A stretch of 47,285 nucleotides of DNA from Escherichia phage phiKP26, in the sequence record KC579452, one strand, 5' to 3'. This document shows positions 1 through 47,285 of this stretch, one piece after another. Below the pieces are notes generated by a model. That model was not told the origin of the DNA. It searched no databases and saw only the letters and a program-made list of their open reading frames with translations. Within the stretch, counting starts at the first letter, position 1. Every line of letters starts with the position of its first letter. The translations under genes were made by a program, and so were the position numbers.

Positions 1-65
1 TCGGTTACGCGTATATAAAATAGCACGATTTGCATAGACAACNAAGCCGAAAAATNNCGGGAGCC

Positions 66-446
66 CAAGTTGAAGTAAAATACGGTGTCGNAGTTAGCAG
101 GATTAGCCGCCATGGCTGGAATGGAGTGGTTGGCATTCGATCTCTATACGAGGCAATAGAAAAGGNCCAGCCATTCGTCGGGCGCGAAGGGATTATGCAT
201 GACCTGACAATTAAANNCATCCCANAAATACAAAAGAGGGGAATNGTTTGCCTCATTGGCGATAAGATTTATGTTCATCCGGCCCTGGTTGAGATGGATA
301 AGGACGACGTGCAAAACTGGTGCAGTCAGTGCCGATCCGACGTGCCACGCTCAAACTACGTGCCACCGCAAACAACAATCCATGGCTATAATGCCGATGA
401 GGTGGAGAAGGCCATACAGTTCTACCGGAAAGCGAAAGCTCTCCCG
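66..446. repeat. Direct repeat copy A (assembly overlap / terminal redundancy); near-identical to 46542-46922
   Basis: Base-by-base match to 46542-46922 at offset 46476; differences cluster at N-containing positions. ORF 30-473 is the repeat image of the C-terminal part of CDS 46389-46961. Confidence 0.85.
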
Positions 447-457
447 AATGGTGAATA

Positions 458-500
458 TAGCACAAATTGCTAAACAATAAATTGGGTAGTCAGCTATGAT
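458..500 (+). promoter_or_regulatory. palindrome/-10 promoter-like element (tagcacaaattgcta-N22-tatgat)
   Basis: Family member; upstream of CDS 531-761. Confidence 0.4.
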
Positions 501-530
501 TACCCTATCAACAACAAAGAGGAAATAACC

Positions 531-761
531 ATGAAAGCTGTAATTATTGAAGGTTTCGCAGGCGCTCGCACAGAGGTGTCAACCTCAGTACATTACGAAG
601 GCATCGTGAGTATTGATATCAACTTCGGTAACCATGGCGACGGATGTGCGCTTGCTCACTATACTGCCTACCAAGCGCGCAAACTGGCGGCGGCGCTTAT
701 TCAGGCGGCTGAGGGGATTGAGAATGGTAAGGGTTACACTGGTCGGCGTAGAAGCGAGTAA
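531..761 (+). CDS. hypothetical early protein
   Basis: 76-aa ORF with RBS (aaagagg) and upstream palindrome/TATGAT element. Confidence 0.45.
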   Translation: MKAVIIEGFAGARTEVSTSVHYEGIVSIDINFGNHGDGCALAHYTAYQARKLAAALIQAAEGIENGKGYTGRRRSE

Positions 762-811
762 ATTCAGTATCATAATTGAAGCAAATGACAACTAAACGAT
801 AGGAAGCTAAC

Positions 812-1045
812 ATGATTACCATTAACCTTTCAGAAGAGCATGCTGCCGAGATTAGGGCTATACTAATGCATTGCCTTAGCCGCAAGATGTTTAGCGCGTC
901 AGAATCGCTTACAGAGGTTGTAAATCAGATTCGAAATCAGGAGTTTGAAGATATACTGCCGTGGGAAGAGGACTTGGCCTGGCTTGAGTACGAGCAGATT
1001 TGCACGGCACTATCAGGCTGCCAACTGGCTAGCCAATACAAGTGA
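812..1045 (+). CDS. hypothetical early protein
   Basis: 77-aa ORF with RBS (taggaag) 7 nt upstream. Confidence 0.45.
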   Translation: MITINLSEEHAAEIRAILMHCLSRKMFSASESLTEVVNQIRNQEFEDILPWEEDLAWLEYEQICTALSGCQLASQYK

Positions 1046-1324
1046 CAATCTACGAACACAAATTCAGCAGCAGGGGTATCGATATGCTCCTGCATTACGT
1101 AGACGAGAGATACGCCATGTTAATGCAGAAGACGCATGGCGGCACAATAACGAGGATTGAGATATGAGCTTGAATTTTTTNAAAACTAGCATAATTGAAG
1201 TTGATGAGGCAGTTTACTTTCACGAAAATCACGGATTCGACACCGAATGCCTTGCTGATGAGGGTATGGTACTTATTGTTGAGCGAGATGAGTTTTCAGA
1301 AANCGTAAANTGGAGTGAAAANTA

Positions 1325-1576
1325 ATGAGCAAGTACAACCGACAGATTGTTGGGCTGAATGGTAAAGTAACAACCATTGATGTATATCGGGTTCTGGATG
1401 CATTCCAGGTAACTGACCCCGCAACTCAACACGCCATTAAGAAAATGCTTTGTAGTGGGTTGCGTGGGCACAAGGACTATTTAACAGACCTTGATGAAGC
1501 TATTGAGTCGCTTAATAAGGCTTATGAACTTCGAAAGCAGCGTGATGAGCTTGGATATGTTTATTTCAGTAAATAG
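1325..1576 (+). CDS. hypothetical early protein
   Basis: 83-aa ORF; stop TAA abuts the palindrome element at 1574. Confidence 0.45.
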   Translation: MSKYNRQIVGLNGKVTTIDVYRVLDAFQVTDPATQHAIKKMLCSGLRGHKDYLTDLDEAIESLNKAYELRKQRDELGYVYFSK

Positions 1577-1616
1577 CACAAATTGCTAAACATCCATCGC
1601 AAGGATGCGTTACCAT
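1574..1616 (+). promoter_or_regulatory. palindrome/-10 promoter-like element (weak -10 taccat)
   Basis: tagcacaaattgcta plus 22 nt; leader ...atcgaaattagacgaggaaag before a 42-aa ORF at 1650. Confidence 0.3.
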
Positions 1617-1773
1617 TACTTTATCGAAATTAGACGAGGAAAGATTAAATGTGTGGATATGATGAGTTGCCAAGTGAATGGTGTAAAAAANTGATGGATG
1701 AGGCTAAAGATGGGGATGAAGTAATGGCGTACTTTGAGTTGATGAACATGTGGCGCGAACGTGAGGAGAAGAA

Positions 1774-2067
1774 ATGAAAATTAACGTATTCACTGGCAAC
1801 TTATTGGCAGCCAACGATTCTGAGGGTGGAGACGGCAAGCGAGCAATTCATATGTGGAGTAAGAAACAAACAATGAGGCGCATATCTATTGATGAGGCAA
1901 TTAAAATTGGTAGCTTCGTTTGCTTGTGGGTATGTGATGGTGAGCTTCAAGCGGAACAGGTTAGGAATGGTTACGTATATACTGGATATGATGAATATGA
2001 CGATGAGAGAGAATTGTTTCAGCCTGCATTTTATCTCGACGCTGAATTTTACATCGCTGGAGAATAA
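1774..2067 (+). CDS. hypothetical early protein
   Basis: 97-aa ORF in a co-oriented array of small ORFs. Confidence 0.4.
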   Translation: MKINVFTGNLLAANDSEGGDGKRAIHMWSKKQTMRRISIDEAIKIGSFVCLWVCDGELQAEQVRNGYVYTGYDEYDDERELFQPAFYLDAEFYIAGE

Positions 2068-2207
2068 CCCATGATATGGATTCACACGTACTACACTGGC
2101 AAGTTCAATAGCGTAATGCACAAACGAGTGTATGACAGCTATGAAGCGGCAAAGGCACAGCAGGCAGTCCTGGGTGGCGATATTCAATCTTACAAGAAGG
2201 CTTAATC

Positions 2208-2447
2208 ATGTTCGGACTTACTCAACCACAATTTAATGCAGTTCGCGCCCAAGCTAAGAANCTTAACGAGGCGGTGGATAAGCTGACAAGCAAGCAGAAG
2301 CAGGATAATGACATCATGAAGGCGATTATCTGTGAGTTTCATAGCCCAGTCAGTACAATCATCGAGAAGATGAAGTTTGTTNGGGTTGCAGGCTATCTTG
2401 CTGGTCGCGTAGGTAAGCGTGAAGATGGGGAGCAGATTTATGACTAA
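2208..2447 (+). CDS. hypothetical early protein
   Basis: 79-aa ORF; ATGA-type overlap with the next ORF. Confidence 0.4.
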   Translation: MFGLTQPQFNAVRAQAKXLNEAVDKLTSKQKQDNDIMKAIICEFHSPVSTIIEKMKFVXVAGYLAGRVGKREDGEQIYD

Positions 2448-2634
2448 ATCACTAGGGAAAGTCAGATGTATTGTGTCTTACAATGATAAGAAGTTCAAAA
2501 CTGGTAAATCTTACAGCATTTTGTCATCACCCGCATATGGTTGGGTTAAATGTGAGTCAGAAGATGGGTGTATAGAGATGGTTAAAGATGGCATTGACAT
2601 TGAGTTTGGTNACTTTGAGGTATTTTATGACTGA
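2440..2634 (+). CDS. hypothetical early protein
   Basis: ORF beginning MTKSLGK; start chosen at the ATG overlapping the upstream stop. Confidence 0.4.
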   Translation: MTKSLGKVRCIVSYNDKKFKTGKSYSILSSPAYGWVKCESEDGCIEMVKDGIDIEFGXFEVFYD

Positions 2635-2920
2635 GCTATCAATCTGGTTCCTGGCTGGCATGTTGACGTGGATTTATTTCGTCGTCATGGCTTGACGAAA
2701 ATGTTAAAAGTGGTTAGTATTAACCACGTAGACGGCAATGACCGTAACGCGCATCGCGGAGATGCAAGCCGATAGCCGGGCTGGATAAAGATACGAGGCA
2801 AATAAAACCGCAGTTAGACATTGAGAACTTCGCGAAGCGAACCAATCAATGCAGTAAGTCGGGCTTGACATTCCGAGGATTGTGAAACCTCCCCGCATTC
2901 GGTAAGCGGGACTCATTCTA

Positions 2921-2996
2921 GTTCTGCTGGCGTAACAGGATAACGCAGAGACCTCCTAAGTCTCAGTTACTGGTTCGAGTCCAGTGCGGAACACCA
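2921..2996 (+). tRNA. tRNA-Arg (anticodon CCT, reads AGG)
   Basis: Hand-folded cloverleaf: 7-bp acceptor stem (gttctgc/gcggaac, one G-U), D stem gcgt/acgc with GG in loop, anticodon stem gagac/gtctc, loop ctCCTaa with U33 and A37, T stem actgg/ccagt, T loop ttcgagt, discriminator A, encoded CCA. Confidence 0.8.
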
Positions 2997-3012
2997 AACA
3001 TGGAGCATCCTA

Positions 3013-3198
3013 GTGAATAACTACGAAGTCCGTTTAACTTCCCGCCTAATGGGTCGGCAATGCAAATCTTGCCAGCAATCCTACGAAGGTAGGTTCATTG
3101 CTAAAAGCCCTGAAGAAGCAGTTGCAGCCGCAAAGGCAGCATTTAAGATTGACCTGACAGTCCACAAAGTCAGCGTTGATAAAGTATCCCTCGTTTGA
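3013..3198 (+). CDS. hypothetical protein
   Basis: 61-aa ORF followed by a rho-independent terminator. Confidence 0.4.
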   Translation: MNNYEVRLTSRLMGRQCKSCQQSYEGRFIAKSPEEAVAAAKAAFKIDLTVHKVSVDKVSLV

Positions 3199-3226
3199 GA
3201 TTGGTCATCTCGCAATGCAGTACTTT

Positions 3227-3250
3227 GCCCTCCTTGTGAGGGCTTTTTTN
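3227..3250 (+). terminator. rho-independent terminator
   Basis: gccctc-cttgt-gagggc stem-loop followed by a T6 run. Confidence 0.7.
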
Positions 3251-3297
3251 CGTCCATAGTCATGGTACAATGACTTTTAAAACAGGAGGAATATCAA

Positions 3298-3813
3298 ATG
3301 TCAGAAGAGAAAAAAATTCACCAGAAGATTGGTAACTTCAAGGAGCTTTACAATAAGAAGTATGGCGACATTGCCAATCTTAAGATTAACCACAGATACA
3401 CTCCCGAGCAGGTATTCGACATGGCTGTAAGGTATTTCAGCTGGGCTGAAGAGCAGGCAATTAAAGCTATCGAGACAGCAAGCTTTCAGGGTGTCGTAAC
3501 GGAAAACCTTGTTCACAAGCCGAGGGTATTTACGATAACTGGATTCCAGCTTTTCTGCGGCGTTGGTCATAATGCTATTAGCAAATGGCGCTCATCACCA
3601 GGATTCGATGAAGTTATGGAGTTCGTCGACTCAGTTATCTTTGAACAGAAGTACCAGTTGGGTGTTAACAACATCGTCAACCCTGGACTTATTAGCAAAG
3701 ACCTTGGCATCGATAAGCCGCAAGAGGTTAACATCAACAACGCTTCTAATGCTGTAGTAAACGACGAGGAAGCAATGAAGTCTGCTCTGGCTTCTGTAAT
3801 GGATAAACTATGA
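3298..3813 (+). CDS. putative terminase small subunit
   Basis: 171-aa ORF immediately upstream of and overlapping the large terminase; call is by position only. Confidence 0.5.
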   Translation: MSEEKKIHQKIGNFKELYNKKYGDIANLKINHRYTPEQVFDMAVRYFSWAEEQAIKAIETASFQGVVTENLVHKPRVFTITGFQLFCGVGHNAISKWRSSPGFDEVMEFVDSVIFEQKYQLGVNNIVNPGLISKDLGIDKPQEVNINNASNAVVNDEEAMKSALASVMDKL

Positions 3814-5378
3814 AGACATTGGTTTGGGAAGAAATGACGCCAGCCGAAAAGCTGGCAGTTAAAGTGCTGTCCACTCACAGCTTCGAGGCATTCCTTCGCG
3901 TGTGGTTTCAGCTAAGCCAGGGAGAGCGATACATCCCTAACTGGCATCACAAGTACCTTTGCCGAATAATTGACGAGGTTATTAGTGGCGAGCGTAGGGA
4001 TACCATCATTAACGTGGCTCCCGGGGCCGGGAAGACCGAGATTACTTCAATACACTTCCCTGTATACTCAATGCTTAAGCTAAAGAAGGTGCGAAATCTG
4101 AGCCTCTCATTCTCTGACAGTCTGGTGAAGCGCAACTCTAAGCGTGTTCGCGACCTTATAAAGTCAGCTGAGTTTCAGGAACTATGGCCCTGTAAGTTCG
4201 GCACGTGCAAGGATGACGAGATTCAGGTTCTTGACGAGAGTGGAAAGGTTAGGTTCGAAGCGATATCTAAGGCAATTGGCGGTCAGATTACCGGCGCTCG
4301 TGGCGGTTATATTACTGAAACCTATAGCGGTTGCTTGATGCTTGATGACCCAGACAAGCCAGACGATATGCTCAGCAAGGTAAGGCGAGAAGCTGTCCAC
4401 GTTTTACTTAAAAATNCCATTCGCTCACGTAGGGCGAGTAGCGTTAAAGGTAAAGCTACGCCGATTTTGTCCATCCAGCAAAGGCTTCATACGCAGGATT
4501 CGACGTGGTTCATGACTTCTGGTGGTATGGGTATCGACTTTGATGTATTGAAGATACCGGCGCTGGTCACTGAAGAATATGTGAATGAACTTCCTGACTG
4601 GATTCGTGAGCAGTTCGAGAAGGACGTGCTTTCATCCGAGTACGTCGAGCGAGATGGTGTTAAGTATTACAGCTACTTCCCGCAGAAGGAATCTGCGCAT
4701 GACTTGATGGCAATGTGGGACTCAGATCCGTACACGTTCCTAAGCCAGTACCAACAATCTCCAGTAGCCTTAGGTGGAAACCTGATTAACGTAGATTGGT
4801 TCGTGAGGCTTGACGAGAACAACAGGCCGCCAGTCAAGTATGACTACCGCTTCATTACAGCTGATACTGCCATGACTACGAAGAGTTACAGCGATTATTC
4901 TGTGTTCCAGCTTTGGGGTAGAAAGGATAACAAGATTTATCTTCTGGATATGGTTAGGGGTAAATGGGAGGCTCCAGAGCTTGAGCAAACTCTTCTGAAC
5001 TTTGAGAGTAAGCACCGAGCAGCTAGTAAAACAGATGGTATCTTACGTAAGGTTATTATCGAGAAGAAAGCATCTGGCATAGGGCTTATCCAGTCAGCAG
5101 GTCGAACGATGCGGACTCCTATTGAGCCTTTCGTTCCCGATACAGATAAGTTAACCAGGGTGATGAGCGCATTACCACAGATTAAGGCTGGTAACGTAGT
5201 TCTGCCAGACTCAGCGCCATGGCTTACATCTCTGCTAACTGAGTTCTCGGCGTTCACTGCGGACGATTCACACCCCCATGATGACATTGTAGATACAACA
5301 ACGATGGCAATAAACTGTGAATTGAACTTGAGTGACGACCCAAGAGCTAGGTTAATGAGGCTAGCTGGAGTTAAGTAA
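3810..5378 (+). CDS. terminase large subunit
   Basis: 522 aa; Walker A-like NVAPGAGKTE, Walker B-like LMLDDPD, C-terminal nuclease-like region; canonical position. Confidence 0.85.
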   Translation: MKTLVWEEMTPAEKLAVKVLSTHSFEAFLRVWFQLSQGERYIPNWHHKYLCRIIDEVISGERRDTIINVAPGAGKTEITSIHFPVYSMLKLKKVRNLSLSFSDSLVKRNSKRVRDLIKSAEFQELWPCKFGTCKDDEIQVLDESGKVRFEAISKAIGGQITGARGGYITETYSGCLMLDDPDKPDDMLSKVRREAVHVLLKNXIRSRRASSVKGKATPILSIQQRLHTQDSTWFMTSGGMGIDFDVLKIPALVTEEYVNELPDWIREQFEKDVLSSEYVERDGVKYYSYFPQKESAHDLMAMWDSDPYTFLSQYQQSPVALGGNLINVDWFVRLDENNRPPVKYDYRFITADTAMTTKSYSDYSVFQLWGRKDNKIYLLDMVRGKWEAPELEQTLLNFESKHRAASKTDGILRKVIIEKKASGIGLIQSAGRTMRTPIEPFVPDTDKLTRVMSALPQIKAGNVVLPDSAPWLTSLLTEFSAFTADDSHPHDDIVDTTTMAINCELNLSDDPRARLMRLAGVK

Positions 5379-5390
5379 TCATGATAAACT

Positions 5391-5413
5391 GCCCCTTACT
5401 CAGGGGCTTTTTN
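5391..5413 (+). terminator. rho-independent terminator
   Basis: gcccct-tactc-aggggc hairpin followed by a T-run. Confidence 0.65.
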
Positions 5414-5427
5414 ATTGGAGAAATTAC

Positions 5428-6702
5428 ATGGTAAAAGCAGACAGCTACGCAAACATCTTTCTCAACGGGAGTGATGGTAGCGAGATTTACGGAAAGCTTG
5501 GCGGCCTTGGCCTAACAGCTCCAGCGCAGCTTGAGCAGCTTTACGTCAACAGCGCACTGGTTCGCCGAATCATTGATATCGTGCCGGAGGTTGCACTTGG
5601 TGCTGGCTTTAACATCGAAGGCATCAGCGATGAAGGTGCTTTCTGGTCTCGATGGGATGATTTAGACCTTTCAGATAGCGTAATTGACGCCCTGGCGTGG
5701 GCAAGGTTATACGGTGGCGCAGCTGTAGTAGCAATAGTTAAGGATGGTAGGGCGCTAACTAGCCCAGCTCGTGAAGGTGCGGAGCTCGAAACCGTTCGCG
5801 TATACGACCGGCAGCAAGTAAAAGTGCAGACTCGCGAGGAGAATCCACGAAACGCTCGATTTGGTAAGCCATTAACTTACCGCATCACGCCAAATGGTTC
5901 AGCTACGTTCTATGATGTACACTACACACGTTGCCATATCATTGATGGCGAGCGAGTGCCTAACAATTTACGTCGTAATAACGATGGTTGGGGCGCAAGC
6001 GTGCTAACTAGTGACTTAATCGACGCGATTGACGACTATCAGAACTGCGAGAGACTGGCTACTCAGTTACTGCGTCGTAAGCAGCAGGCTGTATGGAAAG
6101 CTAAAGGCCTTGCTGACTTGTGCGATGATTCGGATGGATTTGGCGCGGCTCGTTTACGTCTGGCTCAGGTAGATAATAACAGTGGCGTTGGTCAGGCTAT
6201 CGGGATTGACGCGGAGAGTGAAGAGTACAACGTTCTCAACTCAGATATTGGCGGTATTGATACATTTCTGAGTCAGAAGTTCGATCGAATCGTTGCCCTG
6301 AGCGGCATCCATGAAATTATTCTCAAAGCCAAGAATACTGGCGGTGTATCAGCCAGCCAAAATACGGCTCTGGAAACTTTCTATGGTTACGTTGACCGCA
6401 AGCGCAAGGCTGAATTACTGCCCCTTCTTGAGTTCCTGATTTCATTCATTGTAAGTGAGCAGGAATGGTCAGTAGAATTTAACCCTCTATCGCAGATTAG
6501 CGACAAGGATAAATCTGAGATTCTTGAGAAGAACGTCAATTCAGTTGCCGCATTGATTGCAGCTGGAATCATTGACGCAGACGAAGCAAGAGATACGTTG
6601 CGCGCAATTTCAACTGAGGTTAAGATTGGCGAAGGCTCAATTCAAACGGAGGTTGTAATTAATGAATCAGAAGACCCGCTGGATGTATCCGCAAATAATT
6701 GA
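5428..6702 (+). CDS. portal protein
   Basis: 424-aa ORF directly after the large terminase; size and position typical. Confidence 0.7.
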   Translation: MVKADSYANIFLNGSDGSEIYGKLGGLGLTAPAQLEQLYVNSALVRRIIDIVPEVALGAGFNIEGISDEGAFWSRWDDLDLSDSVIDALAWARLYGGAAVVAIVKDGRALTSPAREGAELETVRVYDRQQVKVQTREENPRNARFGKPLTYRITPNGSATFYDVHYTRCHIIDGERVPNNLRRNNDGWGASVLTSDLIDAIDDYQNCERLATQLLRRKQQAVWKAKGLADLCDDSDGFGAARLRLAQVDNNSGVGQAIGIDAESEEYNVLNSDIGGIDTFLSQKFDRIVALSGIHEIILKAKNTGGVSASQNTALETFYGYVDRKRKAELLPLLEFLISFIVSEQEWSVEFNPLSQISDKDKSEILEKNVNSVAALIAAGIIDADEARDTLRAISTEVKIGEGSIQTEVVINESEDPLDVSANN

Positions 6703-7426
6703 GAGCCAGATTAATCGCAGCCTTTTGGTTGCGGTATCTGAACTTATTGAGCAAATGAAGTTATCTGCAAAGAGGCTAAAAATTGACACAGCGCAGGAGA
6801 TTGAAGAGGAAGATTCAGACCTTTCAGATGTAATCTCAGCGCTGCTATCTGGTTTTGTTTCCACTCTGCCTGCGCTGGCACTAGCAATATATCGTTATAA
6901 CTCGGCGCAATTCCTTAAGGTGGCCAACAACTCCGGAGGTAAGGATAATCCTGTAGTTCTTGCGCTAGGATTGTATGGTATTAACGCGGATGAACCATGG
7001 TGGCTCGACACCAGGAACTCATGGATTGTTGGCACGCAGTTAAGTGCATCAAAGCTGCTAAACAACATCAAGGATGATTTCATAAACAACGCCATTACTG
7101 CGCAGGCTGGTAACACTGTTGACCTTGATGATAGATACCGAATCTACAGAAAGAGAACAGCAAATATCGCTGCTGGAATTACAGGGTCTCTAAACTCAAA
7201 CCTTATGCGGAGAAGGCTTGAAGATGCCGGTGTATCTCAGTATGTTTGGCGTGGTAGACTTGACGACAAAGAGCGACCATCTCACGTTTTGCGTGAGGGG
7301 GTTAGCTTTAAATCAGATGGTTCGGACGCTGGAAAACTTGACGGCCTTGCGATATTCCCCGGTCAGCAATACGGGTGTCGTTGCTGGGCTGTTCCTAAAT
7401 GGGAGAATTTAATTAATGAAGAGTAA
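6662..7426 (+). CDS. head morphogenesis protein (Mu F / SPP1 gp7-like minor head protein)
   Basis: 254 aa after the portal; C-terminal region with the VWRGRLDDKERPSH motif typical of this family. Confidence 0.6.
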   Translation: MNQKTRWMYPQIIESQINRSLLVAVSELIEQMKLSAKRLKIDTAQEIEEEDSDLSDVISALLSGFVSTLPALALAIYRYNSAQFLKVANNSGGKDNPVVLALGLYGINADEPWWLDTRNSWIVGTQLSASKLLNNIKDDFINNAITAQAGNTVDLDDRYRIYRKRTANIAAGITGSLNSNLMRRRLEDAGVSQYVWRGRLDDKERPSHVLREGVSFKSDGSDAGKLDGLAIFPGQQYGCRCWAVPKWENLINEE

Positions 7427-8525
7427 AATGCGTTATGATAGCGCCAAGGTAAAAGCCCGTTTCGATGAGAACGGTTTTCTCGTGGACACCCCAGTGGTTG
7501 CTCGCGTAGGTGTACAAACCTACTATATGCCAGATGGTTCAGAGCGCCGAGAGTTCCGTCCGGCTTCAGAGGTTTTTAAAGCCGATTCGCTGCAAAGTTA
7601 CCAGGGTAAGCCGCTTACTCTTGGTCACGTGGTTGTAAACTCTGAAAATGCTAAAGAGGTGGTTGTTGGTTCTGTATCTGGGTCAGCAATGCGTCAGGAC
7701 TCGGCAGTGATTGTTCCTCTTACCGTTTACGACAAGGAAGCAATTGAGAAGGCCAAGTCTGGCGTTGCTGGTGAGCTCTCTGTTGGCTACAACACTGTTG
7801 ACATTGAGTCTCCTGGCTGGGGTAGTAATGAAACGGGTGAGTACAAGCTTGATGGAGAGTACGCAAGCCAGGATGAGATTCCTGCTGATTGGGTACGCTT
7901 TGATGCGCTACAGACGAATATCGTTGTTAATCATATCGCACTCGTATATAAAGGTCGCGCAGGTATTGCTAAACTCAATCTGGACGCGGAACAGGAAAAC
8001 CCGTATACTGATACCGTTCAATCAAATAAAGAGGATAAATTGATGATTAAGATTAAACTCGATGGCGAACAGGAGTTCGAAATCGCCCCGGAAGTTGCTA
8101 AGCATATCGAAGCTGTTAAGGCTGATGCGGAGCAGGCTAAAGCTAAAGCTGACACTCTGGAAGCTGAGCGCGACGCACTGAAAGCTAAAGTTGATGGCAT
8201 CCCCGCTGAAATAGAAGCTGCTTTAGCCAAAGCTAAGACTGATGCTGACGAAATGGCTGCCCTGGTCGCAGTTGCCGCAGAAGCTGGCGTTAAATGTGAT
8301 GGCCTGGATGCTAAAGCAATCAAAGTTGCTTACGTTAAAGAAGTGTCTGGTATTGAAGTTGCTGAGAAATCTGACGCATACATCGATGCAGCCTTTGATA
8401 TCGCTAAAGATAGTGATAAAATGGCCGAAGCCCGCAAAGCAGTTGCTGCTGCGGATAAATCTGACGCAGCCGACGCGCCTAAGAAATTAGACCCGCGCGC
8501 TCGCCTCGCTAAATTGAAAAAATAA
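7416..8525 (+). CDS. head scaffolding protein (N-terminal globular domain plus Ala/Lys/Glu-rich coiled coil)
   Basis: 369 aa; C-terminal half is strongly helical and A/K/E/D-rich; sits between morphogenesis and capsid genes. Confidence 0.6.
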   Translation: MKSKMRYDSAKVKARFDENGFLVDTPVVARVGVQTYYMPDGSERREFRPASEVFKADSLQSYQGKPLTLGHVVVNSENAKEVVVGSVSGSAMRQDSAVIVPLTVYDKEAIEKAKSGVAGELSVGYNTVDIESPGWGSNETGEYKLDGEYASQDEIPADWVRFDALQTNIVVNHIALVYKGRAGIAKLNLDAEQENPYTDTVQSNKEDKLMIKIKLDGEQEFEIAPEVAKHIEAVKADAEQAKAKADTLEAERDALKAKVDGIPAEIEAALAKAKTDADEMAALVAVAAEAGVKCDGLDAKAIKVAYVKEVSGIEVAEKSDAYIDAAFDIAKDSDKMAEARKAVAAADKSDAADAPKKLDPRARLAKLKK

Positions 8526-8536
8526 GGAGTCTTAAT

Positions 8537-9004
8537 ATGGCAATTCGTCGTCAAGCTACTGCTGGTATGGTTGCAGATACCTCTCTGTACAATATTGATG
8601 GTGCCTGTGTAACATCTTCGGCTCTCGTGCGCAATGTTGGCACTGCTGTTGGAGTTGGTTCAGTTGTTGATGGTCACAAGGTGCTGGTAGCCCCGGCATC
8701 TGGTAACGTTTACGGCGTCCTGGTTAAGTCACACTATGAAAGCCCTCGCGGTTCTTACGGTGGCGCTGTTGGCAATGTCGACAACTTCTCCGTGGCTAAC
8801 GTAATGACTCACGGTCGAATCTGGATGGCAACTAGCCTTTCAGAAGCGCCTGCATTTGGTAGCGCCGTTACCGTTGATGCCAATGGGTTAGCAACAAGCG
8901 GTGATGCCTTAGGTACTAACTGGACATTCGCAGGTGGATTCCAGGCAGCTGATGCCGCATCTGGAGAACCAGCGCTCGTTGAAGTCCAGGTCATTCAGAA
9001 GTAA
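8537..9004 (+). CDS. putative head decoration / capsid accessory protein
   Basis: 155-aa Gly/Ala/Val-rich ORF in the head module, followed by a terminator. Confidence 0.4.
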   Translation: MAIRRQATAGMVADTSLYNIDGACVTSSALVRNVGTAVGVGSVVDGHKVLVAPASGNVYGVLVKSHYESPRGSYGGAVGNVDNFSVANVMTHGRIWMATSLSEAPAFGSAVTVDANGLATSGDALGTNWTFAGGFQAADAASGEPALVEVQVIQK

Positions 9005-9022
9005 TTATCACCTCCAAATCAA

Positions 9023-9045
9023 ACCTCCTTCGGNAGGTTTTTTAT
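9023..9045 (+). terminator. rho-independent terminator
   Basis: acctcc-ttcg-gNaggt hairpin followed by a T-run. Confidence 0.65.
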
Positions 9046-9097
9046 TGCCTGTTTTCTGTTAGACTGTCAATGATCATTAACCAATCAGGAGATAGAA

Positions 9098-10543
9098 ATG
9101 GCTTACACAGAAATTGCTATGGCAGTAGGGAATTCACCTGAAATCTTAGCCAGGANCGTAAAAGTGATGATGTCATCAGGCTTTCAGCCATATGGTGATG
9201 TGCAGATGCTAAGCGGCACCCTCTTTGGCATGAAGATGGCGAAAGGAACAACAAACAACGTTGAAGACTTCATGGTTACATCCGACACCACAATTCAGGG
9301 GCTAGTTAACAGGGTTAACCGATATCTAGCGCAGGGCTGGAAAAGGTTTGGCAATGCTCACTTCGAGGATGGCGCTTATATTTCAGCTCTGGCTAAAGGT
9401 GATTTTGCAAGTGATGAAGNAGGGGGTTCAGGTGAAGCAGGTCCACAAGGTCCGGTTGGTCCGCAGGGTCCAGCAGGTCCCGCAGGCGAAGCTGGTCCGC
9501 AAGGCCCTCAAGGTCCAACTGGTGCAACTGGCCCAGCAGGTGCGGCAGGCGCCAAAGGTGACACTGGTCCGGCAGGCCCTGCAGGCCCGCAAGGTCCTCA
9601 AGGCGAGACTGGAGAAGCTGGTCCACAGGGTCCTATGGGCCCAACAGGTGCAACAGGTCCGGCTGGCCCAAAAGGTGATAAAGGTGATGCAGGTCCAGTT
9701 GGTCCGGCAGGCTTGACATTCCGTGGGGTGTACGACGCAGCGACAGCTTACGTTAAAGATGATGTTGTTACATTCAATAACTCCAGCTGGTTTGCTACCA
9801 CTGCTGTTACCGGAGAGAATCCAGATGTTAGCGATTCCTGGGAATTGCTGGCTGCACAAGGCGCCCCTGGCCCACAAGGAGCAACCGGTCCAGCAGGCCC
9901 GACTGGCCCAGCAGGCCCGGCTGGCATTCAAGGTCCTCAGGGAGAAAGAGGCCTTCAGGGTGAGCAGGGTCCGACAGGTCCGCAAGGCTTGCAAGGTGCA
10001 GCAGGTGCAGTCGGGCCTCAAGGCCCAGCAGGTCCTCAGGGTGAGCCAGGAATACAGGGTCCTGTTGGCCCTCAAGGTCCAATTGGCCCTAAAGGCGATA
10101 AGGGAGACCCGGGAATATCAAGAACCTTCATGAAAGTTAAANCATCGCCTGATGTTGGCACTAATCATATGTTAAGACTACCAGCTCCTCTTAACAACCT
10201 ATCTGTTGGTATAAGGCTTGATTCAACAGTGCTTTTTAGCATTAGAGCCTGGATTGATGAGGGAAGCACTGCCAGGAACATAAGAGGTAATATTGAGGGC
10301 TTCAATAATACAGATAACTACTTCAATACAACAGTAAGGACAGCAATATCTTCATCTTCCGTAACTGGAACAGCATTGGTTACTGGCATTGGTGAATTTC
10401 AAAGAATAAGGCCATATGTTTTTAGCTTTTATGAAACCACAACAGGAACGGCGTGGAGAGTAACAATAAATCTATTTACAGTCGGTTATGTTGTGAGCGA
10501 CAATCAAGACCTGTGTATAGAAGTTGTAAGGCTTGATGCATAA
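9098..10543 (+). CDS. collagen-like repeat protein (two G-X-Y blocks, globular N- and C-terminal domains)
   Basis: 481 aa; two long Gly-X-Y runs ([17 protein letters not shown]...) separated by a ~45-aa non-collagen linker; C-terminal beta-rich domain. Confidence 0.8.
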
Positions 10544-10568
10544 AATCAATAGAGAAATGATTACTCTA

Positions 10569-10596
10569 TTGTTCCAATTAAAATCTCGTGTATAAT
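10569..10596 (+). promoter_or_regulatory. sigma70-like promoter candidate for the major capsid gene (TTGTTC-N16-TATAAT)
   Basis: Perfect TATAAT at 10591-10596 with a -35-like TTGTTC 16 bp upstream; preceded by an 8-bp-stem hairpin (caatagag...ctctattg). Confidence 0.4.
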
Positions 10597-10634
10597 TGAC
10601 ACGTAAACTCATAAACAAANGGATGCATCTTAAT

Positions 10635-11582
10635 ATGACTATCAAACTTGACGCTTTCGAGCAAGAAAAGATCACTAACCACCTGCGAGCCATGGGCGTT
10701 GATAAGGCTGATGCAGCTGGTATCTGGACCGTGAAGCAGCTCACCGCAAGCCTGAATAAAGCTTACGAAACCGAGTACGACCAGAACTCCGTGGTAAACC
10801 TGTTCCCTGTAAGCAATGAAATTCCTGGCTACGCTAAGTACTTTGAGTATCCGGTATTTGATGGCGTTGGTATTGCTCAGATCGTGGCTGACTACACTGA
10901 TGACCTGCCGCTGGTTGATGCTTTGGCAACTGAACGTCAGGGTAAAGTTTNCCGTTNCGGTAACGCGTTCCTGATTTCCATTGATGAANTTAAAGTTGGT
11001 CAGGCTACCGGTCAGTCTCTGTCTACTCGCAAGCAGTCTCTTGCTTTCGAAGCTCATGACAAGCTGCTTGATAAACTGGTGTGGTCCGGCTCTACTGCTC
11101 ACGGCATCCCGAGTGTGTTCGACTACCCGAACATCAACAACGTTGTTAGCGGTGGTTCATGGTCTCAACCAACTACAGCAGTAAGCGATATTACAAGCCT
11201 GCTGGATATCATTGAGACTTCAACTAATGGTCAGCACCGTGCAACTCACCTGCTTCTGCCTACTACCGCCCGTCGTATTATGCAGAACCTGGTGCCTGGC
11301 ACTTCTGTTAGCTACGGTGAGTTCTTCCGTCAGAACAATAGCGGCGTAACCGTTGAGTTCGTTCAGTACCTGAATGATTACAATGGCACTGGTACCTCTG
11401 CAGCTATCGCTTACGAGAAAGACCCTAACAACATGGCAATCGAGATTCCGGAAGCGACTAACGCACTGCCGGCTCAGCCGCGCGACTTGCACTTCCGTGT
11501 TCCGGTAACTTCTAAAGCAACCGGTTTGATCGTGTTTAGGCCTTTAACTATGGCTGTCATGAAGGGCATTACTTTTGCTTAA
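10635..11582 (+). CDS. major capsid protein
   Basis: ~316 aa (MTIKLDAFEQEK...) with a strong upstream promoter and a terminator immediately downstream; head-module position. The ORF track start at 10596 is probably 5' UTR. Confidence 0.65.
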   Translation: MTIKLDAFEQEKITNHLRAMGVDKADAAGIWTVKQLTASLNKAYETEYDQNSVVNLFPVSNEIPGYAKYFEYPVFDGVGIAQIVADYTDDLPLVDALATERQGKVXRXGNAFLISIDEXKVGQATGQSLSTRKQSLAFEAHDKLLDKLVWSGSTAHGIPSVFDYPNINNVVSGGSWSQPTTAVSDITSLLDIIETSTNGQHRATHLLLPTTARRIMQNLVPGTSVSYGEFFRQNNSGVTVEFVQYLNDYNGTGTSAAIAYEKDPNNMAIEIPEATNALPAQPRDLHFRVPVTSKATGLIVFRPLTMAVMKGITFA

Positions 11583-11603
11583 TAGCACTTTTTGACAATG
11601 ACA

Positions 11604-11629
11604 AGCACCCTTCGGGGTGCTATTTTTTN
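11604..11629 (+). terminator. rho-independent terminator
   Basis: agcaccc-ttcg-gggtgct hairpin followed by a T6 run, directly after the capsid stop. Confidence 0.75.
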
Positions 11630-11652
11630 GTCTAAAGAAANGTGGAGGGGTT

Positions 11653-12118
11653 ATGATTAAGGTAAANGACATAATTGATCTTATAAATGTTGATAGTGAA
11701 AGTGGGGTGATAACATGGAAGCTCAGGGATTCAGGGAGGAAGCAGTGAAATACAAGGTTTACCGGTAAGNGGAGAGACAACGAGTTCATGGGTAGATAGG
11801 ATGATATGGAAAGTTGTTTATGGTGTAATACCTAAGGAGAGAGAGATAGATCACTGAAACATAGAATGATCGAAGAACTCATTATCAATGATTTAGGTGT
11901 GGAAATGAGGTCAGATCAGATNAAACAAAGACTGAAAGACCAACAATACATCTGGGTATAAAGGTGTATCATACTTTAAGCAAACCGATAAGTTCAGGGC
12001 GAGAATAATGCATAATGGTAACGACATGCATATAGGTTACTTCGATACAGCTGAAGGCGCTCACCGGGCCTACATGTTAAAGCAGGCAGAGTTGTGCGGT
12101 GAGTTTGCTAGAGGGTAG
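11653..12118 (+). pseudogene. HNH homing endonuclease with AP2-type DNA-binding domain, disrupted by frameshifts and stops
   Basis: Four frame segments read in order: MIKV.DIIDLINVDSESGVITWKLRDSGRKQ / GETTSSWVDRMIWKVVYGVIPKEREIDH / EELIINDL... / SGYKGVSYFKQTDKFRARIMHNGNDMHIGYFDTAEGAHRAYMLKQAELCGEFA (AP2-like). Confidence 0.6.
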
Positions 12119-12160
12119 CTATTGAGATATAATCAAACAATCGAAACAAAGGAGGAATAA

Positions 12161-12406
12161 ATGAAACTGTTACATAAAGGTGCTTGTGTTATCCGTCTTG
12201 GCGCAAAAGATTATCTTCCAGGCGACACTATCGAGGTTGAAGAGTTATCAGTTGGATTAAAGATTCTGGTAGCTGAAGGTAAGCTTGAGGTTGAGGATGA
12301 CCACAAGGCAACTAANGAAATCGAGCAGGAAGTTAAAGCCAAGGCTAAGCCCAAGAAGCAACCAAAGACTATTGATGAAGCTGAGAATGGCGGCGACTAC
12401 AAATAA
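12161..12406 (+). CDS. hypothetical structural-module protein
   Basis: 81-aa ORF with RBS (aaggagg), followed by a terminator-like hairpin. Confidence 0.45.
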   Translation: MKLLHKGACVIRLGAKDYLPGDTIEVEELSVGLKILVAEGKLEVEDDHKATXEIEQEVKAKAKPKKQPKTIDEAENGGDYK

Positions 12407-12410
12407 ACCA

Positions 12411-12436
12411 AAAGGGCGCTTCGGCGTCCTTTATTG
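12411..12436 (+). terminator. rho-independent terminator candidate
   Basis: aaagggcgc-ttcg-gcgtccttt hairpin (one G-U) followed by a T-rich tract. Confidence 0.5.
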
Positions 12437-12450
12437 TATGGAGATATCAC

Positions 12451-12852
12451 ATGAATGAAGAAGTAATTGCGTACATGCGCACGCTTTACCCGCCTCTTAA
12501 GAGTCAGCCTGATGATGTTCTTAACGCATGGATTGAGGTAGCCAAGCTATTCATCTGCTTAGACAAGTTTGGTGACAAGCAGGTTCAGGCACTGGCATTC
12601 TACACTCTTCACTTGCTTAGCCAGGATATTGCACTTAAGACTGAGAATGATTCAAGCCAGACATCATCTGAGCGGGTTAAGTCCTACTCACTTTCAGGCG
12701 AGTACACGATTAGCTACGATACAAGCACTGCCGCAGCTAGCTCATCAAACCTTGAGGAATCCTCATGGGGTAAGCTTTACATTGATTTGATGCGTCGCAA
12801 GGTTGGCCGCTGGGGCTTGATTACCTCTGGTGGGTCGAGGTGCTGCCGATGA
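12451..12852 (+). CDS. putative head-tail connector / adaptor protein
   Basis: 133-aa ORF, first of four overlapping small genes between capsid and major tail genes; call by position. Confidence 0.45.
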   Translation: MNEEVIAYMRTLYPPLKSQPDDVLNAWIEVAKLFICLDKFGDKQVQALAFYTLHLLSQDIALKTENDSSQTSSERVKSYSLSGEYTISYDTSTAAASSSNLEESSWGKLYIDLMRRKVGRWGLITSGGSRCCR

Positions 12853-13217
12853 ATCATGCACTTTTGCAGCAGCAAATTAAGGCTGGTATTAATCTCCTGT
12901 CAGATGGTGATGGAGTTTTCGAAGCTACGACACAGCCAGCCATCTCTATCGTTAATGGCTATGAAGTGCGCACACCAGGCACTTCCTACACTGTGCGGGG
13001 TGTTATCCGTGAATTCAAAGCGAGAGACATTGATGGTGACATCATCAAATTCGGTGACCGTCGCGGAATTTTTACTGCTGATTCAGTTGTATCGGAAGGA
13101 GACCGCATCTACATTGACCAGGAAGCATACACAGTAATTGACCCTCGACCAGTGAAGCCAACTGGCACGGTAATCGCCTACAGGCCAGTATTGCGGAGGG
13201 CTGCAACTTATGGCTAA
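12840..13217 (+). CDS. putative head closure / head-tail joining protein
   Basis: 125 aa; translationally coupled within the head-tail joining cluster. Confidence 0.45.
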   Translation: MLPMNHALLQQQIKAGINLLSDGDGVFEATTQPAISIVNGYEVRTPGTSYTVRGVIREFKARDIDGDIIKFGDRRGIFTADSVVSEGDRIYIDQEAYTVIDPRPVKPTGTVIAYRPVLRRAATYG

Positions 13218-13638
13218 TGACGTTGTNAGTTTCAGGAACTCAATTAACGCATGGATTGATGGAGTCACGGAGGGTGTAGAATTGATTGTGGAAGGCACAT
13301 TAACCAAGGCTGCCAACGACATCGTTAAGCTATCTCCCGTTGATACTGGTCGATTTAGAGGTAACTGGCAGGCTACTGGCAACTCACCAGCTGCGCAGTC
13401 ACTGAATAATTACGACCCTGACGGAAATGAGACTCGAAACTCTCTTCGTAGGCAGATCTACGCACTCGCCAGTGATAACAATACGAACGTAATTTACATT
13501 ACCAACCGCCTTGATTATGCGCAAGGTCTTGAGTTTGGTTCATCCAATCAGGCACCTTCTGGTGTTCTTGGAGTTGTCCAAAAGAGGCTTGGCCGTTACT
13601 TTGCTGAGGCGGTACAGGAGGCTAAACGTGCACTATGA
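13210..13638 (+). CDS. tail completion / neck protein (HK97 gp10-like)
   Basis: 142 aa; contains the PVDTGRFRGNW motif typical of the HK97 gp10 family. Confidence 0.55.
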   Translation: MANDVXSFRNSINAWIDGVTEGVELIVEGTLTKAANDIVKLSPVDTGRFRGNWQATGNSPAAQSLNNYDPDGNETRNSLRRQIYALASDNNTNVIYITNRLDYAQGLEFGSSNQAPSGVLGVVQKRLGRYFAEAVQEAKRAL

Positions 13639-14026
13639 AATGATGGTTGCAGCAAGGAAACTGGTTAGTGATGCGGCAGTTGATATTGCTGGCAGTCTAC
13701 CAGTTGCTTACGAGAACTGCGGATTCACGCCACCNAAAAACGGAAGTTCATGGTTGAAGTTTGATTACACGGAGGTTGATAGTGTGACATGGGGATTGCA
13801 GCGAACATGCAGGTATTACGTAGGCATGGTTCAGGTCTCTATATTCTTTTCACCAGGTGAGGGGACTGATAGACCTCGCCAATTGGCTGGGCGATTGTCA
13901 GAAGCTTTCGCCGATGGTACAATGCTTGACAGCGGATACATTTATGAAGGCGGATCCGTATTTCCTCCAGTGAAATCGCAATCCGGCTGGTTCATTCCTG
14001 TCCGATTCTACGTACGTATGGATTAA
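13628..14026 (+). CDS. putative tail terminator / tail-tube initiator protein
   Basis: ORF immediately before the major tail gene; GTG start 7 nt after GGAGG (an in-frame ATG lies at 13640). Confidence 0.4.
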   Translation: MHYEMMVAARKLVSDAAVDIAGSLPVAYENCGFTPXKNGSSWLKFDYTEVDSVTWGLQRTCRYYVGMVQVSIFFSPGEGTDRPRQLAGRLSEAFADGTMLDSGYIYEGGSVFPPVKSQSGWFIPVRFYVRMD

Positions 14027-14040
14027 TTAAGGAGATTTAC

Positions 14041-14691
14041 ATGGCCCATCTCAGCAATGGCACACAAATTTTTTTGCAAGGCTCTAAATCTGAATCGGTA
14101 GCCGTAACGGCTATCACTAACGCAGCTCAGCCAGTTATGACGGTAGCTGACGCTTCAACTTTCGCAGCTGGTGACTTCATTGTTGTTGAGTCATCTTCAT
14201 GGTCTAAACTTTCAGAGAAACAGTTGCGAGTAGTTACATCAACGGATACAACAATTACCGTTGAAGGCATTGACACTACTGACCCGCTTCAGTTCCCAGC
14301 TGGCGGAACGGCATCGATCTACAAGGTTCTTACCTGGTATGAAATGCCTTGTGTTCAAGACGTTTCAACTGATGGCGGAGAGCAGCAGTTCGTTACTTAT
14401 CAGTGCCTGGCTGATGACCGTGAGCAGCAGATTCCAACTTATAAGTCAGCGGTAAACACGACCTATACGTTTGCTCACGAGTTCACCAACCCGATCTACC
14501 CGGTACTCCGTAACTACGACGAGTCTGGCGCGCTGATTGCGATTCGTGCATACGTTCCTAAAGCTGGCGAAGTTCGACTTTGGACTGGCACTATCGCGTT
14601 TAACGAAACTCCAAACGTTTCCGTTAACGAGATCGAAACTGTATCCGTAGCAATTACGGTACGTGGACGCTATAGCTTCCTGGCTGCATAA
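14041..14691 (+). CDS. major tail protein
   Basis: 216 aa with a strong RBS (aaggag); position before chaperones and tape measure; terminator downstream. Confidence 0.65.
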   Translation: MAHLSNGTQIFLQGSKSESVAVTAITNAAQPVMTVADASTFAAGDFIVVESSSWSKLSEKQLRVVTSTDTTITVEGIDTTDPLQFPAGGTASIYKVLTWYEMPCVQDVSTDGGEQQFVTYQCLADDREQQIPTYKSAVNTTYTFAHEFTNPIYPVLRNYDESGALIAIRAYVPKAGEVRLWTGTIAFNETPNVSVNEIETVSVAITVRGRYSFLAA

Positions 14692-14697
14692 CAATCA

Positions 14698-14721
14698 AGC
14701 CCCTTCACAGGGGCTTTTTTN
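14698..14721 (+). terminator. rho-independent terminator
   Basis: agcccct-tcac-aggggct hairpin followed by a T6 run. Confidence 0.7.
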
Positions 14722-14764
14722 ATGTTATAATTTCAACTCAAACAAACACGAGAGGATTATTTAA

Positions 14765-15079
14765 ATGGCGAAATTCAAATTAAAATTAGGCGCGCTCCCT
14801 GATTTCAAGCTTCCGGTTAAGTTCCAGATGATCAACGGCGAGGAAGCTGAGGTTATCTTCAATGCCAAGCACCGTAAGGCTAAGGAGATTCAGGAAGTAT
14901 TCCAGACCGAAGGCCTTAAGGATTTTGACTTTGTTAAAGAGATTTGCAGCGGCTGGAACCTTGAAGAAGAATTTAACGACGAGAACATCGAAGAGCTGGT
15001 ATCTCTGTTCCCCGCATCCGTTCTGGCACTGACTAATGCTTACATGCAAGCTCTGGCGGGCCAGCGCGCAAAGGTCTAA
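14765..15079 (+). CDS. tail assembly chaperone (gpG-like)
   Basis: 104-aa acidic ORF directly upstream of the tape measure gene. Confidence 0.6.
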   Translation: MAKFKLKLGALPDFKLPVKFQMINGEEAEVIFNAKHRKAKEIQEVFQTEGLKDFDFVKEICSGWNLEEEFNDENIEELVSLFPASVLALTNAYMQALAGQRAKV

Positions 15080-15141
15080 AGCGCGCAGTATATCTACAGT
15101 ATCAAAGAGAGCCAACGGACGCCGAACTTGAAGCCATTGGA

Positions 15142-15396
15142 ATGCGGCGTTCCGATTACGAAGATGAGGAGCCAGAGGAGTTACACTTCGATGATGACAT
15201 GATGCTGGCATGGACTGTTTATCAGGCAGCTTCAACTCAATGGCGTGTAGGTATGAACGGCGCTACCGGAATAGATTATTCAGTACTCCCTTTCCTCTTT
15301 GATGTGTATAATGTCAAGGACAAAGAGATGACTTTAAATGACTTGCGAATACTGGAGTGCAAAGCACTTGAGATGATGCAAGTAAGGCAAAANTAA
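15142..15396 (+). CDS. tail assembly chaperone extension (gpT-like, probably made as a -1 frameshift G-T fusion)
   Basis: The -1 frame is open from ~15067 through 15396, overlapping the end of the G-like ORF; no canonical slippery heptamer seen. Confidence 0.4.
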   Translation: MRRSDYEDEEPEELHFDDDMMLAWTVYQAASTQWRVGMNGATGIDYSVLPFLFDVYNVKDKEMTLNDLRILECKALEMMQVRQX

Positions 15397-15430
15397 CCTC
15401 CCTTTGTGGAGGTTTTTTNATGGAGGTTAC

Positions 15431-18400
15431 ATGGCAGAATTTGCAGGTATCACACTTGGCGTTGACGTTCGCCAGGTTGACCAGGGCACAAAGTCCCTGC
15501 AAGANTTTAAACGTGCCAATGAACAGGCGGCAGCTGGAGTTAGCGAGTTCGTTAATGCTGAGCTGGTTGCGAAGAATCAGGCTCGCGACACTGCAAGGTA
15601 TCTTTCTGAGCAGAGAAGTGCTTTTCAGTCGCTTCAGTCTGCAATTGATCCAACAGCTTCAAAATTGCGAAAACTTCAAGATGCAGCAAGTTCTCTTGAT
15701 AAGGCCTTCTCCGCAGGGGTTGTTCCAGAGGCTGAGTTTTACAGGCTTGGTGAAGCATTAGAAACGCAAACAAATAGGTTAATAAGGTCTAGGTCAGCAT
15801 TAACTGAGGAGGGTAGGGCGGCTATAGAAGCTGCAAAAAATAAAGAGTCCGCTGAGAGGCAAGCGCAATCATTTATTAGGTCGCTTCAAGCGCAGGCTGA
15901 TGCAGCGACATTAAGTAGGGATGAGTTCTTAAAGTTAAGGGCGGCACAGCTTGGAGTTAGCGATCAGGCAGCACCAATAATAGATAGAATAACACAGGCA
16001 TCAAGTAACAATACTAACGCTATAGCAAATCAAAGTAGGGCGTTTCAGGCGGCTGGGATATCGGCAGGTCAGTACAATCAGGCCTTAAGGTTCCTTCCTG
16101 TACAGATCAATGATATCACCAGCTCGATTGCTAACGGTATGCCTTTATTTATGGTGCTTACCCAGCAAATACCGCAGATTACAGATTCATTTGGTGGATT
16201 TTCAAATACATTATCAGCTGCGCAAGGTGCAGTTATAGATTATGTATCATCAATAGGAGAGCTGAGAAGTTCATTTGCTGATGTTAAGACTCTTGGTGAT
16301 GAGGCTATCTTAAGGTTTGGTCGTGCTGCAACTATATTTGGTGGCGCGATAGTTGCTTCATTAGCTGTTCTTGGTAAAGCCGCTTACGACTCATTTATTG
16401 AGGTTAGGCAACTTAATAACGCAATAATTGAAACTGGAAGGTCGTCGACTTTATCAGTTGCCGCTATCAAGGATTACGCTGATCAGCTAAATGAAACATC
16501 AAGGGCAACAAAAGGTTCTATTGGTGACATTTACCAGTCGCTAGTATCAAACGGAAGGCTTACTGTTAGTCAGATTAACTTAATCGCTAAGTCTGTTGCT
16601 AACCTTTCAGCTGTTAGTTCAAGGTCTGCGGAATCAATAATATCTGACTTTGATAAGATAGCAAAAGATCCAGTTAAGGGGCTGATAGAGTTAGATAAGC
16701 AATTTAACTTNCTTAGCGAAGGGCAGTTGACCCTAGTTAACAACCTAAANGAAACGGAAGGGCAAACAGCAGCAGTAACAGCAGCTTTAGAAATATTTGC
16801 AGCTAGAAATGAGTCAGTTACAAAGCAGATTGAAGGCTCGCTTACACCTCTTGAATTGGCTTGGGGCGATTTCCGTAAGTTCGTTTCAGACACATGGGAT
16901 GCTATAGGTGACAGGACTATAGGAGCTCTAAACCTATTTACTGACGTTATAGCTGCGACTATTGAGCGAATAAGACTGATAATTGGCACTGGCGACAAGC
17001 TAATAAATGATTTCGTAATACGCGGAATAGAGGCGTTACAAAAGATACCAGGAGCATCTGGCGTTGGTAATGGAATAGCCGAACAACTAAGGAAGGATAA
17101 TGACGCAATAGAAAAGGAAAACATAAGGCTAGCTAAATCTATCGCTGATAGGGATGCAAGGGTTCGCAGGGGCGAGACTGGTTACTTGAGTGTTGGAGAG
17201 GGTTCAGAAAGTCAAACTGGAACTTCTGATAGAGATTCAGAATCAAGAAGAAAGGCTTTGGCCGATGAGATTAAAGCAATTGAGGAGAGAAGTAAAAAGA
17301 CAAAATCTGGAGCAAAAGAAGAGAGGGATTTGACTATAAGTTATGAGTCTGGCGTTCTAGCTCTTCAGGCTCAGCTTAAGGTTCTTCAGGAGCACCGCCA
17401 GATTAGTGATGTTATCAGTAACGAACGCAAGCAGCTTTTTGCGGAGGAAGCTAAGTTTGCAATCCTTAATGAAAGGCTTGCAGACGGAACCATCACAAAG
17501 CAACAGCGATCATTACTGTTGCAGCAGGATAAAATCTTAGGACTTGCTCGCGAGAAGGCTGAGATTGGCGACCAGATTGTGCTGCAAGAAAGGGCCAATA
17601 AACTTCTTGATGACAACATCAAGAAGACTCGGCAGATTAACGCTGAAGCGGCATCAATTAGTGTTGGAGCAGGATTATCTCAGCGCGAAGCGGAAAGGCG
17701 GCGTGAGTTGGCGGCGCTAGAAGCCCAGCAAATTTCTAAAGGTGGCTCCGTAGATGACACTGACTTCCAGGCTTTACTTCAGGCTCGTCAGAATTTCTAC
17801 AATCAGGAAGATGCATTACGTGGTAACTGGCTGGCTGGCGTTAAATCTGCGTTTGCTGAGACGGCTGATGAATTGGCAAACTTTAATCAGATTGGTTCCG
17901 AGCTAGCCATGAGTGCCTTTAACGGATTGACTGACCAGATAACAAACCTGGTAACTACTGGAGAAGCTAGCTTCCGTGAGTTTACCGCATCGATTCTGAA
18001 GCAGATTGCACGCATTGCAACGCAGCTACTTTTAATTAAGGCGATTGAATCAACCATCTCCAGTTTTGGCGGTAGTGGTGGTGCAATTGGCTCTATTGGT
18101 AGCGCATTTGGTTTCGCTTCTGGCGGTTATACTGGAAACGGTGGTAAGTACGAGCCAGCTGGCACGGTGCATAAAGGTGAATTCGTCTTTACGAAGGAGG
18201 CAACCTCAAGGATTGGCGTTGATAACCTTTATAAGTTAATGCGCGGATACGCAAATGGTGGAGTGGTTGGTGCTGGTCCTGGCTATGCGACTGGCGGGCT
18301 TGTTGGTGGAAGTAACGTTAATGTTGGTGGAGTGAATGTTACCGTTCAGACAGGTCTTGGCGGTGGTGGCGGTAATGACGCTAAACAGTTAGAATCTGGT

Positions 18401-18484
18401 ATCAGGGTTATCATCGCGGAAGAGATTACTCAGTCCTTCCAGCAGGGCGGAACGGCTTACCAGTTCTTGCGAGGTTATAGTTAA
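15431..18484 (+). CDS. tail tape measure protein
   Basis: ~1017 aa, largely helical and Ala/Gln/Leu-rich, with a Gly-rich C-terminal segment; canonical position. Confidence 0.85.
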   Translation: MAEFAGITLGVDVRQVDQGTKSLQXFKRANEQAAAGVSEFVNAELVAKNQARDTARYLSEQRSAFQSLQSAIDPTASKLRKLQDAASSLDKAFSAGVVPEAEFYRLGEALETQTNRLIRSRSALTEEGRAAIEAAKNKESAERQAQSFIRSLQAQADAATLSRDEFLKLRAAQLGVSDQAAPIIDRITQASSNNTNAIANQSRAFQAAGISAGQYNQALRFLPVQINDITSSIANGMPLFMVLTQQIPQITDSFGGFSNTLSAAQGAVIDYVSSIGELRSSFADVKTLGDEAILRFGRAATIFGGAIVASLAVLGKAAYDSFIEVRQLNNAIIETGRSSTLSVAAIKDYADQLNETSRATKGSIGDIYQSLVSNGRLTVSQINLIAKSVANLSAVSSRSAESIISDFDKIAKDPVKGLIELDKQFNXLSEGQLTLVNNLXETEGQTAAVTAALEIFAARNESVTKQIEGSLTPLELAWGDFRKFVSDTWDAIGDRTIGALNLFTDVIAATIERIRLIIGTGDKLINDFVIRGIEALQKIPGASGVGNGIAEQLRKDNDAIEKENIRLAKSIADRDARVRRGETGYLSVGEGSESQTGTSDRDSESRRKALADEIKAIEERSKKTKSGAKEERDLTISYESGVLALQAQLKVLQEHRQISDVISNERKQLFAEEAKFAILNERLADGTITKQQRSLLLQQDKILGLAREKAEIGDQIVLQERANKLLDDNIKKTRQINAEAASISVGAGLSQREAERRRELAALEAQQISKGGSVDDTDFQALLQARQNFYNQEDALRGNWLAGVKSAFAETADELANFNQIGSELAMSAFNGLTDQITNLVTTGEASFREFTASILKQIARIATQLLLIKAIESTISSFGGSGGAIGSIGSAFGFASGGYTGNGGKYEPAGTVHKGEFVFTKEATSRIGVDNLYKLMRGYANGGVVGAGPGYATGGLVGGSNVNVGGVNVTVQTGLGGGGGNDAKQLESGIRVIIAEEITQSFQQGGTAYQFLRGYS

Positions 18485-18515
18485 TAAATGGGGCTTCGGC
18501 CCCTAAGGATTTTAA

Positions 18516-18866
18516 ATGGCATTAGATACTTTTACATGGTGTACCCAAATTCAAGGTGGATCAGCAAACTTTACTAACGCGAATAACGTTAGGGTTGTTA
18601 GCTTTGGCAATGGCTACGAGCAGCGCGGAACCGGAGGTTACAGGACCAATAAGCGCACCTACAACATGACCTACACCAACACCAGCTGGAAGGAAGTGTT
18701 GGACTTCTGCTTTGCTCACATCATCACCCCGTTCGCATGGACAACTCCGCAGGGTGAGCTTAAGCTGTTTGTTGTAGCTCAGGACAGTATCAGCGTCACA
18801 CCAAACACCAAGGACGTGCAGACTGTATCAATGCAGTTTGTAGAAGTTTTCACATCTATGCAGTAA
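18516..18866 (+). CDS. minor tail protein (lambda gpM-like)
   Basis: 116-aa ORF directly after the tape measure gene; M-L-K-I-J order follows. Confidence 0.6.
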   Translation: MALDTFTWCTQIQGGSANFTNANNVRVVSFGNGYEQRGTGGYRTNKRTYNMTYTNTSWKEVLDFCFAHIITPFAWTTPQGELKLFVVAQDSISVTPNTKDVQTVSMQFVEVFTSMQ

Positions 18867-18867
18867 A

Positions 18868-18910
18868 TAGCACTAATTGCTAAACAGAAATACCAAGGAA
18901 GGTTTACAAT
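18868..18910 (+). promoter_or_regulatory. palindrome/-10 promoter-like element (tagcactaattgcta-N22-tacaat) inside the tail module
   Basis: Family member directly upstream of the moron-like ORF 18930-19154. Confidence 0.4.
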
Positions 18911-18929
18911 TAAAAANCTTAANCAAGAG

Positions 18930-19154
18930 GTGATTGATATGAAAATTAATTTGCTTTGCACAAATGCTGAAGTTGGTGTCTTTGATTTAAATGTTGGTCA
19001 AACTTATGTGGCATACTTCAATGATGATTATGGTCATTATGAACTTTCTGATGAAGGTTTTTCTTATGAGTTAAGCGAGGTTAGAGGTGCTCCTTTGACT
19101 TTCTACTGTAAATCTTTTAGTGGTGGATTGGTGACATTCATTAAAGTAANCTAA
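18930..19154 (+). CDS. hypothetical protein (moron-like insert in the tail-tip module)
   Basis: 74-aa ORF with its own palindrome/TACAAT element upstream, an RBS (aagaggtg) and a hairpin plus T-run downstream. Confidence 0.5.
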   Translation: MIDMKINLLCTNAEVGVFDLNVGQTYVAYFNDDYGHYELSDEGFSYELSEVRGAPLTFYCKSFSGGLVTFIKVX

Positions 19155-19173
19155 GGCCCTACGGGGTCTTTTN
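19154..19173 (+). terminator. rho-independent terminator candidate
   Basis: aggccc-tac-ggggtct hairpin followed by a T-run. Confidence 0.5.
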
Positions 19174-19187
19174 ATTGGAGAAATATT

Positions 19188-19952
19188 ATGGCTACGCCAT
19201 TGAGCACTAAGTTTGAGAATCAATTACAAAGCTTGTTCCCTGGTGAGGTTGTCACGTTGATTGAGGTTGACGGAGGAAAGTTTGGTGCACCAGTTTACCG
19301 ATTTCATGGGGAGAATATCAGCTATACCCCAGAAGAAATCATGATGGCGCAATCAACAGGCCAGCCACTACCAGCAAAGACAATTACCTTCCGTGGGCAA
19401 GAGTACGGAGCAAGGCCTTTCGGTATTCAGGGGATCAATATGACCTCTGATGGCAAGGCAAATAAGGTGACTCTAGTCGTATCCAACGTAGACCAGAATA
19501 TATCTGCGCTTATCCGCACTTACAATGGACTTGTTCAGGCCAAAGTTACTATCTGGATCACCCTCCGCGAGAATATTAACGAAGATGGCACCATTGCTGA
19601 TGGGGATTACCGCAAGCTGGTTTACTTCATTGAGCGACCTAAGCAGGTTGATTACAATACAGCCTCATTTGAACTAACTAGCCCAATGGATATGGATGGT
19701 ATTTACATTCCAGCGCGACTTGTTCAGTCTGTTTGTTATTGGGCACAGCGAGGGCTTTACCGATCAGGTAATGGATGTAACTACATGGGTACTCGATATT
19801 TCGATAAGGACAACGCGCCTGTGACTGACCCATCGCAAGACTTCTGTGCCGGAACGGTTCGTGCGTGCAAGCTAAGGTTCGGAGAAANTAATCAGTTAGA
19901 CTTTGGTGGTTGCGCTGCTGCAAGCCTGCAAGCTAAAGCCAACCAAAACTAA
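19188..19952 (+). CDS. minor tail protein (lambda gpL-like)
   Basis: 254 aa; position and size in the M-L-K-I-J series; C-terminal Cys cluster. Confidence 0.6.
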   Translation: MATPLSTKFENQLQSLFPGEVVTLIEVDGGKFGAPVYRFHGENISYTPEEIMMAQSTGQPLPAKTITFRGQEYGARPFGIQGINMTSDGKANKVTLVVSNVDQNISALIRTYNGLVQAKVTIWITLRENINEDGTIADGDYRKLVYFIERPKQVDYNTASFELTSPMDMDGIYIPARLVQSVCYWAQRGLYRSGNGCNYMGTRYFDKDNAPVTDPSQDFCAGTVRACKLRFGEXNQLDFGGCAAASLQAKANQN

Positions 19953-19961
19953 GGAGAGGTA

Positions 19962-20708
19962 ATGTTAACGCCTAAAGTTAAGATCGAAATATTTCGCCAC
20001 GCCAACGAGGTTTACCCGCAAGAATCTTGCGGGGTTGTAACTCAGAAGGGGATGGCGCAGAAGTATCACAGGATTACCAACGTATCCAAAACACCAGAGC
20101 AATCATTCATTCTCGACCCAATGGAATTCATGGAGATTTCGGACAATGAAAGCGTTGTTTATGTTGTACATTCACATACTGGTGATGGCGCTACTACTAG
20201 GCCAAGCGCAGCTGATATTTGCAGCTGCAATGAGTGCGATCTGCCTTATGTTATTGTTTCTATACCTGAAGGGGACTTGCGGATTATTCAGCCAGAAAAG
20301 ATGCCGCTTGCTGGTCGCCCATGGGGTCTTGGCAGCTTCGACTGCTGGGGTTTGGTTATGGAATTTCACAAGCTACACGGTGTTAAGCTTAACGATTATC
20401 GCGTAGATTATCAGTGGTGGACCAATGAATACCCTGACAATATCTACGATGATAATTGGGAGTTAGAAGGGTTCGAATTAGTCAGAAGCAATGATATTCC
20501 AATTGGCTCAATGGTTATGATGCAGATTCAGAGCGAGAAGACCAACCACGCCGCCATATACATTGGTGACAATAAAATCCTACACCATTTATATGGTAAG
20601 ATGAGTAAGGTTGATTTGTACGGCGATTACTATCGTGAGCGGACTGTACGAATCGTAAGGCATAAAGATTTACCGGAGGATGCTGGTTATGACCCAGAAC
20701 GTGATTGA
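19962..20708 (+). CDS. tail assembly protein K-like (JAB/MPN metalloprotease motif plus NlpC/P60-like domain)
   Basis: 248 aa; HSHTGDGATTRPSAAD matches the JAMM HxH...S..D motif; Cys/His-containing C-terminal half. Confidence 0.7.
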   Translation: MLTPKVKIEIFRHANEVYPQESCGVVTQKGMAQKYHRITNVSKTPEQSFILDPMEFMEISDNESVVYVVHSHTGDGATTRPSAADICSCNECDLPYVIVSIPEGDLRIIQPEKMPLAGRPWGLGSFDCWGLVMEFHKLHGVKLNDYRVDYQWWTNEYPDNIYDDNWELEGFELVRSNDIPIGSMVMMQIQSEKTNHAAIYIGDNKILHHLYGKMSKVDLYGDYYRERTVRIVRHKDLPEDAGYDPERD

Positions 20709-21255
20709 TGTTAAGTTGGGATTAGGTTTGGGCAGGAGGTTTGGAAAGCTACATAAGCTTTGCGTTAAAACGGTTCCAGAGGCAATGCGGGCGCTGTCTG
20801 TAAACATCCCTGAGTTTAAAGATTTCATGCGTAGCCATGTGGGCCAGAACACAAGGTTTGCTGTATTCGTTGACGGTAAGAATGTTAACGAGCACAAGAT
20901 TAATGACCTTGAGACTGTGCGTGAAATTAGGATTATGCCAATCCCGCAAGGTCGAAAATCTGGCGGCTTATTCCAGACCATCCTTGGAGGTGTACTTTTG
21001 GTGGCATCATACTTCTTTCCTGTTCTTTTGCCAGTGGCTGTAGGCCTCCTTGCTGGTGGAGTGGCTCAGTTATTGGCGCCACAAGCTACAGGATTGAATG
21101 ACCAGGCATCACAAACAAGCAACCGAGCATCATACGCATTCGGCTCAGCAGTAAATACAATTGCGGCAGGCAACCCCGTTTGCTTACCTTATGGATATCG
21201 AACTGTTGGTGGTGCTGTATTTAGTGCAGGCTCGTATGCAGAAGACATTAGTTAA
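20680..21255 (+). CDS. tail assembly protein I-like
   Basis: 191 aa overlapping the K-like gene; hydrophobic Gly/Ala-rich C-terminal segment typical of gpI. Confidence 0.6.
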   Translation: MLVMTQNVIDVKLGLGLGRRFGKLHKLCVKTVPEAMRALSVNIPEFKDFMRSHVGQNTRFAVFVDGKNVNEHKINDLETVREIRIMPIPQGRKSGGLFQTILGGVLLVASYFFPVLLPVAVGLLAGGVAQLLAPQATGLNDQASQTSNRASYAFGSAVNTIAAGNPVCLPYGYRTVGGAVFSAGSYAEDIS

Positions 21256-21262
21256 AATCACA

Positions 21263-21286
21263 ACCCGCCTAGTGCGGGTTTTTTAT
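21263..21286 (+). terminator. rho-independent terminator
   Basis: cccgc-ctagt-gcggg hairpin followed by a T-run. Confidence 0.65.
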
Positions 21287-21335
21287 TTAGTGTAGAATGG
21301 CACAAATGGTTAAACAAACAACGAGGTTATATGAT

Positions 21336-24300
21336 ATGGCCGATTTGCCAAAGATTTATGGAAGCAAGGGTGGTAGCAAGAAGCCGCACACACCTGTAGA
21401 GCAAGAAGATAACCTGATTTCACTAAACAAGATTAAGGTGCTACTGGCTGTAGCTGATGGAGAGGTTGATTCTAGTTTCTCGCTCAAGGATGTTTACCTT
21501 GCTGACGTTCCGGTGCAAAACCAGGATAACTCATTCAACTATGAAGGTGTTACGGCAGAGTTTAGGTCTGGTACTCAGTCGCAGGATTACATCGCAGGAC
21601 TAGATGGCGCAGCTTCAGAGATTCAGGTTAGTCGTGAAATCAATAATGACACACCTTATATCATCGCAGTCAACAACAGTCAGCTATCAGCAATTCGAGT
21701 CAAGCTGTTCTGGCCTCGACTCGTTAAGCAAGAAGAGAATGGAGATTTAAATGGCACAACATGTGAATATGCAATCGATTTATCAGTTAATGGCTCAGCG
21801 TACACTGAGTATATCAGAGGCGTGGCTAACGGTAAAACTACAACAGGTTACGACCGCAGTATCAGGGTTAACTTACCAGCCGAGTTTAGCAGCGCTCTTG
21901 TTCGTATTAGGAAGTTAACGCCAGACTCAACAAATAGCACCCTGGTTAACGGGATGCAGATCACAACCTATCAGGAAGTAATCGATGCTAAATTCCGCTA
22001 CCCTCTTACGGCACTTGTTTACGTGGAGTTCAGTTCTGACCTGTTCCCTAACGGGATCCCAACTATAGCCATTAAGAAAAAGTGGAAACTTATCCGCGTA
22101 CCGACAAACTACAATCCAGAGACAAGGGCTTATAGCGGCACATGGAATGGAACTTTTAAAATGGCATGGTCTGACAACCCGGCCTGGGTTTTATATGATC
22201 TGGTGGTTAGTCAGCGCTACGGATTGGATCAGCGAGAGCTTGGTGTAGAGATTGATAAGTGGGGTCTGTATGAAGCAGCGCAATTCTGCGACCAGATGGT
22301 TCCTGATGGTAAGGGTGGAATGGAGCCGCGATATACTTGTAACGTTGTCATTCAGCAGAAAGTGGAAGCGTATCAGCTTATTCGTGACATCTGTTCTATC
22401 TTCCGCGGTTTAACCTTCTATGATGGTGAGCAAATCGGGATTGTTGTAGACAGGCCGCGCCAGCCAAGCTATGTGTTCACTAATGATAACGTTGTTGATG
22501 GATTGTTTAACAGGACATTCTCTAGCGACAAGAGCCTTTACACGACAGCCAACGTTCAGTTTGATGACGAGCAGAACAACTACCAGCAGGATGTCGAGCC
22601 AGTATTCGACTTAGAAGCAACACGCCGATTTGGTTACAACCCTGTAGACTTGACTGCAATTGGCTGCGTAAGGCGAAGCGAGGCTAACCGTCGCGGGCGT
22701 TGGTTGCTGAAAACAAACCTTCGCAGTGAAACGGTAACGTTCACAACTGGCCTCGAAGGCATGATTCCTATGATTGGTGATGTAATTGCCGTTAATGACC
22801 AGGCTTGGTCAAGCAACTACACATTAAACCTTTCGGGTCGAATTGTTGAAGCTACAGGTTTGCAGGTGTTCGTGCCATTCGCTATTGATGCTGACCCTGG
22901 CGACAGGATTTTAATCAACAAGCCAGATGGGAGCCCAGAGTACAGGACTATCGCTTCAGTATCTGCCGATAAGTTGACGCTTGAACTGAATACAGCATTC
23001 AGCTTCACACCTCAGCCGGATACGGTATTTGCAATCGACAAGCAGAATCTGGCGTTGCAGCAATACGTTGTGACAGGAATTCAAAAAGCAAACACGGACG
23101 GCGAGGATTCATTCCAGTACAGCATCACTGCGGTGCAGTATGACCCGAACAAGTATGACGAGATTGACTATGGTGTGAATATTGACGACAGGCCAACAAG
23201 TATCGTTGACCCTGACAGGATTTTACCACCTGAAAATATCACCGTTACTAGTTACAGCAAGGTAGTTCAGGGCTTAAGCGTTGAGACGATGGTTATTGGT
23301 TACGACAAGGTGCAGTATGCGAAAACATACAACGTACAGTGGCGCAAGAATAACGGCAACTGGATTAACGTACCTGAGACAGCTAATACCGAGGTTGATA
23401 TTGAAGGCATTTACGCTGGCATCTACGACGTCAGGGTTCGCGCCGTAACTGACCAGAAATCAGTGTCGGCATGGTCAGATATCACGACAGTTAGCCTGAC
23501 TGGCAAGATTGGGGAACCTTCGGAGCCGCCTGTAATTACGGCTTCTGATGATGAGGTTTTCGGGATTAGGGTTAAGTGGGGCTTCCCTACTGACTCAGCT
23601 GATACCGCTTACACCGAGCTTCAGCAGGTTCCTGATAATGGTGACGGAACATATACACCGGAGAACGCGTCACTGCTTACGCTGGTTCCGTATCCTCAAT
23701 ACGAATATTGGCACACCACTCTACCAGCAGGTAACGTGAGGTGGTACAGGGCCAGGATTATTGACAGGATAGGTAACGTATCTCCGTGGACTGATTTTGT
23801 CAGAGGTATGGCATCCGATGATGTAAGTGCGATCATTGGTGACATCAAGGTTGATATCGAAAACTCTGATGGTTACAAGTATCTTCTCCAGAACGCCATT
23901 GATGCAAATACTGACATCCAGAATCAGGCCGAAGCTATAATCGAGAACGCCCTGGCAAATGATACTGACGTACGCGTTATGACAAAGGAGAATCTTAACA
24001 GGAAGGCGGAATATCGCCAGGCAGTAAGTTTGATTGCTGATGAAACTCAGGCCCGTGTGGACGCTCTCACGCAGCTTAAAGCGCAGATTGATGATGAGAT
24101 TGTTGGTCAGATTACGACAATTGAAACCGCACTTGCTACGGAGACCGAAGCCAGGGCTACAGCTGATACTCAATTAAGCTCAAGGCTTGGTGATAACGAG
24201 GCGGCTTTGAATCAGAAGCTTGACTCTTATGCCACGGTCGAAGGTGTTGGTGTTCAGTACGGCGTTAAGCTCGGCCTGAAGTACAATGGGGTTGAGTACG

Positions 24301-24722
24301 GCGCTGGAATGAGCATGGAGTTAACTGGTAGTGGTGGAAATGTTCGTAGTCAGTTTATTTTTGATGCTAACAGGTTCGCAATCAGTAACGGCATTAGTTC
24401 TGGTTCCGGTCAGTGGTCGCTACCTTTCGTTGTGGAGAATAACCAGGTGTTCATTCAGAGCGCGGTGATTCAGGATGGTTCAATTACTAACGCGAAGATT
24501 GGTAACAGGATTCAATCAAACAACTATGTTGCTGGTAGTGCTGGTTGGGCAATTGATAAATCTGGTTTTGCTGAGTTAAGTAACGCTACCGTTCGCGGTA
24601 GTTTGTACGCTAACAATGGTAACTTCGCGTTTAACGGAACCAACAATACTGTCGTAATAAACAATAACGGCATAACTGTTAATTTACCAAATGGAGGTAG
24701 GGTAGTGGTTGGAGTATGGTAA
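21336..24722 (+). CDS. tail tip / host specificity protein (lambda gpJ-like)
   Basis: ~1128 aa; N-terminus MADLPKIYGSKGGSKKPHTPVEQEDNL resembles J-family N-termini; position after the I-like gene. Confidence 0.8.
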   Translation: MADLPKIYGSKGGSKKPHTPVEQEDNLISLNKIKVLLAVADGEVDSSFSLKDVYLADVPVQNQDNSFNYEGVTAEFRSGTQSQDYIAGLDGAASEIQVSREINNDTPYIIAVNNSQLSAIRVKLFWPRLVKQEENGDLNGTTCEYAIDLSVNGSAYTEYIRGVANGKTTTGYDRSIRVNLPAEFSSALVRIRKLTPDSTNSTLVNGMQITTYQEVIDAKFRYPLTALVYVEFSSDLFPNGIPTIAIKKKWKLIRVPTNYNPETRAYSGTWNGTFKMAWSDNPAWVLYDLVVSQRYGLDQRELGVEIDKWGLYEAAQFCDQMVPDGKGGMEPRYTCNVVIQQKVEAYQLIRDICSIFRGLTFYDGEQIGIVVDRPRQPSYVFTNDNVVDGLFNRTFSSDKSLYTTANVQFDDEQNNYQQDVEPVFDLEATRRFGYNPVDLTAIGCVRRSEANRRGRWLLKTNLRSETVTFTTGLEGMIPMIGDVIAVNDQAWSSNYTLNLSGRIVEATGLQVFVPFAIDADPGDRILINKPDGSPEYRTIASVSADKLTLELNTAFSFTPQPDTVFAIDKQNLALQQYVVTGIQKANTDGEDSFQYSITAVQYDPNKYDEIDYGVNIDDRPTSIVDPDRILPPENITVTSYSKVVQGLSVETMVIGYDKVQYAKTYNVQWRKNNGNWINVPETANTEVDIEGIYAGIYDVRVRAVTDQKSVSAWSDITTVSLTGKIGEPSEPPVITASDDEVFGIRVKWGFPTDSADTAYTELQQVPDNGDGTYTPENASLLTLVPYPQYEYWHTTLPAGNVRWYRARIIDRIGNVSPWTDFVRGMASDDVSAIIGDIKVDIENSDGYKYLLQNAIDANTDIQNQAEAIIENALANDTDVRVMTKENLNRKAEYRQAVSLIADETQARVDALTQLKAQIDDEIVGQITTIETALATETEARATADTQLSSRLGDNEAALNQKLDSYATVEGVGVQYGVKLGLKYNGVEYGAGMSMELTGSGGNVRSQFIFDANRFAISNGISSGSGQWSLPFVVENNQVFIQSAVIQDGSITNAKIGNRIQSNNYVAGSAGWAIDKSGFAELSNATVRGSLYANNGNFAFNGTNNTVVINNNGITVNLPNGGRVVVGVW

Positions 24723-24728
24723 ATGATT

Positions 24729-24749
24729 AAGCCCCTTTCGGGGCTTTTN
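24729..24749. terminator. bidirectional terminator between convergent genes
   Basis: aagcccc-tttc-ggggctt hairpin followed by T-run; lies between the J-like stop and the probable stop of the minus-strand gene. Confidence 0.65.
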
Positions 24750-24752
24750 CTT

Positions 24753-25724
24753 TNAGTAGAAGTTGGGAATAAATGGAAGTGCCATTGATATGTTTGTATC
24801 AAATGGGAATTGCGCGCCAGTTTGAGTTGAATAGTTACCTATAACAGTGCCTGGGACGGCTCTAACTGAACCTCCAGACATGCAAACACCCTTGTATCGT
24901 AAGTTATTATATCCACCAGTGACTCTAGTTGTCGCTCCGCATCTAAGTATTGGGAAGAACCCACCATTCACCGACTGGTAACCATTATTAATCTGCATAA
25001 ATCCACTTAGAACAAATGGCCTCCTGACGCTAGAGAAAACTATCTGCCCAGCGCTGTTTGATATCGTTAAACCCGGACCAGCTACTGGAGGTGTATTATT
25101 GAAAATAACTAACTGAACGTAAGTACTTGCAGCAACATCATCAATCCCATTGTACGTTATATCCCTACACCATATCGTACTACCATCACTTTCAAGTGAT
25201 ACGTTTNGGTTATCCCATTTACCAAANGGAATGCCGCCAACTGGCAATGATGCAGAGCCATTAACCTGGATGCCACCAACCCAAGCAGCAGTCATTAATC
25301 TGGAATTACTTGATATCGCTGTAAAGTCAGTCGAGTTCTCAACAAGGACACCGGGGCTTGATTGTGATGATGCTGGTAAAATCTCAAAGCACTGACCGCC
25401 AAACTGCAATATGCGACCATTAGCGCCGTTAAAGTTACTTAATGTAATCCTTCNAACCCCATCATTAACCTTCGAGAACCCATTCATGTAATAAACTTCT
25501 GGTATAACATCATATGCATCAACATAAACAGCCTGAGTTGGCAGGCAGAATGCTGTTGAGCCAGGAGTCATAGTCAGACCGAAATCCCATGATGATGCTG
25601 GTGAGCTTAACCCGCTAGTGTTTATTGAACCAGTCACGGCTGGAACTCTCAAGCCAGCTGTAATTTCCATTGCTGGCCTTCCGTCATTCAAATCTATCAA
25701 GATACCTTGAGGCATTATTTCCAC
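24753..25724 (-). CDS. Ser/Gly/Asn-rich beta-rich protein; candidate receptor-binding or tail-fibre accessory protein (function uncertain)
   Basis: ~323 aa; start overlaps the lipoprotein stop. Stop placed at a TNA codon at 24753-24755 just before the terminator; the track end at 24684 reads through an N. Confidence 0.5.
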
Positions 25725-25960
25725 TCCTTTGAGCCGTGATCTGCAACTGAGCCGCCGTAGCCTCCACCAACCTTTGACTCAATGCCAGCATAACGAATAT
25801 CAACCTCTCCAGCTGCAACAATAACACCACCTTTCCACTTAGCTACGCAAACATCACCCGCCTGAGTCGCACACCATCCGTCAGGGCGCGGACCAGAAGA
25901 ACAACCTACCGTCATGATTGCTGCTGCTGCGATGATTGCTGATTTGATGAAGTTAGTCAT
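25715..25960 (-). CDS. small lipoprotein, Cor/Llp-like superinfection-exclusion candidate
   Basis: 81 aa from the ATG at 25960 with RBS (aaggaa): [22 protein letters not shown]..., i.e. signal peptide plus lipobox-like Cys; Gly-rich mature part. Confidence 0.55.
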
Positions 25961-26010
25961 TTTGTATTCCTTAGTCAGTATGTTTCGTTTCGATGGAGTA
26001 ACTATAGCAA

Positions 26011-26054
26011 AGGCTTCTGCTGTAGTCTTTAGCAAATCGTGCTATTTTATATAC
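26011..26054 (-). promoter_or_regulatory. palindrome/-10 promoter-like element driving the lipoprotein operon
   Basis: Minus-strand reading: tagcacgatttgcta-N23-tatagt-tactccatcgaaacgaaa, then RBS and ATG at 25960. Confidence 0.45.
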
Positions 26055-26520
26055 GCGTAACCGATGTAACTCGATGTATACAATCTCATCCGCTGAAAAT
26101 TGTATACGCTTTTTACGCGAAGATACGCATTAGTTACATTTATAAATCCTTATATAATAAGGGTTTAGAGTATTATTATTATTATATATATTACTATGTA
26201 TATCTTGTAACTACTCTCTATAGCTATGTTGTTGTGTTTTACTAAAATACTATGTTTGATTTCCTGTTAAGGAGAAAATGCATATATATATAGATAGGGT
26301 GCAAATTTGGTGGATACATTGGTTACAAGGGTTACATTCAGCATTCATGCGGCGTACAGAGCATCAAAGCGTATTTATGTGAGTTTTACAGCTATATACA
26401 AAATAGCACGAATAATCAAAAAAAATGATTCCCGATTAATCACAGGGGAGTAAACAACTNAAGCGGTAATACTTGTGATGNATAAATTGGAACACAATTT
26501 ACAGGAATGAAAACANATCC
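26040..26520. promoter_or_regulatory. AT-rich non-coding switch region A (phased ACGC boxes, (TAT)5 tract, divergent promoters); candidate origin
   Basis: ~480 bp without credible ORFs between divergent operons; ACGC boxes at 26105/26116/26125; tattattattattat at 26171-26185; GGTTACA x2 near 26320; palindrome element at its left edge. Confidence 0.5.
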
Positions 26521-27180
26521 ATGAGCAAAATCGAAAGTGGAGAGATNACGAATATGAGTAATATCGACGTATTAAGAAATATAAGGGAGATGCTAAATGA
26601 TGAAGAGGTATCCCCAGATTTGGGGACACCATGCGTAGTTGATGATAATACAAAATTGTATTCTCAAAATGGAGGATGTGGCCTCAAATTTGAGGGCACC
26701 TACACTAACGAGCAAAACGGTCAGTCTTACCCATGTTTTAACTTGCCATACCGTGAAACTATGATTTTGATGGTCGGTTATAACAGAAAGGTAGCCGCAA
26801 GAATTATTGACCGCTGGCTTCATCTTGAGCGGGAGAATAAATTACTAAAAGACCACATGAAGAAGATGGTTTCACTTGACGAGGTCAAAGTTTACAAGAT
26901 CGAGGCTGCGTCAGCAAAAGCCGCGCAGCACAGAGCTGAGGATAACTATTACGCGATTGAGAAGTTCATGTTTAAGAGCATGGATAAGTGTGGAAATCCT
27001 GCGGAACTTGATGAGCAATACTTCGATGTTAAGTTCGAGTCAAATCGTTACCATGACTCTCAAGAGGTGGTTTACAAATATCAGGCTCAGCTTGAGGTTG
27101 CCTGCGAAAAGTTAAAGGCTAAAGATGAGCTTATTGCTAATCTAGTTGATAAGAATAGCGAGATTCTTAAGTTGAAATAA
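26521..27180 (+). CDS. hypothetical protein with coiled-coil C-terminus (possible phage regulatory / antirepressor-like protein)
   Basis: 219 aa; first gene transcribed rightward from the switch region; functional call is a weak impression only. Confidence 0.35.
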   Translation: MSKIESGEXTNMSNIDVLRNIREMLNDEEVSPDLGTPCVVDDNTKLYSQNGGCGLKFEGTYTNEQNGQSYPCFNLPYRETMILMVGYNRKVAARIIDRWLHLERENKLLKDHMKKMVSLDEVKVYKIEAASAKAAQHRAEDNYYAIEKFMFKSMDKCGNPAELDEQYFDVKFESNRYHDSQEVVYKYQAQLEVACEKLKAKDELIANLVDKNSEILKLK

Positions 27181-27253
27181 TAGGCAAAACCAATTGGATA
27201 AAATTAGCCACGGATGGCATAGTTAAACCACACAAACAAAGAGAGATATAGAA

Positions 27254-27448
27254 ATGGCATACTTCATTATTCAAGAGCGAAACAATCCTATTTTCGGCAC
27301 ATGTTACTACTGTGTAGATGGCTCAGGTTACACAAGCAATAAATCAGAGGCGGCAAGATTTGATACAAAGCAGGAAGCTATTGAATACGCCCACGTGACA
27401 GATGAGGAGCTTGGTTCAGTAATGAAGATTATTAAGGTGAAGGAATAA
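27254..27448 (+). CDS. hypothetical protein
   Basis: 64-aa ORF with RBS (agagagat). Confidence 0.4.
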   Translation: MAYFIIQERNNPIFGTCYYCVDGSGYTSNKSEAARFDTKQEAIEYAHVTDEELGSVMKIIKVKE

Positions 27449-27451
27449 ATT

Positions 27452-28420
27452 ATGAGCTTCAAGGTTTACACTAGCGACGAGTTAACCAACGAAGCCTACC
27501 ACAAGGAGTCAGACCATGTGTCTGGCTCTGGTCTGGCTCACATCTTCTCAACTTGCCCCGCTGCTTATAAGTTTGCAGAGCATGATGATAGCAATAAGGC
27601 TTTAAAGTTCGGTACATTAGCCCACACGGTTATTCTTGAAAACTCTGTATTCGATGCGACTTACTATCGCCAGCCAGCGCAAGAAGAGTTTGATGATCTG
27701 ATTACTAGCAAGACTGCTTTGGCAACTCGGTTGAAGTCGATGGGTATTGCTGGAACATCTGGTAAGGATTATCCAGAATTAATGGAGATTCTGGCGCTGA
27801 GCGGTGAATCACTTAACGTATGGTGGGATATTCAGCGCTCTAACGAGGTTAAAGCGAACGGTCGCGAGATTGTATCAGCTAAAGACTTTGACACAGTACA
27901 TGCGATGCGAGAGGTGCTGTGTGGCATTCCTGCATACAATGCGATAGTGAACAGTAAAACCGCTCAGCGAGAGTTATCAATCTTCGGTGAGATTAACGAG
28001 TGCGGCGTTAAGGTTCGTCTTGACCATGTCGATGTCGTTGATGATGTAGTTTATATCCGTGACTACAAGACGACTAGCGACGCATCTCCATCTGGATTTG
28101 GGAGATTGGCCTTCAAGCATGGTTACTTGCTAAAAATGGCGCTTCAGCATGATTTGTTTGTTCGCGCCTTTAATGAGAAGCGTCGAGTTGTTGTTCAGCT
28201 TCTTTGCCAGGAAANGAAAAGCCCATTCCTTCCAATGTGCTACACGATAACAAAAGAGCACTTAAAGGTTGGTAGATTGCAATACATGAGCGCCCTATCC
28301 ACATACAAGCAATGCAAGAAACTTGATATTTGGCCTGGTTACGGATTTGGCGAAACAGAGATGGAACTGCAAGTTCCTGAGTATGAGATGAAGAAGTACG
28401 AAGATAGCACGAATAGCTAA
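27452..28420 (+). CDS. PD-(D/E)xK family exonuclease (recombination exonuclease)
   Basis: 322 aa; D...VVDDVVYIRDYKTT motif characteristic of PD-(D/E)xK nucleases; immediately upstream of Erf. Confidence 0.6.
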   Translation: MSFKVYTSDELTNEAYHKESDHVSGSGLAHIFSTCPAAYKFAEHDDSNKALKFGTLAHTVILENSVFDATYYRQPAQEEFDDLITSKTALATRLKSMGIAGTSGKDYPELMEILALSGESLNVWWDIQRSNEVKANGREIVSAKDFDTVHAMREVLCGIPAYNAIVNSKTAQRELSIFGEINECGVKVRLDHVDVVDDVVYIRDYKTTSDASPSGFGRLAFKHGYLLKMALQHDLFVRAFNEKRRVVVQLLCQEXKSPFLPMCYTITKEHLKVGRLQYMSALSTYKQCKKLDIWPGYGFGETEMELQVPEYEMKKYEDSTNS

Positions 28421-28447
28421 AACGGTATTAAATTGATGGGGTATAGT
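28405..28447 (+). promoter_or_regulatory. palindrome/-10 promoter-like element (imperfect palindrome) upstream of erf
   Basis: tagcacgaatagcta-N22-tatagt-tacctcatcgacaacaaagagag; overlaps the exonuclease stop codon. Confidence 0.4.
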
Positions 28448-28476
28448 TACCTCATCGACAACAAAGAGAGATAGAA

Positions 28477-29103
28477 ATGAAGACTTCAGAGAGTAACAAA
28501 ACAGTTTTACAGGCACTATTTAAAGCTCGCACAGGATTTGCGAAGGCGGCAAGAGACAAGCAGAACAGTCACCTAAAGAATAGATACGCAACACTTGATT
28601 CCATGCTGGAGGCTGTAATCCCAGCACTTGATGATAACGACTTAATGATTATGCAGAGCATGTTAGAAACATCAACTACTGACAATCTTAACGTAGAGAC
28701 GACTCTCTATCACGTTTCTGGCGAGTGGGTTAGCTTCTTCATGATTATGCCAATAGTTAAGAAAGACCCGCAAGGAGTAGGATCTGCATTTACATACGCT
28801 CGGCGTTACTCACTAGCGGCGGCTTTGGGAATTAGTCAGTCTGACGATGATGCGCAGATGGCAGTTAAGAGCGTCAAGGACTGGAAGCGCGATATTGAGA
28901 AGGCAGAAACTCGAGAAGAGCTTATCGAAATCTACAAATCATGCAAATCACAAGCTGACACGGCAACGTGGGGTATAGTAGAGAAAGCGATAATAGATAA
29001 ACAAGCAGAGATCAAAATGGCTTCCGCAAGTGGCTTCAACCCAGCTAAGCCAAAGGAAGTCGCTAAAAAAGTTGCAAACGCAACGAATGAAGTAGTAAAA
29101 TAA
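28477..29103 (+). CDS. Erf-family single-strand annealing protein
   Basis: 208 aa; GSAFTYARRYSLAAALG matches the conserved ERF core. Confidence 0.7.
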   Translation: MKTSESNKTVLQALFKARTGFAKAARDKQNSHLKNRYATLDSMLEAVIPALDDNDLMIMQSMLETSTTDNLNVETTLYHVSGEWVSFFMIMPIVKKDPQGVGSAFTYARRYSLAAALGISQSDDDAQMAVKSVKDWKRDIEKAETREELIEIYKSCKSQADTATWGIVEKAIIDKQAEIKMASASGFNPAKPKEVAKKVANATNEVVK

Positions 29104-29392
29104 AAATAAATAAAGCTGTTCCAAAATAAAAGGGGCCTAAAACCCTAAATAAAACAAAATATGATATGAATTGGGACATATTCTCTGATATNNNGATTGG
29201 TAAGGCGGCGTGGAANTATAGAGAAGAAATACGGCAAGAGTAAATNGGAAGATATAAAGGATAAAAAGGAGGAAAGATTAGAAATGAAGAGATGGAGAGC
29301 GTAAGCATAGGAATTATCGAGCTACCTNCTTTGCTAGCGAGGCGCAAATTAGCTGGTATGACGAAGCATTTCAGGAAGGAAAAGTTATCTCT

Positions 29393-29599
29393 GTGAGCGG
29401 CGATTCATTAGCGGTTAATGAGCGCGAACATAATGGCAAGACATATATTACGCTTGAGTTGCAGAATCCTCGATTGATGTTTAGTCAGCGAGGAGGTGAA
29501 TCAGAACAGCAGCAGCAGCGACAACAAGCTCAACAGCAACAGAGACAGCAGCCGCAGCAACAAAGCCGATTTAGTGATGAAGATGATATTCCGTTTNAA
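29393..29599 (+). CDS. ssb: single-stranded DNA-binding protein, C-terminal part only (5' part unresolved)
   Basis: Ends ...SRFSDEDDIPF followed by NAA (probably TAA), the canonical SSB acidic tail; Q-rich linker; the OB-fold region upstream is broken by stops and Ns. Confidence 0.55.
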
Positions 29600-29608
29600 T
29601 GCAAAAGA

Positions 29609-29632
29609 TAAAGCCCCTTTCGGGGCTTTTTN
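29609..29632. terminator. bidirectional terminator between convergent ssb and tailspike genes
   Basis: aagcccc-tttc-ggggctt hairpin with a T-run on the plus side and an A-run on the other side. Confidence 0.7.
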
Positions 29633-32348
29633 ATTGTGACGTTACATCACCATTCAAACTCAAAANTACTGATTGTTTNGTCAAATCAACACCACCTTTA
29701 AGCGAATAGTATCTTGAAGCGCAATAATCAGACTCATCTGAATAGCTGCCAACGTAAACACCAAAGCCATATCCAGAGCAAGCTACATCACCAGCGCCTT
29801 GACCTGAATACATGGTTACATAGTTACCAGCTGTTGTTAGTATAGGTCTGACATCAATATCTATATACTGAGAATCAAATGACCTTCTAACTCTAAATCC
29901 AGTATTCAGGTTTAAGATGCTCCACCAAACCTTACCAGATACATCAAAACCAAGAGCAATATTGTAAGTACCACCATTGACCATTCTTGATGAGACTGGC
30001 AACACACCTGATAAAACTCTTGTTTCACCTGATGCTGATATTAACAATGAGACACTGTGTTCTCCTGATGCCATCACGTTATACTGCAAGTAAAGAGCAT
30101 TACTATTAACTCCAAAACCAGTCCCTATAGCTATAAGGTTAAAGTCTTCAGCAACAGTTATGGTCGGCGATATATTGCATGTAGCGGTGAAACCTAGTGA
30201 CGGGTCAAATCCAGTGCATATAATCTTATCTTTATTTGCCTGTGAAAGCCTTAGCCAATATTGCTGCCCAACTGATGATGCCGCTGCGGCGAATACTGGT
30301 GTATTAGAGACCCCATCAAAAGCTGAAGTGTCGTTTGCTGGCTTAATTCTTGTCTTCCTTTTGTCTATCAGTCCGTTTATCTTCAGGTTTCCTGAATACT
30401 CAGCAACATAGTTAGTGTCCCCTGAGAAATTTGGGCCAAAGTAACCAGATTCAACAACCCCATCGATCACAACATCAGATCTTGAGTCAAGGAATCTGAA
30501 GTTGCCAGCGGAAGTTGGCCTTCCATCGCCATTGTTAGATACATAGTTAAGCCCAACAAAACCATAGATTCTTACAGAGCTATTTGAAAACGAAACGTTA
30601 TAATCTCTGTAGTTTGAGTTTATGCTGTTCCTGTTACTATTTAATCCATTAAATACCACATTTCTAGAGTTTACAATTCTAACACCGTCACCACCGCAAT
30701 CCTGCGCCTCTATAGCTGACATGGTGATGTTTTGGCAGTTATCAATCAGGATGCCATAAGCATCATCAAGCTCATTATAAGCCGACCAACCCGACCAAAT
30801 AAACTTACCGCCAACAATCCTACAGTTTCCGGCATTCCTAAGTATTAGACAATTTCTTCCACAGGTGTTTACCTGTATGTTATTCCATGTGAAGTCTGTT
30901 GTTTCGTTAATCAATCCGCCTTTTTTNATGTGCTGAATAAGAACATCATCAAGAACAGGAGAGTAGTTACCAGCAGCAACGAAAATTCCGTAAACATCAA
31001 ACCCAGCAATGTGAGTGTTTCTTATCGTTAAGTCCCTCCTAGGGTCAGCACCAGTGTTGAATGGGTAATTGGTTGATAACCCAGTCGGCGTAGGGATGTA
31101 AATCCCAGCAGTACCATCAGTAAACGCCGTGTCTTGCTGGGCTCCAGTGCCGTAAAGAGCAATACCTTCAATATGAATGAGCGAGCAAGAATCAGAAACC
31201 TCAATTAAAGAGCCAATTGATGAACTAAGCTGAGTTATTCTTGACTTGTGCTTGCCAAAACCAATTATAGAGCAAGATTTATTTCTCATTACCAGGTTTG
31301 ATGCCATGTAGTCGCTATCAAGCTTTAATGCCAGCCCGGAGTCTAGGATTTGCTGTATCTGTGTCGTTGAGTCTGATGTCGATGACTTAATGGCCCCAAG
31401 TTCGCAAGGCGACAGCTCCCCGCTACAGATTCTTTCCCAGTAATAACCTGTACTTGATTCAAAAACCAATCCTGAAGATAATCCATATGATAAAGATGAC
31501 TCCGGCTTACAAACAAAGAACCCACCACCATAACCAAGACCACCAATGTAAGAATCACAATAGACAACCTCTAAGTCATAAATTCTGGCAGAGTTTGTCA
31601 TTGCTGATACTGATTCAAACCTTCTTGTGTAATCCTGTTGAATCCAAAAACCAACTCCAATACCACCTGTAGACTGTGGTGATGAGTTTTGTGGTATGGA
31701 TTTTGGAACGCTACCAGACCAGTAATAAACCGAAACATGATTGTCATTAANGTAAATTGCAGGCTGAGTTCTTGAGTTTATTTCTCCACCATTTGAGAAA
31801 TCAACTACAAGAGCAGATGACACAGAAGCCGCAGCAGAGCTTGCTATTGTAGCTGAAGAGGAAGCCGAGTTAGCGCTACTTTCAGCTAACTGCCTATCAG
31901 AAGATACCTGATCTTTGTCAGAAGAAACTTGAGCAGCATCAACAGCAACTTGCTGAGATTGCATGTTGACATTATTTACGCTTTGCTGGAAAGAATCAGA
32001 ATCAAATTGATTAAAAGCATCAACTGCCGCTGCAACCTCTGTTTCACGGGACTGATAATAACGAAGTGTCTCAGCAACGTCCTGAGCAAGACCTTGGACA
32101 GTAATTCCGTCATGAGCAAGGATTGAGTACTGAGTCCCAGCTGGCGCAGTAAAACCTTTATCATTGAATACACGAATCTCTGTATCGCTTAAAATCTCAG
32201 CGATAGTAACAATGCTTGTCGGGGTGGTGTTAAAAATCATTGTTGCGCCAACTCGGATTAGCGTTAGTGGTTGCCTCCACGTGGTGCCAACACCAGTTAC
32301 AGTTCCGTCAGCTGCAAGCGATGCAGTTCCAGCGTCATAAATTGCCAT
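29631..32348 (-). CDS. tail fibre / tailspike protein with probable beta-helix (depolymerase-like) central domain
   Basis: ~905 aa; N-terminal fibre-anchor-like domain, Ser/Ala-rich linker, long Asn/Gly/Ser-rich repetitive beta region; stop placed at a TNA codon at 29631-29633. Confidence 0.65.
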
Positions 32349-32426
32349 GTTATTTCTCCTATTTGATAGATGAAACCTATTGTATCAGATTAAATGCAAT
32401 AAAAANCCCTCCGAAGAGGGTGATTG

Positions 32427-33350
32427 CTATGAATGCTTATCTATCAGATCTTGCGGGTTATATAACCTTCTTTCAAGCCCCATCTTGAAATTGCCACCTT
32501 TAGGTATTACGACTTTTAGACCTCTATCATCAGCAACATAAAGCGACTCCTTTTCATCAGCTAAGCAAGCTATCCTGCACTCTTTATTCCTGAGTTCATA
32601 AGCAACCATTTCTAAGTTGTGGTGAGTTAGGCAGTCGTAAGTTGNCCTTTTTGTGCATGCCGATACATGTAGTGCGTTAATCCAGCCAACAGTGAGGTAG
32701 ATAGCGCCATCACTACATTTACTTACCGGAACAACCGAGCCGCGAGTGTAGTCTTTTGCGAGATATGACTCATTACCCTCTTCATCTATAAACTTTACGT
32801 TACAAGGCTCATCTGATAAACCATCCTCGTAAACCATAAAGCATTGCTCGGCTATAATTTCTTCTCCAGACCCCTTTATTCCTATTTTGTATTCCCGTTC
32901 AGTAATAATTGCTTCAAATCTCGTAAGCTGTGTCATTTCTACAGACTTGGTGCGAGAGATTACCTTCTCGATTGATTCAATGGATGCCTGAGCGCCAAAG
33001 TTATATCTCTGAACTCGGCTCGCTGCTTTGTTTGCCTTCACTATGATTTCGACGGGAGTCAAATTAAGCCAGTCGCCAAGTAAATTTATAGCTTCCACAA
33101 ATCTAAGGCCGGAACATTTCATAACCCAGCCTATTCCTGAGTCACTGCCGCACTTAGAGCAAACTGCGGCCCCATTACCTTTTTCGCTTCCTATTTCGTC
33201 TGTAAACCTGAATCTGTCAGTACCAAAGCAATAAGGGCACGGCCCGTGCTTCTTGCTAAGGTGTCTATCATTCCAACCAAGCTCCTTTGCATAAAATGAT
33301 TTCCACAATCCAGCCATTTTAGGTATTACTTCATTCTTGTCGTAATTCAT
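32427..33350 (-). CDS. DNA primase (zinc-ribbon plus TOPRIM-like)
   Basis: 307 aa; CPYC-x19-CSKC zinc-ribbon near the N-terminus; acidic TOPRIM-like segment; adjacent to the helicase region. Confidence 0.55.
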   Translation of the reverse strand: MNYDKNEVIPKMAGLWKSFYAKELGWNDRHLSKKHGPCPYCFGTDRFRFTDEIGSEKGNGAAVCSKCGSDSGIGWVMKCSGLRFVEAINLLGDWLNLTPVEIIVKANKAASRVQRYNFGAQASIESIEKVISRTKSVEMTQLTRFEAIITEREYKIGIKGSGEEIIAEQCFMVYEDGLSDEPCNVKFIDEEGNESYLAKDYTRGSVVPVSKCSDGAIYLTVGWINALHVSACTKRXTYDCLTHHNLEMVAYELRNKECRIACLADEKESLYVADDRGLKVVIPKGGNFKMGLERRLYNPQDLIDKHS

Positions 33351-33402
33351 TTTNATTTAATCCAATAAAAAGGTTGTACCGATTATGGCACAACCTTAAT
33401 TT

Positions 33403-33876
33403 TTACTCTTTAGCTTTTCGTGCTTCTTCTCTTTCTTTCTTAACCTTTCGCCATGATTTACGCTGCGGCTTGGTTGCTAACTCAGCTTCTGTAACAACTC
33501 GAAGCATCTGACGCTTCTTGCATCGCAGTGTTAGAGGCTTGCCGTTACCGTCGAACTGTAAATCAGGTCGGCAGAATGTAGCCCTGAACCCCTCGCCAGT
33601 TCGCTTATATCGATTATGCGCAAGCTGTGCGCCGCGAGCTGAAATCATTCCCCGCTTACACCATTCTTCTACAGCCTGGCGCGTAACCTTTAGCTGCTTA
33701 GCTAGATTGGCCTTGCTGCCGTAGAAGTCCAATACAATCTCAAGGCGCGCCCTTAATCCCGCTCTCACTTCATCCTTTAGTACATAGTAACCTGATGGAC
33801 GCTTACGCGGCTTCTTGTCTTCTGTGCGAATTGTTCCGTTGTTACCATTAAGAGTACGCTTGTCAATTGAATCCAT
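33403..33876 (-). CDS. Cro/YdaS-like HTH DNA-binding protein with basic N- and C-terminal tails
   Basis: 157 aa; LAKQLKVTRQAVEEWCKRGMI...CRPDL matches the YdaS/Cro-type HTH pattern; divergent from the helicase across an intergenic region holding the palindrome element. Confidence 0.55.
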   Translation of the reverse strand: MDSIDKRTLNGNNGTIRTEDKKPRKRPSGYYVLKDEVRAGLRARLEIVLDFYGSKANLAKQLKVTRQAVEEWCKRGMISARGAQLAHNRYKRTGEGFRATFCRPDLQFDGNGKPLTLRCKKRQMLRVVTEAELATKPQRKSWRKVKKEREEARKAKE

Positions 33877-33889
33877 TTTCTCACCTCAA

Positions 33890-33932
33890 TAGCACTTTTT
33901 GTTAAACATTGGTTTATATGGCTGTTATTATA
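33890..33932 (+). promoter_or_regulatory. palindrome element in the divergent HTH/helicase intergenic region
   Basis: tagcactttttgtta followed by an AT-rich -10-like tract and leader ...caatcgaacgaaca before the helicase ATG at 33969; the HTH gene starts 14 nt to the left on the other strand. Confidence 0.4.
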
Positions 33933-33968
33933 TCGTCAATCGAACGAACATTAAAGGCATTTGATATT

Positions 33969-35912
33969 ATGGAAAACCGATTGAAAACAATACAAAAACA
34001 GATTGAAGAATTGGGCGAAGATAAGATTAAAGAGATTCAAACTAAATTCACCTCTTCTAACTGTATGGTTCCGTATAGCTATCAGTGTGTTATGTACAAT
34101 GAGATTGCAAAGCGCATTAGTCGCTATGAGCATCCATTTATCGCAATGGCTTCAGTTTCTGCTGGTAAGACTCTGGTTTTTGGTATGGTTGCTAAGCGTT
34201 GCTCTGAGCTTGGCTTGCCTATGCTTGTTCTTGCTCGTCAGGCAGAGCTGGTTAGCCAGAATGCTTCTGAGATTTCTGATTACGGGGTTCCTAACTCCAT
34301 TTATTGCTCTGGGCTTGGAATAAANTCATCTTATTTCCCTGTGGTGGTTGGCTCTGAGGGCACAGTAGTTGGCGGGCTTAAGAAGTCACTTGGCGATTTC
34401 TGTCCTGCGGTAGTTGCTATTGATGAGTGTCACCATATTGATGACCAGGACATAGCGGAGGCAATTGATAACAATGAGACTGCGCAACAGGCATCAGATA
34501 AGGGGCGTAGCCAGTATACGGTCATCATCCTGACTTTAATGGAGCGCTGCCGTGCTAAGTATGGCAAGAATCTTCGTATCTTTGGACTGACTGGTTCTCC
34601 TTTCCGTGGAACTACGCCAATAGTTGTTGAAANCAAAANGGAGTTGGGATTTTGGCGTGAGACGGTCACAAATATCGATACAAACTACCTGGTAGAGTTC
34701 GGTTCCGTGGTTCCGACAAACTTTGGTGCTACTGATGGCGTTGGTTACGACCTGTCAGAGTTTGATGCATCATCTGAAGATGGTGTTCAGGATTACACTA
34801 AAGCCCAGCTTGAAGCCATGGATAAAAAGATTCAGGCATCTGGAACAATGACAGCGGAGATAATGAAGAAAGTATGGCTTGCCGCGAAAGACAGGAATGG
34901 AGTTCTGGTAACATGCGCAGGTGAGCGCCATTGCCACGAAGCCGCAAGTTACCTTCCTGAAGGTGAAAAGTTCTGCATTATAACTGGAAAGACTGGCGAG
35001 AAGCAGCGCAAGGAGTTGCTTGATAAGTGCTTTAGCGGGGAGATTAAATATTGCTTTCAGGTTCAGGCGCTAACCACTGGCGTAAATGTGCCTACATGGG
35101 ATACAAGCGTTATTCTGCGTAAGATCGGTAGCCTTACGCTCCTGGTTCAGCTACTTGGTCGAGGAATGCGTAAGCTTAAGAAGCTCCATGAAGATAAAGG
35201 AATGGTAAAGAATGACCATTTGGTACTGGACTTCGCAGGAACGATGGACTCTATGGCATCATTGTACTTCAATCCAATTCTTGAGCAGGCTCAATATCAG
35301 CTACGAAAGAGTAATGGCAAGGAGACTAAGCAGTGTCCAGTATGCGGAACAGAGAACAGCTTCTTTGCTCGACGTTGCATGCATATTGATGAGAATAATA
35401 ATCGCTGCGAATATTTCTGGGTTAGTCGCACATGTGAAGACCAGAAAGACCCACGAACCGGAAAGGTTATCGTTAAAGGCTGTGGAGTTCAGAATGACGT
35501 TGCAGCTAAGATTTGTAGGGGTTGCGATTGCACTTTGCTTGATCCAAATCTCAACTTAAGCGGCAAACATTACCGCAAGAACGACTGGTTTGATGTTGTT
35601 GACTTTAAGGTTGGGCTAACAAAGAACCAATCAGGAATCATCTACAACTACATCCTTGATGATGGCATGGGTGGGACATTCAAAGCTCATGAGGTTTTCT
35701 TTGTAGAGTCTGGCCATCGAGTATGTAAAACGCTCTGGTTGAACAATGGAATTAAAGGTCACGTAGTCGACATGAACGCTAAGCGATATATGGCTGCATA
35801 TCGCAATGCTCGCAAGATTATGGAGTATGCGCAGTACATCCATGCCCCTAAGAGGGTAACTCACCGCAAGACCGCTAAAGGTGGCGATAATATTGCTAAT
35901 AAGGAGTTCTAA
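33969..35912 (+). CDS. SF2 DEAD/DEAH-box helicase with C-terminal zinc ribbon
   Basis: Walker A SAGKTLV, DECHH box, C-terminal CPVCG...CxxC cluster; the track start at 33909 is probably leader, ATG at 33969 follows the RBS. Confidence 0.75.
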   Translation: MENRLKTIQKQIEELGEDKIKEIQTKFTSSNCMVPYSYQCVMYNEIAKRISRYEHPFIAMASVSAGKTLVFGMVAKRCSELGLPMLVLARQAELVSQNASEISDYGVPNSIYCSGLGIXSSYFPVVVGSEGTVVGGLKKSLGDFCPAVVAIDECHHIDDQDIAEAIDNNETAQQASDKGRSQYTVIILTLMERCRAKYGKNLRIFGLTGSPFRGTTPIVVEXKXELGFWRETVTNIDTNYLVEFGSVVPTNFGATDGVGYDLSEFDASSEDGVQDYTKAQLEAMDKKIQASGTMTAEIMKKVWLAAKDRNGVLVTCAGERHCHEAASYLPEGEKFCIITGKTGEKQRKELLDKCFSGEIKYCFQVQALTTGVNVPTWDTSVILRKIGSLTLLVQLLGRGMRKLKKLHEDKGMVKNDHLVLDFAGTMDSMASLYFNPILEQAQYQLRKSNGKETKQCPVCGTENSFFARRCMHIDENNNRCEYFWVSRTCEDQKDPRTGKVIVKGCGVQNDVAAKICRGCDCTLLDPNLNLSGKHYRKNDWFDVVDFKVGLTKNQSGIIYNYILDDGMGGTFKAHEVFFVESGHRVCKTLWLNNGIKGHVVDMNAKRYMAAYRNARKIMEYAQYIHAPKRVTHRKTAKGGDNIANKEF

Positions 35913-36301
35913 TGGTTAAGGTTTTTCACGACAAAACAAGCACGGACAAGGCTAAAGAGGTTGTTCACCAAATAAATTCAATAGCTTGGGTTCGCCACAA
36001 CCATCCAGAGATATTTGCTTTTCACGTGAAGAATGAAGGTCTCAAGTCTATCGGCACAGCAATGAAGGACAAGCAGGAGGGAGTAATTAAGGGTGTATCA
36101 GATATTCTACTGATTGGACCAAATGGCTTTGCCGCAATAGAGCTTAAGCGAGCAATAAAATCAGATAGCAAGGTTTCAAAGGAGCAAAAGGAGTTCCTGG
36201 AAAAGGTATCAGAAACAGGAGGTTACGCAGCAATCTGTTATGGGTTTGAAATGTTTAAGTTGGCAATTACAGATTATCTATCAAATAGCACGAATTGCTA
36301 A
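35912..36301 (+). CDS. VRR-NUC domain nuclease
   Basis: 129 aa; ...SDILLIGPNGFAAIELKR... resembles the PD-(D/E)xK VRR-NUC core; stop codon lies inside the palindrome element. Confidence 0.55.
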   Translation: MVKVFHDKTSTDKAKEVVHQINSIAWVRHNHPEIFAFHVKNEGLKSIGTAMKDKQEGVIKGVSDILLIGPNGFAAIELKRAIKSDSKVSKEQKEFLEKVSETGGYAAICYGFEMFKLAITDYLSNSTNC

Positions 36302-36328
36302 AGAGATTTCGCAAGGATGCGATATAGT
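36286..36328 (+). promoter_or_regulatory. palindrome/-10 promoter-like element (best consensus copy)
   Basis: tagcacgaattgcta-N22-tatagt-tacttcatcgaaacgaagagag, then ATG at 36360. Confidence 0.45.
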
Positions 36329-36359
36329 TACTTCATCGAAACGAAGAGAGAGAAACAAA

Positions 36360-36554
36360 ATGACTACTATCTACACTGAAAAGCTGTACAAGTCACGCAA
36401 AACTGGTTATGAATATGAATTAGCAATCACCCCTGAGGGTTATATTCTTGATGATGGAGACGGTTACTCATTCGAAGTTAGCCCAACATACAAAGATGAT
36501 TTAGAGACTGTTAAAAACGCATTCGGCGAAAAATTTGATGAGGTGTCAGAATAA
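36360..36554 (+). CDS. hypothetical protein
   Basis: 64 aa from the ATG at 36360, directly after a full copy of the promoter/leader element. Confidence 0.45.
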   Translation: MTTIYTEKLYKSRKTGYEYELAITPEGYILDDGDGYSFEVSPTYKDDLETVKNAFGEKFDEVSE

Positions 36555-36772
36555 TGAAATTAACCTTTGATAAGCAATGGGAACTCTTTCAGGCAATGGT
36601 GGCGCAGGAGTTGAGTAAAGCTGGATATAAAAATGATGTTTGGGATTTAGCTTGGTGTCTTGATTATAGTTTCGAAGAGGATTATCTGAACACTGATATC
36701 GAAACATGGCGCGACCGAATGATTGCTGATATCGAAGAAATGAAGAAAGATTGCCCGGAGGATTTTTCATGA
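36554..36772 (+). CDS. hypothetical protein
   Basis: 72-aa ORF overlapping its neighbours by ATGA. Confidence 0.4.
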   Translation: MKLTFDKQWELFQAMVAQELSKAGYKNDVWDLAWCLDYSFEEDYLNTDIETWRDRMIADIEEMKKDCPEDFS

Positions 36773-36969
36773 TTACTGCGACTTGCGTAATGACGAACGG
36801 CTCATTCACCCTGCTCAATGAGTATGAATTCAAACTTGACCCGATTAATGACCAGGTTGAAATAGTTAGCGATGACGGATTTGCATGGAAGTTACATAAT
36901 GAATTTGATGGGTACTACGGGTGTAATGATGCGAAAGGTAAGCATGTAAGTTTTCTTGTTTATGAGTAA
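36769..36969 (+). CDS. hypothetical protein
   Basis: 66 aa from the ATG at 36769; stop followed by a palindrome element. Confidence 0.4.
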   Translation: MITATCVMTNGSFTLLNEYEFKLDPINDQVEIVSDDGFAWKLHNEFDGYYGCNDAKGKHVSFLVYE

Positions 36970-36970
36970 A

Positions 36971-37013
36971 TAGCACTTTTNGTTAAAACTAAANTACAAG
37001 GATGGATTATATT
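36971..37013 (+). promoter_or_regulatory. palindrome/-10 promoter-like element
   Basis: tagcacttttNgtta-N22-tatatt; upstream of the small ORF at 37043. Confidence 0.4.
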
Positions 37014-37165
37014 AATTACATCAGCAAATGAGAGGGTTAAGAGATGAAAATTATAGACAAAGAGATGTTCGAGATTGCGCAGTCTTTCGCAAATGACGCA
37101 GTTAAGACTGGATCTGAATATTGCTGGATTTGCGCTCGAGAAGCTTTAAAAATGGCTTACGGCCT

Positions 37166-37405
37166 ATGATAGTTGAAACCGGACGCGCCGCTGTATGGGC
37201 GCATTGTGGAGAGGCGGGATTGCAGGATGACATCAAGATGATAGGTAAATACTTTGATATTGATGACATATCTGTAGTTTTCAATGGGAAGTTTAGTTAT
37301 ATGAACCAGCGGCCACGCAAGTATGTAAGAGTTCCAGCAACGCCTAGCCTCGCAATGTATCGTGAGGAAGGTAAGAAGATATTTAAGAAAGGTGCGAAGA
37401 AATGA
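37166..37405 (+). CDS. hypothetical protein
   Basis: 79 aa from the ATG at 37166; a 41-aa ORF (37043-37168) precedes it. Confidence 0.35.
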   Translation: MIVETGRAAVWAHCGEAGLQDDIKMIGKYFDIDDISVVFNGKFSYMNQRPRKYVRVPATPSLAMYREEGKKIFKKGAKK

Positions 37406-37659
37406 ATTTACCTGGTCTGGATTTTGATGAGAGTAAGTATCAGGTTGTGTTTTTTGGTGAGAAGCCTTATCGGAAGATTCCTTTCTCTGAGTGGATTCCT
37501 CCGGACTACCTCGATGTACTGGTGCAAATTGAGATTGGTAAGGCTGAGTTGATGTACTACTCACCTGGCTGCAATATGATGATGCCTAGTGAGTATTCTC
37601 CAGCAATTGCTGCGCTTGAAACTGAGTTTCTTGATTACTGGCTAAAAGANGTTAAATAG
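37402..37659 (+). CDS. hypothetical protein
   Basis: 85-aa ORF; ATGA overlap upstream; stop at a palindrome element. Confidence 0.4.
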   Translation: MNLPGLDFDESKYQVVFFGEKPYRKIPFSEWIPPDYLDVLVQIEIGKAELMYYSPGCNMMMPSEYSPAIAALETEFLDYWLKXVK

Positions 37660-37699
37660 CACTTTTNGTTAAAACACATCGCCATGGATGGCGTATAGT
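37657..37699 (+). promoter_or_regulatory. palindrome/-10 promoter-like element
   Basis: tagcacttttNgtta-N22-tatagt-gtgttcatcgaaacgagag; upstream of a 22-aa hydrophobic ORF and the phosphoesterase gene. Confidence 0.4.
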
Positions 37700-37810
37700 G
37701 TGTTCATCGAAACGAGAGACGATTCAGATGAAAACATTACTACCGTTGATGGCTATGCCATTAACCTTTATAATCATGTACTTCATAATCTGCTAACAGG
37801 AAATTAAATA

Positions 37811-38947
37811 ATGTCTATAGCTAAAATCACCAACGAAGAGTTAAAGCAAGAACTGGCTAACGGTATGACTAACAAGGCAATCGCAGAGAAGTACGGTATG
37901 AATATTCGTAACGTAGAGCTGCGTCGCAGCAAGTTGGCTAAGGCTGGGGATGGTCACGGTCGCGATGTGAGTAACCTAATTCCTCAGGGCTACATGGTTA
38001 AAGGTGTATCTAGCCTTGTTGATAATGATGGCAATGTGAAGTTGCAATGGGTTAAGTCCTCTATTGATGCAGAGAAGCTTGAGGAGATGATGAATCAAGC
38101 GCGAGAGGCATTCTCTAGCGAGCTACCAAANGAAAAAGCAGTTAAATCTGAAGGTCTGAATTTTGATGAAGATACTTTAGCTATGTATCCAGTATTTGAC
38201 CTTCACATTGGCGCAATGGCCCACAAGCATGAGTGCGGAGAAAACTACGACACAGCAACGGCAGAGAAAGTAATGAACGATTATTTTGACTACGCCGTAC
38301 AGAAATCTCCAAATTCAAAGAATGCTGTACTAGTGCTAGGAGGTGATCTGCTTCATTATGATTCTTTGGAAGCCAAAACTCCAGCCAGTGGTCACATCCT
38401 GGACAGTGACAGTCGCTACGCCAAGATTGTTTATGTTTGCATTCGAGCGGTTCGCCGCGCAATTCGAAACATGCTTAGCAAACATGAAAACGTAGAGGTT
38501 AAAGTTATATCTGGTAATCATGATGAAAGTGGTATGGTTTGGTTGCGGGCTGCGCTTGCTGCATTTTATGAGGAAGAGCCACGCGTTAGTATTGATGTTA
38601 GTCCCGCGGCAATGATGGTAACTAAGTTTGGTTCTACAATGCTTGGTTTCACTCACGGGCATCAAATGCGTAAAGCTGATACTCGCCTTTCGGTTATGGC
38701 TACTGACTGGCGACGTGACTTTGGTTTAAGTGATTATGTATACACCCACTCAGGCCACTGGCATTCACAGAAGATTACAGAGACAAATCTTGGTATTGAT
38801 GAGGTTCATGGTCAGCTTGGTTCACCAGATGCATATAGTGCGAATGGCGGGTGGCGCTCACAAAGGCAGGCTGCGGTAATCATATATCATAAAGAGTTTG
38901 GTGAGGTTGGTCGTTTTATCTGTCGCCCAGAAATGTTTAATAANTAG
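37811..38947 (+). CDS. calcineurin-like metallophosphoesterase with N-terminal HTH-like domain
   Basis: 378 aa; metallophosphatase motifs in order (DLHIG, GGDLLHYD, GNHDE, GHQ, HSGHWH); N-terminal ~50 aa HTH-like. Confidence 0.65.
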   Translation: MSIAKITNEELKQELANGMTNKAIAEKYGMNIRNVELRRSKLAKAGDGHGRDVSNLIPQGYMVKGVSSLVDNDGNVKLQWVKSSIDAEKLEEMMNQAREAFSSELPXEKAVKSEGLNFDEDTLAMYPVFDLHIGAMAHKHECGENYDTATAEKVMNDYFDYAVQKSPNSKNAVLVLGGDLLHYDSLEAKTPASGHILDSDSRYAKIVYVCIRAVRRAIRNMLSKHENVEVKVISGNHDESGMVWLRAALAAFYEEEPRVSIDVSPAAMMVTKFGSTMLGFTHGHQMRKADTRLSVMATDWRRDFGLSDYVYTHSGHWHSQKITETNLGIDEVHGQLGSPDAYSANGGWRSQRQAAVIIYHKEFGEVGRFICRPEMFNX

Positions 38948-39022
38948 CACAAATAGTCAAGAAACTACCAGAAAAAGCAGATGGTGGCAATTCAAACAAA
39001 TGAAAAAGCTAGATGAATNNGA

Positions 39023-39214
39023 ATGACTTGCGGAAATATTGAGATGAATTGGTTCAAGAAAGAAATCAAATGGAAAGAAATGTTAAGCATAAAGAGGAAG
39101 GTGGGGATGGGGATAACAGGAGTTATTNATTATAGTGAGTGTTTCAACGACGCGGTATTGGCAAGGANGAAAGCTGAATCTGAATACTCATTTCATGAAA
39201 ATCACGGAAANTAG
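39023..39214 (+). CDS. hypothetical protein
   Basis: 63-aa ORF; Ns within. Confidence 0.3.
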   Translation: MTCGNIEMNWFKKEIKWKEMLSIKRKVGMGITGVIXYSECFNDAVLARXKAESEYSFHENHGX

Positions 39215-39254
39215 CACGAATTGCTAAAACACAAATCAAAAGATGGGGTATATT
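39212..39254 (+). promoter_or_regulatory. palindrome/-10 promoter-like element
   Basis: tagcacgaattgcta-N22-tatatt-tactccatcaaa...; upstream of CDS 39288-39473. Confidence 0.4.
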
Positions 39255-39287
39255 TACTCCATCAAANCAAANCGAGAGGATACAAAG

Positions 39288-39473
39288 ATGGCTAAGTTCA
39301 CACAATCAGATGCACAGATTGAAGTTAAAGATGTNGGTTTTGGTAAGACATTTCGGATTGCACAGGCTTACGGAACTAGCGAAGAAGATGTAAAGGTTGA
39401 CACTATTAACCTTACTGCTAAGAATGCACGTGAGATCGCTTATGCAATCCTTGCGGCACTTGGAGAGCGTTAA
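39288..39473 (+). CDS. hypothetical protein
   Basis: 61 aa from the ATG at 39288 after a full promoter/leader element with RBS (gagagga). Confidence 0.45.
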   Translation: MAKFTQSDAQIEVKDXGFGKTFRIAQAYGTSEEDVKVDTINLTAKNAREIAYAILAALGER

Positions 39474-39661
39474 TGTTGCAAACAATTAAAGCTGATATGG
39501 TAAAGGTGGGTGATGAGGTTTTGTTCTCAAATTGCCAACGGCAAAAAGTTAAGGCCACAAGCCTTGAGTATTACCCTAGCTGTACGTTCGTAATGATTAA
39601 GACCATGGGCGGTAACTGCTTCCCAATTAATGTAAACACACTTATTTGCGTAAACCGTTAA
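39473..39661 (+). CDS. hypothetical protein
   Basis: 62-aa ORF overlapping the upstream stop (TAATG). Confidence 0.4.
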   Translation: MLQTIKADMVKVGDEVLFSNCQRQKVKATSLEYYPSCTFVMIKTMGGNCFPINVNTLICVNR

Positions 39662-39873
39662 GAGATTATCAAAATGACTAAATTATTCTGCGTTAGCAAC
39701 AAATCAAAATCACTGCCTTTCACTGTAAACAACCCTTACAGTGGTGAGTACCAGGGGGATGGTAATTACAAGATTTATGGAGATGACATGACTTGGATCT
39801 TCACCCCGATTGATGGAGAATTGGTGGAATTCATTATCGCAGACTAACTTATAAGAAACATCAACTTGAAAAC

Positions 39874-39900
39874 AGGCGGCCTTTAAGGCTGCCTTTTTTN
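39874..39900 (+). terminator. rho-independent terminator
   Basis: ggcggcc-ttta-aggctgcc hairpin followed by a T6 run, before the lysis cassette. Confidence 0.65.
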
Positions 39901-39962
39901 CGTTTATGTCAAAGTTTAATATCTGGTATTATTTAATCAAATCAACTTAAAGAGGCCGCAAC

Positions 39963-40178
39963 ATGAAGCATTTCTATGACGCAGCCGCCTTATCCGGTAG
40001 CGGAGTAGCTATGGGCGGCGGTTTATCTGACAACACAATCATCGGCATTATCGGCTTAGTTATCGCCGTATGCTTTGGNATTTTTGGCGCATGGCTGCGA
40101 TGGCGTGACAGTAAGGCGCTCCATAAAGCACTTGAGGATGGTGACATTCGAGAGGCAATGAGAATCAGGAGTAAATGA
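39963..40178 (+). CDS. holin
   Basis: 71 aa; hydrophobic core IIGIIGLVIAVCF, charged C-terminus; directly upstream of the endolysin with ATGA overlap. Confidence 0.6.
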   Translation: MKHFYDAAALSGSGVAMGGGLSDNTIIGIIGLVIAVCFXIFGAWLRWRDSKALHKALEDGDIREAMRIRSK

Positions 40179-40660
40179 TGAGCTTCAAGANTAAGGTCAT
40201 TGGTTCGGCTGTGGCTGGAGCCATGGCATTAGCTATTCCGTTCCTGAATGAGCATGAAGGAGTTAAGTACAGGCCTTACAGAGATATTGCTGGAGTGTGG
40301 ACTGTTTGCCAGGGAATCACTGGTCCTGATGTTATTCTCGGTAAAAAGTNCACCCAGAGAGAATGCGATGCACTCCTGATGAAGCACCTTTCAATTCATA
40401 GAGCTGCTGTAGATAAAGCGCTGAAGGTTAATGTTCCAGTTAGCACCAGGGCGGCGCTGTACAGTTTTTCATTCAATGTTGGAACCAGTGCAATGCGCAA
40501 TTCAACTGCTATAAGGCGCATAAATCGTGGTGATATCAGGGGAGGATGCGAGGCGTTATCTATGTGGAATAAAATCAGCGTTGGTGGTAAGAAAGTTGTT
40601 AGCAAAGGCCTGGTTAACAGGCGTAACGCGGAGATTAAGCTATGCGTCTCGGAATTGTAG
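40175..40660 (+). CDS. SAR endolysin (T4-lysozyme-type muramidase with N-terminal signal-anchor-release segment)
   Basis: 161 aa; N-terminal Ala/Gly-rich weakly hydrophobic segment then an E...D/C...T catalytic arrangement (NEHEG...VCQGIT). Confidence 0.7.
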   Translation: MMSFKXKVIGSAVAGAMALAIPFLNEHEGVKYRPYRDIAGVWTVCQGITGPDVILGKKXTQRECDALLMKHLSIHRAAVDKALKVNVPVSTRAALYSFSFNVGTSAMRNSTAIRRINRGDIRGGCEALSMWNKISVGGKKVVSKGLVNRRNAEIKLCVSEL

Positions 40661-41046
40661 TTCTGGTAATTGCATCACTGACTGGCTGCTCTGCTATGTC
40701 AGCCATTTCTGATTTCTTACCAGCAAAGGATGGCGTCGAGGCAACGGCGCAGGTTGGCGAGTCAAACCAGAAAACTGGCGTTGGATTATCCAGCCAGACA
40801 GACAAATCTAGCTCAACAGAGAGCGATATGCGCAACTCAACTAACAGAGATGTAGATTCATCAAGCCATAAAAAGACTGCTGCTACGGGTCTCTCAGCTA
40901 ACACAATAACAGCTGAAAAGATTGAAATTCATAGCACTGAAAACTCTGGGGTTGACTCTTTAGTCTGGGGTATTCTGGCTGGATTAGTTTCAGGTTTGCT
41001 AACTTACTTCGCTTTAAGATTCGCAGGAAACAAAAANGGAGCCTAA
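40642..41046 (+). CDS. unimolecular spanin candidate (lipobox plus C-terminal transmembrane segment)
   Basis: 134 aa; lipobox LTGC at residues 13-16; C-terminal TMD LVWGILAGLVSGLLTYFAL; overlaps the endolysin 3' end. Confidence 0.6.
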   Translation: MRLGIVVLVIASLTGCSAMSAISDFLPAKDGVEATAQVGESNQKTGVGLSSQTDKSSSTESDMRNSTNRDVDSSSHKKTAATGLSANTITAEKIEIHSTENSGVDSLVWGILAGLVSGLLTYFALRFAGNKXGA

Positions 41047-41059
41047 TGGCTCCTTTATT

Positions 41060-41395
41060 TTACGCGAACAGTTGGTCGTCTGTCATTTCTTTNATGGTCA
41101 TCATCTCATTGGTGTACTTATCACTCTCACCTCCGAGGCACCTAAAGCTAAAACCGAATGGTCGCTTCGTGCTTCCTTTGCTCCAGTAACTGCCATTAAC
41201 TCCATCGATGTAACCTTCAGTCATGCATCTTGCCAGAAACTCCTTTGACGCAGATGATGCAAAGTAACGCGCATTAACTCCAGCTGCCTTAGCCATTCTT
41301 TCACATTCTTTGTGGCGGTAAATGAATACCGCCAGGTGCTGCCTGTTAAACTTTTCGTAGCTCTCGCAGAACTTGAACACATCAAGGATGAACAT
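41060..41395 (-). CDS. hypothetical protein
   Basis: 111-aa ORF, last gene of the minus-strand operon. Confidence 0.4.
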   Translation of the reverse strand: MFILDVFKFCESYEKFNRQHLAVFIYRHKECERMAKAAGVNARYFASSASKEFLARCMTEGYIDGVNGSYWSKGSTKRPFGFSFRCLGGESDKYTNEMMTXKEMTDDQLFA

Positions 41396-41399
41396 TTAA

Positions 41400-42989
41400 T
41401 TACCCCAGCAGCCGTGGATTGATATATACCTTGTCACCAATCAGGCAGGTATAGTTTTTATCATCAAGCATCGGGAGTAAGTGGTCTTTAATTTTAGCCA
41501 TAACACCAGCCTGTGACTCGAAAGGTCGAACCTTACGCGCAGCTTCATAAAGTGAGCGCAAACCCACAACTCCTTTACTGTTCTTGCCTTGCTTGATAAG
41601 GATATCAATTAACTTGTTCATCTCAGCGTTATCGCCAGCATGACCAGCTGCGTTAGCAGAAGATAAGTAAGTCTTGCTAAGTTCTTCAAACATCAATAAA
41701 GCCTCCTGCATCGTTTCCAGTCCAATCTCCCTGGACTTCTGCGGACTACCGCCATTTGGATTAAACCAGTTACGTATGGTGTGAAGAACGGCAGCAAGGC
41801 GAATAACCTGCTTATCCATTTTACCTAGTGCGCCACGGAGCATTGTGTGTGAATACTTGCCGCCATCCGCAAGGTGTGGCTCCATTTCCTGTCGAGCACG
41901 GTTAAGGTGCTTCATTGCTGAGTTACTAATAGTCAACTTCACATCTTGCTCACTCATAATTTCATGAACAAGACGGAAGTAATCAGCCTTCAACGCTCCG
42001 TCAATCGGCTCATATGTTGACTCGCCATTATCATCGACGAAAACACGCTCACCAAGGAATGACTTTTCACGCACAAGCAAGAAACGTTCGGATACACCAA
42101 TACCGCGAGCACCAGCATTCATGATTGCGACTATTGTTTCATCCTGCGCAATTACAGAAATACACCCCATAGCAATAAAGCTCATGTTGTTCTCTGCGTT
42201 CGCACGCGCGATAGATACGTTACCAGCATCCCAGGCCTTAAGTACCAGTTCGCTGTTTGTTTNCTTTGTTCCATCACCATAGGTCATGCCAAGCAGTGAG
42301 TTGACGCTCGTCGCCTCATCCGAGATGACAGCGAAGCTACCCTGACGATGGTTAATGCGTGCCAGACCTTCAGGAGTAGTATCAGATACAGGGAATACGA
42401 TGTCGCAAAGTTTCTCGAGCTTATCTTCCAGCTCCTCCTTCTCCTCAAACAAACCAGCCATCTCAGAAGGCGACTTCTCCTGCTTCATTTCTTTAGCCAG
42501 AGCCGACAGCTTGGCCATAATCTTTTTACGGTCACGCTTACGCAGATCGTTTAGTCGCTCAGTCTCTGCAATCATTGGAGCCAGAGACAGCGAGTTAATG
42601 GCGGATTTACCAGTTGATGGAGGCTGGCTGGTCACTACATACAGTGATGTTGGTTGTTGAGTTCCGTGATACTCAACCGTAAAGCGACCTAACATAGCTG
42701 CCGAGATGCAACCAAGGAAGTGCATATAAGCAGATGATTCAGGAAACTGAACAGAACGAGCAATGTTGCTTGATAGTTTGCCAACTACATCATAGTCGTT
42801 ACCAAGCGAGATAACAGGATACTTGTCGCCAGTAGAATCAATCTCAACCGGAGCTTTCCAGAATGATGCGCTCTGGCGATAACCGTTCGCATTAATAGCA
42901 ACACGTAAAGGAGGTAATCCATCCTGAGCGGCAACAGCCATTACTTGTTCAACAGTCAATTTGTCATCATTAAAATCAAACATTATCAT
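41400..42989 (-). CDS. P-loop NTPase of unknown function (Walker A-like PPSTGKS, Walker B-like AVISDEA)
   Basis: 529 aa; N- and C-terminal segments are paralogous to the short protein at 46389-46961. Confidence 0.5.
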   Translation of the reverse strand: MIMFDFNDDKLTVEQVMAVAAQDGLPPLRVAINANGYRQSASFWKAPVEIDSTGDKYPVISLGNDYDVVGKLSSNIARSVQFPESSAYMHFLGCISAAMLGRFTVEYHGTQQPTSLYVVTSQPPSTGKSAINSLSLAPMIAETERLNDLRKRDRKKIMAKLSALAKEMKQEKSPSEMAGLFEEKEELEDKLEKLCDIVFPVSDTTPEGLARINHRQGSFAVISDEATSVNSLLGMTYGDGTKXTNSELVLKAWDAGNVSIARANAENNMSFIAMGCISVIAQDETIVAIMNAGARGIGVSERFLLVREKSFLGERVFVDDNGESTYEPIDGALKADYFRLVHEIMSEQDVKLTISNSAMKHLNRARQEMEPHLADGGKYSHTMLRGALGKMDKQVIRLAAVLHTIRNWFNPNGGSPQKSREIGLETMQEALLMFEELSKTYLSSANAAGHAGDNAEMNKLIDILIKQGKNSKGVVGLRSLYEAARKVRPFESQAGVMAKIKDHLLPMLDDKNYTCLIGDKVYINPRLLG

Positions 42990-43241
42990 CTCTCTCTAAA
43001 TGCCCCCGAAGGGGCTTGATTATTTACTTGATACGAACTTCAATCATCTGACCTTTATGAGGAAGATACAGCTTTGCGCGACCTCTAATCATTACGGTGA
43101 TGATATTCTCCTTAAGGTCAACGTGAAGTACTTTGCGGAACAGTGGCCCCATTTTTACCATCATGCCAGGTTTGATGTTTTCGATAGTAGTCATGATATC
43201 CATTTTTTAGCCCTTTTAATGTATTTCGTTTCGATGAAGAG

Positions 43242-43285
43242 AATATATCAATTTTTGTTGTTAAGGTCTTTAGCAAAAAGTGCCA
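43242..43285 (-). promoter_or_regulatory. palindrome/-10 promoter-like element (minus strand)
   Basis: Minus reading: tggcactttttgcta-N23-tatatt-ctcttcatcgaaacgaaa, then a 59-aa ORF starting near 43200. Confidence 0.4.
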
Positions 43286-43439
43286 TTAAAGACCAACCAG
43301 ACATTTGCCAACTACAACAGCGATTGCGCCCATGAAGCCAAAGAANCCAAACTTAATTACTTGTTCCATTACCGCATCAACTGCTTTAGAGATGTTTTTC
43401 ATTTTGTTCACCTTAGTGTTTGTCTTCTTGATGGAAACA

Positions 43440-43483
43440 AATATACCCGCCGAAGCGGGTAGTGTCATTAGCAAAAAGTGCTA
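43440..43483 (-). promoter_or_regulatory. palindrome/-10 promoter-like element with embedded GC hairpin (minus strand)
   Basis: Minus reading: tagcactttttgcta, spacer containing cccgc-ttcg-gcggg, then tatatt; small membrane ORF downstream. Confidence 0.4.
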
Positions 43484-43678
43484 TTAATTAAAACCTTTCG
43501 CCAGATGATAGCTTATTACTAGGCATTTTATCTATGAAAGTTTCAAGCAACCATTTTCTAGTAATGAAATCAACCACGCAAAAATAGCCTCTATCTTTGC
43601 AGTATCTGTACTTAGTGCCGTGTTGTATAGACTTGCAATAAATTGAATCTTTTGTTATGTAAATTCTTACTGTCTCAT

Positions 43679-44032
43679 TCATTTGTATTGGCTCTCGAAT
43701 TTATAAGTTCCGCAAACAGTTGTAAATCCAACATCTTCAGAGCGAATCAGCGTCCATGAGTCACCATCTTCATCAAATATTTTACCAGCGTTCTGTCCAA
43801 GAGATGCGGTCATTTCTACCTGATAGCGACGACCTTGCTTGAATGACTTTGATACTCCTGATTTATGGTTAACAAATGTGACATAAAGAGTCTTAGTCTT
43901 GATGTAACGCCCCCGCTCAGTGAGATTTTGCCATTTACCATGAATCTTGATTTGCTCAATACCATCTTTAACGCGAGCTTTAAACAGATTGTTATCTGAG
44001 CTGATCCAGTTTTTAGTGATAGTGGTAGCCAT
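43679..44032 (-). CDS. hypothetical protein
   Basis: 117-aa ORF in the minus-strand small-gene island. Confidence 0.4.
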   Translation of the reverse strand: MATTITKNWISSDNNLFKARVKDGIEQIKIHGKWQNLTERGRYIKTKTLYVTFVNHKSGVSKSFKQGRRYQVEMTASLGQNAGKIFDEDGDSWTLIRSEDVGFTTVCGTYKFESQYK

Positions 44033-44057
44033 TACTATTTTCCTTTTNGGTTTGTTA

Positions 44058-44360
44058 TTAGTTAGCGTTATGACGTTCGATATAGTCGCGGATTGTTTCG
44101 CCTACGCTTTTAGCGGCACCAAAAGTGCCCTTTGCGTGGCGTGAATCGCGGTACGTCTGGAAGAATTTACGAGCGATGTTTGCGAACATTGAACCAGTCA
44201 CGCGAGCATCACCGAAATTTGTTTCGATAGCGTTGCTAATGCCATCCTTGAACTCATTTTCAGTCATGAACATCTCTGCCATGCCAGCAGTCTCGAAAAG
44301 GTTAGCTAATTCATTCATGTTGTTATGGTCTTCGGCTGTAAACAGGTTCATGTTAATCAT
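44058..44360 (-). CDS. hypothetical protein
   Basis: 100-aa ORF preceded on the minus strand by a full promoter/leader element. Confidence 0.45.
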   Translation of the reverse strand: MINMNLFTAEDHNNMNELANLFETAGMAEMFMTENEFKDGISNAIETNFGDARVTGSMFANIARKFFQTYRDSRHAKGTFGAAKSVGETIRDYIERHNAN

Positions 44361-44394
44361 CTTCGTGATTCTTTAGTTTCGTTTCGATGAGATG

Positions 44395-44437
44395 AATATA
44401 CAATAAAAGCCCCGAAGGGCTTTAGCAATTCGTGCTA
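44395..44437 (-). promoter_or_regulatory. palindrome/-10 promoter-like element with embedded terminator hairpin (minus strand)
   Basis: Minus reading: tagcacgaattgcta, spacer aaagccc-ttcg-gggcttt, then tatatt-catctcatcgaaacgaaa; upstream of CDS 44058-44360. Confidence 0.45.
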
Positions 44438-44587
44438 TTNCTTTGCTGCTTTTGCAATTGCCTTCTGGACGATGTTGAAGCTCTCAATCAAATCTTCTTT
44501 GAAGTAGTCACCAACAGGCCAACCCTTACCGCTGTACTTGGCTATGGTTTCTAGATCGTAATAGTTCAAGTCAGATGGCTTTAGCAT

Positions 44588-44827
44588 TTACTTAACCTCA
44601 TCAAAAGTTGCAATACCAGGAATAAACACTCCAACCTTCCAGCCTGTAATGGCAATCCATCCAGAATCGTGCTTGTGTGGTCGCTCAGCGCCATTAATAA
44701 CCCATTCGTTCGGGATTGCCTTGCCGTTAATGATTAGACGCTCAGCGTCGTATAAAGAGCCTTTTACGAATGGTGTTAGTATTTTCTTGTCGGTACTTGT
44801 AATGCAATTGGTGCAGCGAATTTTCAT
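44588..44827 (-). CDS. hypothetical protein
   Basis: 79-aa ORF; small ORFs flank it (44441-44587 and 44832-45011, the latter Cys-rich). Confidence 0.4.
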   Translation of the reverse strand: MKIRCTNCITSTDKKILTPFVKGSLYDAERLIINGKAIPNEWVINGAERPHKHDSGWIAITGWKVGVFIPGIATFDEVK

Positions 44828-45006
44828 ATCTCAATCCTCAAATAAATGGTAAACATTCGACGCAGCCAAGTCCATCGCAGCACAGAAATTCATCTTCTGA
44901 CTGGAATTGCTTAGCCAAATCAATGTCCAGCTTTCCGCGCAGCACAAGGTTGGTGTAAACTTCGTTAAGTCCAATCAGTGCGCATTCGTGGCGCAACTCG
45001 TCTTTA

Positions 45007-45201
45007 TCAATCTTCATAACGCTCTACCTCGAAGTTGTATACCATTACGTTTCTATCATGCTTGTTCTTTATCACCATTGACTCAAGCTCTTCGTATACA
45101 GCCACTACATTGTAAACACCACCAGGCTCAAGGCCGTAGAATTCGTACTCTTCATCGTCAAAACCATCCGTTTTACTTAGTGCTGTTATTTTNACCTTCA
45201 T
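45007..45201 (-). CDS. hypothetical protein
   Basis: 64 aa; first gene after a full promoter/leader element with RBS (gaggag). Confidence 0.45.
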   Translation of the reverse strand: MKXKITALSKTDGFDDEEYEFYGLEPGGVYNVVAVYEELESMVIKNKHDRNVMVYNFEVERYED

Positions 45202-45228
45202 ATCTATCTCCTCGTTGTTGATGAGTTT

Positions 45229-45272
45229 ACTATAGCCTTGCCATCCCCATTTGTCTTTAGCAAAAAGTGCTA
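45229..45272 (-). promoter_or_regulatory. palindrome/-10 promoter-like element (minus strand), first promoter of the leftward operon from region B
   Basis: Minus reading: tagcactttttgcta-N23-tatagt-aaactcatcaacaacgaggag, then ATG at 45201. Confidence 0.45.
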
Positions 45273-45289
45273 TTCGTCAGATTTATGGA

Positions 45290-45870
45290 TTGTTGCAGGC
45301 ATTGCGATGATTAGCATGACTATTACACATAAAGCAATATTTCATCGATTGCAATGATTTTCTGGACTGTTGCGAATTTATCAATGATTGATGGATTGAT
45401 GGAATGAAGTGAGGGTTGTATCAACTAGTTGGTTGGTTTTAGCTTTCACAAGGAGCTTTCCTTTATGTACGCGTTATGGCTTGTTCAACCGTGTAGAGAA
45501 ATTGCCATATTTACGCCATCCACGCCAGTTTACGCGCTGGTTACAAANTAAATCCCTTATATAACAACCATTTAGATTTATTATTATTATTATTATTATA
45601 TATGTTATTCCGTAACCATGATTATCTGAGATATTGGTGATATTTTTTGATATTGCGCGGCGCATAAAGATTTAGATAAAGAGATAGGGATGCAAGCGGG
45701 GTGGCGAAAATGGCTTAACATACCATAACGGCAATAACAGCCTTGATACGACTAGCGTCAGCATGTAACAATTTAGCATAACGTGCGATTACCGAGTTGA
45801 ACGTGTAAATAACGCTTGCGACATTCACCAATCATGGTAAGATGCTCTCACACCAAACGAGAGGAGTAGT
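45290..45870. promoter_or_regulatory. AT-rich non-coding switch region B, paralogous to 26040-26520 (phased ACGC boxes, (TTA)6 tract); candidate origin
   Basis: ACGC boxes at 45513/45522/45532; ttattattattattattat at 45578-45596 with flanks similar to 26141-26215; tandem gattgatgg x2 near 45390; no credible ORF. Confidence 0.5.
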
Positions 45871-45873
45871 AAA

Positions 45874-46389
45874 ATGAGTAATACAATTCGTGAAGCAAAC
45901 CCGACACTTGGCGACCTGGTGCGGCACCTTGTTAAGATGGCTCTTAATTCAGAGGATGGAAGCGTAACAGTTCCCGTTAAGTTGCTTTACAAGAATCTTT
46001 ACGGAGAAATTGATAACGACTATGTAGCAGCTGACTTTAGACCTGGCGGCAAATATTCACTTCCAAAGCTTAAGGCTTCCTATGTTTCAAATACAGCCAG
46101 CAGAATGCAGGAAGTTAAAGACGCAGATAAGCGCGCAAGGTTCTCTTGTGGAGAGATGGAGTATAATGGTGATGAGCATTATTGCGTAAAAATCACAATG
46201 GTCAACGGTGCTGTTAAGAATGGAACCCGAGCTAAGACAAACAGTCAATTAGAGGAGAAAGCGGTAAGCGAGTTTAAAGCTAGGCTACTTAAGCTTTCCC
46301 CNAGCGTAGCAGGAATGAGTGGAGATGAACTGAAGGGTGCGGTAGCTATGATTAACGCATATCAGGAAATGATTAAGGAGACTAAATAA
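45874..46389 (+). CDS. hypothetical protein
   Basis: 171-aa ORF with a strong RBS (gagaggag); first rightward gene after region B. Confidence 0.5.
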   Translation: MSNTIREANPTLGDLVRHLVKMALNSEDGSVTVPVKLLYKNLYGEIDNDYVAADFRPGGKYSLPKLKASYVSNTASRMQEVKDADKRARFSCGEMEYNGDEHYCVKITMVNGAVKNGTRAKTNSQLEEKAVSEFKARLLKLSXSVAGMSGDELKGAVAMINAYQEMIKETK

Positions 46390-46961
46390 TGTTTGATTTC
46401 AACGAGGATAAGTTAACTGATGACCAGGTGATGGAAGTCGCCAGGCAAGATAACCTGCCGCCACTTCGTGTGGCAATCAGTACTAATGGATACCGCCAAT
46501 CATTCAATTTCTGGCCCAGCGCCGAAGAGATGCTGTGCGTCAAGTTGAGCTACAAATACGGTGTCGTAGTTAGCAGGATTAGCCGCCATGGCTGGAATGG
46601 AGTGGTTGGCATTCGATCTCTATACGAGGCAATNCGAAATGTCCAGCCATTCGTCGGGCGCGAAGGGATTATGCATGACCTGACAATTAACATCATCCCA
46701 GAACTACAAGAGNCGGGAATTGTTNGCCTCATTGGCGATAAGATTTATGTTCATCCGGCCCTGGTTGAGATGGATAAGGACGACGTGCAAAACTGGTGCA
46801 GTCAGTGCCGATCCGACGTGCCACGCTCAAACTACGTGCCACCGCAAACAACAATCCATGGCTATAATGCCGATGAGGTGGAGAAGGCCATACAGTTCTA
46901 CCGGAAAGCGAAAGCTCTCCGAAAGGGGAAATTTAAAAAAAATGAACCATCTATCAATTAA
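46389..46961 (+). CDS. short paralogue of the 529-aa P-loop protein, lacking the ATPase core; 3' end runs into low-quality sequence
   Basis: N-terminus MFDFNEDKLTDDQVMEVARQDNLPPLRVAISTNGYRQS matches the N-terminus of 41400-42989; a later block (VVGIRSLYEA...LIGDKIYVHPAL) matches its C-terminus. In the cleaner repeat copy the ORF ends at 473. Confidence 0.5.
   Translation: MFDFNEDKLTDDQVMEVARQDNLPPLRVAISTNGYRQSFNFWPSAEEMLCVKLSYKYGVVVSRISRHGWNGVVGIRSLYEAXRNVQPFVGREGIMHDLTINIIPELQEXGIVXLIGDKIYVHPALVEMDKDDVQNWCSQCRSDVPRSNYVPPQTTIHGYNADEVEKAIQFYRKAKALRKGKFKKNEPSIN
46542..46922. repeat. Direct repeat copy B (matches 66-446)
   Basis: Same as copy A; after 46922 the sequence degrades instead of continuing as 447 onward. 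Confidence 0.85.
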
Positions 46962-47285
46962 AAAAAATAAGTNANNAACCCCCACCACCAAAAAAACCAN
47001 NAACACANNNANAAATAACAACAAATAACAACCAAAAACCCANNNAAAAACANCAACACAACANCACNAANAANNCNCCACANAANAAAGGACAAATAAC
47101 ANNAGGATGCGAAGANACGNAGNNNNGCNNNNAGTANNCTNCGCAANNNNNGACAGGCNNNGGTGGACCCTCGTCACCGTAACACTTACAGGTACGCACG
47201 GACGGTAACGGTCGGACGAGGCAGGGTACGTACGGTCGGTAGGGACGGCGGGTACCTAGGTAGGGGTACTTTCGGAACGGTAACG
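46923..47285. other. Low-quality / artefactual sequence tail (N-rich, A/C homopolymer-rich)
   Basis: Dense Ns, poly-A and poly-C runs, no coherent reading frame; the ORFs predicted here are full of X. Confidence 0.8.

Follow-up and report, generated by a model that had tools for sequence, protein, structure and literature searches.

A predicted LptD-type host-recognition cassette of exclusion lipoprotein and receptor-binding protein in Escherichia phage phiKP26

Introduction

Cassettes of the kind analysed here are already described in T1-like coliphages; work from 2021 to 2026 has reported their mechanism, their structures and the logic of the locus. Downstream of gpJ lie the genes of a receptor-binding protein (RBP) and of the exclusion protein that matches it, and LptD is the receptor associated with the rtp44/rtp45 allele (PMC8594841; bioRxiv 2026.04.02.716166). 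A cryo-EM structure shows Rtp45 at the periplasmic face of LptDE (PDB 9RPS), and in the papers examined its exclusion role is founded on this structure, not on a plating assay (PMC12685063). Phage OzMSK fails on two lptD loop-deletion mutants and is LptD-dependent by experiment (PMC13035648), and the corresponding Rogue1 protein has been modelled as an LptD RBP (Black et al. 2025, PMC13035648). The tip loops that contact the receptor are the least conserved part of the RBP (PMC13035648). Bas01 requires NupG in addition to LptD, with the NupG requirement mapping to a J domain and not to the RBP (bioRxiv 2026.04.02.716166).

A family of direct repeats upstream of genes has been described for phage TLS, with its role left open between a stoperator, an enhancer site and an UP-like element (German et al. 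2024, PMC11447400). Repeats of Rogue1, T1 and Rtp are mentioned there as unpublished only (PMC11447400).

Here, we analysed a locus of Escherichia phage phiKP26 (KC579452) within a window of 47,285 nucleotides, which is the whole stretch of DNA under study. With a probability of about 0.92, we consider the locus to be an LptD-type host-recognition cassette of the small T1-like siphophages, consisting of an exclusion lipoprotein and an RBP. This reading was obtained from sequence comparison.

Organisation of the locus

The following features were assigned:

21297 to 24722, plus strand: J-like tail-tip protein, 1141 aa (Pfam FNIII-A_GpJ, Phage-tail_3 and Phage_Tail_Tip)
24729 to 24746, no strand assigned: GC-rich hairpin AAGCCCC-TTTC-GGGGCTT between the J-like and RBP genes
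24753 to 25715, minus strand: predicted RBP gene, 320 aa, DUF6453 (PF20051), from Pfam, 9rpt_C and identity to the OzMSK, Rogue1 and Rtp44 proteins
25715 to 25960, minus strand: predicted lipoprotein gene, 81 aa, Rtp45 family (PF24052), ATG at 25960, from Pfam, 9rps_D and identity to Rtp45
25901 to 25960, minus strand: predicted signal peptide and lipobox, residues 1-20, with Cys20 as mature start (lipobox rule; core KD15 = 2.03)
25961 to 26520, no strand assigned: AT-rich divergent control region, 32% GC, between the cassette and the recombination genes, with the repeat promoter and a weak sigma-70-like match
26001 to 26006, minus strand: -10-like hexamer TATAGT, 21 nt downstream of the repeat
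26028 to 26045, minus strand: 18-nt core of the Drexlerviridae direct repeat, ATAGCACGATTTGCTAAA, with 0 mismatches to the consensus ATAGCACNNNTTGNTAAA

The phage is a Rogunavirus (Drexlerviridae), a genus with Rogue1 as its type phage. Between positions 24600 and 26300, the locus is 99.6% identical to phage C119. The layout is identical in AHP24, C119 and RTP. The minus-strand pair, with the lipoprotein gene upstream and the RBP gene downstream, follows one promoter region and points at the end of the J-like gene, on which the RBP gene converges with a gap of 30 nt. Judged by their Pfam scores, both open reading frames are certainly genes.

The stop codon of the lipoprotein gene (TAA, 25717-25715) and the start codon of the RBP gene (ATG, 25715-25713) have one base in common (aaaTAATGcct), which agrees with the overlap reported in an earlier note on this DNA. 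The same order with a 1-nt TAATG overlap was found in RTP and in the Dhillonvirus TheodorHerzl. In that note, the gene of a possible virion protein also followed the exclusion gene and ran counter to the tail genes; this is correct and is the usual layout for the cassette.

The hairpin in the intergenic gap has energies of -16.3 and -14.7 kcal/mol on the two strands (z about -3.9). Its U-tract is good for the J (plus-strand) transcript only, the minus-strand tail being UUAAUCAUUU. The hairpin is thus a predicted intrinsic terminator, strong for the plus strand and weaker for the minus strand. The annotation of AHP24 places a terminator on both strands at this hairpin. A bidirectional terminator had been proposed: the hairpin is indeed present between both genes, whereas its U-tract on the minus strand is weak.

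Within the final 100 alignment columns, the J-like protein has 77% identity with Rtp43 versus 42% with T1 gp33. Its C-terminus is therefore of the predicted LptD-associated type (Rtp43) and not of the FhuA type represented by T1 gp33. The J-like protein is the presumed docking partner of the RBP.

The exclusion lipoprotein

The 81-aa protein matches PF24052 with 129.8 bits (cut-off 27, E=3.6e-38), its residues 1-80 covering profile positions 1-80 of 80. It also matches phrog_4281 (E=1.4e-34) and chain D of PDB entry 9RPS (9rps_D), in which Rtp45 is bound to LptDE-LptM (E=2.4e-33). Identity to Rtp45 is 73-74% over the full length and 71% for the mature part (BLAST). NCBIfam holds no family for either the lipoprotein or the RBP. 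In C119, a TTG start yielding 106 aa is annotated for the lipoprotein; we rejected this start, as homologues begin with MTN or MKT, which gives 81 aa.

The N-terminus features Lys6, a hydrophobic core, the motif TVG-C20 and a serine at position +2, in agreement with a PROSITE PS51257-type rule; this check was rule-based and did not use a trained predictor. A signal peptide with a lipobox-like cysteine, as read earlier from the sequence, is borne out by this rule. The residue at +2 is serine in both the 81-aa protein and Rtp45, which predicts sorting of the lipoprotein to the outer membrane.

Cys20, Cys30 and Cys38 are kept at identical positions in both proteins, and Cys30 and Cys38 form a disulfide in the Rtp45 structure 9RPS (PMC12685063). 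Residues 30-35 read CATQAG in the 81-aa protein and CATQAS in Rtp45; in 9RPS, these Rtp45 residues form a strand that pairs with LptD 318-323 (PMC12685063). The hairpin region is likewise conserved relative to its Rtp45 counterpart KWKNGVVVPAGEVDVRY. Relative to Rtp45, the 81-aa protein carries a 5-residue insertion near its C-terminus. The identification of the 81-aa protein as a putative receptor-blocking superinfection-exclusion lipoprotein of the Rtp45 family is supported. The suggestion that the small protein blocks the phage's own receptor gains its footing from Rtp45, a homologue with a solved LptDE complex.

The receptor-binding protein

The 320-aa protein matches PF20051 over its full length with 456.7 bits (cut-off 25, E=4e-137). 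Residues 2-320 align with residues 2-321 of 9rpt_C, the Oekolampad RBP on LptDE, at approximately 41% identity (E=9.3e-67). Identity is 98% to the Rogue1 protein (Rogue1_0039), 87.5% at 100% coverage to the OzMSK 'receptor binding protein' (OzMSK_038), 40% to Rtp44 and 39.9% at 100% coverage to the RBP of JeanPiccard (Bas02). One study recognised LptD RBPs by comparison with those of phages proven to depend on LptD, requiring >30% identity at >99% coverage (bioRxiv 2026.04.02.716166), and the 320-aa protein lies above both values. Fold and family of the two cassette proteins are settled by full-length sequence matches to experimentally solved homologues.

Glycine, serine and asparagine account for 11.9%, 10.3% and 7.5% of the residues. 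No transmembrane segment was found in the 320-aa protein (maximum KD19 0.86), and the label 'membrane protein / moron' (PHROG, RefSeq) was rejected for want of a hydrophobic segment. The stop codon at 24755-24753 reads TNA, with an N in the sequence, and is TAA in C119 and AHP24. A length of 323 aa had been given previously, based on an in-frame upstream GTG at 25724; this version was discarded, because homologues begin with MPQG or MAQG (MxQGI), resulting in 320 aa.

An assignment as RBP attached to the J-like tip is supported, and the protein is probably located in the virion. Gel-band proteomics of virions in the near-identical AHP24 group yielded seven abundant proteins, with the 320-aa homologue not among them at this shallow sampling. 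Of two roles considered earlier for the large protein, that of an RBP is favoured by its full-length homology to an RBP solved on LptDE, whereas that of a 'second envelope-targeting factor' found no support.

The repeat/TATAGT promoter element

A palindrome/TATAGT element had been noted upstream of the lipoprotein gene. It is present and heads the operon, with the qualification that its palindromic part is the dyad TAGCA-N5-TGCTA inside the published 21-nt direct repeat. We examined TTGCTATAGT as the repeated unit and rejected it, as it was not enriched; the true repeat is the upstream 18-mer. The lipoprotein ATG lies 85 nt from the start of the repeat, the hexamer TATAGT is followed by tactCCATCGAAAC, and the repeat occupies approximately positions -50 to -33 of the putative promoter. 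No -35 hexamer was recognisable at the element.

At up to 3 mismatches, the repeat has 24 matches in the window, compared with 6.6 ± 2.4 in shuffled sequences. About 15 are good copies, each co-oriented with the next gene. Copies precede replication genes and small terminal genes, and are found within the structural region at 18867 and at 11582, the latter without a -10 box. Across this phage, RTP and T1, a TAnnnT hexamer follows at exactly 20 nt in 37 of 52 repeats and at 21 nt in 6 of 52, against a background of 1.6% per position. Behind the hexamer come a conserved CATCGAAAC and, next, a ribosome-binding site. The fixed spacing of 20-21 nt between repeat and -10 box supports a function as promoter. 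This spacing and the missing -35 hexamer are shown here and go beyond the paper on the TLS repeat.

A scan for canonical sigma-70 promoters gave fewer matches than in shuffled sequences, none of them at the repeat element. One weak match upstream, TATACA-N16-AATAAT at 26202-26175, coincides with the promoter annotated in AHP24. This match, together with the open role of the repeat in its first description (PMC11447400), could be taken to mean that repeat and TATAGT form a stoperator or another protein-binding site, while the cassette is transcribed from a different promoter in the AT-rich region, for example the one at 26202-26175. We regard this as unlikely, given that a TAnnnT hexamer stands 20-21 nt downstream in 43 of 52 repeats of three phages, and that CATCGAAAC and a ribosome-binding site follow it, which is the signature of a promoter unit and not of a roadblock. 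As to how a promoter at the repeat would work, we tentatively suggest, as possible but not probable, a promoter class specific to Drexlerviridae with a good -10 box, no -35 hexamer and an 18-nt box, strictly conserved and in part dyad-symmetric, to which a factor from phage or host binds (a class-II-type activator, or a switch resembling sigma appropriation), rather than a passive UP-like element. If this were true, T1-like phages would have an undescribed transcription programme, and the RBP, a virion protein, would be made under non-late control common with the exclusion protein. A search of the literature for transcript or temporal expression data on Drexlerviridae found none, the RNA-seq of one candidate paper covering a T5-like phage only. 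With copies in the structural region as well, the 'early' class given to the element in the earlier note is an inference and not a finding, and the same holds for the timing and strength of the promoter for the cassette.

Receptor and proposed mechanism

The two genes would be translationally linked and read from one promoter toward the end of the J-like gene. After its export, the 81-aa prolipoprotein would receive a lipid on Cys20 and reach the inner leaflet of the outer membrane. Like its homologue Rtp45, it may wedge itself between LptE and LptM against the LptD barrel, on the side of the periplasm, and push a beta-hairpin up the LptD lumen, thereby displacing extracellular loop 4. LptD-dependent phages would then be unable to dock, so that the infected cell is safe from superinfection and progeny are not wasted on cell debris. 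The RBP is predicted to be a signal-less protein of two beta-sandwiches. Its conserved N-terminal base would be held by non-covalent contacts on the C-terminal tip of the J-like protein, and its loop-bearing tip would insert into an open state of LptDE, as the irreversible step that triggers DNA delivery. LptD binding by these two particular proteins is expected on the strength of their homologues.

The lipoprotein had previously been called Cor/Llp-like, and it could be related to Cor/Llp by descent and inactivate FhuA, like its counterparts in T1, phi80 and T5, with the large protein as an unrelated accessory or membrane moron. Equal size, a lipobox and a position beside tail-tip genes fit such an assignment, as do the PHROG label of the large protein and the GenBank record of H154, which names a homologue 'Cor superinfection exclusion protein'. 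Against it, the full-length alignments to T1 Cor and T5 Llp are limited to the signal peptide and CSS (9.3 and 3.3 bits, respectively), and the mature protein gave no BLAST match to Cor or Llp even at E<=100. Pfam assigns PF24052 alone to the lipoprotein, and a moron of the membrane is at odds with a large protein that has no hydrophobic segment and is homologous to a solved RBP along its whole length. We consider common descent with Cor/Llp extremely improbable and rejected the homology, since signal peptides alone align. The term holds as an analogy: a small lipoprotein beside receptor-recognition genes is, as far as these alignments tell, a strategy in common with Cor/Llp and not a matter of ancestry.

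Another question is whether the architecture is the known one, yet the Rogue1/OzMSK subtype of RBP uses a different or additional outer-membrane protein, which the lipoprotein would block instead of or besides LptD. The RBP is only about 40% identical to those of Oekolampad and Rtp, which have been studied best, and its tip loops are variable; therefore, a shifted binding mode or an additional receptor is possible, and Bas01 with NupG and LptD sets a precedent for a dual requirement. However, OzMSK, whose RBP is 87.5% identical, is blocked by two lptD loop mutants, the NupG requirement of Bas01 lies outside its RBP, and the lipoprotein is 74% identical to an Rtp45 observed on LptDE. A receptor that replaces LptD or is needed besides it thus appears improbable, and we retain the LptD-type cassette as the preferred reading.

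Significance

The gain is one of annotation. In the C119 group, the 'membrane protein' becomes an LptD-type RBP and the 'putative lipoprotein' a superinfection-exclusion lipoprotein of the Rtp45 family, both as predicted assignments. For the phage itself, the essential protein LptD is the predicted terminal receptor. This is relevant to phage cocktails targeting O157: phages with a lipoprotein of the PF24052 family are expected to exclude one another, and resistance is expected to arise via small changes in lptD loops at little fitness cost. The remaining thread is regulation, namely the timing of the cassette and the working of the repeat-type promoter.

Comparison with known systems

The closest system is rtp45-rtp44 of Escherichia phage Rtp, which has the same two families, gene order, 1-nt TAATG overlap, convergence on the J homologue and an upstream element of the repeat type. 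It differs in that Rtp44, at 40% identity, is an RBP of a different subtype, and in that the promoter element upstream of rtp45 is a degenerate copy (ATAGCACGAATAGATAAA ... TACTAT). OzMSK_038 and Rogue1_0039, which are predicted or validated LptD RBPs, show no substantial difference, and the protein analysed here is another member of their subtype.

The Oekolampad (Bas18) RBP, solved on LptDE (PDB 9RPT/9RPW/9RQI), shares full-length homology and a locus downstream of gpJ, but Oekolampad is a Dhillonvirus and does not belong to Drexlerviridae. Its exclusion lipoprotein bas18_0026 is 35% identical to Rtp45 (PMC12685063). In the related Dhillonvirus TheodorHerzl, the repeat element is missing and the promoter is of an ordinary sigma-70-like kind. 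The 21-nt direct repeat of TLS, aaATAGCACnnnTTGnTAAAA, resembles the one found here in its consensus and in its orientation to the downstream gene, while its distance to the start codon is approximately 76 nt, compared with 85 nt in this phage.

T5 Llp/pb5 (oad) and T1 Cor follow the logic of this cassette: next to the RBP, a small outer-membrane lipoprotein is encoded that acts from the periplasm to put the phage's own receptor out of action. Their receptor is FhuA, whereas that of phiKP26 is predicted to be LptD. Llp works by long-range allostery, Rtp45 by steric displacement of a loop (PMC12685063). The genes llp and oad of T5 point away from each other at a common promoter region, whereas the two genes form one tandem operon here. 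T1 has cor by itself on the opposite strand, and its candidate RBP genes come after J and share its strand, unlike the arrangement in phiKP26.

Gene structure

The minus strand at 26054-24753 contains two genes headed by one upstream element, and the observation of a two-gene operon is confirmed. The features are:

26045-26028, minus strand, repeat core ATAGCACGATTTGCTAAA, containing TAGCA-N5-TGCTA
26006-26001, minus strand, TATAGT, after a 21-nt spacer and followed by tactCCATCGAAAC
25960 (ATG) to 25717-25715 (TAA), minus strand, lipoprotein gene, 81 aa
25715-25713 (ATG) to 24753, minus strand, receptor-binding protein (RBP) gene, 320 aa
21297-24722, plus strand, gene of the J-like tail-tip protein, convergent on the cassette

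The 81-aa protein has a basic N-terminus, a hydrophobic core and a lipobox Cys20 with Ser at position +2. The second protein is rich in Gly, Ser and Asn; it bears no lipoprotein signal, and no hydrophobic segment was found in its 320 residues. The lipoprotein stop and the RBP ATG have one base in common (TAATG), and GGAG precedes this ATG. The earlier note was right about the overlapping genes for an 81-aa and a Ser/Gly/Asn-rich product, but not about a length of 323 aa for the latter, which was obtained because an in-frame GTG nine bases upstream was taken as the start; all homologues begin with M-x-Q-G-I. The RBP stop codon reads TNA owing to one of the 149 N characters in the window; C119 and AHP24, both near-identical phages, have TAA here. 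The N characters are spread over the window, with five in the cassette (24749, 24754, 25207, 25227 and 25454), one of them in this stop codon.

In RefSeq (NC_042046 gp22), the C119 lipoprotein is 106 aa long and starts at a TTG equivalent to 26035 (window 25715-26035), a position within the promoter element. An ATG yielding 76-81 aa is the start of Rtp45, AHP24_26 and TheodorHerzl gp26, and the C119 start is therefore regarded as over-extended.

A hairpin (AAGCCCC-TTTC-GGGGCTT) lies in the 30-nt interval between the convergent J-like and RBP genes. For J, this supposedly shared terminator is a good intrinsic one; the minus-strand operon is left with a hairpin followed by a poor U-tract.

Across the cassette region, identity is 99.6% with Escherichia phage C119 and 96-99% with phiJLA23, AHP24 and Rogue1, all members of the genus Rogunavirus, family Drexlerviridae (T1-like siphophages). 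Records of the C119 group (C119, AHP24) label the RBP gene "membrane protein" or "hypothetical protein" and the lipoprotein gene "putative lipoprotein". Records named 'Pseudomonas phage PsgS01F' (PP134917) and 'Campylobacter phage A118/A121/A127' also carry an E. coli-type cassette. PsgS01F shows 85-89% protein identity to the cassette, and its length of 44,679 bp is also that of a record for an E. coli phage; the host labels of these records look doubtful.

Identity of the two proteins

The lipoprotein matches Pfam family PF24052 (Phage_lipoprotein; 129.8 bits) and the 320-aa protein PF20051 (DUF6453; 456.7 bits). Over its full length, the latter also matches chain C of 9RPT, 9RPW and 9RQI, the RBP of phage Oekolampad (Bas18) on LptDE (E = 9.3e-67, about 41% identity), while the lipoprotein matches chain D of 9RPS (E = 2.4e-33); all four structures stem from Dunbar et al. 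(PNAS 2025, PMC12685063). In 9RPS, the superinfection exclusion lipoprotein Rtp45 of phage Rtp is located on the periplasmic side of the outer-membrane protein LptD, between LptE and LptM, and its hairpin shifts extracellular loop 4 of LptD outwards by up to 20 Å, which prevents RBP binding (PMC12685063).

The RTP genome was fetched as reference for comparison with Rtp45 and Rtp44. Identity between the window lipoprotein and Rtp45 is 73-74%; the window protein keeps the lipid-anchoring Cys20 and both disulfide-forming cysteines, Cys30 and Cys38, is nearly the same in the LptD-pairing strand 30-35 and the hairpin region, and has one 5-residue insertion close to the C-terminus. Identities of the window RBP are 40% to Rtp44, 98% to Rogue1_0039 and 87.5% to the OzMSK "receptor binding protein". 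OzMSK fails to infect two lptD loop-deletion mutants, and the Rogue1 protein was modelled as an LptD RBP (Black et al. 2025, PMC13035648). In these phages, the locus that follows gpJ encodes an RBP and its cognate exclusion protein, the rtp44/rtp45 allele corresponding to LptD (Maffei et al. 2021, PMC8594841). This logic was confirmed across 64 T1-like phages, and the J C-terminus was found to co-vary with RBP type (bioRxiv 2026.04.02.716166). Over its final 100 alignment columns, the window J shows 77% identity to Rtp43 compared to 42% to T1 gp33, in keeping with this co-variation.

With homologues solved on LptDE and key residues kept, the previously proposed pairing of a receptor-blocking lipoprotein with an RBP holds, and the interpretation of the cassette as exclusion lipoprotein plus RBP is supported. 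Such a system has been described before, in as much detail as atomic structures for close homologues, and the literature already identifies the Rogue1/OzMSK subtype itself as an LptD RBP.

Proposed mechanism and conservation

Judging from the solved homologues, the lipoprotein would be lipidated, sorted to the outer membrane and lock LptD in a conformation unable to accept the RBP. The conserved N-terminal base of the RBP would attach to the J tip, and adsorption would become irreversible when its loop-bearing end inserts into LptDE. When the window is compared with RTP, the lipoprotein (74%) is much more conserved than the RBP (40%); J ranges from 69 to 91% per 100-column block. Such values fit a blocker that recognises an essential protein on its conserved periplasmic side, with an RBP tip that evolves or is exchanged. 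The contrast between the two proteins predicts cross-exclusion among all LptD-dependent phages.

Distant homologues of both proteins are present in Gordonclarkvirinae (Kuravirus-type) podophages, in the case of Bas90 in one genome:

L008 (Bas90) 2944-3975, Bas90_0015, 343 aa, just after the tail-fibre genes, 24% identity to the RBP over nearly the full length
L010 (Bas90) 23432-23731, Bas90_0100, Rtp45-like lipoprotein, early-gene cluster
L009 (ES17) 2426-2707, ES17_104, Rtp45-like lipoprotein, early-gene cluster

The sole PDB match of Bas90_0015 is the LptD RBP 9rpt_C (E = 1.9e-9). The lipoprotein has an LTGC lipobox and an RPDGWCA..GVCV..GE.D.RY motif, and matches Rtp45 in 9rps_D (E = 7.7e-16). 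On this basis, Kuravirus-type podophages may use LptD; no link to LptD was found in the literature examined, and in BASEL-II an LPS-core terminal receptor is assumed for them.

Probable repeat-type promoter

The "palindrome/TATAGT" element claimed for the cassette is present, made of the repeat, 21 nt and TATAGT. The 18-mer has 24 matches in the window at ≤3 mismatches (6.6 expected), and every one of about 15 good copies is co-oriented with the next gene. Copies of the Drexlerviridae repeat ATAGCACnnnTTGnTAAA, with a -10-like hexamer 20-22 nt downstream and then ...CATCGAAAC..., start at:

457, 1573, 18867, 28404, 33889, 36285, 36970, 37656, 39211 and also 11582, plus strand
43286, 43484, 44438, 45273 and 26045, minus strand

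German et al. 2024 (PMC11447400) counted 21 copies of aaATAGCACnnnTTGnTAAAA in phage TLS, cited T1, Rtp and Rogue1 as unpublished, and offered a stoperator, an enhancer site or an UP-like element as alternatives for its function. Among 52 repeat copies of the window, RTP and T1, TAnnnT occurs exactly 20 nt downstream in 37 and at 21 nt in 6 more, against a background of 1.6% per position, and a -35 hexamer is absent. This fixed spacing without a -35, which is added here to the published description, points to a promoter unit with a box spanning about -50 to -33. A second transcript might conceivably start farther upstream, at a weak sigma-70-like match (26202-26175) that is the promoter annotated in AHP24.

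Assignment of the cassette promoter to an "early" class, as in the earlier note, is unproven: besides standing in front of small terminal genes and of replication/recombination genes, the repeat occurs in the structural region (18867, 11582), and no transcript data for Drexlerviridae were found in the literature. A degenerate copy lies ahead of rtp45, and none ahead of T1 cor. An obvious candidate for a factor reading the repeat box is a conserved 157-aa protein (33403-33876, minus strand), a homologue of the 'transcriptional regulator' T1 gp23/rtp52 with a sub-threshold NCBIfam match only, whose gene is divergent from the repeat-type promoter at 33889.

At 11582, 43484 and 44438, a GC-rich terminator-like hairpin lies within the repeat-to-hexamer spacer. 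At some of the repeat-type promoters, the -10 box is spanned by an inverted repeat, e.g. GATGGGGTA-TAGT-TACCCCATC, AGGGCATT..AATGCCCT and GGGAGTAA..TTACTCCC:

window 457 and 39211
RTP 3077, 29628 and 37795
T1 2269, 3535, 4344, 4864, 47633 and 46158

Of 46 copies, 9 have arms of 6 nt or longer (2.2 expected, p = 3e-4), and the arms vary in sequence between copies; the cassette promoter lacks this feature, a candidate operator or hairpin in read-through RNA. Between the cassette and the recombination genes, 25961-26520 is AT-rich (32% GC), contains a run of TATATATAATAATAATAATA and is enriched in GTTAC/GTAAC (7 vs 1.55 expected), as are RTP 27918-28259 (5 vs 0.83) and T1 29851-30377 (8 vs 1.25). 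Such motifs may represent iterons or sites for a regulator, or perhaps an origin.

Comparison with known systems

A structural protein co-transcribed with an exclusion gene against the tail-gene direction, considered unusual before, is real. The order of exclusion gene, then RBP gene, with a one-base overlap is found in the window, RTP and the Dhillonvirus TheodorHerzl, and is therefore the conserved norm for the LptD cassette. In Klebsiella Weberviruses (Solomon, L007 2007-2234; TAH8), an Rtp45-like lipoprotein (49-54% identical) is encoded about 10 kb from the RBP homologue, in the replication cluster, where VRR-NUC and Dam genes flank it; the exclusion gene can thus be uncoupled from the RBP and sit among non-structural genes.

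The description of the lipoprotein as "Cor/Llp-like" is apt as a functional analogy but not as a family relationship, as T1 Cor and T5 Llp align through the signal peptide only and BLAST of the mature lipoprotein against both gave no match even at E ≤ 100. According to the published mechanisms, T5 Llp acts by allostery through FhuA, whereas Rtp45 acts by steric loop displacement (PMC12685063). T1 has a solitary cor on the strand opposite to J, with the candidate RBP genes placed behind J and read in its direction. The T5 genes llp and oad form a divergent pair, whereas in the LptD cassette the RBP gene lies downstream of the exclusion gene.

Follow-up and report, generated by a model that had tools for sequence, protein, structure and literature searches.

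Two paralogous non-coding modules in the genome of Escherichia phage phiKP26, in which short boxes phased along the helix face one another across an AT-rich core of fixed length, could be two iteron/DUE-type replication origins, an assignment suggested by sequence comparison that we regard as quite possible, if tentative. The analysis yields two conserved candidate sites of ~110 bp each, a box motif, a spacing rule of 71-75 bp and a candidate binding protein. The first-pass annotation of this DNA had proposed a pair of paralogous elements, each with phased short boxes adjoining an AT tract prone to melting, and that architecture is confirmed by the boxes themselves, by alignment and by duplex stability. 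Its likeness to an origin is further strengthened by the presence of two copies per genome across lineages, by the fixed spacing of the AT core and by the opposed box arrays that flank it.

Results

The window, by which we mean the whole 47,285-nt stretch of DNA analysed, comes from a Rogunavirus (Drexlerviridae, T1-like) with ~99% identity to Escherichia phage C119. Modules A and B lie ~19 kb apart in the same orientation, and the regions that hold them, both at divergent strand switches, are indeed the main ORF-free stretches, as had been noted: no other CDS-free gap of the C119 annotation is as large as these two (471 and 672 nt), and the next in size (414 nt) contains a tRNA. No conserved ORF crosses the core, as frames through the TAT tract vary in frame, start and end among copies, and a scan of the whole window with Rfam at the gathering threshold returned a tRNA at 2921-2993 as its sole match, with no family at the modules. 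Neither a conserved reading frame nor a known RNA family accounts for the module, and the small conserved genes that had been considered as possible occupants of these regions do not fill them, since the ORFs are not conserved among copies. A 34-aa ORF with a strong SD, at 26278-26382, is confined to the Rogunavirus A copies. The plasmids and E. coli genomes searched held no copy of the module, and nothing therefore suggests that a satellite or plasmid has borrowed it.

The near-identical segment seen earlier in the two regions reflects significant paralogy. Local alignment of A with B scored 59, far above the 22.8 ± 2.9 (maximum 34) obtained with 300 dinucleotide shuffles, and the aligned core of ~90 nt runs from the third box through TGTAAC. 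The pattern ACGC-N4-7-ACGC-N4-7-ACGC has 2 sites in 47 kb on both strands, where 0.06 are expected and none of 100 shuffles held two or more, and (TAT)n with n of at least 4 is found nowhere in the genome except regions A and B. GTTACA is enriched about 10-fold, with 7 of its 34 occurrences in the window falling in the two regions (0.73 expected); for T1 the figure is 9 of 24 (0.40 expected, p ~5e-10). The (TAT)n segments are also predicted to melt easily, as had been supposed: in windows of 30, 50 and 100 bp, no duplex segment of the genome is less stable than these two tracts (z = 4.3-4.8), and other non-overlapping segments outside regions A and B reach at most z = 3.2. DnaA boxes (TTWTNCACA, at most 1 mismatch) are absent from both conserved cores and number 65 in the genome against 107 expected, and the absence of a DnaA-box cluster speaks against a DnaA-dependent (oriC-like) origin.

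The module is larger than first described. In order, it comprises an ACGCGT palindrome, three TACGC boxes and GTTACA spaced 9-10 bp apart, an IHF-like site, a (TAT)5-8 tract, inverted TGTATA/TGTAAC boxes and three further phased boxes. The features of copy A are as follows.

26052-26081, + strand: left arm, with the palindromic box TACGCGTA (26052-26059) and three reverse-oriented boxes spaced 9-10 bp, GTAAC 26057-26061 (overlapping the palindrome), GTAAC 26066-26070 and GTATAC 26076-26081
26105-26138, + strand: forward box array, TACGC 26105-26109, 26114-26118 and 26124-26128, then GTTACA 26133-26138 (start-to-start spacing 9, 10, 9)
26155-26167, + strand: IHF-like site TAATAAGGGTTTA, 2 mismatches to WATCAANNNNTTR, overlapping a -35-like TTTAGA at 26164-26169
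26171-26185, + strand: (TAT)5 tract, candidate DNA-unwinding element and core of the least stable 30-100 bp
26197-26211, + strand: inverted boxes TGTATA 26197-26202 and TGTAAC 26206-26211, the latter starting 73 bp past GTTACA
26313-26336, + strand: downstream forward array, GATACA 26313, GTTACA 26322 and GTTACA 26331 (spacing 9, 9)

Copy B repeats this plan.

45468-45474, + strand: left box TACGCGT, containing the ACGCGT palindrome
45512-45545, + strand: forward box array, TACGC 45512-45516, CACGC 45521-45525, TACGC 45531-45535 and GTTACA 45540-45545 (start-to-start spacing 9, 10, 9)
45562-45574, + strand: IHF-like site TAACAACCATTTA, 1 mismatch to the consensus, overlapping a -35-like TTTAGA at 45571-45576
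45579-45599, + strand: (TAT)7 tract, genome-wide minimum of duplex stability in 30- and 50-bp windows
45611-45616, + strand: inverted box CGTAAC, starting 71 bp past GTTACA
45715-45739, + strand: weaker, tentative downstream array, TTAACA/ATAACG/ATAACA (spacing 10, 9)

Three phased boxes had been reported in each region. Those of region A stand with a small correction, their ACGC starts being 26106, 26115 and 26125, and GTTACA at 26133-26138 adds a fourth; those of region B were found as TACGC, CACGC and TACGC at 45512, 45521 and 45531. The tract lengths given earlier hold for region A, with (TAT)5, and fail for region B, which carries (TAT)7 and not (TTA)6. The two GGTTACA repeats of region A (26321-26327 and 26330-26336) belong to its downstream array, whose counterpart in relatives is GATATACACGATATACACGATGGTTACA; the downstream array of copy B aligns with those of the other copies in an alignment of 30, at low conservation.

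Module copies were collected from relatives by a DNA pattern scan, with many chance AT-rich matches removed by nhmmer, and loci were also retrieved from IMG/VR with proteins as anchors (4 loci each). Seven complete genomes from Rogunavirinae, Braunvirinae and Nouzillyvirus contain exactly two strong HMM matches each, and T1 has the same layout with two weak HMM matches, exactly in its two homologous gaps. Among 30 non-identical copies, 50 of 111 core columns are invariant, against 1 of 209 in the flanks. Invariant columns number 13 of 15 in the TAT tract, 15 of 38 in the forward array and 9 of 37 in the left arm (mean pairwise identity 0.67), and the downstream arrays and right border are poorly conserved (identity 0.45-0.50). 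At the IHF-like position, 16 of the 30 copies, all from relatives, match TATCAACCTTTTA perfectly; a consensus scan gave no overall enrichment of IHF-like matches, and the in-module site is perfect in relatives only.

The distance from GTTACA to TGTAAC is 71-75 bp in all 30 copies despite a TAT count of 4 to 8 (five units in 18 copies, seven in 7, six in 2, eight in 2 and four in 1). A constant box-to-box distance with varying unit number means that the tract is not a free-running microsatellite, and the length polymorphism that had been envisaged takes another form, being type-specific and compensated in these 30 copies and not hypervariable. A contingency (phase-variable) microsatellite was rejected on the same grounds. 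Compensation of this kind, as read from the alignment, indicates a geometric constraint across the tract.

These patterns also bear on the idea that the modules have no specific function and are the remnant of a duplication, or of gene conversion between two AT-rich stretches of intergenic DNA, kept alike by the RecE/Erf system of the phage. Both copies of this genome carry AAATCC(C)TTATATAA where both copies of other genera carry AATATCTATATATA, and such variants shared within a genome suggest exchange between copies or between phages. Nevertheless, the two copies keep their order and orientation in seven complete genomes of several lineages, T1 included, conservation is position-specific, with compensated spacing, and the architecture recurs in distant relatives with different box sequences, all of which makes a lack of function extremely unlikely. 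In three such relatives, with helicases 37-54% identical, the divergent gap beside the helicase operon likewise contains the segment of lowest duplex stability in the locus (z = 4.4-5.5), and that segment is flanked by repeated boxes of other sequence, which read GGGGAAG/CTTCCCC, TTTCGCC/GGGCGAA or GGTAACA (three times at period 10). An architecture that is kept while its boxes are lineage-specific points to a co-evolving, phage-encoded binding protein.

A candidate for this trans-acting partner is encoded in the window.

41403-42989, - strand: DUF3987 (SF6, MCM-like) replicative helicase, 529 aa (Pfam E = 3.4e-42)

DUF3987 proteins have been described as MCM-related helicases with a C-terminal wHTH (PMC4889955). 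The AF2 model of this protein (pLDDT 89.2) has a C-terminal winged-helix-like domain at about residues 453-523, and all 50 of the 50 PDB matches listed by Foldseek for the model are MCM or MCM-containing replisome entries. On the strength of the model, the winged-helix C-terminus is a candidate reader of the boxes; the winged-helix domain was not singled out as co-varying when helicase identity was compared domain by domain with box type. Pfam found no initiator of the Rep, O or RepA type among 18 window proteins and no match for the small proteins of the helicase operon. A homologue of SPP1 G38P was not found, and similarity to P4 alpha was confined to the primase zinc ribbon in the Pfam scan.

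The modules lie between copies of another conserved non-coding element of T1-like phages. The 21-nt repeat aaATAGCACnnnTTGnTAAAA has been described in TLS, T1, Rtp and Rogue1, with no known function (PMC11447400). It occurs ~17 times, has dyad symmetry and stands always along transcription, ~76 nt upstream of start codons. Matches at the outer edges of both regions, together with a segment found only in region B, are listed below.

26028-26045, - strand: 21-nt repeat (ATAGCACGATTTGCTAAA), 0 mismatches, directed toward the leftward lipoprotein gene, outside the shared core
26403-26420, + strand: 21-nt repeat match, 3 mismatches, outside the shared core
45256-45273, - strand: 21-nt repeat, directed toward the leftward operon containing the DUF3987 helicase gene
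45280-45431, no strand assigned: B-only segment with GATTG-type repeats, among them GATTGATGGATTGATGG (45386-45402), and an exact match to the IHF consensus (45419-45431)
45772-45789, - strand: 21-nt repeat match, 2 mismatches, right of the B core

The flanking genes carry their own promoter-associated repeats, facing outward, and no match to the repeat ATAGCACnnnTTGnTAAA lies inside the shared core. With its different sequence, ~17 copies and dyad symmetry, the repeat contrasts with the two-copy module, which by this comparison is a separate element.

The pair of gattgatgg repeats reported for region B is present (GATTGATGGATTGATGG) but lies outside the shared module, in the B-only segment. 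This segment corresponds to where the T1 record, with its terminal repeat, begins, and for that reason probably represents the pac region. Could the module itself be a packaging signal, with boxes and an IHF site around a zone cleaved by terminase? P1 pac consists of 4 + 3 hexamers plus IHF, and SPP1 has pacL, pacC and pacR; the succession of box rows, IHF-like site, central zone and more box rows appears to resemble both of these. T1 and many other GenBank records begin ~190 nt left of the boxes of copy B, and the T1-like pac has been placed in the untranslated region that holds this copy (PMC7718038). However, those records start left of the module, in the B-only segment, which has GATTG repeats and a perfect IHF site of its own; copy A is 19 kb away, between a lipoprotein gene and recombination genes, a place for which no genome end has been reported; and the equivalent module of distant relatives adjoins the helicase operon. 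We therefore rejected pac as the shared function, on the positions of copy A and of the record starts (as set by the conventions of the records), and consider a packaging role for the module very unlikely.

Discussion

The replication origin of T1-like phages has been reported as not found (PMC11447400, PMC7718038). The Drexlerviridae literature we searched holds no account of the module and no TSS or origin data; the original genome papers of T1 (2004) and Rtp (2006) were outside the scope of that search, so an earlier description is possible.

If the modules are origins, each region would be a single assembly site of ~300-400 bp for a protein-DNA complex, in a scheme that we infer at every step from sequence and comparison. 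A phage-encoded DNA-binding protein would recognise short boxes of the TTAC(G/A) type (TACGC, GTTACA, TATACA), arranged in phased head-to-tail rows one helical turn apart and facing each other across a fixed AT core of ~73 bp. Within the core would come an IHF-type bend site and then the (TAT)5-8 tract, predicted to be the least stable DNA of the genome. Occupancy of the arrays would open the tract and let helicase and primase enter, perhaps helped by IHF bending and by negative supercoiling between the two outward-firing flanking promoters, and the ACGCGT palindromes at the border, beside those promoters, could couple module occupancy to transcription. The two modules may be two origins, or one origin and a cis-acting partner site. 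Against this reading, the three or more tandem direct repeats phased at about one helical turn, although present in both copies, measure only 5-6 bp each and so fall far short of the 17-22 bp of classical iterons; the IHF site of this phage is degenerate, with 1-2 mismatches; and there is no known initiator family among the proteins scanned and no DnaA-box cluster in the cores.

The main alternative, somewhat unlikely in our judgement, is that the modules are hubs for the control of early transcription, in which the AT core is a host-RNAP promoter, or a back-to-back pair, and the box arrays are operators of a phage regulator. In detail, a -35-like TTTAnn would be followed by the TAT tract as spacer and -10, with an AT-rich UP-like segment upstream, and the two early regions would be switched together. 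All copies allow a + strand sigma-70 match of 9/12 with the hexamers 17-18 bp apart, every one of which offers TTTAnn-N17/18-TAT(A/T)(T/A)T over the tract (TTTAGA-17-TATATT at 26164-26192 and TTTAGA-17-TATTAT at 45571-45599), and there is a minus-strand candidate too, where the AHP24 and ETEP102 records carry an annotated predicted promoter. Both copies stand at divergent junctions heading early or DNA-metabolism operons. The 21-nt repeat, which is the genome's other promoter-like motif, seems to depend on an activator, so that some promoter independent of phage proteins must exist, and since neither region A nor region B has a sigma-70 promoter of at least 10/12, the AT cores become candidate early promoters. 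Lineage-specific boxes would suit the operators of a phage-encoded regulator equally well. However, region A has no more sigma-70-like matches than chance gives in AT-rich DNA (2 against 3.9 expected, with 8 against 3.7 in region B), and the -35-like hexamer varies (TTTAGA, TTTACT, TTTAGT, TTTATC) and overlaps the IHF-like core. Promoter spacers are normally free to vary, yet the tract is nearly invariant, and conservation bears on how far the facing boxes lie from each other across the tract, and not on a promoter-internal distance alone. In addition, proximal promoter motifs already flank the modules on both sides, and the genes to the left and right of the two copies have no common functional class.

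Among known systems, the modules resemble iteron origins (ori-lambda, pSC101, R6K, P1/F) in having helically phased tandem repeats by an AT-rich unwinding region with an IHF-like site between them. In iteron plasmids, inverted half-iterons couple occupancy to transcription, and the inverted box TACGCGTA beside a promoter is placed here like those operator half-iterons. Unlike iteron origins, the boxes are of 5-6 bp at a 9-10 bp period, arrays in opposite orientation stand on both sides, there are two copies per genome, and neither a Rep/O/RepA initiator among the proteins scanned nor DnaA boxes in the cores were found. Two sets of 5-8 bp boxes flank an AT-rich melting region in the origins of SaPI, SV40 and papillomavirus, where the initiator is the replicative helicase with an origin-binding domain. 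The modules share the two flanking box sets, and the phage helicase is MCM-like with a C-terminal winged-helix-like domain; it is, however, of the SF6/DUF3987 type and not SF3, its binding to the boxes is hypothetical, and its host genome is that of a virulent 46-kb siphovirus.

Taken further, this likeness would make the modules T1-family origins read directly by the MCM-like helicase. The winged helix would read the pentanucleotide boxes, two hexamers would load head-to-head around the 73-bp core, and capture of a first strand would begin with the (TAT/TAA)n tract, at 3 nt per AAA+ subunit. We think this version improbable; if true, it would amount to an MCM-type origin that loads itself without ORC, in a bacterial virus and in duplicate. 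More generally, confirmation of the origin reading would reveal the way in which a phage helicase of the MCM-like type locates its origin, and if the sites are early-promoter hubs instead, they would define immediate-early control in the T1-like group. T1 belongs to the seven classical T phages and is notorious as a contaminant of laboratories and fermentations, and either outcome would help in engineering or blocking phages of this kind.

Two distant but related cis elements with repeated boxes, served by one phage replication protein, are also known from SPP1 (oriL and oriR, with an AT-rich region) and P4 (ori and crr). The modules are likewise two related, widely separated cis elements per genome, in a phage that differs in that no G38P homologue was found and P4 alpha-like similarity is restricted to the primase zinc ribbon. 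Finally, in the left half of E. coli oriC, with its DUE, DnaA box R1, IHF site and DnaA box array, clustered DnaA boxes take the place of the phage-lineage-specific boxes found here. In both cases an IHF or IHF-like site lies between the box array and the unwinding element, so that bending by IHF could place protein bound at the array on the melted strand, and the 3-nt periodic tract of the module, (TAA)n on the bottom strand, recalls the trinucleotide DnaA-trio elements.

Results

Megablast of regions A (26040-26520) and B (45290-45870) returned Rogunavirus phages (Drexlerviridae, the T1-like family), the nearest being Escherichia phage C119 (99.4-99.8% identity in both regions). The gene order of the window is that of C119, T1 and Rtp, in these strand blocks:

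Block 1, rightward, long: packaging and structural genes
Block 2, leftward: lipoprotein and membrane-protein genes
Block 3, rightward: Rha-like, RecE, Erf and SSB genes
Block 4, leftward: tail fibre, primase and Cro-like regulator genes
Block 5, rightward: SF2 helicase through to the lysis genes
Block 6, leftward: DUF3987 helicase among its genes
Block 7, rightward: small early genes

Regions A and B occupy two of the three divergent junctions in the window. In the C119 annotation no CDS-free gap is larger than these two, of 471 and 672 nt; the next in size (414 nt) contains the tRNA.

The boxes and tracts listed in the first-pass annotation lie where it placed them, with small corrections. 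Triple ACGC with gaps of 4-7 nt occurs only at 26106-26128 and 45513-45535 (0.06 expected by chance), and (TAT)n of at least four units only at 26171-26185 (n=5) and 45579-45599 (n=7). The two gaps are indeed similar, scoring 59 in local alignment against 22.8 ± 2.9 in dinucleotide shuffles, and easy melting is borne out by nearest-neighbour energies: the two tracts rank as the two least stable of all segments in the sequence, in 30-, 50- and 100-bp windows (z = 4.3-4.8), all other non-overlapping segments outside regions A and B having z ≤ 3.2.

Alignment of 30 non-identical copies in relatives, with a map of box orientations, reveals that the module, the paralogous non-coding element of both regions, is larger and more ordered than first described, and that its elements follow the same order in both copies:

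Copy A, 26052-26059: palindrome TACGCGTA, running into the reverse-oriented boxes
Copy A, merged with the palindrome: three reverse boxes GTAAC/GTATAC, 9-10 bp spacing
Copy A, 26105, 26114, 26124: forward boxes TACGC, ~25 nt past the reverse boxes
Copy A, 26133: forward box GTTACA
Copy A, 26155-26167: IHF-like 13-mer in an AT-rich stretch
Copy A, 26171-26185: TAT tract, after the IHF-like 13-mer
Copy A, 26197 and 26206: inverted boxes TGTATA and TGTAAC, past the TAT tract
Copy A, ~100 nt: variable sequence between inverted boxes and downstream array
Copy A, 26313/26322/26331: downstream forward trio, which includes the GGTTACA pair noticed earlier
Copy B, 45468: left box
Copy B, 45512/45521/45531/45540: forward boxes
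Copy B, 45562-45574: IHF-like site
Copy B, 45579-45599: TAT tract
Copy B, 45611: inverted box
Copy B, about 45715-45739: downstream array

The IHF consensus (TATCAACCTTTTA) is perfect at the aligned position in 16 of the 30 copies; in the window the 13-mer has two mismatches in copy A and one in copy B. The downstream array of copy A overlaps a 34-codon ORF (MHIYIDRVQIWWIHWLQGLHSAFMRRTEHQSVFM; 26278-26382, +) with a strong Shine-Dalgarno ahead of it (AAGGAG, 26269-26274), seen in several Rogunavirus A copies and absent from other genera. This ORF could be either a small gene peculiar to that lineage or a side effect of the boxes.

Across the 30 copies, the core (26101-26211 in copy A) has 50 invariant columns out of 111, with a mean pairwise identity of 0.74-0.98; for the flanks the figures are 1 out of 209 and 0.44-0.50. 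The tract, previously called a microsatellite, has five TAT units in 18 copies, six in 2, seven in 7, eight in 2 and four in 1, but it is not free-running: GTTACA and the facing TGTAAC/TGTATA stand 71-75 bp apart in every copy, more TAT units go with less TA-rich sequence behind the tract, and 13 of its 15 columns are invariant. This constancy despite the varying count, together with the invariant columns, indicates selection on the geometry between binding sites to either side of the tract as well as on the tract's own sequence.

A core HMM found exactly two strong matches per genome (E = 1e-23 to 1e-36) in all seven complete or near-complete genomes covered (this window, C119, Msk, Rtp, 12397V, TH27 and TH30, representing Rogunavirinae, Braunvirinae and Nouzillyvirus); possession of two copies is a family trait. 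T1 is too diverged for this HMM and its two best weak matches lie in the two homologous gaps, which on reading hold ATTACGCC twice, TA-rich tracts followed immediately by reverse TGTAAC/TGTATA boxes, and GATTAACAC three times with a 10-bp period, the same plan as the module. GTTACA/TGTAAC is strongly enriched in both gaps of the window and T1 alike (in T1, 9 of 24 genomic occurrences; 0.4 expected). By BLAST the core is present in >100 phage records, every one a coliphage-type T1 relative, with no match in plasmids or E. coli genomes. In Nouzillyvirus TH27, copy B (163-302 of its locus, L012, against window 45508-45644) is the Rogunavirus-type variant AAATCCCTTATATAACAACC and copy A the variant common to other genera, which suggests exchange of the modules, or of their neighbourhoods, from one genus to another, for which the conserved cores could serve as recombination joints.

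In three distant loci, retrieved via helicase homologues (37-54% identity), the least stable 50 bp of each, rich in AAT, TAT or TA runs, lie in the divergent gap adjoining the helicase operon (z = 4.4-5.5), flanked by different short repeats in direct and inverted orientation:

L081: GGGGAAG/CTTCCCC plus GGGTTA
L082: GGTAACA x3, 10-bp period, one copy inverted
L083: TTTCGCC(C)/GGGCGAA

The constant neighbour of this architecture across relatives is the replication gene cluster.

Several identities for the module were rejected. Reading frames through the core disagree among copies, and no conserved small gene fills the regions; an Rfam search ruled out a known RNA family and a DnaA-box scan a DnaA-box origin. 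Nor is it the T1-family 21-nt repeat (ATAGCACnnnTTGnTAAA), which flanks the module and points outward to the neighbouring genes. This repeat, whose function is an open question (PMC11447400), has 24 matches at ≤3 mismatches (6.6 expected), and its clear copies (≤2 mismatches) are without exception oriented with transcription:

457-474, 1573-1590, 18867-18884, 28404-28421, 33889-33906: clear 21-nt repeats
36285-36302, 36970-36987, 37656-37673, 39211-39228: clear 21-nt repeats
26028-26045, 43269-43286, 43467-43484, 44421-44438, 45256-45273 (-): clear 21-nt repeats

Within it is the dyad TAGCA-N5-TGCTA, which in the longer D3 repeat family keeps a constant distance of 22 nt from a downstream TAnnnT -10-like hexamer, no -35 being placeable at 17 bp from that hexamer; the dyad centre therefore falls near -41.5, as in class II activator sites.

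As a shared function of the module, pac is also rejected: copy A is far from every reported end, and the T1 record, with its 2.8-kb terminal repeat, begins ~190 nt to the left of the boxes of copy B, in a segment that only region B has. This segment, 45280-45431, is probably the pac region. GATTG-type repeats (GATTGTTGC, GATTGCAATGATT, GATTGATGGATTGATGG) occur in it together with an IHF consensus without a mismatch (TATCAACTAGTTG, 45419-45431). Motifs like these also lie around coordinate 1 of the T1 record, at the start of the terminal repeat, and many relatives' GenBank records start within the segment. The gattgatgg pair reported for region B is present, but belongs to the GATTG-type repeats, outside the shared module.

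Discussion

Phased boxes beside an unwinding tract, in duplicate, are present as the first-pass annotation proposed; origin function, like every function ascribed here to the module, we infer from sequence and comparison, and an origin-type assembly site seems to us possible, a shade short of probable. Head-to-tail box arrays left of the core would lie on one helical face and the boxes on its right would face them, with a bend site and the weakest DNA of the genome between the arrays; two flanking promoters, firing outward, would send negative supercoils into the tract. The border palindromes beside these promoters are reminiscent of operator half-sites in iteron plasmids, and two copies per genome recall oriL/oriR of SPP1 and ori/crr of P4. 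If an origin, the module would be of the iteron-plus-DUE kind, unusual in its pentanucleotide boxes, trinucleotide-repeat unwinding tract, duplication and MCM-like helicase. The origin of T1-like phages is described as unidentified (PMC11447400, PMC7718038), and no description of the module was found in the accessible literature, which did not include the original T1 and Rtp genome papers.

We rank this reading above its main rival, the rather unlikely case in which the AT core is an immediate-early host-RNAP promoter and the boxes are operators of a phage regulator. In favour of the rival, each copy offers a 9/12 sigma-70 match with hexamers 17-18 bp apart, but matches of such quality are at chance level for the composition in region A (2 against 3.9 expected; 8 against 3.7 in region B), and the -35-like hexamer is variable and overlaps the IHF-like core. 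Also in its favour, database annotators marked predicted promoters in the module and the genome's other promoter motif seems activator-dependent; however, an invariant spacer is abnormal for promoters, and the distance kept constant is that between the flanking boxes. Nor do these readings exclude each other: the origins of T4 and T7 combine a promoter with an unwinding region.

Because the same architecture recurs with lineage-specific boxes, the protein that reads them is probably phage-encoded and co-evolving with them, not a host factor. The genome encodes a zinc-ribbon primase, an SF2 helicase, a Cro-like HTH protein and a 529-aa DUF3987 protein. The last, a helicase encoded in the leftward operon that begins at copy B and directly adjoining the module in distant relatives, is a candidate partner: its AF2 model (pLDDT 89) has a C-terminal helix-strand-helix-helix-strand-strand arrangement (residues about 453-523), and all 50 of the PDB fold matches listed are MCM subunits or MCM-containing replisome entries. 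PMC4889955 describes DUF3987 as an MCM-related helicase that bears a wHTH at its C-terminus. Identities compared domain by domain did not single out the winged-helix-like domain of the helicase as varying with box type. For the Cro-like protein, the dyad-symmetric 21-nt repeats would be more natural targets. The first gene right of copy A (26507/26521-27180, +) is Rha-like (Pfam Phage_pRha, E = 2.5e-9), annotated in C119 as an anti-repressor; at that position T1 has recE straight after the gap, and Rtp has rtp46 (133-aa hypothetical) ahead of recE. With no Rha-like gene there in either phage, its product is unlikely to be a conserved box-binding protein.

The window ends (1-77, 78-445 and 46960-47285) look like assembly artefacts, with a unit genome of ~46.5 kb: positions 1-33 match the left border of region A (26030-26062) in reverse complement, 78-445 duplicates 46554-46920, the final ~325 bases are N-rich, low-complexity or odd, and 53 of the 149 Ns fall in the last tenth. 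Some 20 overlapping 9-nt-periodic GGT-CCN-type copies (9428-10089) encode collagen-like Gly-X-Y within a 481-aa ORF (9098-10543; tail fibre protein in C119), whose Rogue1 homologue has GPVGP repeats (Rogue1 paper). Both convergent junctions carry a near-identical GC hairpin with a T run (AAGCCCCTTTCGGGGCTTTT; 24721-24748 and 29603-29630), probably a bidirectional terminator, and the AHP24 record annotates terminators at the first.

Follow-up and report, generated by a model that had tools for sequence, protein, structure and literature searches.

The 47,285-nucleotide stretch of Escherichia phage phiKP26 analyzed here (record KC579452; hereafter the window) carries many copies of a short motif, a repeat of T1-like phages, at the 5' edge of a promoter-like cassette. 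Our results suggest, with a probability of roughly 0.7, that the motif is an upstream promoter element of this cassette, that the overlap of upstream stop codons with it and the similar C-terminal tails of some proteins are by-products of its placement, and that gene modules are exchanged at it. The motif, aaATAGCAC-N3-TTG[C/T]TAAA, offers an invariant TAG in frame 0 and a TAA in frame 1, while its conserved AAA 5' flank plus one T gives a TAA in frame 2. A gene running into the motif in frame 1 acquires the residues S-T-(N/F)-C, one in frame 0 acquires nothing, and one in frame 2 stops 1 nt before it. Nothing lies between genes and cassettes in this compact, headful-packaged genome, so every upstream open reading frame (ORF) ends in or against the motif. 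Homology among relatives switches at this short shared motif, so that cassette-plus-gene modules would be gained, lost, and exchanged there.

Identity of the repeat

phiKP26 is a T1-like coliphage (Rogunavirus); the window and phage C119 share 99% identity. The element noticed in the preliminary description as a palindrome is the already published 21-nt repeat of T1-like phages, aaATAGCACnnnTTGnTAAAA, which was reported for phage TLS in 2024 with its function listed as an open question (PMC11447400). A position matrix of 86 copies reproduced this TLS-type consensus, and the window holds 15 copies at ≤1 mismatch to ATAGCACnnnTTGnTAA (Table 1). Matches to the core TAGCA-N5-TGCTA at ≤1 mismatch numbered 14, compared with 2.2 ± 1.5 in shuffles, and the 16-mer had 12 matches at ≤3 mismatches against 0.63 expected. 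All copies point the same way as the downstream gene, whose ATG lies at +70 to +84 from the T of the motif. By its consensus, its intergenic and co-oriented placement, and its Drexlerviridae host, the element belongs with the TLS-type T1-like repeat.

As the window contains 149 Ns and junk ends, sequencing errors at Ns and homopolymers could have shifted reading frames and created a spurious coincidence of stops and motif. We consider such an artifact extremely improbable: C119 yields identical motif copies and stops, the coding sequence ends of its RefSeq record (an independent annotation) coincide with motif stops, and the pattern recurs in T1, TLS, e4/1c, phiEB49, and IMG/VR contigs. Because the error-free C119 gives the identical tally, no copy depends on an N, and the stops survive the correction that had been named as capable of removing them.

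Table 1. Copies of the repeat in the window and the upstream stop at each (offset from the T of TAGCAC)
Position	Strand	Copy	Upstream stop	Context
458..473	+		TAA +13	Terminates ORF 30..473 (...NGEYSTNC*), a duplicate of the 3' end of the gene beginning at 46389 (C119 gp59)
1574..1589	+		Own TAG, 0 (1574-1576)	Stop of ORF 1325..1576 (C119 gp64)
11583..11598	+	Variant, TAGCACTTTTTGACAA	TAA -3	Adjoins major head gene 10596..11582; on its 3' side a terminator, then an HNH-type gene
18868..18883	+		TAA -4	Minor-tail gene 18516..18866 upstream
26029..26044	-		No upstream gene	Divergent intergenic region; with 26404-26419 (+) forms an outward-facing pair (17-nt inverted repeat)
26404..26419	+	Degenerate, TAGCACGAATAATCAA		Upstream of anti-repressor-like gene 26521..27180
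28405..28420	+	One mismatch, TAGCACGAATAGCTAA	TAA +13 (28418-28420)	Last 4 codons and stop of RecE-like exonuclease 27452..28420; -10-like TATAGT at 28442-28447; Erf-like gene downstream begins at 28477
33410..33425	-	Relic, AAGCACGAAAAGCTAA		Translated whole, in a third frame, into the C terminus of the regulator protein (...EARKAKE*), with CATAAT at +38
33890..33905	+		No co-directional upstream gene	Divergent gap between Cro-like regulator gene (33403..33876, minus strand) and helicase gene; TAG and TAA kept
36286..36301	+	Perfect match	TAA +13	Last 4 codons and stop of VRR-NUC gene 35912..36301 (...YLSNSTNC*); -10-like TATAGT at 36323-36328
36971..36986	+		TAA -4	ORF 36751..36969 upstream
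37657..37672	+		Own TAG, 0 (37657-37659)	Stop of ORF 37402..37659 (C119 gp39)
38945..38960	+	Degenerate, TAGCACAAATAGTCAA	Own TAG, 0	Stop of DNA-repair exonuclease 37811..38947; left border of variable gene slot
39212..39227	+		Own TAG, 0	Stop of ORF 39023..39214; right border of variable gene slot
43270..43285	-	Variant (TGGCAC...)	TAA -3	ORF 43286..43474 upstream
43468..43483	-		TAA -7	ORF 43488..43682 upstream; GC hairpin terminator within spacer
44422..44437	-		Own TAG, 0	Stop of ORF 44435..44587; GC hairpin terminator within spacer
45257..45272	-		No annotated upstream gene	Edge of large divergent intergenic region

Position of upstream stop codons

The preliminary description held that the palindrome doubles as the stop codon of the upstream gene, with TAG and TAA in different frames. 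Counted from the T of TAGCAC, the TAG (offset 0) and the TAA (offset +13) do sit in two different frames, and the tabulated stops fall at -7 to +13 for every co-directional copy of the window, the motif supplying or abutting each of them. In the C119 RefSeq annotation, the upstream stop is at -4, -3, 0, or +13 in 11 of 12 co-directional copies, and the TAG of the motif provides five of the eight TAG stops of that genome. Four genes had been listed as stopping at a TAA just before TAGCAC; this is true at 18868 and 36971, whereas at 1574 and 37657 the stop is the motif's own TAG. A wider tally of 294 distinct cassettes from five reference genomes and IMG/VR contigs gave TAG at 0 in 128, TAA at +13 in 37, TAA at -4 in 24, TAA at -3 in 15, and TAA at -1 in 7.

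The bases that make up these stops are conserved: in the 86 copies, T0 is present in 82, A1 in 85, G2 in 86, T13 in 82, A14 in 86, and A15 in 86. One explanation is that the motif has been selected as a portable adaptor combining a promoter with a stop in every frame, so that its stop role is adaptive and not incidental; cassette-plus-gene modules could then go in behind any gene with no fusion protein arising. Stops are indeed available in all three frames, almost wholly from conserved positions. TAG and TAA are, however, kept equally well in copies that lack an upstream co-directional gene, for example, at 26044 and 33890, and they also form the outer bases of both palindrome arms, so that no stop function is required to explain why they are conserved. 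Moreover, AT-rich upstream promoter regions commonly hold stops by composition. Selection for the stop role is hence possible but, in our view, doubtful. It differs from the explanation that we prefer solely in whether that role is selected, and the two otherwise overlap.

The TAG and TAA are probably conserved for the sake of the motif and not for stopping, and the overlap of stops with the motif is, by itself, an ordinary consequence of compaction; terminators elsewhere likewise begin about 7 to 13 nt after stops. Two built-in stops, an A-rich 5' flank, and no spare bases account for the overlap and for the shared tail. The bias toward frame-0 stops is, nevertheless, strong (128 versus 37 and about 30 among the 294 cassettes) and is not predicted by pure neutrality, so that some selection is likely. 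Its target could be C-terminal extensions or the entry of ribosomes into the cassette.

The shared C-terminal tail

Three proteins, the VRR-NUC protein, the exonuclease, and the product of the repeat-copy ORF, end in S-T-N-C/S through TAA at +13, just as had been described. In the exonuclease (PD-(D/E)XK/DUF3799), for instance, the last codons read gat-AGC-ACG-AAT-AGC-TAA and the protein ends ...YEDSTNS*. Among the 37 cassettes with a stop at +13 in the wider tally, the tails were STNC in 18, STFC in 13, SIFC in 2, and STDC, STNS, STKC, and RTNW in 1 each.

The presence of the same four residues on unrelated proteins, and of S-T-(N/F/D/K)-C-type tails from 37 of 294 cassettes, might suggest a functional C-terminal tag for degradation, localization, or interaction that is common to several early proteins. 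We regard this as very unlikely. The preliminary description asked whether the tail travels with the element; it does not travel with genes, and it comes and goes with the reading frame among orthologues, those in T1, TLS, and e4/1c being without it. The VRR-NUC protein ends in ...NSTNC* in Rogunavirinae and at the TAG at 0 in T1 and TLS, while the exonuclease ends in ...STNS* in Rogunavirinae and at a TAA at -4 in TLS and T1. A 2-nt indel suffices to switch the tail on or off, as seen in the gp59-like protein, which ends in ...NGEYSTNC* in the window and in ...LNGE* in e4/1c. The existence of orthologues of the same genes without a tail in T1, TLS, and e4/1c indicates that the tail is dispensable. 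It also lies outside the Pfam domains, which stop at residue 297 of 322 in the exonuclease and 112 of 129 in the VRR-NUC protein, and its residues merely track the motif subgroup, with GAA or AAA giving N and TTT giving F. The tail is thus probably a frame-dependent by-product of the motif without a function of its own, and not a new protein feature. In Rogunavirinae, the regulator gene translates an entire relic motif copy.

These observations bear on annotation. In T1-like phages, the motif is the source of many TAG stops and of many S-T-N/F-C protein ends, the shared ends should not be taken for a protein motif, and start codons called at the TTG of the motif are suspect.

Anatomy of the cassette

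The cassette is an intergenic unit of roughly 75 nt with the motif (0 to +15) at its 5' edge. A 22-nt spacer follows, then a -10-like TAnnnT at +37, often with a G at -14, a C-A dinucleotide resembling a start site at +48/+49, an A-rich leader, a Shine-Dalgarno sequence, and the ATG. TAnnnT occurs at +37 in 51 of 86 copies and at +38 in 16, with any other offset in ≤7 copies; 78% of copies have a -10-like hexamer at one of these two positions. G+35 was found in 58, C+48 in 43, and A+49 in 62 of the 86. A stem-loop or terminator has no set place and may lie in the spacer or around the -10. Hairpins 3' of the motif had a mean z of -2.8, with z < -1.5 in 65% of cassettes; terminators were enriched (29 versus 15.5 ± 3.9) and consensus sigma-70 promoters depleted (32 versus 44.8 ± 6.9).

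From this arrangement we infer that the cassette is a promoter. No -35 box is present 16 to 18 nt from the -10, where positions -35 to -30 read AAAnnn, and TTGCTA was rejected as a normal -35 box, as its spacer to the -10 is 22 to 23 nt in every copy. The motif would span -49 to -34, with its center at -42, only on the condition that TAnnnT at +37 serves as the -10 and A+49 as the start. Since it would then occupy this region in place of a -35 hexamer, it can be read, if the -10 is real, as an upstream promoter element, most likely a putative activator site; direct contact with RNA polymerase appears less likely. A candidate activator is the conserved Cro-like helix-turn-helix regulator encoded at 33403..33876, which matches PHROG 2856, has Pfam hits below the curated cutoff, and gave no hit against PDB sequences. 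The presence of the cassette on many early-region genes is awkward for a phage-encoded activator, unless the few consensus promoters first give rise to that protein. In addition, the motif is not a clean palindrome: it has a conserved C at position 5 and T at position 9, its flanks are A rich on the same strand, and position 12 varies between C and T while its partner, G2, is invariant. With an imperfect dyad and A-rich flanks, an asymmetric reader or a G-U-tolerant hairpin fits better than a symmetric dimer. The literature searched contained neither transcript 5' ends nor data from reporters or binding experiments for any T1-like phage.

An alternative is that the element acts as RNA, through a weak hairpin, UAGCA-N5-UGCUA, at the stop and a second, variable hairpin, TAnnnT being a conserved loop. 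Such an RNA could signal processing, pausing, or antitermination (as a nut- or put-like element or an RNase site). The constant co-orientation with transcription, the retention of G-C or G-U pairing by C or T at position 12 opposite G2, and the stable downstream hairpins whose arms differ between copies would all agree with it. The motif hairpin, however, amounts to only -3.7 kcal/mol (-1.3 in the TTGTTA variant), and TAnnnT stays at +37/+38 irrespective of whether the downstream hairpin surrounds or precedes it. No single pairing register fitted that hairpin, its pairing sums clustering near both 59 and 73 to 76, and covariation in a fixed register was rejected. Copies also occur in divergent regions that lack an upstream transcription unit, a G at -14 and a C-A at the predicted start are typical of promoters, and no Rfam family matched the element at the gathering score, a tRNA being the sole match in C119. 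We therefore judge an RNA role improbable. The motif was separately rejected as an RNA hairpin or terminator on account of its weakness and of the A run that comes after it.

Resemblance of T(A/G)GCAC-N-TTGC to the -24/-12 sequence TGGCAC-N5-TTGC, with one copy (43285) reading TGGCAC, might also point to a sigma-54 promoter. This resemblance is superficial: the G-to-G spacing is 9 instead of 11, i.e., 2 nt too short, 85 of 86 copies have TAG in place of the invariant GG, and sigma-54 promoters do not have a -10-like hexamer fixed at 22 nt downstream. A sigma-54 promoter is hardly credible.

The promoter-like reading also touches on the earlier statement that regulatory DNA is partly translated. 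The translation is real, extending over 13 to 16 nt of the motif in some genes; the regulatory character of that DNA is a prediction.

Module boundaries at the motif

At three loci, insertions or deletions begin exactly at the motif. A motif and an HNH gene follow the head gene in C119, the window, and phiEB49 and are absent from e4/1c, T1, and TLS; the motif at 18868 and the next small gene form a module absent from phiEB49, and AGTAAA microhomology flanks the motif-plus-gp16 module; and one slot holds a different gene in each of four phages. Mosaic junctions between Drexlerviridae genomes cluster at both edges of the motif. In 25 pairs, the downstream region is common and the upstream genes are unrelated, with the break <10 nt from the motif, and 18 pairs have the converse arrangement. 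By a junction-level Fisher test, the enrichment of breakpoints was significant genome-wide versus e4/1c only (p=0.008); within the non-structural region it was not (p=0.085 and 0.36).

The preliminary description had argued for modular shuffling of gene cassettes delimited by the element. The delimitation finds independent support, as mosaic junctions and gene indels fall exactly at the motif; the argument that it drew from the tail and the stop overlap does not hold. The three kinds of module (HNH, gp16, and four-gene slot), the 25 and 18 mosaic pairs, and the PeSL cassettes of T4-type phages (see below), which likewise start at an upstream stop codon, would also suit a motif selected as a stop-bearing adaptor. 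Against this, the lack of significant enrichment within the non-structural region weakens the evidence from breakpoints, and selection on function alone also predicts breaks at gene ends.

A related, tentative view, to which we give a similarly low likelihood, is that the repeat is a recombination linker of mobile promoter/terminator cassettes, with crossovers inside the motif carrying promoter-plus-gene modules from phage to phage and stops in three frames selected for docking. For this view the repeat has also been written ATAGCAC-N3-TTGNTAAA. If it were true, any module could dock behind any gene without creating fusion proteins.

Comparison with known systems

T1-like phages are classic model viruses and notorious laboratory contaminants in which the function of the repeat is an open question. 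Three points about it now become testable: its lock to a -10 at a fixed distance, its capping of upstream genes in any frame, and its marking of the exact points of module switching between relatives. In TLS the repeat occupies intergenic positions about 76 nt ahead of start codons and points in the direction of the genes; T1, Rtp, and Rogue1 are stated to have similar repeats (PMC11447400; PHAGE 2024; authors include Kropinski and Misra). The motif of the window agrees with it in consensus, position, orientation, distance of about 76 nt to the start, and GAA/TTT/AAA subgroups, and Rogue1, a carrier of the repeat according to that paper, is a close relative of the window. A term search of PMC11447400 for stop codons, termination codons, and overlap found none of them mentioned, and its passages on the repeat do not describe a fixed -10 at 22 nt or mosaic junctions. 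The papers on Rogue1, AHP24, SU57, and KanT1 do not mention the element.

The TLS repeat was suggested to act as a stoperator, as an enhancer site, or as an UP element (PMC11447400). The stoperators of mycobacteriophage L5 (Brown et al. 1997, cited in PMC11447400) serve a temperate phage as repressor sites at which elongation is blocked. Like the motif, they are short, oriented, and numerous, lie in short intergenic spaces, and run in the direction of transcription. Unlike them, the motif is locked at a fixed distance to a -10-like element, and the T1-like group is described as virulent.

Class II activator-dependent promoters of E. coli, such as those of CRP and FNR, have a site centered near -41.5, and extended -10 promoters read TGn-TATAAT. 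The putative dyad center at -42, the absence of a -35 box, the frequent G at -14, and half-sites one helical turn apart give the motif a likeness to these promoters. It departs from class II sites in its imperfect dyad and asymmetric flanks, and its transcription start is a predicted one.

The cassette also resembles the PeSL (promoter-early stem-loop) cassettes that Arbiol et al. 2010 (PMC2839356) described in the T4-type phages phi1 and RB49. Consensus -35 and -10 boxes are present in PeSLs, whereas the window cassette lacks a -35 at 16 to 18 nt and has, in contrast to PeSLs, a conserved 16- to 21-nt element 22 nt upstream of the -10; it also belongs to siphoviruses of the Drexlerviridae. 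For PeSLs, promoter activity, terminator activity, and mini-circles have been demonstrated. Both kinds of cassette are small and intergenic and start, within AT-rich DNA, from the stop codon of the gene upstream, and both combine a promoter, demonstrated in PeSLs and predicted here, with a stem-loop of variable position that lies between or overlaps the boxes. Both flank small accessory genes and mark the boundaries of insertion, deletion, and replacement. Should the repeat prove to be a recombination linker, it would be the siphovirus (Drexlerviridae) counterpart of the PeSLs.

RESULTS

The PD-(D/E)XK exonuclease ORF of the window (27452..28420) runs through a copy of the repeated palindrome-like motif at 28405-28420, which reads TAGCACGAATAGCTAA, and ends ...YEDSTNS*. 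The dyad TAGCA-N5-TGCTA is present in 14 copies at one mismatch or fewer, against 2.2 +/- 1.5 in shuffled sequences, and the good copies are all intergenic and in the same orientation as the flanking genes. Tabulation of the upstream stop for every copy, with offsets counted from the T of TAGCAC (table), bore out the proposal of the preliminary description that the motif supplies the stop of upstream genes and, in some, an S-T-N-C/S tail. Of four further genes said to end at a TAA just before TAGCAC, two do so (18868 and 36971), while those at 1574 and 37657 end at the motif's own TAG.

Motif copies in the window by position of the upstream stop, and regions holding the AT-rich block; (-), minus-strand copy
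Feature	Window positions	C119 positions
TAA at +13, S-T-N-C/S tail	458, 28405, 36286	
Motif TAG at +0	1574, 37657, 39212, 44437(-), degenerate 38945	
TAA at -3	11583, 43285(-)	
TAA at -4	18868, 36971	
TAA at -7	43483(-)	
Without co-directional upstream gene	26044(-), 33890, 45272(-)	
AT-rich block regions	about 26040-26520, 45280-45870	18248-18720, 38269-38942

Megablast places the window in Drexlerviridae, Rogunavirus (T1-like), with 99% identity to Escherichia phage C119 and 95-98% to Rogue1, AHP42, AKS96 and JK06. The window is a raw assembly with 149 Ns. Bases 46541-46930 are duplicated at 66-455 with 94% identity, which is a circular-permutation overlap with read errors; 26022-26064 recurs inverted at bases 1-42, an assembly artefact; and the final ~350 nt (~46930-47285) is N-rich junk without a C119 match. 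A single tRNA-Arg (2921-2996, anticodon CCT) agrees with the tRNA reported in related phages. C119, which has an independent RefSeq annotation, served as a stand-in reference for this genome. Its motif and stop tally is identical to that of the window, so no copy depends on an N, and the annotated upstream stop lies at -4, -3, 0 or +13 in 11/12 co-directional C119 copies. The coincidence of stop and motif therefore survives the concern that N and homopolymer errors had created it, and assembly artefact is a most implausible source of the pattern. Five of the eight TAG stops of the C119 genome are motif-derived.

The same stop pattern is found across the family, in T1, TLS, e4/1c and phiEB49. 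Among 294 distinct cassettes (the motif plus the intergenic stretch up to the next gene), which include IMG/VR contigs, the stop was TAG+0 in 128, TAA+13 in 37, TAA-4 in 24, TAA-3 in 15 and TAA-1 in 7; the 37 TAA+13 tails read STNC (18), STFC (13), SIFC (2) and STDC, STNS, STKC and RTNW (1 each). The overlap of stop and motif is real and general.

The positions that provide these stops are nearly invariant when 86 distinct copies drawn from five reference genomes are compared (T0 82/86, A1 85/86, G2 86/86, T13 82/86, A14 86/86, A15 86/86). As TAG (0..2) and TAA (13..15) are also invariant in copies without an upstream gene, and form the outer bases of both dyad arms, they appear to be kept for motif function rather than for translation stop. 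The 5' flank is AAA (A-1 83/86, A-2 69/86, A-3 52/86), so that a single T at -4, present in 39/86 copies, creates a third-frame TAA. At motif-less junctions, terminators start about 7-13 nt past the stops. Given the built-in TAG and TAA, the AAA flank and a genome without slack, any ORF entering a cassette ends in or against the motif. Frame 1 alone leaves a remnant in the protein, encoded by the four codons AGC-AC(N)-(N)(N)T-TG(C/T). Frame 0 is in excess among the 294 cassettes (128 versus 37 and about 30), which suggests mild selection; the putative target might be C-terminal extensions or the entry of ribosomes into the cassette.

Downstream of the motif, the same 86 copies carry a TAnnnT hexamer (TATAGT, TATATT, TATAAT or CATAAT) at +37 in 51 and at +38 in 16, with no more than 7 at other offsets. 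G is found at +35 in 58/86 (-14 of an extended -10), and C+48 (43/86) and A+49 (62/86) lie where a transcription start would be expected; an A-rich leader, a Shine-Dalgarno site and an ATG at +70..+84 follow. On the inferred promoter numbering, the motif occupies -49..-34, centred on -42, and AAAnnn lies at -35..-30. The motif's TTG(C/T)TA was considered as a -35 element and rejected, being 22-23 nt from the -10 and too distant. Within C119 18000-37900, consensus sigma-70 promoters are below chance (32 versus 44.8 +/- 6.9 in shuffles) and terminator-like hairpins are about twice the expectation (29 versus 15.5 +/- 3.9). We estimate at roughly 70% the probability that the motif forms the upstream part of a putative -35-less promoter cassette and that the stop overlap is a by-product of compaction, due to the TAG and TAA built into the motif. 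A sigma-54 promoter has a negligible probability.

The stretch +14..+61 has a more stable fold than shuffled sequences (mean z -2.8; z < -1.5 in 65% of 79 cassettes from 5 genomes). The hairpin is either a GC tetraloop terminator within the spacer (44437, 43483, 11583) or a stem around the -10 (39212, 28405, 458 and the majority of copies in T1 and TLS); the hairpin register is variable and the -10 position fixed. We regard an element acting at the RNA level as improbable. Stem-loops at 39240-39263, 28435-28455 and 44395-44421 of the window have arm sequences that differ per copy.

T1, TLS and Rogunavirinae all encode a conserved Cro-like HTH regulator, with Pfam matches under the curated cut-off and a match to PHROG 2856. 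Because its own upstream gap holds a motif copy in every genome examined, it is a candidate reader of the motif, nothing more; the imperfect dyad and asymmetric flanks weaken a simple symmetric-dimer model. The terminator 3' of the regulator gene (33378-33405, minus strand; AAGGTTGTGCCATAATCGGTACAACCTT TTTAT) has a -10-like CATAAT in its loop, at +38 from a relic motif within the gene's 3' end, and this arrangement also follows the gene in TLS and T1.

The expectation that the tail would travel with the element through orthologues was not upheld by comparison of gene ends, since the same genes occur with or without it according to frame. VRR-NUC ends ...NSTNC* in Rogunavirinae (the window, C119, e4/1c and phiEB49) and at a TAG+0 stop in T1 and TLS. 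For the exonuclease, Rogunavirinae have the end ...[D/N]STNS*, and TLS and T1 a TAA-4 stop; its motif is partly degenerate in e4/1c and phiEB49 (CAGCAC...TAGCTAA). The gp59-like protein ends ...NGEYSTNC* in the window; a 2-nt indel immediately 5' of the motif accounts for the ...LNGE* end in e4/1c. For the regulator, the C-terminus is ...DSTDC* in TLS and ...NSIFS* in T1, and in Rogunavirinae the relic motif of its gene is translated in the third frame (...EARKAKE*). As the ends vary with frame and the tails lie well beyond the end of the Pfam domains, the tail is a frame-dependent by-product; a functional protein tag, which the recurrence of similar residues might bring to mind, is very improbable.

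The stop overlap had also been taken to argue for modular shuffling. It provides no such argument, but separate tests of insertions and junctions at the motif edge lend the idea some support. C119, the window and phiEB49 have an HNH gene after the major head gene, preceded by the motif and a terminator; motif and HNH gene are both absent at this place in e4/1c, T1 and TLS, and the insertion starts exactly at the motif. The minor tail gene is followed in C119 and the window by ATAGCAC...small gene...AGTAA, a module that phiEB49 does not carry, with AGTAAA common to its boundaries. The slot between the DNA-repair exonuclease (degenerate motif 38945) and the 39212 cassette (window 38961-39150; C119 31739-32200) holds four different genes: a complete HNH endonuclease gene in C119, in the window a 63-aa ORF that has only its 3' end in common with that HNH gene, and unrelated small genes in e4/1c and Rogue1. 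Segments of C119 that lack coverage in alignments with e4/1c and phiEB49 often end within a few nt of the 5' edge of the motif or at the 3' end of the cassette. A junction-level Fisher test was significant genome-wide for e4/1c only (p=0.008); the p values of 0.085 and 0.36 obtained within the non-structural region were not significant.

Pairwise comparison by ungapped extension covered 390 motif-anchored cassette windows, the pairs not being independent events. At least 150 nt downstream were common, and the upstream not, in 53 pairs; homology ended <10 nt from the motif in 30, of which 25, in 19 distinct contexts, had truly unalignable upstream flanks. The reverse held in 82 pairs, with homology ending at +17..+29 in 26 (18 truly unalignable, in 17 contexts) and at the start codon in 10. 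Selection alone also favours breakpoints at gene ends. The N3 subgroup was unchanged in 15/18 upstream-sharing and 13/25 downstream-sharing pairs (background 0.30), a retention that hints at crossovers inside the motif. That the motif is a universal stop adaptor selected for mobile modules is compatible with the promoter-cassette reading; with these junctions on one side and stops invariant without an upstream gene on the other, we hold it possible, though doubtful.

At 26029-26053 and 26395-26419 of the window, outward-facing motif copies form a 17-nt inverted repeat (TATAyAAAATAGCACGA) in a divergent intergenic region, which suggests putative paired divergent promoters. A similar AT-rich block, CCTTATATAA ... 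TTATTATTATTATTATATATAT, lies in each of the two large divergent intergenic regions of C119 and might serve as a replication origin or in immediate-early control. RefSeq starts C119 gp22 at a TTG within the motif's TTGCTA (C119 18248; window 26035); the likelier start is an ATG at +84 (about window 25960) that has a Shine-Dalgarno site, and start codons annotated inside the motif are suspect.

DISCUSSION

The element itself is an already-described repeat. In their 2024 paper, the authors of the TLS study report 18 repeats of 21 nt in intergenic positions (consensus aaATAGCACnnnTTGnTAAAA), oriented with transcription about 76 nt 5' of start codons and falling into GAA, TTT and AAA subgroups; T1, Rtp and Rogue1 carry similar repeats (PMC11447400). 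They leave the function open, proposing a stoperator, an enhancer site or an UP element, and term searches of the paper for stop codons, termination codons and overlap gave no hits (PMC11447400). Three-frame stop capping, fixed -10 spacing and the clustering of junctions at the repeat appear to be unreported for T1-like phages. The architecture resembles that of the promoter-early stem-loop (PeSL) cassettes of the T4-type phages phi1 and RB49, which begin at the upstream stop codon within an AT-rich stretch and contain a promoter and a stem-loop at variable positions (PMC2839356). The cassettes described here share the order of upstream stop, promoter-like part and variable stem-loop, as well as module exchange at the cassette, the promoter being putative in our case.

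Follow-up and report, generated by a model that had tools for sequence, protein, structure and literature searches.

A probable lateral tailspike of the T1-like phage phiKP26 with a TSP2-type enzyme module

Results and Discussion

The large minus-strand gene between ssb and the primase gene of Escherichia phage phiKP26 very probably encodes the side (lateral) tailspike of a T1-like O157 phage, a protein of four-part build with an enzyme module of the TSP2 type. We base this reading on the observed homology, fold, catalytic-residue conservation, synteny, and modularity of the tailspike in the 47,285-nt sequence of record KC579452 (hereafter, the window). The source phage, which comes from E. 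coli O157, is a T1-like siphophage (Drexlerviridae, Rogunavirus). Earlier publications already describe the gene, its locus among the replication genes, its modular build, and its relationship to TSP2 and phiV10; homology among TSP2, phiV10, and JK06 was reported by Kutter et al. 2011. Our analysis leaves current understanding unchanged. It does provide a residue-by-residue link from the Rogunavirus spike to the crystallised and mutagenised TSP2 of phage CBA120.

The tailspike gene and its orthologs

The gene is a single open reading frame on the minus strand, running from an ATG at 32348..32346 to codon 906 at 29633..29631, which reads TNA. This agrees with the initial annotation, which had placed a gene of about 905 aa here. 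Because the N at 29632 masks the stop codon, the uninterrupted reading frame reaches 29571. The AHP42 ortholog also has 905 aa and the same end point (DVTSQ, then stop), and the two proteins differ by three real substitutions and three X residues arising from N. The sequence quality of KC579452 is low, with 149 N's in the record and some codons of the gene masked by N. Once these codons are filled, the protein matches the tail fiber protein of C119 at 100% identity.

At the DNA level, the gene is ~99% identical to tail fiber or tail spike genes of phiJLA23, C119, AHP42, Rogue1, BECP10, and JK06, and the protein matches PHROG 4818 over its full length. Full-length protein identity across Rogunavirus phages (JK06 orf75/YP_277515, Rogue1, AHP24/AHS24/AHP42/AKS96, C119, phiJLA23, and BECP10, whose ORF is annotated TSP) is 97-100%, with the same neighbors and terminators around the gene. 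Unlike in phiKP26, the gene is split into two pieces in the JK06 and UDF157lw records. Several plus-strand ORFs of 58-83 aa lie inside the tailspike gene, and nothing points to their being genes.

Genomic position

The features of the locus are collected in Table 1. The tailspike gene had been described as lying 5 kb from the tail-tip module, between the recombination genes and the primase, and convergent with ssb. All of this held: the distance from the end of the gpJ-like gene (24722) to the 3′ end of the tailspike gene is 4.9 kb, exonuclease VIII, Erf, and ssb are on the plus strand, and the primase is on the minus strand. Only the 3′ 68 codons of ssb are intact in this record; its 5′ part is garbled, with five in-frame stops from the expected start.

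The full arrangement, with a convergent ssb (or its T1 counterpart) and an upstream primase, recurs in T1, AHP42, Sf12, and a metagenomic relative, and the primase is also directly upstream on the same strand in P817, Rao1, EC3a, LHE71, tunzivis, and Reinasaurus. The slot between ssb and primase is shared with the Drexlerviridae lateral tail fibers, and Maffei et al. 2021 (PMC8594841, S1C Fig) describe it as the variable lateral-fiber locus of that family. In T1, ST26 occupies the same slot: recE-erf-ssb and a two-way terminator are followed by the fiber and primase genes on the opposite strand. The T1 gene has the same conserved 5′ end, but the fiber or enzyme modules that follow the anchor in T1 and in most K-12 phages are unrelated.

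Table 1. Features of the tailspike locus and the tail-tip gene in the window (positions in the 47,285-nt sequence)
Feature	Coordinates	Strand	Basis
gpJ-like central tail fiber (tail tip)	21297..24722	+	PHROG 31 central tail fiber J, E 0
Exonuclease VIII	27452..28420	+	
Erf	28477..29103	+	
ssb, 3′ part, convergent; ends DDIPF + stop NAA	29393..29599	+	PHROG 44 single-strand DNA-binding protein, E 7.8e-10; AHP42 ssb alignment
Two-way intrinsic terminator common to ssb and tailspike	29610..29629	both	8-bp hairpin; terminator scan scores both strands
Lateral tailspike gene (probable), 905 sense codons + stop TNA (N at 29632)	29631..32348	-	ORF and sequence
C-terminal beta-sandwich domain, aa 651-905 (boundary approximate)	29634..30398	-	TSP2 identity, AF2
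Neck, insertion domain, right-handed parallel beta-helix catalytic domain, aa 241-650 (approximate)	30399..31628	-	phmmer, AF2, Foldseek
Catalytic-residue span	30699..30896	-	Alignment to TSP2
Asp550 (Arg573 and Tyr602 just downstream)	30699..30701	-	
Glu547	30708..30710	-	
Asp485	30894..30896	-	
Tailspike head domain D1 (Pfam Tail_spike_N), aa 178-240	31629..31817	-	PF18668 + PDB matches
Ser/Ala/Gln-rich segment, one long predicted alpha-helix, aa 119-177	31818..31994	-	Composition, AF2
Drexlerviridae lateral-fiber anchor, presumed virion attachment, aa 1-118	31995..32348	-	tblastn + database homologs
Shine-Dalgarno AGGAG, 7 nt before ATG	32356..32360	-	Read from sequence
Candidate extended -10 element TGATACAAT	32379..32387	-	Sequence; cross-genome alignment
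Post-primase intrinsic terminator	32401..32420	-	Hairpin 32420..32407, T-run 32405..32401; terminator scan
DNA primase, directly upstream of tailspike	32427..33350	-	PHROG 510, E 2e-96

A TSP2-type enzyme module

The closest structural reference for the spike is TSP2 (ORF211) of the Kuttervirus myophage CBA120, a glycosidase of the O157 O-antigen. Residues 242-891 match crystallised TSP2 (5W6P/6W4Q) with a phmmer E of 3e-173 over 5W6P residues 24-669; 293/646 aligned positions are identical (~45%), with 46% identity in the C-terminal aa 651-891. The homology runs from the neck through the insertion domain and beta-helix to the C-terminal domain.

The initial annotation had proposed a beta-helix polysaccharide depolymerase from the periodicity of a long Asn/Gly/Ser/Thr-rich region and had called for structure prediction. 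The composition of aa 331-650 bears out the richness in these residues (N 10%, G 10.6%, S 10%, T 5.6%), and both the TSP2 homology and an AlphaFold2 (AF2) model of the monomer support a beta-helix depolymerase. The model has pLDDT 80-95 over aa 180-600; short strands follow one another regularly between about aa 340 and aa 632 (pLDDT 85-95), and further strands lie in the C-terminal domain at aa 720-866 (pLDDT 70-87). Its top Foldseek matches are 5W6P/6W4Q (E 1e-55, TM 0.80, target-normalised), followed by other beta-helix tailspikes, so that the predicted fold is a right-handed parallel beta-helix followed by a beta-sandwich, as in TSP2. Because Pfam PF13229 Beta_helix scored 22.0 bits at aa 438-591, under its cut-off of 25.9, we base the beta-helix assignment on PDB homology and the model. 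The center of the gene had also been called repetitive; this is true structurally, as the beta-helix rungs of the model, but not at the DNA level, where Tandem Repeats Finder detected no repeats inside the gene except a trivial 19-nt match. The module (aa 242-905) probably forms a right-handed beta-helix homotrimer that ends in a beta-sandwich and, by analogy with TSP2, would have its active sites in clefts between the subunits.

The active site is conserved as well. Asp485, Glu547, Asp550, Arg573, and Tyr602 align with TSP2 Asp506, Glu568, Asp571, Arg594, and Tyr623, and all five are invariant in a three-way alignment of the phiKP26 spike, CBA120 TSP2, and phiV10 gp25. In TSP2, the roles of Asp506/Asp571, the alternative pair Glu568/Tyr623, and Arg594 were set by mutagenesis (PMC7506556). 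Differences from TSP2 include its chloride-binding Asn565, which is Ser544 in the phiKP26 spike, and Arg284, Asp415, and Lys465, which are not conserved. We consider it very improbable that the protein is a fiber that recognizes the O157 O-antigen without cleaving it. Most GenBank records do say “tail fiber,” and the Pfam score below cut-off would fit such a protein, but five of five TSP2 catalytic residues are kept, the predicted fold is that of the active glycosidase, and two phages with the same gene, BECP10 and UDF157lw, form haloed plaques.

The same module occurs in phages with other means of attachment. The tailspikes of phiV10 (gp25; a Uetakevirus O157 podophage) and of P22-type prophages (P0004) share it at 38-48% identity and with invariant catalytic residues, but the phiV10 anchor is epsilon15-like and the P0004 anchor is the P22 head-binding domain PF09008, both different from that of phiKP26. 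The N-terminus of TSP2 is likewise unrelated, as it contains a 168-residue region for a branched four-spike complex where the phiKP26 spike has a Drexlerviridae anchor and helix. The spike lacks this assembly region (TSP2 residues 1-168) and falls outside the Ackermannviridae TSP1-4 complex, because phmmer homology starts at TSP2 residue 264 and the N-terminus is the Drexlerviridae anchor.

Anchor, stalk, and head domain

The N-terminal fiber-anchor-like domain noted in the initial annotation is supported by its conservation. Residues 1-118 recur in 838 phage records, nearly all Drexlerviridae / T1-like (tblastn), and are kept at ≥70% identity in 113 of the 120 best database homologs. This conserved anchor of ~118 aa is the one found in Drexlerviridae lateral tail fibers, including that of the T1 ST26 locus. 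The AF2 model is unusable here (aa 1-115, pLDDT 30-40). In a PDB sequence search with aa 1-240, the anchor matched Klebsiella depolymerase constructs only, and that part is unmodelled in 7LZJ.

These constructs are the K2 capsule depolymerases DpK2 of Klebsiella Webervirus RAD2 and Depo32 of GH-K3 (7LZJ, 7VYV/7VZ3). Anchor and stalk (aa 1-175) match the N-termini of 7LZJ/7VYV with E 1e-37, and the plan of the proteins is the same: anchor, helix bundle, beta-helix, and C-terminal domain. The catalytic module and its substrate, the K2 capsule, differ from those of the phiKP26 tailspike, and past aa 176 the likeness is structural only (TM 0.34-0.36, 10-11% identity). Webervirus gene order is rearranged relative to the phiKP26 locus.

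The segment after the anchor had been annotated as a Ser/Ala-rich linker. It is Ser/Ala-rich (aa 119-181: 28.6% Ser, 19% Ala, 12.7% Gln) but not a plain linker, as AF2 predicts a helix of ~60 residues at aa 117-177 (pLDDT 54-69). The homologous DpK2 spike has an extended triple-helical bundle at its N-terminus (PMC8552709), and the predicted helix probably corresponds to a bundle of this type. The stalk is followed by a head domain recognized by Pfam PF18668 Tail_spike_N (TSP1/Gp66 N-terminal head domain; aa 182-237, E 2.8e-13, 50.2 bits against a cut-off of 25) and by PDB sequence matches to D1 of CBA120 TSP1/3/4 and to the 4QNL tail fiber protein (E 1e-4 to 8e-4). In the mechanism that we propose, the family-specific anchor would fix the spike to the tail; the helical stalk (aa 117-177) and small head domain (aa 178-240) lie between the anchor and the TSP2-type module.

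From the anchor conservation and the DpK2 comparison, we infer that the spike is attached to the virion tail. The alternative of a free soluble depolymerase, released at lysis and not part of the virion, appears extremely improbable. The gene does lie outside the structural module, and the spike went undetected in published virion proteomics: gel-band mass spectrometry of AHP24, AHS24, AHP42, and AKS96 virions identified the 124-kDa gpJ-like fiber, not the ~97-kDa spike, and the Rogue1 and AHP-phage papers contain no virion evidence for it, the Rogue1 analysis covering three bands only. Against a free enzyme, the first 118 aa show strong conservation whereas the whole remainder of the protein is exchanged, a pattern that fits docking onto a conserved virion partner. 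DpK2, with its homologous anchor, has a size that fits the tail appendages seen on RAD2 virions (PMC8552709), and tail fibers of UDF157lw are visible by electron microscopy. Finally, loss of O-antigen blocks plating and periodate lowers adsorption; therefore, the virion itself appears to recognize surface polysaccharide.

Modularity of the locus

The initial annotation had considered this displaced receptor-binding gene a likely hot spot for host-range swapping, which could be checked by comparing the locus across related phages. The comparison supports that view: the slot is the same, the anchor is conserved, and the C-termini are swapped. Among 114 anchor-bearing proteins, similarity to the phiKP26 spike ends at aa 140-159 in 27 and at aa 220-259 in 57, and the C-terminal parts of these relatives fall into 69 unrelated clusters. 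The first class of breakpoints lies within the helix and the second around the end of the head domain. New specificities probably come from recombination directly behind the anchor or directly behind the head domain, and these two preferred junctions could guide the design of chimeric spikes on a T1-like chassis.

Substrate and host specificity

Most likely, the spike both binds and cleaves the surface polysaccharide chain of O157. The TSP2-type module is confined to phages of O157, Kutterviruses, or relatives (107 records), and the BECP10 module is 98.9% identical to that of phiKP26. In addition to its haloed plaques, BECP10 shows abolished or reduced adsorption after periodate treatment, and O-antigen mutants (wzy or rfaJ) do not support its plating (PMC8402813). 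We infer from these data that the phiKP26 spike itself would cleave the O157 O-antigen. As TSP2 identity is only ~45%, its fine specificity could differ.

It is conceivable but quite improbable that the spike is an enzyme acting on something other than the O157 O-antigen, such as a different surface polysaccharide or an O-antigen that is modified or related. The modest identity to TSP2 would allow this, TSP2 gave halos on O157:H7 cells without O-antigen (PMC7506556), a generic E. coli strain also supports plating of UDF157lw, and a homolog is present in Citrobacter sedlakii (P0008). Opposing these points, the module spans unrelated virion types that have O157 hosts in common.

With O157 O-antigen as the substrate, the spike would bind it first and then cleave it by acid/base catalysis through Asp485 and Asp550, with Glu547, Tyr602, and Arg573. 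Cleavage would carry the virion through the O-antigen layer, so that in a two-step adsorption the central fiber and tail tip (gpJ) could reach a terminal receptor. The spike most likely restricts infection almost entirely to E. coli O157, which is relevant to phage biocontrol and to detection of this pathogen. Some recent Rogunavirus papers call the receptor-binding protein unknown or assign the depolymerase elsewhere, as in the UDF157lw paper, which credits depolymerase activity to ORF_26, a “major tail protein”; the homology argues otherwise.

Transcription of the tailspike gene

At its 3′ end, the tailspike gene shares a bidirectional terminator with ssb, as had been proposed from the sequence. 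The hairpin scores on both strands, lies within the 31 nt that separate the two stop codons, and is annotated on both strands in AHP42 and T1. Folding of the orthologous AHP42 sequence gave -16.5 and -14.4 kcal/mol (z -3.8 and -3.4).

The earlier claim that the gene is independently transcribed is plausible from sequence features, as the gap between primase and tailspike contains a conserved terminator followed by a candidate extended -10 element. In the AHP42 sequence, the post-primase terminator folds at -12.8 kcal/mol (z -4.6), and its stem is conserved with compensatory changes in nine Drexlerviridae, with 88.9% of cells paired versus 43-69% in slid controls. The TGnTAnAAT-like element aligns in 8/9 family members, and T1 and LHE71 also carry TTGCAA-17-TAAAAT. 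TGnTAnAAT is not enriched in the 47,285-nt window (10 found vs 9.5 expected); the support for the element comes only from this cross-genome conservation. A generic sigma-70 scan returned no promoter in the primase-tailspike gap, and sigma-70 promoter-like sites were fewer than in shuffled sequence (15 vs 22). The gene is bracketed by terminators and would probably be read from its own extended -10 promoter.

A minority reading, which we consider unlikely, is that the tailspike gene forms the end of an operon of regulator, primase, and tailspike genes, with readthrough from a promoter upstream of the regulator. The three genes are on one strand with a primase-tailspike gap of only 78 nt, the stem of the post-primase hairpin is just 5-6 bp, the AHP42 annotation has a promoter only before the regulator and neither promoter nor terminator between primase and fiber, and the lack of TGnTAnAAT enrichment also fits. 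Weighing against the operon are the family-wide conservation of the hairpin and T-run with compensatory changes, the extended -10 that follows it in eight of the nine genomes, and the canonical -35 at 17 bp in T1 and LHE71. It is also unlikely that a virion protein needed in many copies would be expressed at the same level as a primase.

Returning to independent transcription, a broader version of it is speculative. The gene may be a self-contained, insulated cassette, with a covarying terminator and a -35-less extended -10 at its 5′ end and the two-way terminator at its 3′ end, as part of a family-wide T1 “punctuation” system; we consider this idea unlikely. If true, T1 punctuation would set late-gene expression, and receptor modules could be swapped without disturbing the replication genes.

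Two further observations concern these intergenic elements. A unit of a terminator followed by TGnTAnAAT is also present at intergenic positions 3227..3271 and 14699..14731. Between the -10 element and the ribosome-binding site, most subfamilies, not including Rogunavirinae, carry a TAGCA-N5-TGCTA palindrome, which could be an operator for some regulator.

Predicted structure and catalytic residues of the spike

The minus-strand spike gene starts with the ATG at 32348 and ends at codon 906, TNA (29633..29631); masking of the stop by the N at 29632 is the sole reason that the open reading frame is called as far as 29571. Its orthologue in the related Rogunavirus phage AHP42 is 905 aa long and stops at exactly the same codon, with three substitutions and three N-derived X residues distinguishing the two proteins. 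The composition is as described in the initial annotation, with a Ser/Ala-rich segment at aa 119-181 (29% Ser, 19% Ala, and 13% Gln) and an Asn/Gly/Ser-rich center at aa 331-650 (each about 10%). We found no DNA-level repeats in the spike gene, so the "repetitive" character ascribed to this center is true only structurally.

Features of the spike protein (aa) and of the window (nucleotides)
Feature	Position	Strand	Remarks
Anchor	aa 1-118		tblastn match in 838 phage records, nearly all of them Drexlerviridae
Ser/Ala-rich "linker"	aa 117-177		Single long helix predicted by AlphaFold2
Head domain	aa 178-240		Pfam Tail_spike_N, 50 bits (cut-off 25)
Catalytic module	aa 242-891		Homologous to CBA120 TSP2 (5W6P, 6W4Q), E 3e-173, 45% identity
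tRNA-Arg(CCU)	2921..2996	+	Agrees with the genus description, which reports a single tRNA
Two-way hairpin, 8 bp, GC-rich	29610..29629	both	Inside the 31-nt gap between ssb and spike stops
AGGAG, then ATG	32360..32356	-	Downstream of the extended -10 element
Candidate extended -10 element TGATACAAT	32387..32379	-	3' of the hairpin; aligned in 8 of 9 genomes
Hairpin with adjoining T-run	32420..32407	-	Directly after primase stop; -12.8 kcal/mol, z -4.6

The anchor is found in Drexlerviridae infecting Escherichia, Klebsiella, Shigella, Citrobacter, and others, is present at at least 70% identity in 113 of the 120 best proteins from a large protein database, and aligns at E 1e-37 with the N-terminal regions of DpK2 (7LZJ) and Depo32 (7VYV/7VZ3), two depolymerases of Klebsiella phages. 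The DpK2 N-terminus forms an extended triple-helical bundle (PMC8552709), with which the helix predicted for the spike linker is consistent. The head domain also matches those of CBA120 TSP1, TSP3, and TSP4 and of the 4QNL tail fiber protein.

Structure prediction, which had been proposed as a check, bore out the beta-helix fold. The AlphaFold2 model, built from a 33-sequence alignment, had a mean pLDDT of 69, with values of 80-95 across aa 180-600. Its best Foldseek match was TSP2, the O157 O-antigen glycosidase of CBA120 (E 1e-55, target-normalized TM 0.80), followed by the beta-helix tailspikes TSP4, K2-2 TSP, Depo32, DpK2, and Acinetobacter spikes.

Mutagenesis of TSP2 showed that Asp506 and Asp571 are used, with Glu568 and Tyr623 as an alternative pair and Arg594 nearby; these residues occupy an intersubunit cleft of the trimer (Greenfield et al. 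2020; PMC7506556). In a three-way alignment of the spike, TSP2, and gp25 of the O157 podophage phiV10, Asp506, Asp571, Glu568, Tyr623, and Arg594 correspond to spike Asp485, Asp550, Glu547, Tyr602, and Arg573, and all are invariant. By contrast, the ion-binding residues Arg284, Asp415, Lys465, and Asn565 of TSP2 are not conserved in the spike, where Asn565 is replaced by Ser544.

Probable O157 specificity and proposed role

The catalytic module is present in 107 phage records, 19 of them Rogunavirus-type at at least 95% identity and the others all below 60%. Among the matches listed below 60%, most are CBA120-like Escherichia/Salmonella phages of about 157 kb (46-49% identity), with phiV10 and an O157 typing phage at 39%. 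Further occurrences in the large protein database are a 785-aa spike of a P22-type E. coli prophage (P0004), which carries a PF09008 head-binding anchor, and a 795-aa protein of a Citrobacter sedlakii genome, named "effector protein" (P0008). The window itself is a near-identical match to phiJLA23, C119, AHP42, Rogue1, BECP10, and JK06, T1-like siphophages specific for O157 (Drexlerviridae, Rogunavirinae, Rogunavirus).

BECP10, whose module is 98.9% identical to that of the window, forms haloed plaques, and its adsorption is lost after periodate and retained after proteinase K; it does not plate on wzy::Tn5 or rfaJ::Tn5 mutants lacking O157 agglutination, and complementation restores plating (PMC8402813). 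Based on the module distribution and the BECP10 data, the most likely mechanism is a virion-borne trimeric endoglycosidase that would bind the O157 O-antigen and cut it, letting the tail tip reach the outer membrane. We infer trimerization, virion attachment, and O157 cleavage for the spike itself; published virion proteomics, which covers a few gel bands only, found a 124-kDa gpJ-like fiber and not the ~97-kDa spike. The O-antigen step appears to be obligatory for Rogunavirus, and the TSP2-type spike is almost certainly the depolymerase.

In practical terms, the receptor-binding protein is still listed as unknown in some recent Rogunavirus papers. One of them, the UDF157lw paper, describes that phage as lacking a tail spike and ascribes the depolymerase activity to a "major tail protein." In the records of UDF157lw (OQ243221.1, 30817-32807) and JK06 (NC_007291, 40519-42505), the spike gene appears as two "tail fiber protein" CDSs, and its tblastn match to each comes in two pieces. 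A frameshift or sequencing error in the UDF157lw record may have misled that paper's reading.

The fiber locus across Drexlerviridae

The spike gene is already known, is of a familiar kind, and sits where it is expected, at the normal location for the family, and the relationship between TSP2, phiV10, and JK06 was already described by Kutter et al. 2011 (PMC3184105). The described neighborhood was confirmed: the plus strand carries exonuclease VIII, Erf, and ssb, the primase is directly upstream of the spike on the minus strand, and the gpJ-like central fiber ends at 24722, 4.9 kb away (5 kb had been claimed). The primase is likewise directly upstream and on the same strand as the fiber in Sf12, P817 (Nouzillyvirus), Rao1, EC3a (Guelphvirus), LHE71 (Tunavirus), tunzivis (Warwickvirus), Reinasaurus (Tlsvirus), and a metagenomic relative with a 61% identical spike, whereas gene order is rearranged in the Webervirus Skenny. 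An explicit account of this locus is given in the S1C Fig legend of Maffei et al. 2021 (PMC8594841), with synteny in the recombination and primase/helicase genes on either side and conservation of the fiber gene restricted to its far 5' end.

Among 114 anchor-bearing proteins compared with the window spike, similarity ends inside the helix (aa 140-159) in 27 and after the head domain (aa 220-259) in 57. Their C-terminal parts form 69 unrelated clusters, with Pfam domains including pectate-lyase-like, SGNH esterase, GDPD, sialidase, and S74 chaperone. The two preferred breakpoints and 69 clusters indicate that the locus was rightly called a hot spot for host-range swapping, a reading already established in the literature.

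In Shigella phage Sf12, the gene in the fiber slot, gp27 (4001-5197 of its locus, L005; 398 aa), has been given the annotation "winged helix-turn-helix DNA-binding protein," probably wrongly, since it shares 96% identity with the spike anchor over its first 102 aa. Directly downstream of gpJ are two minus-strand genes (24684-26035), one of 346 aa that falls in PHROG 1265 ("membrane protein") and has DUF6453 assigned in a relative, and one of 106 aa for which relatives carry a lipoprotein annotation. Maffei et al. assign the terminal-receptor binding locus of small siphoviruses to this position; the literature consulted does not name the terminal receptor of this genus.

Sequence quality of the record

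The window contains 149 N's, dense at 1-250 and 46970-47161. Many are directly 3' of homopolymer runs (TTTTTTN, AAAAAAN), and several affect stop codons or the T-runs of terminators (29597, 29632, 32406, 3250, and 14721), so ORF finders over-extend or break genes throughout the record. The 5' end of ssb, roughly 115 nt, and the intergenic sequence preceding it (29119-29290) are only ~50% identical to AHP42, against ~99% for the remainder of the ssb/spike locus. This stretch is purine-rich, breaks the ssb frame with five in-frame stops, and has N's in or near it (29192-29194, 29216, 29246, and 29328); it looks like low-quality sequence rather than biology.

Putative transcription signals around the spike gene

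The ssb stop, NAA at 29597..29599, follows ...DDIPF. The terminator said to be shared with ssb was recovered as the two-way hairpin, which scores as a terminator in both directions; the orthologous AHP42 hairpin folds well beyond shuffled controls (z -3.8 and -3.4). In T1, recE, erf, and the ssb-position gene ST27 run into terminators annotated on both strands, and the tail fiber gene ST26, downstream of the primase ST24, meets ST27's terminator site from the opposite direction.

The stem of the hairpin after the primase is kept in nine Drexlerviridae through compensatory changes (CCCTC/GAGGG, CCTCC/GGAGG, CCGCC/GGCGG, and CCCCGC/GCGGGG), with 88.9% of cells paired, vs 43-69% with a slid partner, and six doubly changed cells. 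A canonical promoter, TTGCAA-17-TAAAAT, is additionally present in T1 and LHE71. The conserved hairpin and extended -10 element thus support, by inference, the initial description of the spike gene as independently transcribed. Against it, the extended -10 motif is not enriched within the window, and the AHP42 annotation places no promoter between the primase and fiber genes; read-through from the primase operon is the less likely alternative.

Two further intergenic units, 3227-3271 (+) and 14699-14731 (+), share the architecture upstream of the spike: a GC-rich hairpin and T-run, TGnTAnAAT 2-13 nt on (TGGTACAAT at 3263 and TGTTATAAT at 14723), then an RBS and ATG (at 3298 and 14765). Such terminator-promoter units may be general punctuation in T1-like genomes. 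A conserved palindrome, TAGCA-N5-TGCTA, absent from the window and Sf12 (Rogunavirinae), lies between the extended -10 and the fiber RBS in P817, Rao1, EC3a, LHE71, and tunzivis, where it may act as an operator or form a hairpin in the 5' UTR.

Follow-up and report, generated by a model that had tools for sequence, protein, structure and literature searches.

The DNA analysed here, referred to below as the window, is a stretch of 47,285 nucleotides from Escherichia phage phiKP26 (KC579452), a Rogunavirus of the T1-like family Drexlerviridae and, as to its genome class, a virulent phage of the T1 type. The locus in question is centred on the gene of a small regulator, which is divergent from a helicase gene (ATG at 33969), as the first-pass annotation had described, and followed downstream by a primase gene. 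The regulator gene, its product and its surroundings comprise the following features:

33403-33876, minus strand: regulator reading frame, 157 aa, with its ATG at 33876
33880-33887, minus strand: Shine-Dalgarno sequence of the regulator, GAGGTGAG, read off the sequence
33969-35912, plus strand: coding sequence of the SF2 helicase (ResIII/Helicase_C), the divergent neighbour
32427-33350, minus strand: coding sequence of the primase (Zn_Ribbon_Prim), 3' of the regulator gene
33370-33397, minus strand: terminator hairpin behind the regulator gene
33409-33423, minus strand: degenerate box, GCACGAAAAGCTAAA, deviating from the marbox consensus at two positions and extending over the final codons of the regulator
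Regulator residues about 35-52, 55-62, 66-75, 80-93 and 99-102: helices of the helix-turn-helix (HTH) core, all-alpha, of the Cro/P22-Cro type

The reading frame is real, both LAKQLKVTRQAVEEWCKRGMI and CRPDL being present in its 157 residues. The protein is assigned to PHROG 2856 (E 1.7e-85) and represents a Drexlerviridae core gene annotated as "transcriptional regulator" (829 phage records), situated between the helicase and primase genes in all lineages examined. The frame at 33403-33876 on the minus strand is a genuine T1-like core gene, and its product combines a Cro-type HTH with an N-terminal arm peculiar to the family. The earlier assignment to the Cro/YdaS type, together with the unusual extensions, is upheld by Pfam matches below the cut-off, by the five helices of the AlphaFold model and by Foldseek matches to Cro proteins. 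Concerning Pfam, P22_Cro (PF14549) and YdaS (PF15943) both reach 24.3 bits, i.e. less than their gathering scores of 30.2 and 30, respectively; some homologues carry precomputed matches to PF15943 or PF14549. In NCBIfam, just weak matches to DicC and the 'carph-isopro' HTH were found. The AlphaFold model (pLDDT 88.6) places all five helices within residues 35-102, and its top Foldseek matches are the Cro proteins of Xfaso-1 and N15, with target-normalised TM-scores of 0.69-0.73 and probabilities of 0.96-1.00, the E-values being only about 0.02; a profile search against the PDB sequences retrieved the same proteins with E-values of 0.03-0.04. Judging from the model, the core appears to adopt the all-alpha, lambda-repressor-like five-helix fold including the HTH. 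It thus shares the fold of the HTH core—with a weak match in sequence—with the all-alpha Cro proteins of Xfaso-1 (3BD1), N15 (2HIN/6ON0) and P22 (1RZS), from which it differs in being about 2.5 times larger, in possessing an invariant 30-residue N-terminal arm and in having a conserved C-terminal extension containing FCRPDL, predicted to pair with an N-terminal strand.

The conservation of the regulator is strongest outside the HTH. Both tails are basic, as noted previously. The N-terminal arm is invariant (DKRxxNGNNGTxRGxDKK), its part DKRxxNGNNGTxRG being kept at the protein level while the codons vary; it is predicted to be disordered (pLDDT 51-61) and is missing from the shorter and more distant relatives. 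The C-terminal part contains the conserved motif GFRAxFCRPDLxFDxNGK. The helices of the HTH (residues 55-74), on the other hand, do not contain a single invariant or near-invariant residue in an alignment of 32 sequences, and the recognition helix is the least conserved part of the entire protein, reading TRQAVEEW in phiKP26, SNQTVQGW in T1, SIQVVQQW in the Klebsiella phage Sweeny, CCVRLTNAY in the Vibrio phage Vc1 and NPLEYREM in the locus L007.

The region between the regulator and helicase genes contains the elements of two promoters facing opposite directions:

33889-33908, plus strand: upstream box of the helicase promoter, ATAGCACTTTTTGTTAAACA
33926-33931, plus strand: predicted -10 of the helicase promoter, TATTAT, 19 nt past the 15-mer box; the start would lie near 33938
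33937-33949, plus strand: start of the conserved leader, CAATCGAACGAAC (family consensus yCATCGAAACGAA)
33927-33932, minus strand: predicted sigma70 -10 of the regulator promoter, TATAAT; predicted start near 33920
33949-33954, minus strand: predicted -35 of the regulator promoter, TTAATG, with a 16-nt spacer to the -10

The box was originally taken for a copy of a palindrome at 33890-33904; the element is indeed there, but TAGCACTTTTTGTTA is a palindrome with one mismatch, and the 15-mer at 33892-33906 (GCACTTTTTGTTAAA) agrees with the published marbox at every position. The regulator promoter is annotated in AKS96, and its counterpart in phage TLS, P57, belongs to the only three promoters of the sigma70 type identified there (PMC11447400). 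It had been supposed that this promoter must overlap the box; the predicted -35 (33954-33949) and -10 (33932-33927) both lie off it, and the box falls instead in the predicted 5'UTR of the regulator, at about +15 to +29. The idea of an autoregulatory layout stands in so far as the regulator's control elements and the helicase promoter interlock in a way that makes feedback possible, but the overlap concerns the -10 hexamers and not the box. The two hexamers share base pairs, being offset by 1 bp, and the predicted divergent starts are about 18 bp apart, which is the commonest separation of divergent starts in bidirectional promoters (PMC12825309). With these shared base pairs, the regulator and helicase promoters would form one bidirectional promoter, the opposed arrangement of which is kept in at least five of seven lineages; T1, Sweeny, ENA50k and L007 show this layout. 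A convincing operator was not found in the intergenic region when 8-mers shared with other candidate early promoters and with non-coding regions were sought.

It should be pointed out that the boxes are not the free-standing palindromes they were thought to be, since each makes up the 5' portion of a roughly 60-bp directional module, in which the box is followed after 19-21 nt by a -10 hexamer and then by the conserved leader. The motif itself is indeed enriched: with at most one mismatch, TAGCA-N5-TGCTA occurs 14 times against 2.2 expected, a number reached in none of the shuffled sequences. The window has about 14 copies of the module, which no Drexlerviridae genome examined was without; it is present in T1, Sweeny, Vc1, two metagenomic relatives and L007, and homologues of the regulator are found wherever the boxes are. 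In addition to the helicase promoter, the window contains these modules:

456-518, plus strand: promoter module (box GCACAAATTGCTAAA, 20 nt, TATGAT)
1571-1635, plus strand: promoter module
18865-18930, plus strand: promoter module within the tail-gene block
25983-26047, minus strand: promoter module upstream of lipoprotein and membrane-protein genes
28403-28465, plus strand: promoter module upstream of the Erf gene, its box with two mismatches
36283-36345, plus strand: promoter module that runs over the VRR-NUC stop codon
36968-37030, plus strand: promoter module with the TGTTA variant
37654-37717, plus strand: promoter module with the TGTTA variant, upstream of the phosphoesterase gene
39210-39272, plus strand: promoter module in front of small genes and the lysis cassette
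43224-43287, minus strand: promoter module
43421-43486, minus strand: promoter module with a terminator-like hairpin in the spacer
44376-44440, minus strand: promoter module with a terminator-like hairpin in the spacer
45214-45274, minus strand: promoter module

The fixed gap of 19-21 nt between box and -10 is observed for 59 of 75 consensus matches—20 nt in 44 of them, 19 in nine and 21 in six—and all 59 modules have the box in the forward orientation, its centre being at about -42. The -10 hexamers are of the sigma70 type (TATTAT, TATAGT, TATATT, TATAAT). At the -35 position, the hexamer most similar to TTGACA agrees with it on average at 3.0 of 6 positions, compared with 2.5 for random sequence. 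The box is asymmetric: across the 59 modules its left G is invariant, while the right-hand partner is C in 40 and T in 19; positions 6 (C) and 10 (T) are not complementary, and the flanks read AA...AA rather than TT...AA. Hairpins accompany most modules. The same element has been described in phage TLS as 21-nt direct repeats, aaATAGCACnnnTTGnTAAAA (Phage 2024, PMC11447400), mentioned also for T1, Rtp and Rogue1, which are oriented with transcription about 76 nt upstream of start codons and the function of which—stoperator, enhancer or UP element—was left open (PMC11447400). The TLS study contains no fixed -10, leader, marbox match or binding protein (PMC11447400).

The published marbox consensus is GCAHWWWWTGYYAAA. 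With at most one mismatch, it is matched 16 times in the window compared with 1.57 expected, the maximum over 100 shuffles being five. [quoted passage not shown] For the window, T1 and Sweeny, the density of marbox matches amounts to 3.4-4.5 per 10 kb; the 24-kb locus of the control Sf11, an unrelated enteric siphovirus with a distant homologue of the HTH core, has 0.41 per 10 kb, i.e. the background. In the literature, a class II marbox is a forward box overlapping the -35 position of a promoter that characteristically lacks a -35, and at the E. coli class II promoter micF, for which the transcription start is known, the gap between box and -10 is 20 nt. At the level of sequence, the phage boxes are class II marboxes by their sequence, asymmetry, forward orientation and spacing, and the one located 14 bp from the start codon of the regulator would serve the helicase promoter as its upstream activator site, one of about 14 such sites. 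[quoted passage not shown] The phage promoters differ in residing on a virulent genome at about 14-20 per 48 kb, in boxes that score near or above the best chromosomal sites, and in the addition of a conserved leader and of a hairpin in or around the spacer.

The first-pass annotation regarded the regulator as the best candidate for binding the TAGCAC-N5-TGCTA boxes. This view is no longer favoured, given that the recognition helix varies while the box stays constant, that the box is asymmetric and that the features of class II marboxes match. Since the box remains identical across phiKP26, T1, Sweeny, Vc1 and L007 despite their differing helices, hence even in a Vibrio phage, an activator of the MarA/SoxS/Rob type from the host is the likelier binder; moreover, the asymmetric conserved positions do not fit a symmetric dimer. 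The reader of the boxes is most likely, as far as sequence can tell, a monomeric AraC-family activator of the host—Rob, MarA or SoxS, or RamA in Klebsiella and Salmonella—and probably not the regulator. An AraC/MarA-like protein encoded by the phages themselves was not found among the six-frame reading frames of the window, T1, Sweeny and the 20-kb Vc1 locus, searched with a profile from MarA, SoxS and the N-terminal domain of Rob (best E 0.14). Literature searches yielded nothing linking marboxes, Rob, MarA or SoxS with T1-like phages, and nothing relevant on Drexlerviridae transcriptomes.

That the regulator itself binds the boxes, whether by occupying TAGCA-N5-TGCTA as a dimer or by means of its conserved arm and C-terminal motif, is considered unlikely. 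Bound at about -42, it would activate some 14 promoters devoid of a -35 and at the same time block its own transcript, resulting in negative autoregulation. Such a role would suit a core gene present wherever the boxes occur, expressed from one of few sigma70 promoters and having a box in its own 5'UTR; the position of the box centre is the classic one for contact with sigma region 4, and lambda cI at PRM as well as Mu Mor and C at their targets are comparable activators. A 15-bp site whose half-sites, of 5 bp each, lie 10 bp apart is also plausible as a Cro-type operator, and with the strongest conservation lying outside the HTH, an unconventional reading head is conceivable, so that the invariant N-terminal arm and the C-terminal motif could read DNA non-canonically. 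The replacement of almost the whole recognition helix among lineages with an identical box argues against it, however, as do the asymmetric positions and the common TGTTA variant, which breaks the dyad yet suits the Y of the marbox consensus; the whole palindrome is already implied by that consensus alone. Mu Mor and C and lambda cII are phage-encoded activators of promoters lacking a -35, and a box-binding regulator would likewise be a small early HTH protein activating later promoters from near -40. In their case a change of protein goes along with a change of site; in the T1-like phages the helix changes and the site does not, and no homology of the regulator to Mu Mor/C or lambda cII was detected.

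It should be noted that some observations count against a host activator. T1-like phages grow well in ordinary broth, in which MarA and SoxS are low and Rob has been reported to be largely aggregated, so that a phage-encoded activator would be more robust; the regulator is, in addition, the only annotated DNA-binding protein conserved throughout the family, and it is early and adjoins a box. The N-terminal HTH of the phosphoesterase, named previously as the alternative reader, has a sub-threshold GerE match (E 0.038) and its own gene lies behind a module, which makes it weaker than both main candidates. It is highly improbable that the boxes are not activator sites at all, acting instead as UP-like elements, stoperator-like roadblocks or signals at the RNA level. 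Options of this kind were proposed by the TLS authors (PMC11447400), hairpins stand beside most modules, and some boxes lack a correctly spaced -10, e.g. T1 8365 at the ribosome-binding site of terS and 45772-45786 in the window. Against this stand the fixed spacing to a -10 hexamer that 59 of 75 consensus matches show, a sequence that is not an A/T-rich UP element, and the virulent nature of phages without a repressor or immunity system, stoperators being known from the temperate phage L5. Several further promoter types were rejected, most of them by inspection. A sigma54 promoter (TAGCAC-N3-TTGCTA compared with TGGCAC-N5-TTGC) would be 2 bp too short, with AG in place of GG and a sigma70 -10 at a fixed distance, and TTGCTA taken as a -35 hexamer would leave a spacer of 22-23 nt, too long for sigma70. 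An extended -10 inside the box (TGcTAAAAc) misses the essential T at -7, and neither the analogy with the T4 MotA box nor the -10 motifs of sigma32 and sigma28 fit in position or motif.

With a host activator at the boxes, the following course of events may be proposed. Host sigma70 RNA polymerase would transcribe the regulator early from its own promoter (TTAATG-16-TATAAT), as read from the sequence, and the transcript would end at the regulator's own terminator. Both promoters would represent one pseudo-symmetric bidirectional unit, occupied by the polymerase in one orientation at a time, and once the marbox-driven helicase promoter fires, polymerase competition would shut down the synthesis of the regulator. 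The closest known parallel is PacrA/acrR of E. coli, where activation by SoxS represses the divergent repressor gene via polymerase competition (Warman et al., NAR 2026, PMC12825309). The two are alike in a shared pseudo-symmetric -10 region—predicted, as are the starts, in the phage—and in one direction depending on a marbox activator while the other encodes a small HTH regulator, as proposed here; they differ in that the acrA marbox is not in the class II position, in contrast to the phage box, and that AcrR belongs to the TetR family and has a known operator, the phage regulator being Cro-like. By analogy with AcrR, the regulator would serve as a local or early brake, its variable recognition helix most likely directing it to some other DNA target that is lineage-specific; this is the weakest step of the proposal. 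There is no sign of a lysis/lysogeny switch at the locus, as neither a repressor nor an integrase or an immunity region was found and the divergent neighbour is a helicase. Taken as a whole, the best explanation—an early Cro-like gene, a bidirectional promoter, class II marboxes, a host activator and the regulator as a brake—is assigned a probability of about 0.5.

Other roles of the regulator deserve to be weighed against that of a brake. It might be a replication or origin-binding factor recognizing lineage-specific iterons in two AT-rich non-coding regions and working with the helicase and primase encoded at its flanks, a rather improbable role despite the helicase-primase position conserved in all lineages examined. 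Lineage-specific short repeats do cluster in two long non-coding regions—13 of 16 copies of GTAAGAT in Sweeny fall into 2.5% of the genome, and all six copies of TGTAACA in T1 lie in such regions—and variable repeats would match a variable recognition helix. The enrichment is, however, weak in the window itself (long non-coding regions at 26045-26520 and 45273-45872), and other DNA-binding proteins, e.g. a Rha-like one, are encoded beside these regions. Also hard to favour is a regulator acting mainly by protein-protein contact, its arm docking on a conserved host partner, for instance RNA polymerase, Rob/MarA/SoxS or Lon protease, and thereby raising or tuning marbox-dependent transcription. 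An arm that is invariant in protein though not in codons, predicted to be disordered and missing from the shorter, distant relatives shows a pattern that may be typical of a short linear motif for a conserved partner; this is nevertheless pure inference, and the folded core has a DNA-binding fold.

T1 is one of the classic T phages, and the timing of its transcription is a puzzle. In its relative TLS, the 2024 study identified no more than three promoters of the sigma70 type, along with about 20 repeats that it left without an explanation (PMC11447400); reading such repeats as class II marboxes makes the puzzle directly testable. A tentative extension, for which the odds are somewhat less than even, would have the virulent phages of the T1 family ceding almost all non-early transcription to Rob/MarA/SoxS by means of very strong class II marboxes, 15-20 in each genome, with the Cro-like protein as the phage's own control on this circuit, whether as an AcrR-like brake or as a mobiliser or stabiliser of the host activators. 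If this is true, the state of the mar/sox/rob regulon—as set by bile, salicylate, oxidants or clinical marR mutations—would determine how well these phages grow. Should the marbox reading hold, a common phage family of E. coli, Klebsiella and Shigella, with therapeutic as well as contaminant members, would be tied to the intrinsic antibiotic-resistance regulon, with consequences for the combination of phages and antibiotics. The search for the target of the regulator shifts from the boxes to the bidirectional promoter, other early promoters and the lineage-specific repeats.

Concerning the opposite end of the regulator gene, the loop of the terminator hairpin (33370-33397, minus strand) contains CATAAT, a -10-like hexamer 21 nt past the degenerate box, which is proposed to be the upstream element of a weak primase promoter. 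A scan of 33200-34200 with Rfam yielded no match. Equivalents of the degenerate box exist in T1 (35992, minus strand), Sweeny (36565, minus strand) and TLS (DR10), and in the window it (33409-33423) encodes part of the regulator's basic C-terminal tail (A-R-K-A-K-E*).

By sequence comparison, the region 32400-36400 shares 99.8% identity with Escherichia phages phiJLA23 and C119, and the source of the window is assigned to Rogunavirus of the family Drexlerviridae, i.e. to the T1-like virulent siphoviruses. The 157-aa ORF is present with the sequence features quoted for it in the first-pass annotation; it is labelled 'transcriptional regulator' in all relatives, its gene being flanked in all of them by the primase gene, downstream on the same strand, and by the divergent SF2 helicase gene. 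The helicase start in the C119 RefSeq record is equivalent to 33918, within the predicted promoter, the start used here being favoured by the AKS96 record and by the conserved leader. The regulator is also encoded, at 68% identity, in 20 'Campylobacter phage' records of 47-50 kb (MG065670, MG065681 and 18 others; A121, A139 etc.), which are probably T1-like coliphage contaminants or records with a wrongly assigned host. The elements of the locus are as follows:

33397-33370(-), terminator hairpin, followed by the primase gene
33423-33409(-), degenerate box GCACGAAAAGCTAAA
33403..33876(-), regulator gene
33892-33906(+), box of the helicase module
near 33920(-), predicted transcription start of the regulator gene
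33926-33931(+), predicted helicase -10 hexamer TATTAT
33932-33927(-), predicted regulator -10 hexamer
33954-33927(-), best minus-strand sigma70 promoter, TTAATG-16-TATAAT, annotated in the AKS96 record
near 33938(+), predicted transcription start of the helicase gene
33969(+), helicase ATG

The enrichment of the TAGCA-N5-TGCTA element noticed earlier is real, with 14 matches at up to one mismatch in the window versus 2.2 expected; the copy adjoining the regulator gene exists too, but its sequence, TAGCACTTTTTGTTA, carries one mismatch. Alignment of all copies in a common orientation shows every box to be the 5'-terminal part of a directional module—aaaTAGCAC-NNN-TTG(C/T)TAAA, 19-21 nt, a -10-like hexamer (TATAGT, TATTAT or TATATT), the leader yCATCGAAACGAA, a Shine-Dalgarno sequence and a start codon. 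The module profile gives 14 good copies in the window, located ahead of the helicase, Erf, phosphoesterase, lysis and many small genes, with one inside the tail block, and the same module is found in T1, Klebsiella phage Sweeny, Vibrio phage Vc1, two metagenomic relatives and a Logan contig. Phage TLS contains 21 copies of aaATAGCACnnnTTGnTAAAA, present also in T1, Rtp and Rogue1, the function of which was left open by the authors (stoperators, enhancers or UP elements); only three sigma70-type promoters were found in that genome (Phage 2024, PMC11447400).

The boxes match the marbox, to which the host activators MarA, SoxS and Rob bind. Its ChIP-seq-derived consensus is 5'-GCAHWWWWTGYYAAA-3', bound by MarA as a monomer in a defined orientation. 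Allowing up to one mismatch, the window contains 16 such sites, whereas 1.57 are expected and none of 100 shuffles gave more than 5; six of the 16, the helicase copy included, are perfect. [quoted passage not shown] Two boxes have artificially low motif scores because of N bases within them (36981, 37667); the window contains 149 such bases, scattered, and X residues result in several ORFs.

The geometry is that of class II marbox promoters, in which the box lies forward over the -35 position and the -35 hexamer is characteristically lacking. The box is forward in all 59 modules from seven genomes, its gap to the -10 hexamer being 20 nt in 44, 19 nt in nine and 21 nt in six of them; the gap measured here in micF, an E. 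coli class II promoter with a known start site, is 20 nt. A -35 hexamer is absent from the modules (mean best match 3.0/6 versus 2.5 for random sequence). The conserved positions of the box are asymmetric: the left-half G is invariant, its counterpart on the right being C at 40 and T at 19 of the 59 sites, positions 6 (C) and 10 (T) are not complementary and the flanks read AA...AA. It should be noted that these sites have been chosen with the marbox consensus itself and a part of the invariance is by construction; the same window copies had nevertheless been recovered independently by the palindrome-based and module profile searches. The apparent palindrome follows from the marbox consensus itself (AY-n-GCA...TG-Y-Y-A), and the mar marbox of E. 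coli likewise reads TAGCA-N5-TGGCA. No AraC-type protein is encoded in the four phage sequences scanned (the window, T1, Sweeny and the 20-kb Vc1 locus), and in the unrelated enteric siphovirus Sf11 marbox matches occur at background frequency only.

The description of the regulator as a Cro/YdaS-type HTH protein with unusual extensions is correct, as follows from its fold and its matches to Cro proteins. PHROG 2856 matches its full length (E 1.7e-85), the Pfam models P22_Cro and YdaS giving 24.3 bits, below their cut-offs. The AlphaFold model, built on 32 homologues (pLDDT 88.6), has five helices within residues 35-102 and low confidence in the first 20 residues; in our reading of an output that gives secondary structure only, the N-terminal strand (31-33) may sit beside the C-terminal one (125-127). 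Among PDB structures, Foldseek ranks the all-alpha Cro proteins of Xfaso-1 and N15 highest; a profile search of the PDB sequences retrieves these two together with P22 Cro (E ~0.03). Full-length members of the family are few: 1.84 billion cluster representatives yield 24 at E 1e-10 or better. Relatives of ~100 aa are shorter, retaining helix 1, the HTH and FCRPDL but not the N-terminal arm.

The regulator had been proposed as the cognate binder of the boxes, yet its conservation argues otherwise. In the alignment, invariant residues are found in the N-terminal arm (D5, R7, N10-G14, R17, D20, R24), helix 1 (E36, A39, L41, R44) and the C-terminal motif (G96, A99, R103, D105, F108, G112), with none invariant or nearly so in the HTH helices (55-74). 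The recognition helix reads TRQAVEEW in the window, SNQTVQGW in T1, SIQVVQQW in Sweeny, SVGTVQQW and THGAVRWW in the metagenomic relatives, CCVRLTNAY in Vc1 and NPLEYREM in the Logan contig, although the box is the same in all of them. Since these helix positions, which contact the bases in Cro/CI-type proteins, vary while the box is constant, a conventional HTH reading of the invariant 12-of-15-bp site is unlikely. The codons of the arm vary synonymously, so that its conservation concerns the protein. It is conceivable that the box is read via an unconventional head formed by this arm or by the C-terminal motif. Taken with the class II marbox match, the regulator as box reader ranks second of the two main explanations and is, in our estimate, improbable. 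Reading of the boxes by a host marbox activator is preferred, with a probability of about one half; the main doubts include the scarcity of MarA and SoxS in unstressed cells and the aggregation of Rob, reported to be largely in that state.

The autoregulatory layout, with the regulator promoter overlapping the box, stands as an interlock of two promoters, but not as that overlap. The two -10 hexamers are offset by 1 bp, in effect a shared element, and the predicted starts are ~18 bp apart; the box therefore lies in the predicted 5'UTR of the regulator, not in its promoter. Such an interlock can exist without any binding of the regulator to the box. The layout recurs in other lineages, the predicted regulator promoter reading TTGAAT-17-TATAAT in T1, TTGTCA-16-TATAAT in Sweeny, TTTAAA-16-TATAAT and TTGATG-16-TATAAT in the metagenomic relative ENA50k and the Logan contig, respectively; the other metagenomic relative, JGI51k, has a similar divergent arrangement by eye, but that of Vc1 is ambiguous. 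In TLS, P57, the promoter of the regulator gp57, is one of the three sigma70 promoters (PMC11447400). The predicted regulator/helicase promoter resembles, as far as its sequence tells, the pseudo-symmetric bidirectional type described for E. coli, in which divergent starts are most often separated by 18 bp and one direction, when activated, represses the other via polymerase competition. In the best-studied example, PacrA/acrR, the SoxS/MarA-activated direction is opposite to the gene of a divergent HTH auto-repressor; elongation is, according to the same study, not blocked by a DNA-bound activator (Warman et al. 2026, PMC12825309).

Most likely, host Rob, MarA or SoxS would read the boxes and drive the helicase and ~13 other promoters. 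Synthesis of the regulator would begin early, at its own sigma70 promoter, and later cease owing to polymerase competition. Most tentatively of all, the regulator might bind a lineage-specific target, the candidates being the shared promoter core, other early promoters and clustered lineage-specific repeats. The regulator gene (annotated) and the repeats (described in TLS) are already known objects; in the literature searched, subscription journals being outside its coverage, no account was found of either the marbox reading of the repeats or the bidirectional interlock that involves the regulator gene.

Concerning the repeats, they cluster in equivalent non-coding regions of Sweeny (GTAAGAT, 13 of 16 copies) and T1 (TGTAACA, 6 of 6), the window exhibiting weak enrichment in its two. 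These are long and AT-rich (26045-26520 and 45273-45872), with (TAT)n-like runs (26177-26200, 45578-45604) and the short repeats GTTAC/GTAAC, TTACGC and GATTGATGGATTGATG, and could be replication origins or operator arrays of early promoters. Upstream of gp58 (DUF7174), at 45817-45845(+), there is a sigma70-type promoter TTGCGA-16-TAAGAT lacking a class II box, with a leader, CACACCAAACGAGAGGAG, resembling that of the module; it is likely the counterpart of the TLS early promoter P01. In T1, TTGACT...TATAAT followed by CATCGTAAACGAAGGAG (30323-30378) precedes the exonuclease VIII gene.

At the 3' end of the regulator gene, the degenerate box overlaps the last six codons, encoding A-R-K-A-K-E*, and 21 nt past it the -10-like hexamer CATAAT lies in the loop of the terminator hairpin; the arrangement, kept in T1, Sweeny and TLS, would in effect be a promoter embedded in a terminator upstream of the primase gene. 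The basic C-terminal tail noticed earlier is present, a part of its sequence therefore being owed to the overlapping DNA element, and the differing C-termini of the family (ARKAKE, NSIFS) seem, in our reading of the alignment, to reflect this overlap.

Most modules contain a stable hairpin between the box and ~+14 (folding z-score < -2 in 40 of 59, mean -2.9), e.g. at 39229-39268, 43421-43466 and 44376-44420 in the window and 2287-2325 in T1. In one type, the stem is GC-rich and terminator-like with a tetraloop and stops directly at the -10 hexamer, so that this T-rich hexamer doubles as a U-tract; in the other, the stem arms flank it, e.g. GGGGTTgcgaTATAGTAACCCC. Stem sequence varies from copy to copy, so that conservation is at the level of structure; candidate roles are to terminate upstream transcripts or protect their 3' ends, to permit RNase processing or to influence promoter opening. 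Boxes without a correctly spaced -10 hexamer exist in T1 and the window: a perfect T1 box (8363-8395) that covers the ribosome-binding site of terS, 15 nt before its start codon; a window box at 45772-45786(-), ~30 bp upstream of the gp58 promoter and pointing away from it; and a TTGACA variant at 11582-11600, after the major capsid gene beside a terminator. They may be relics or have a different role, e.g. repression or class I activation.

Two further repeats involve the window ends. The direct repeat of 66-455 and 46541-46930 (391 nt, 94% identity) is not an exact terminal redundancy, and ORF 30..473 duplicates, in diverged form, the C-terminal part of gp59 (46389..46961). The inverted repeat of 1-42 and 26022-26064 (43 nt, 93% identity) includes a box with its upstream flank, TTACGCGTATATAAAATAGCACGATTTGC; of the two copies, that at the window start is without the TGCTAAA end and has no module downstream.
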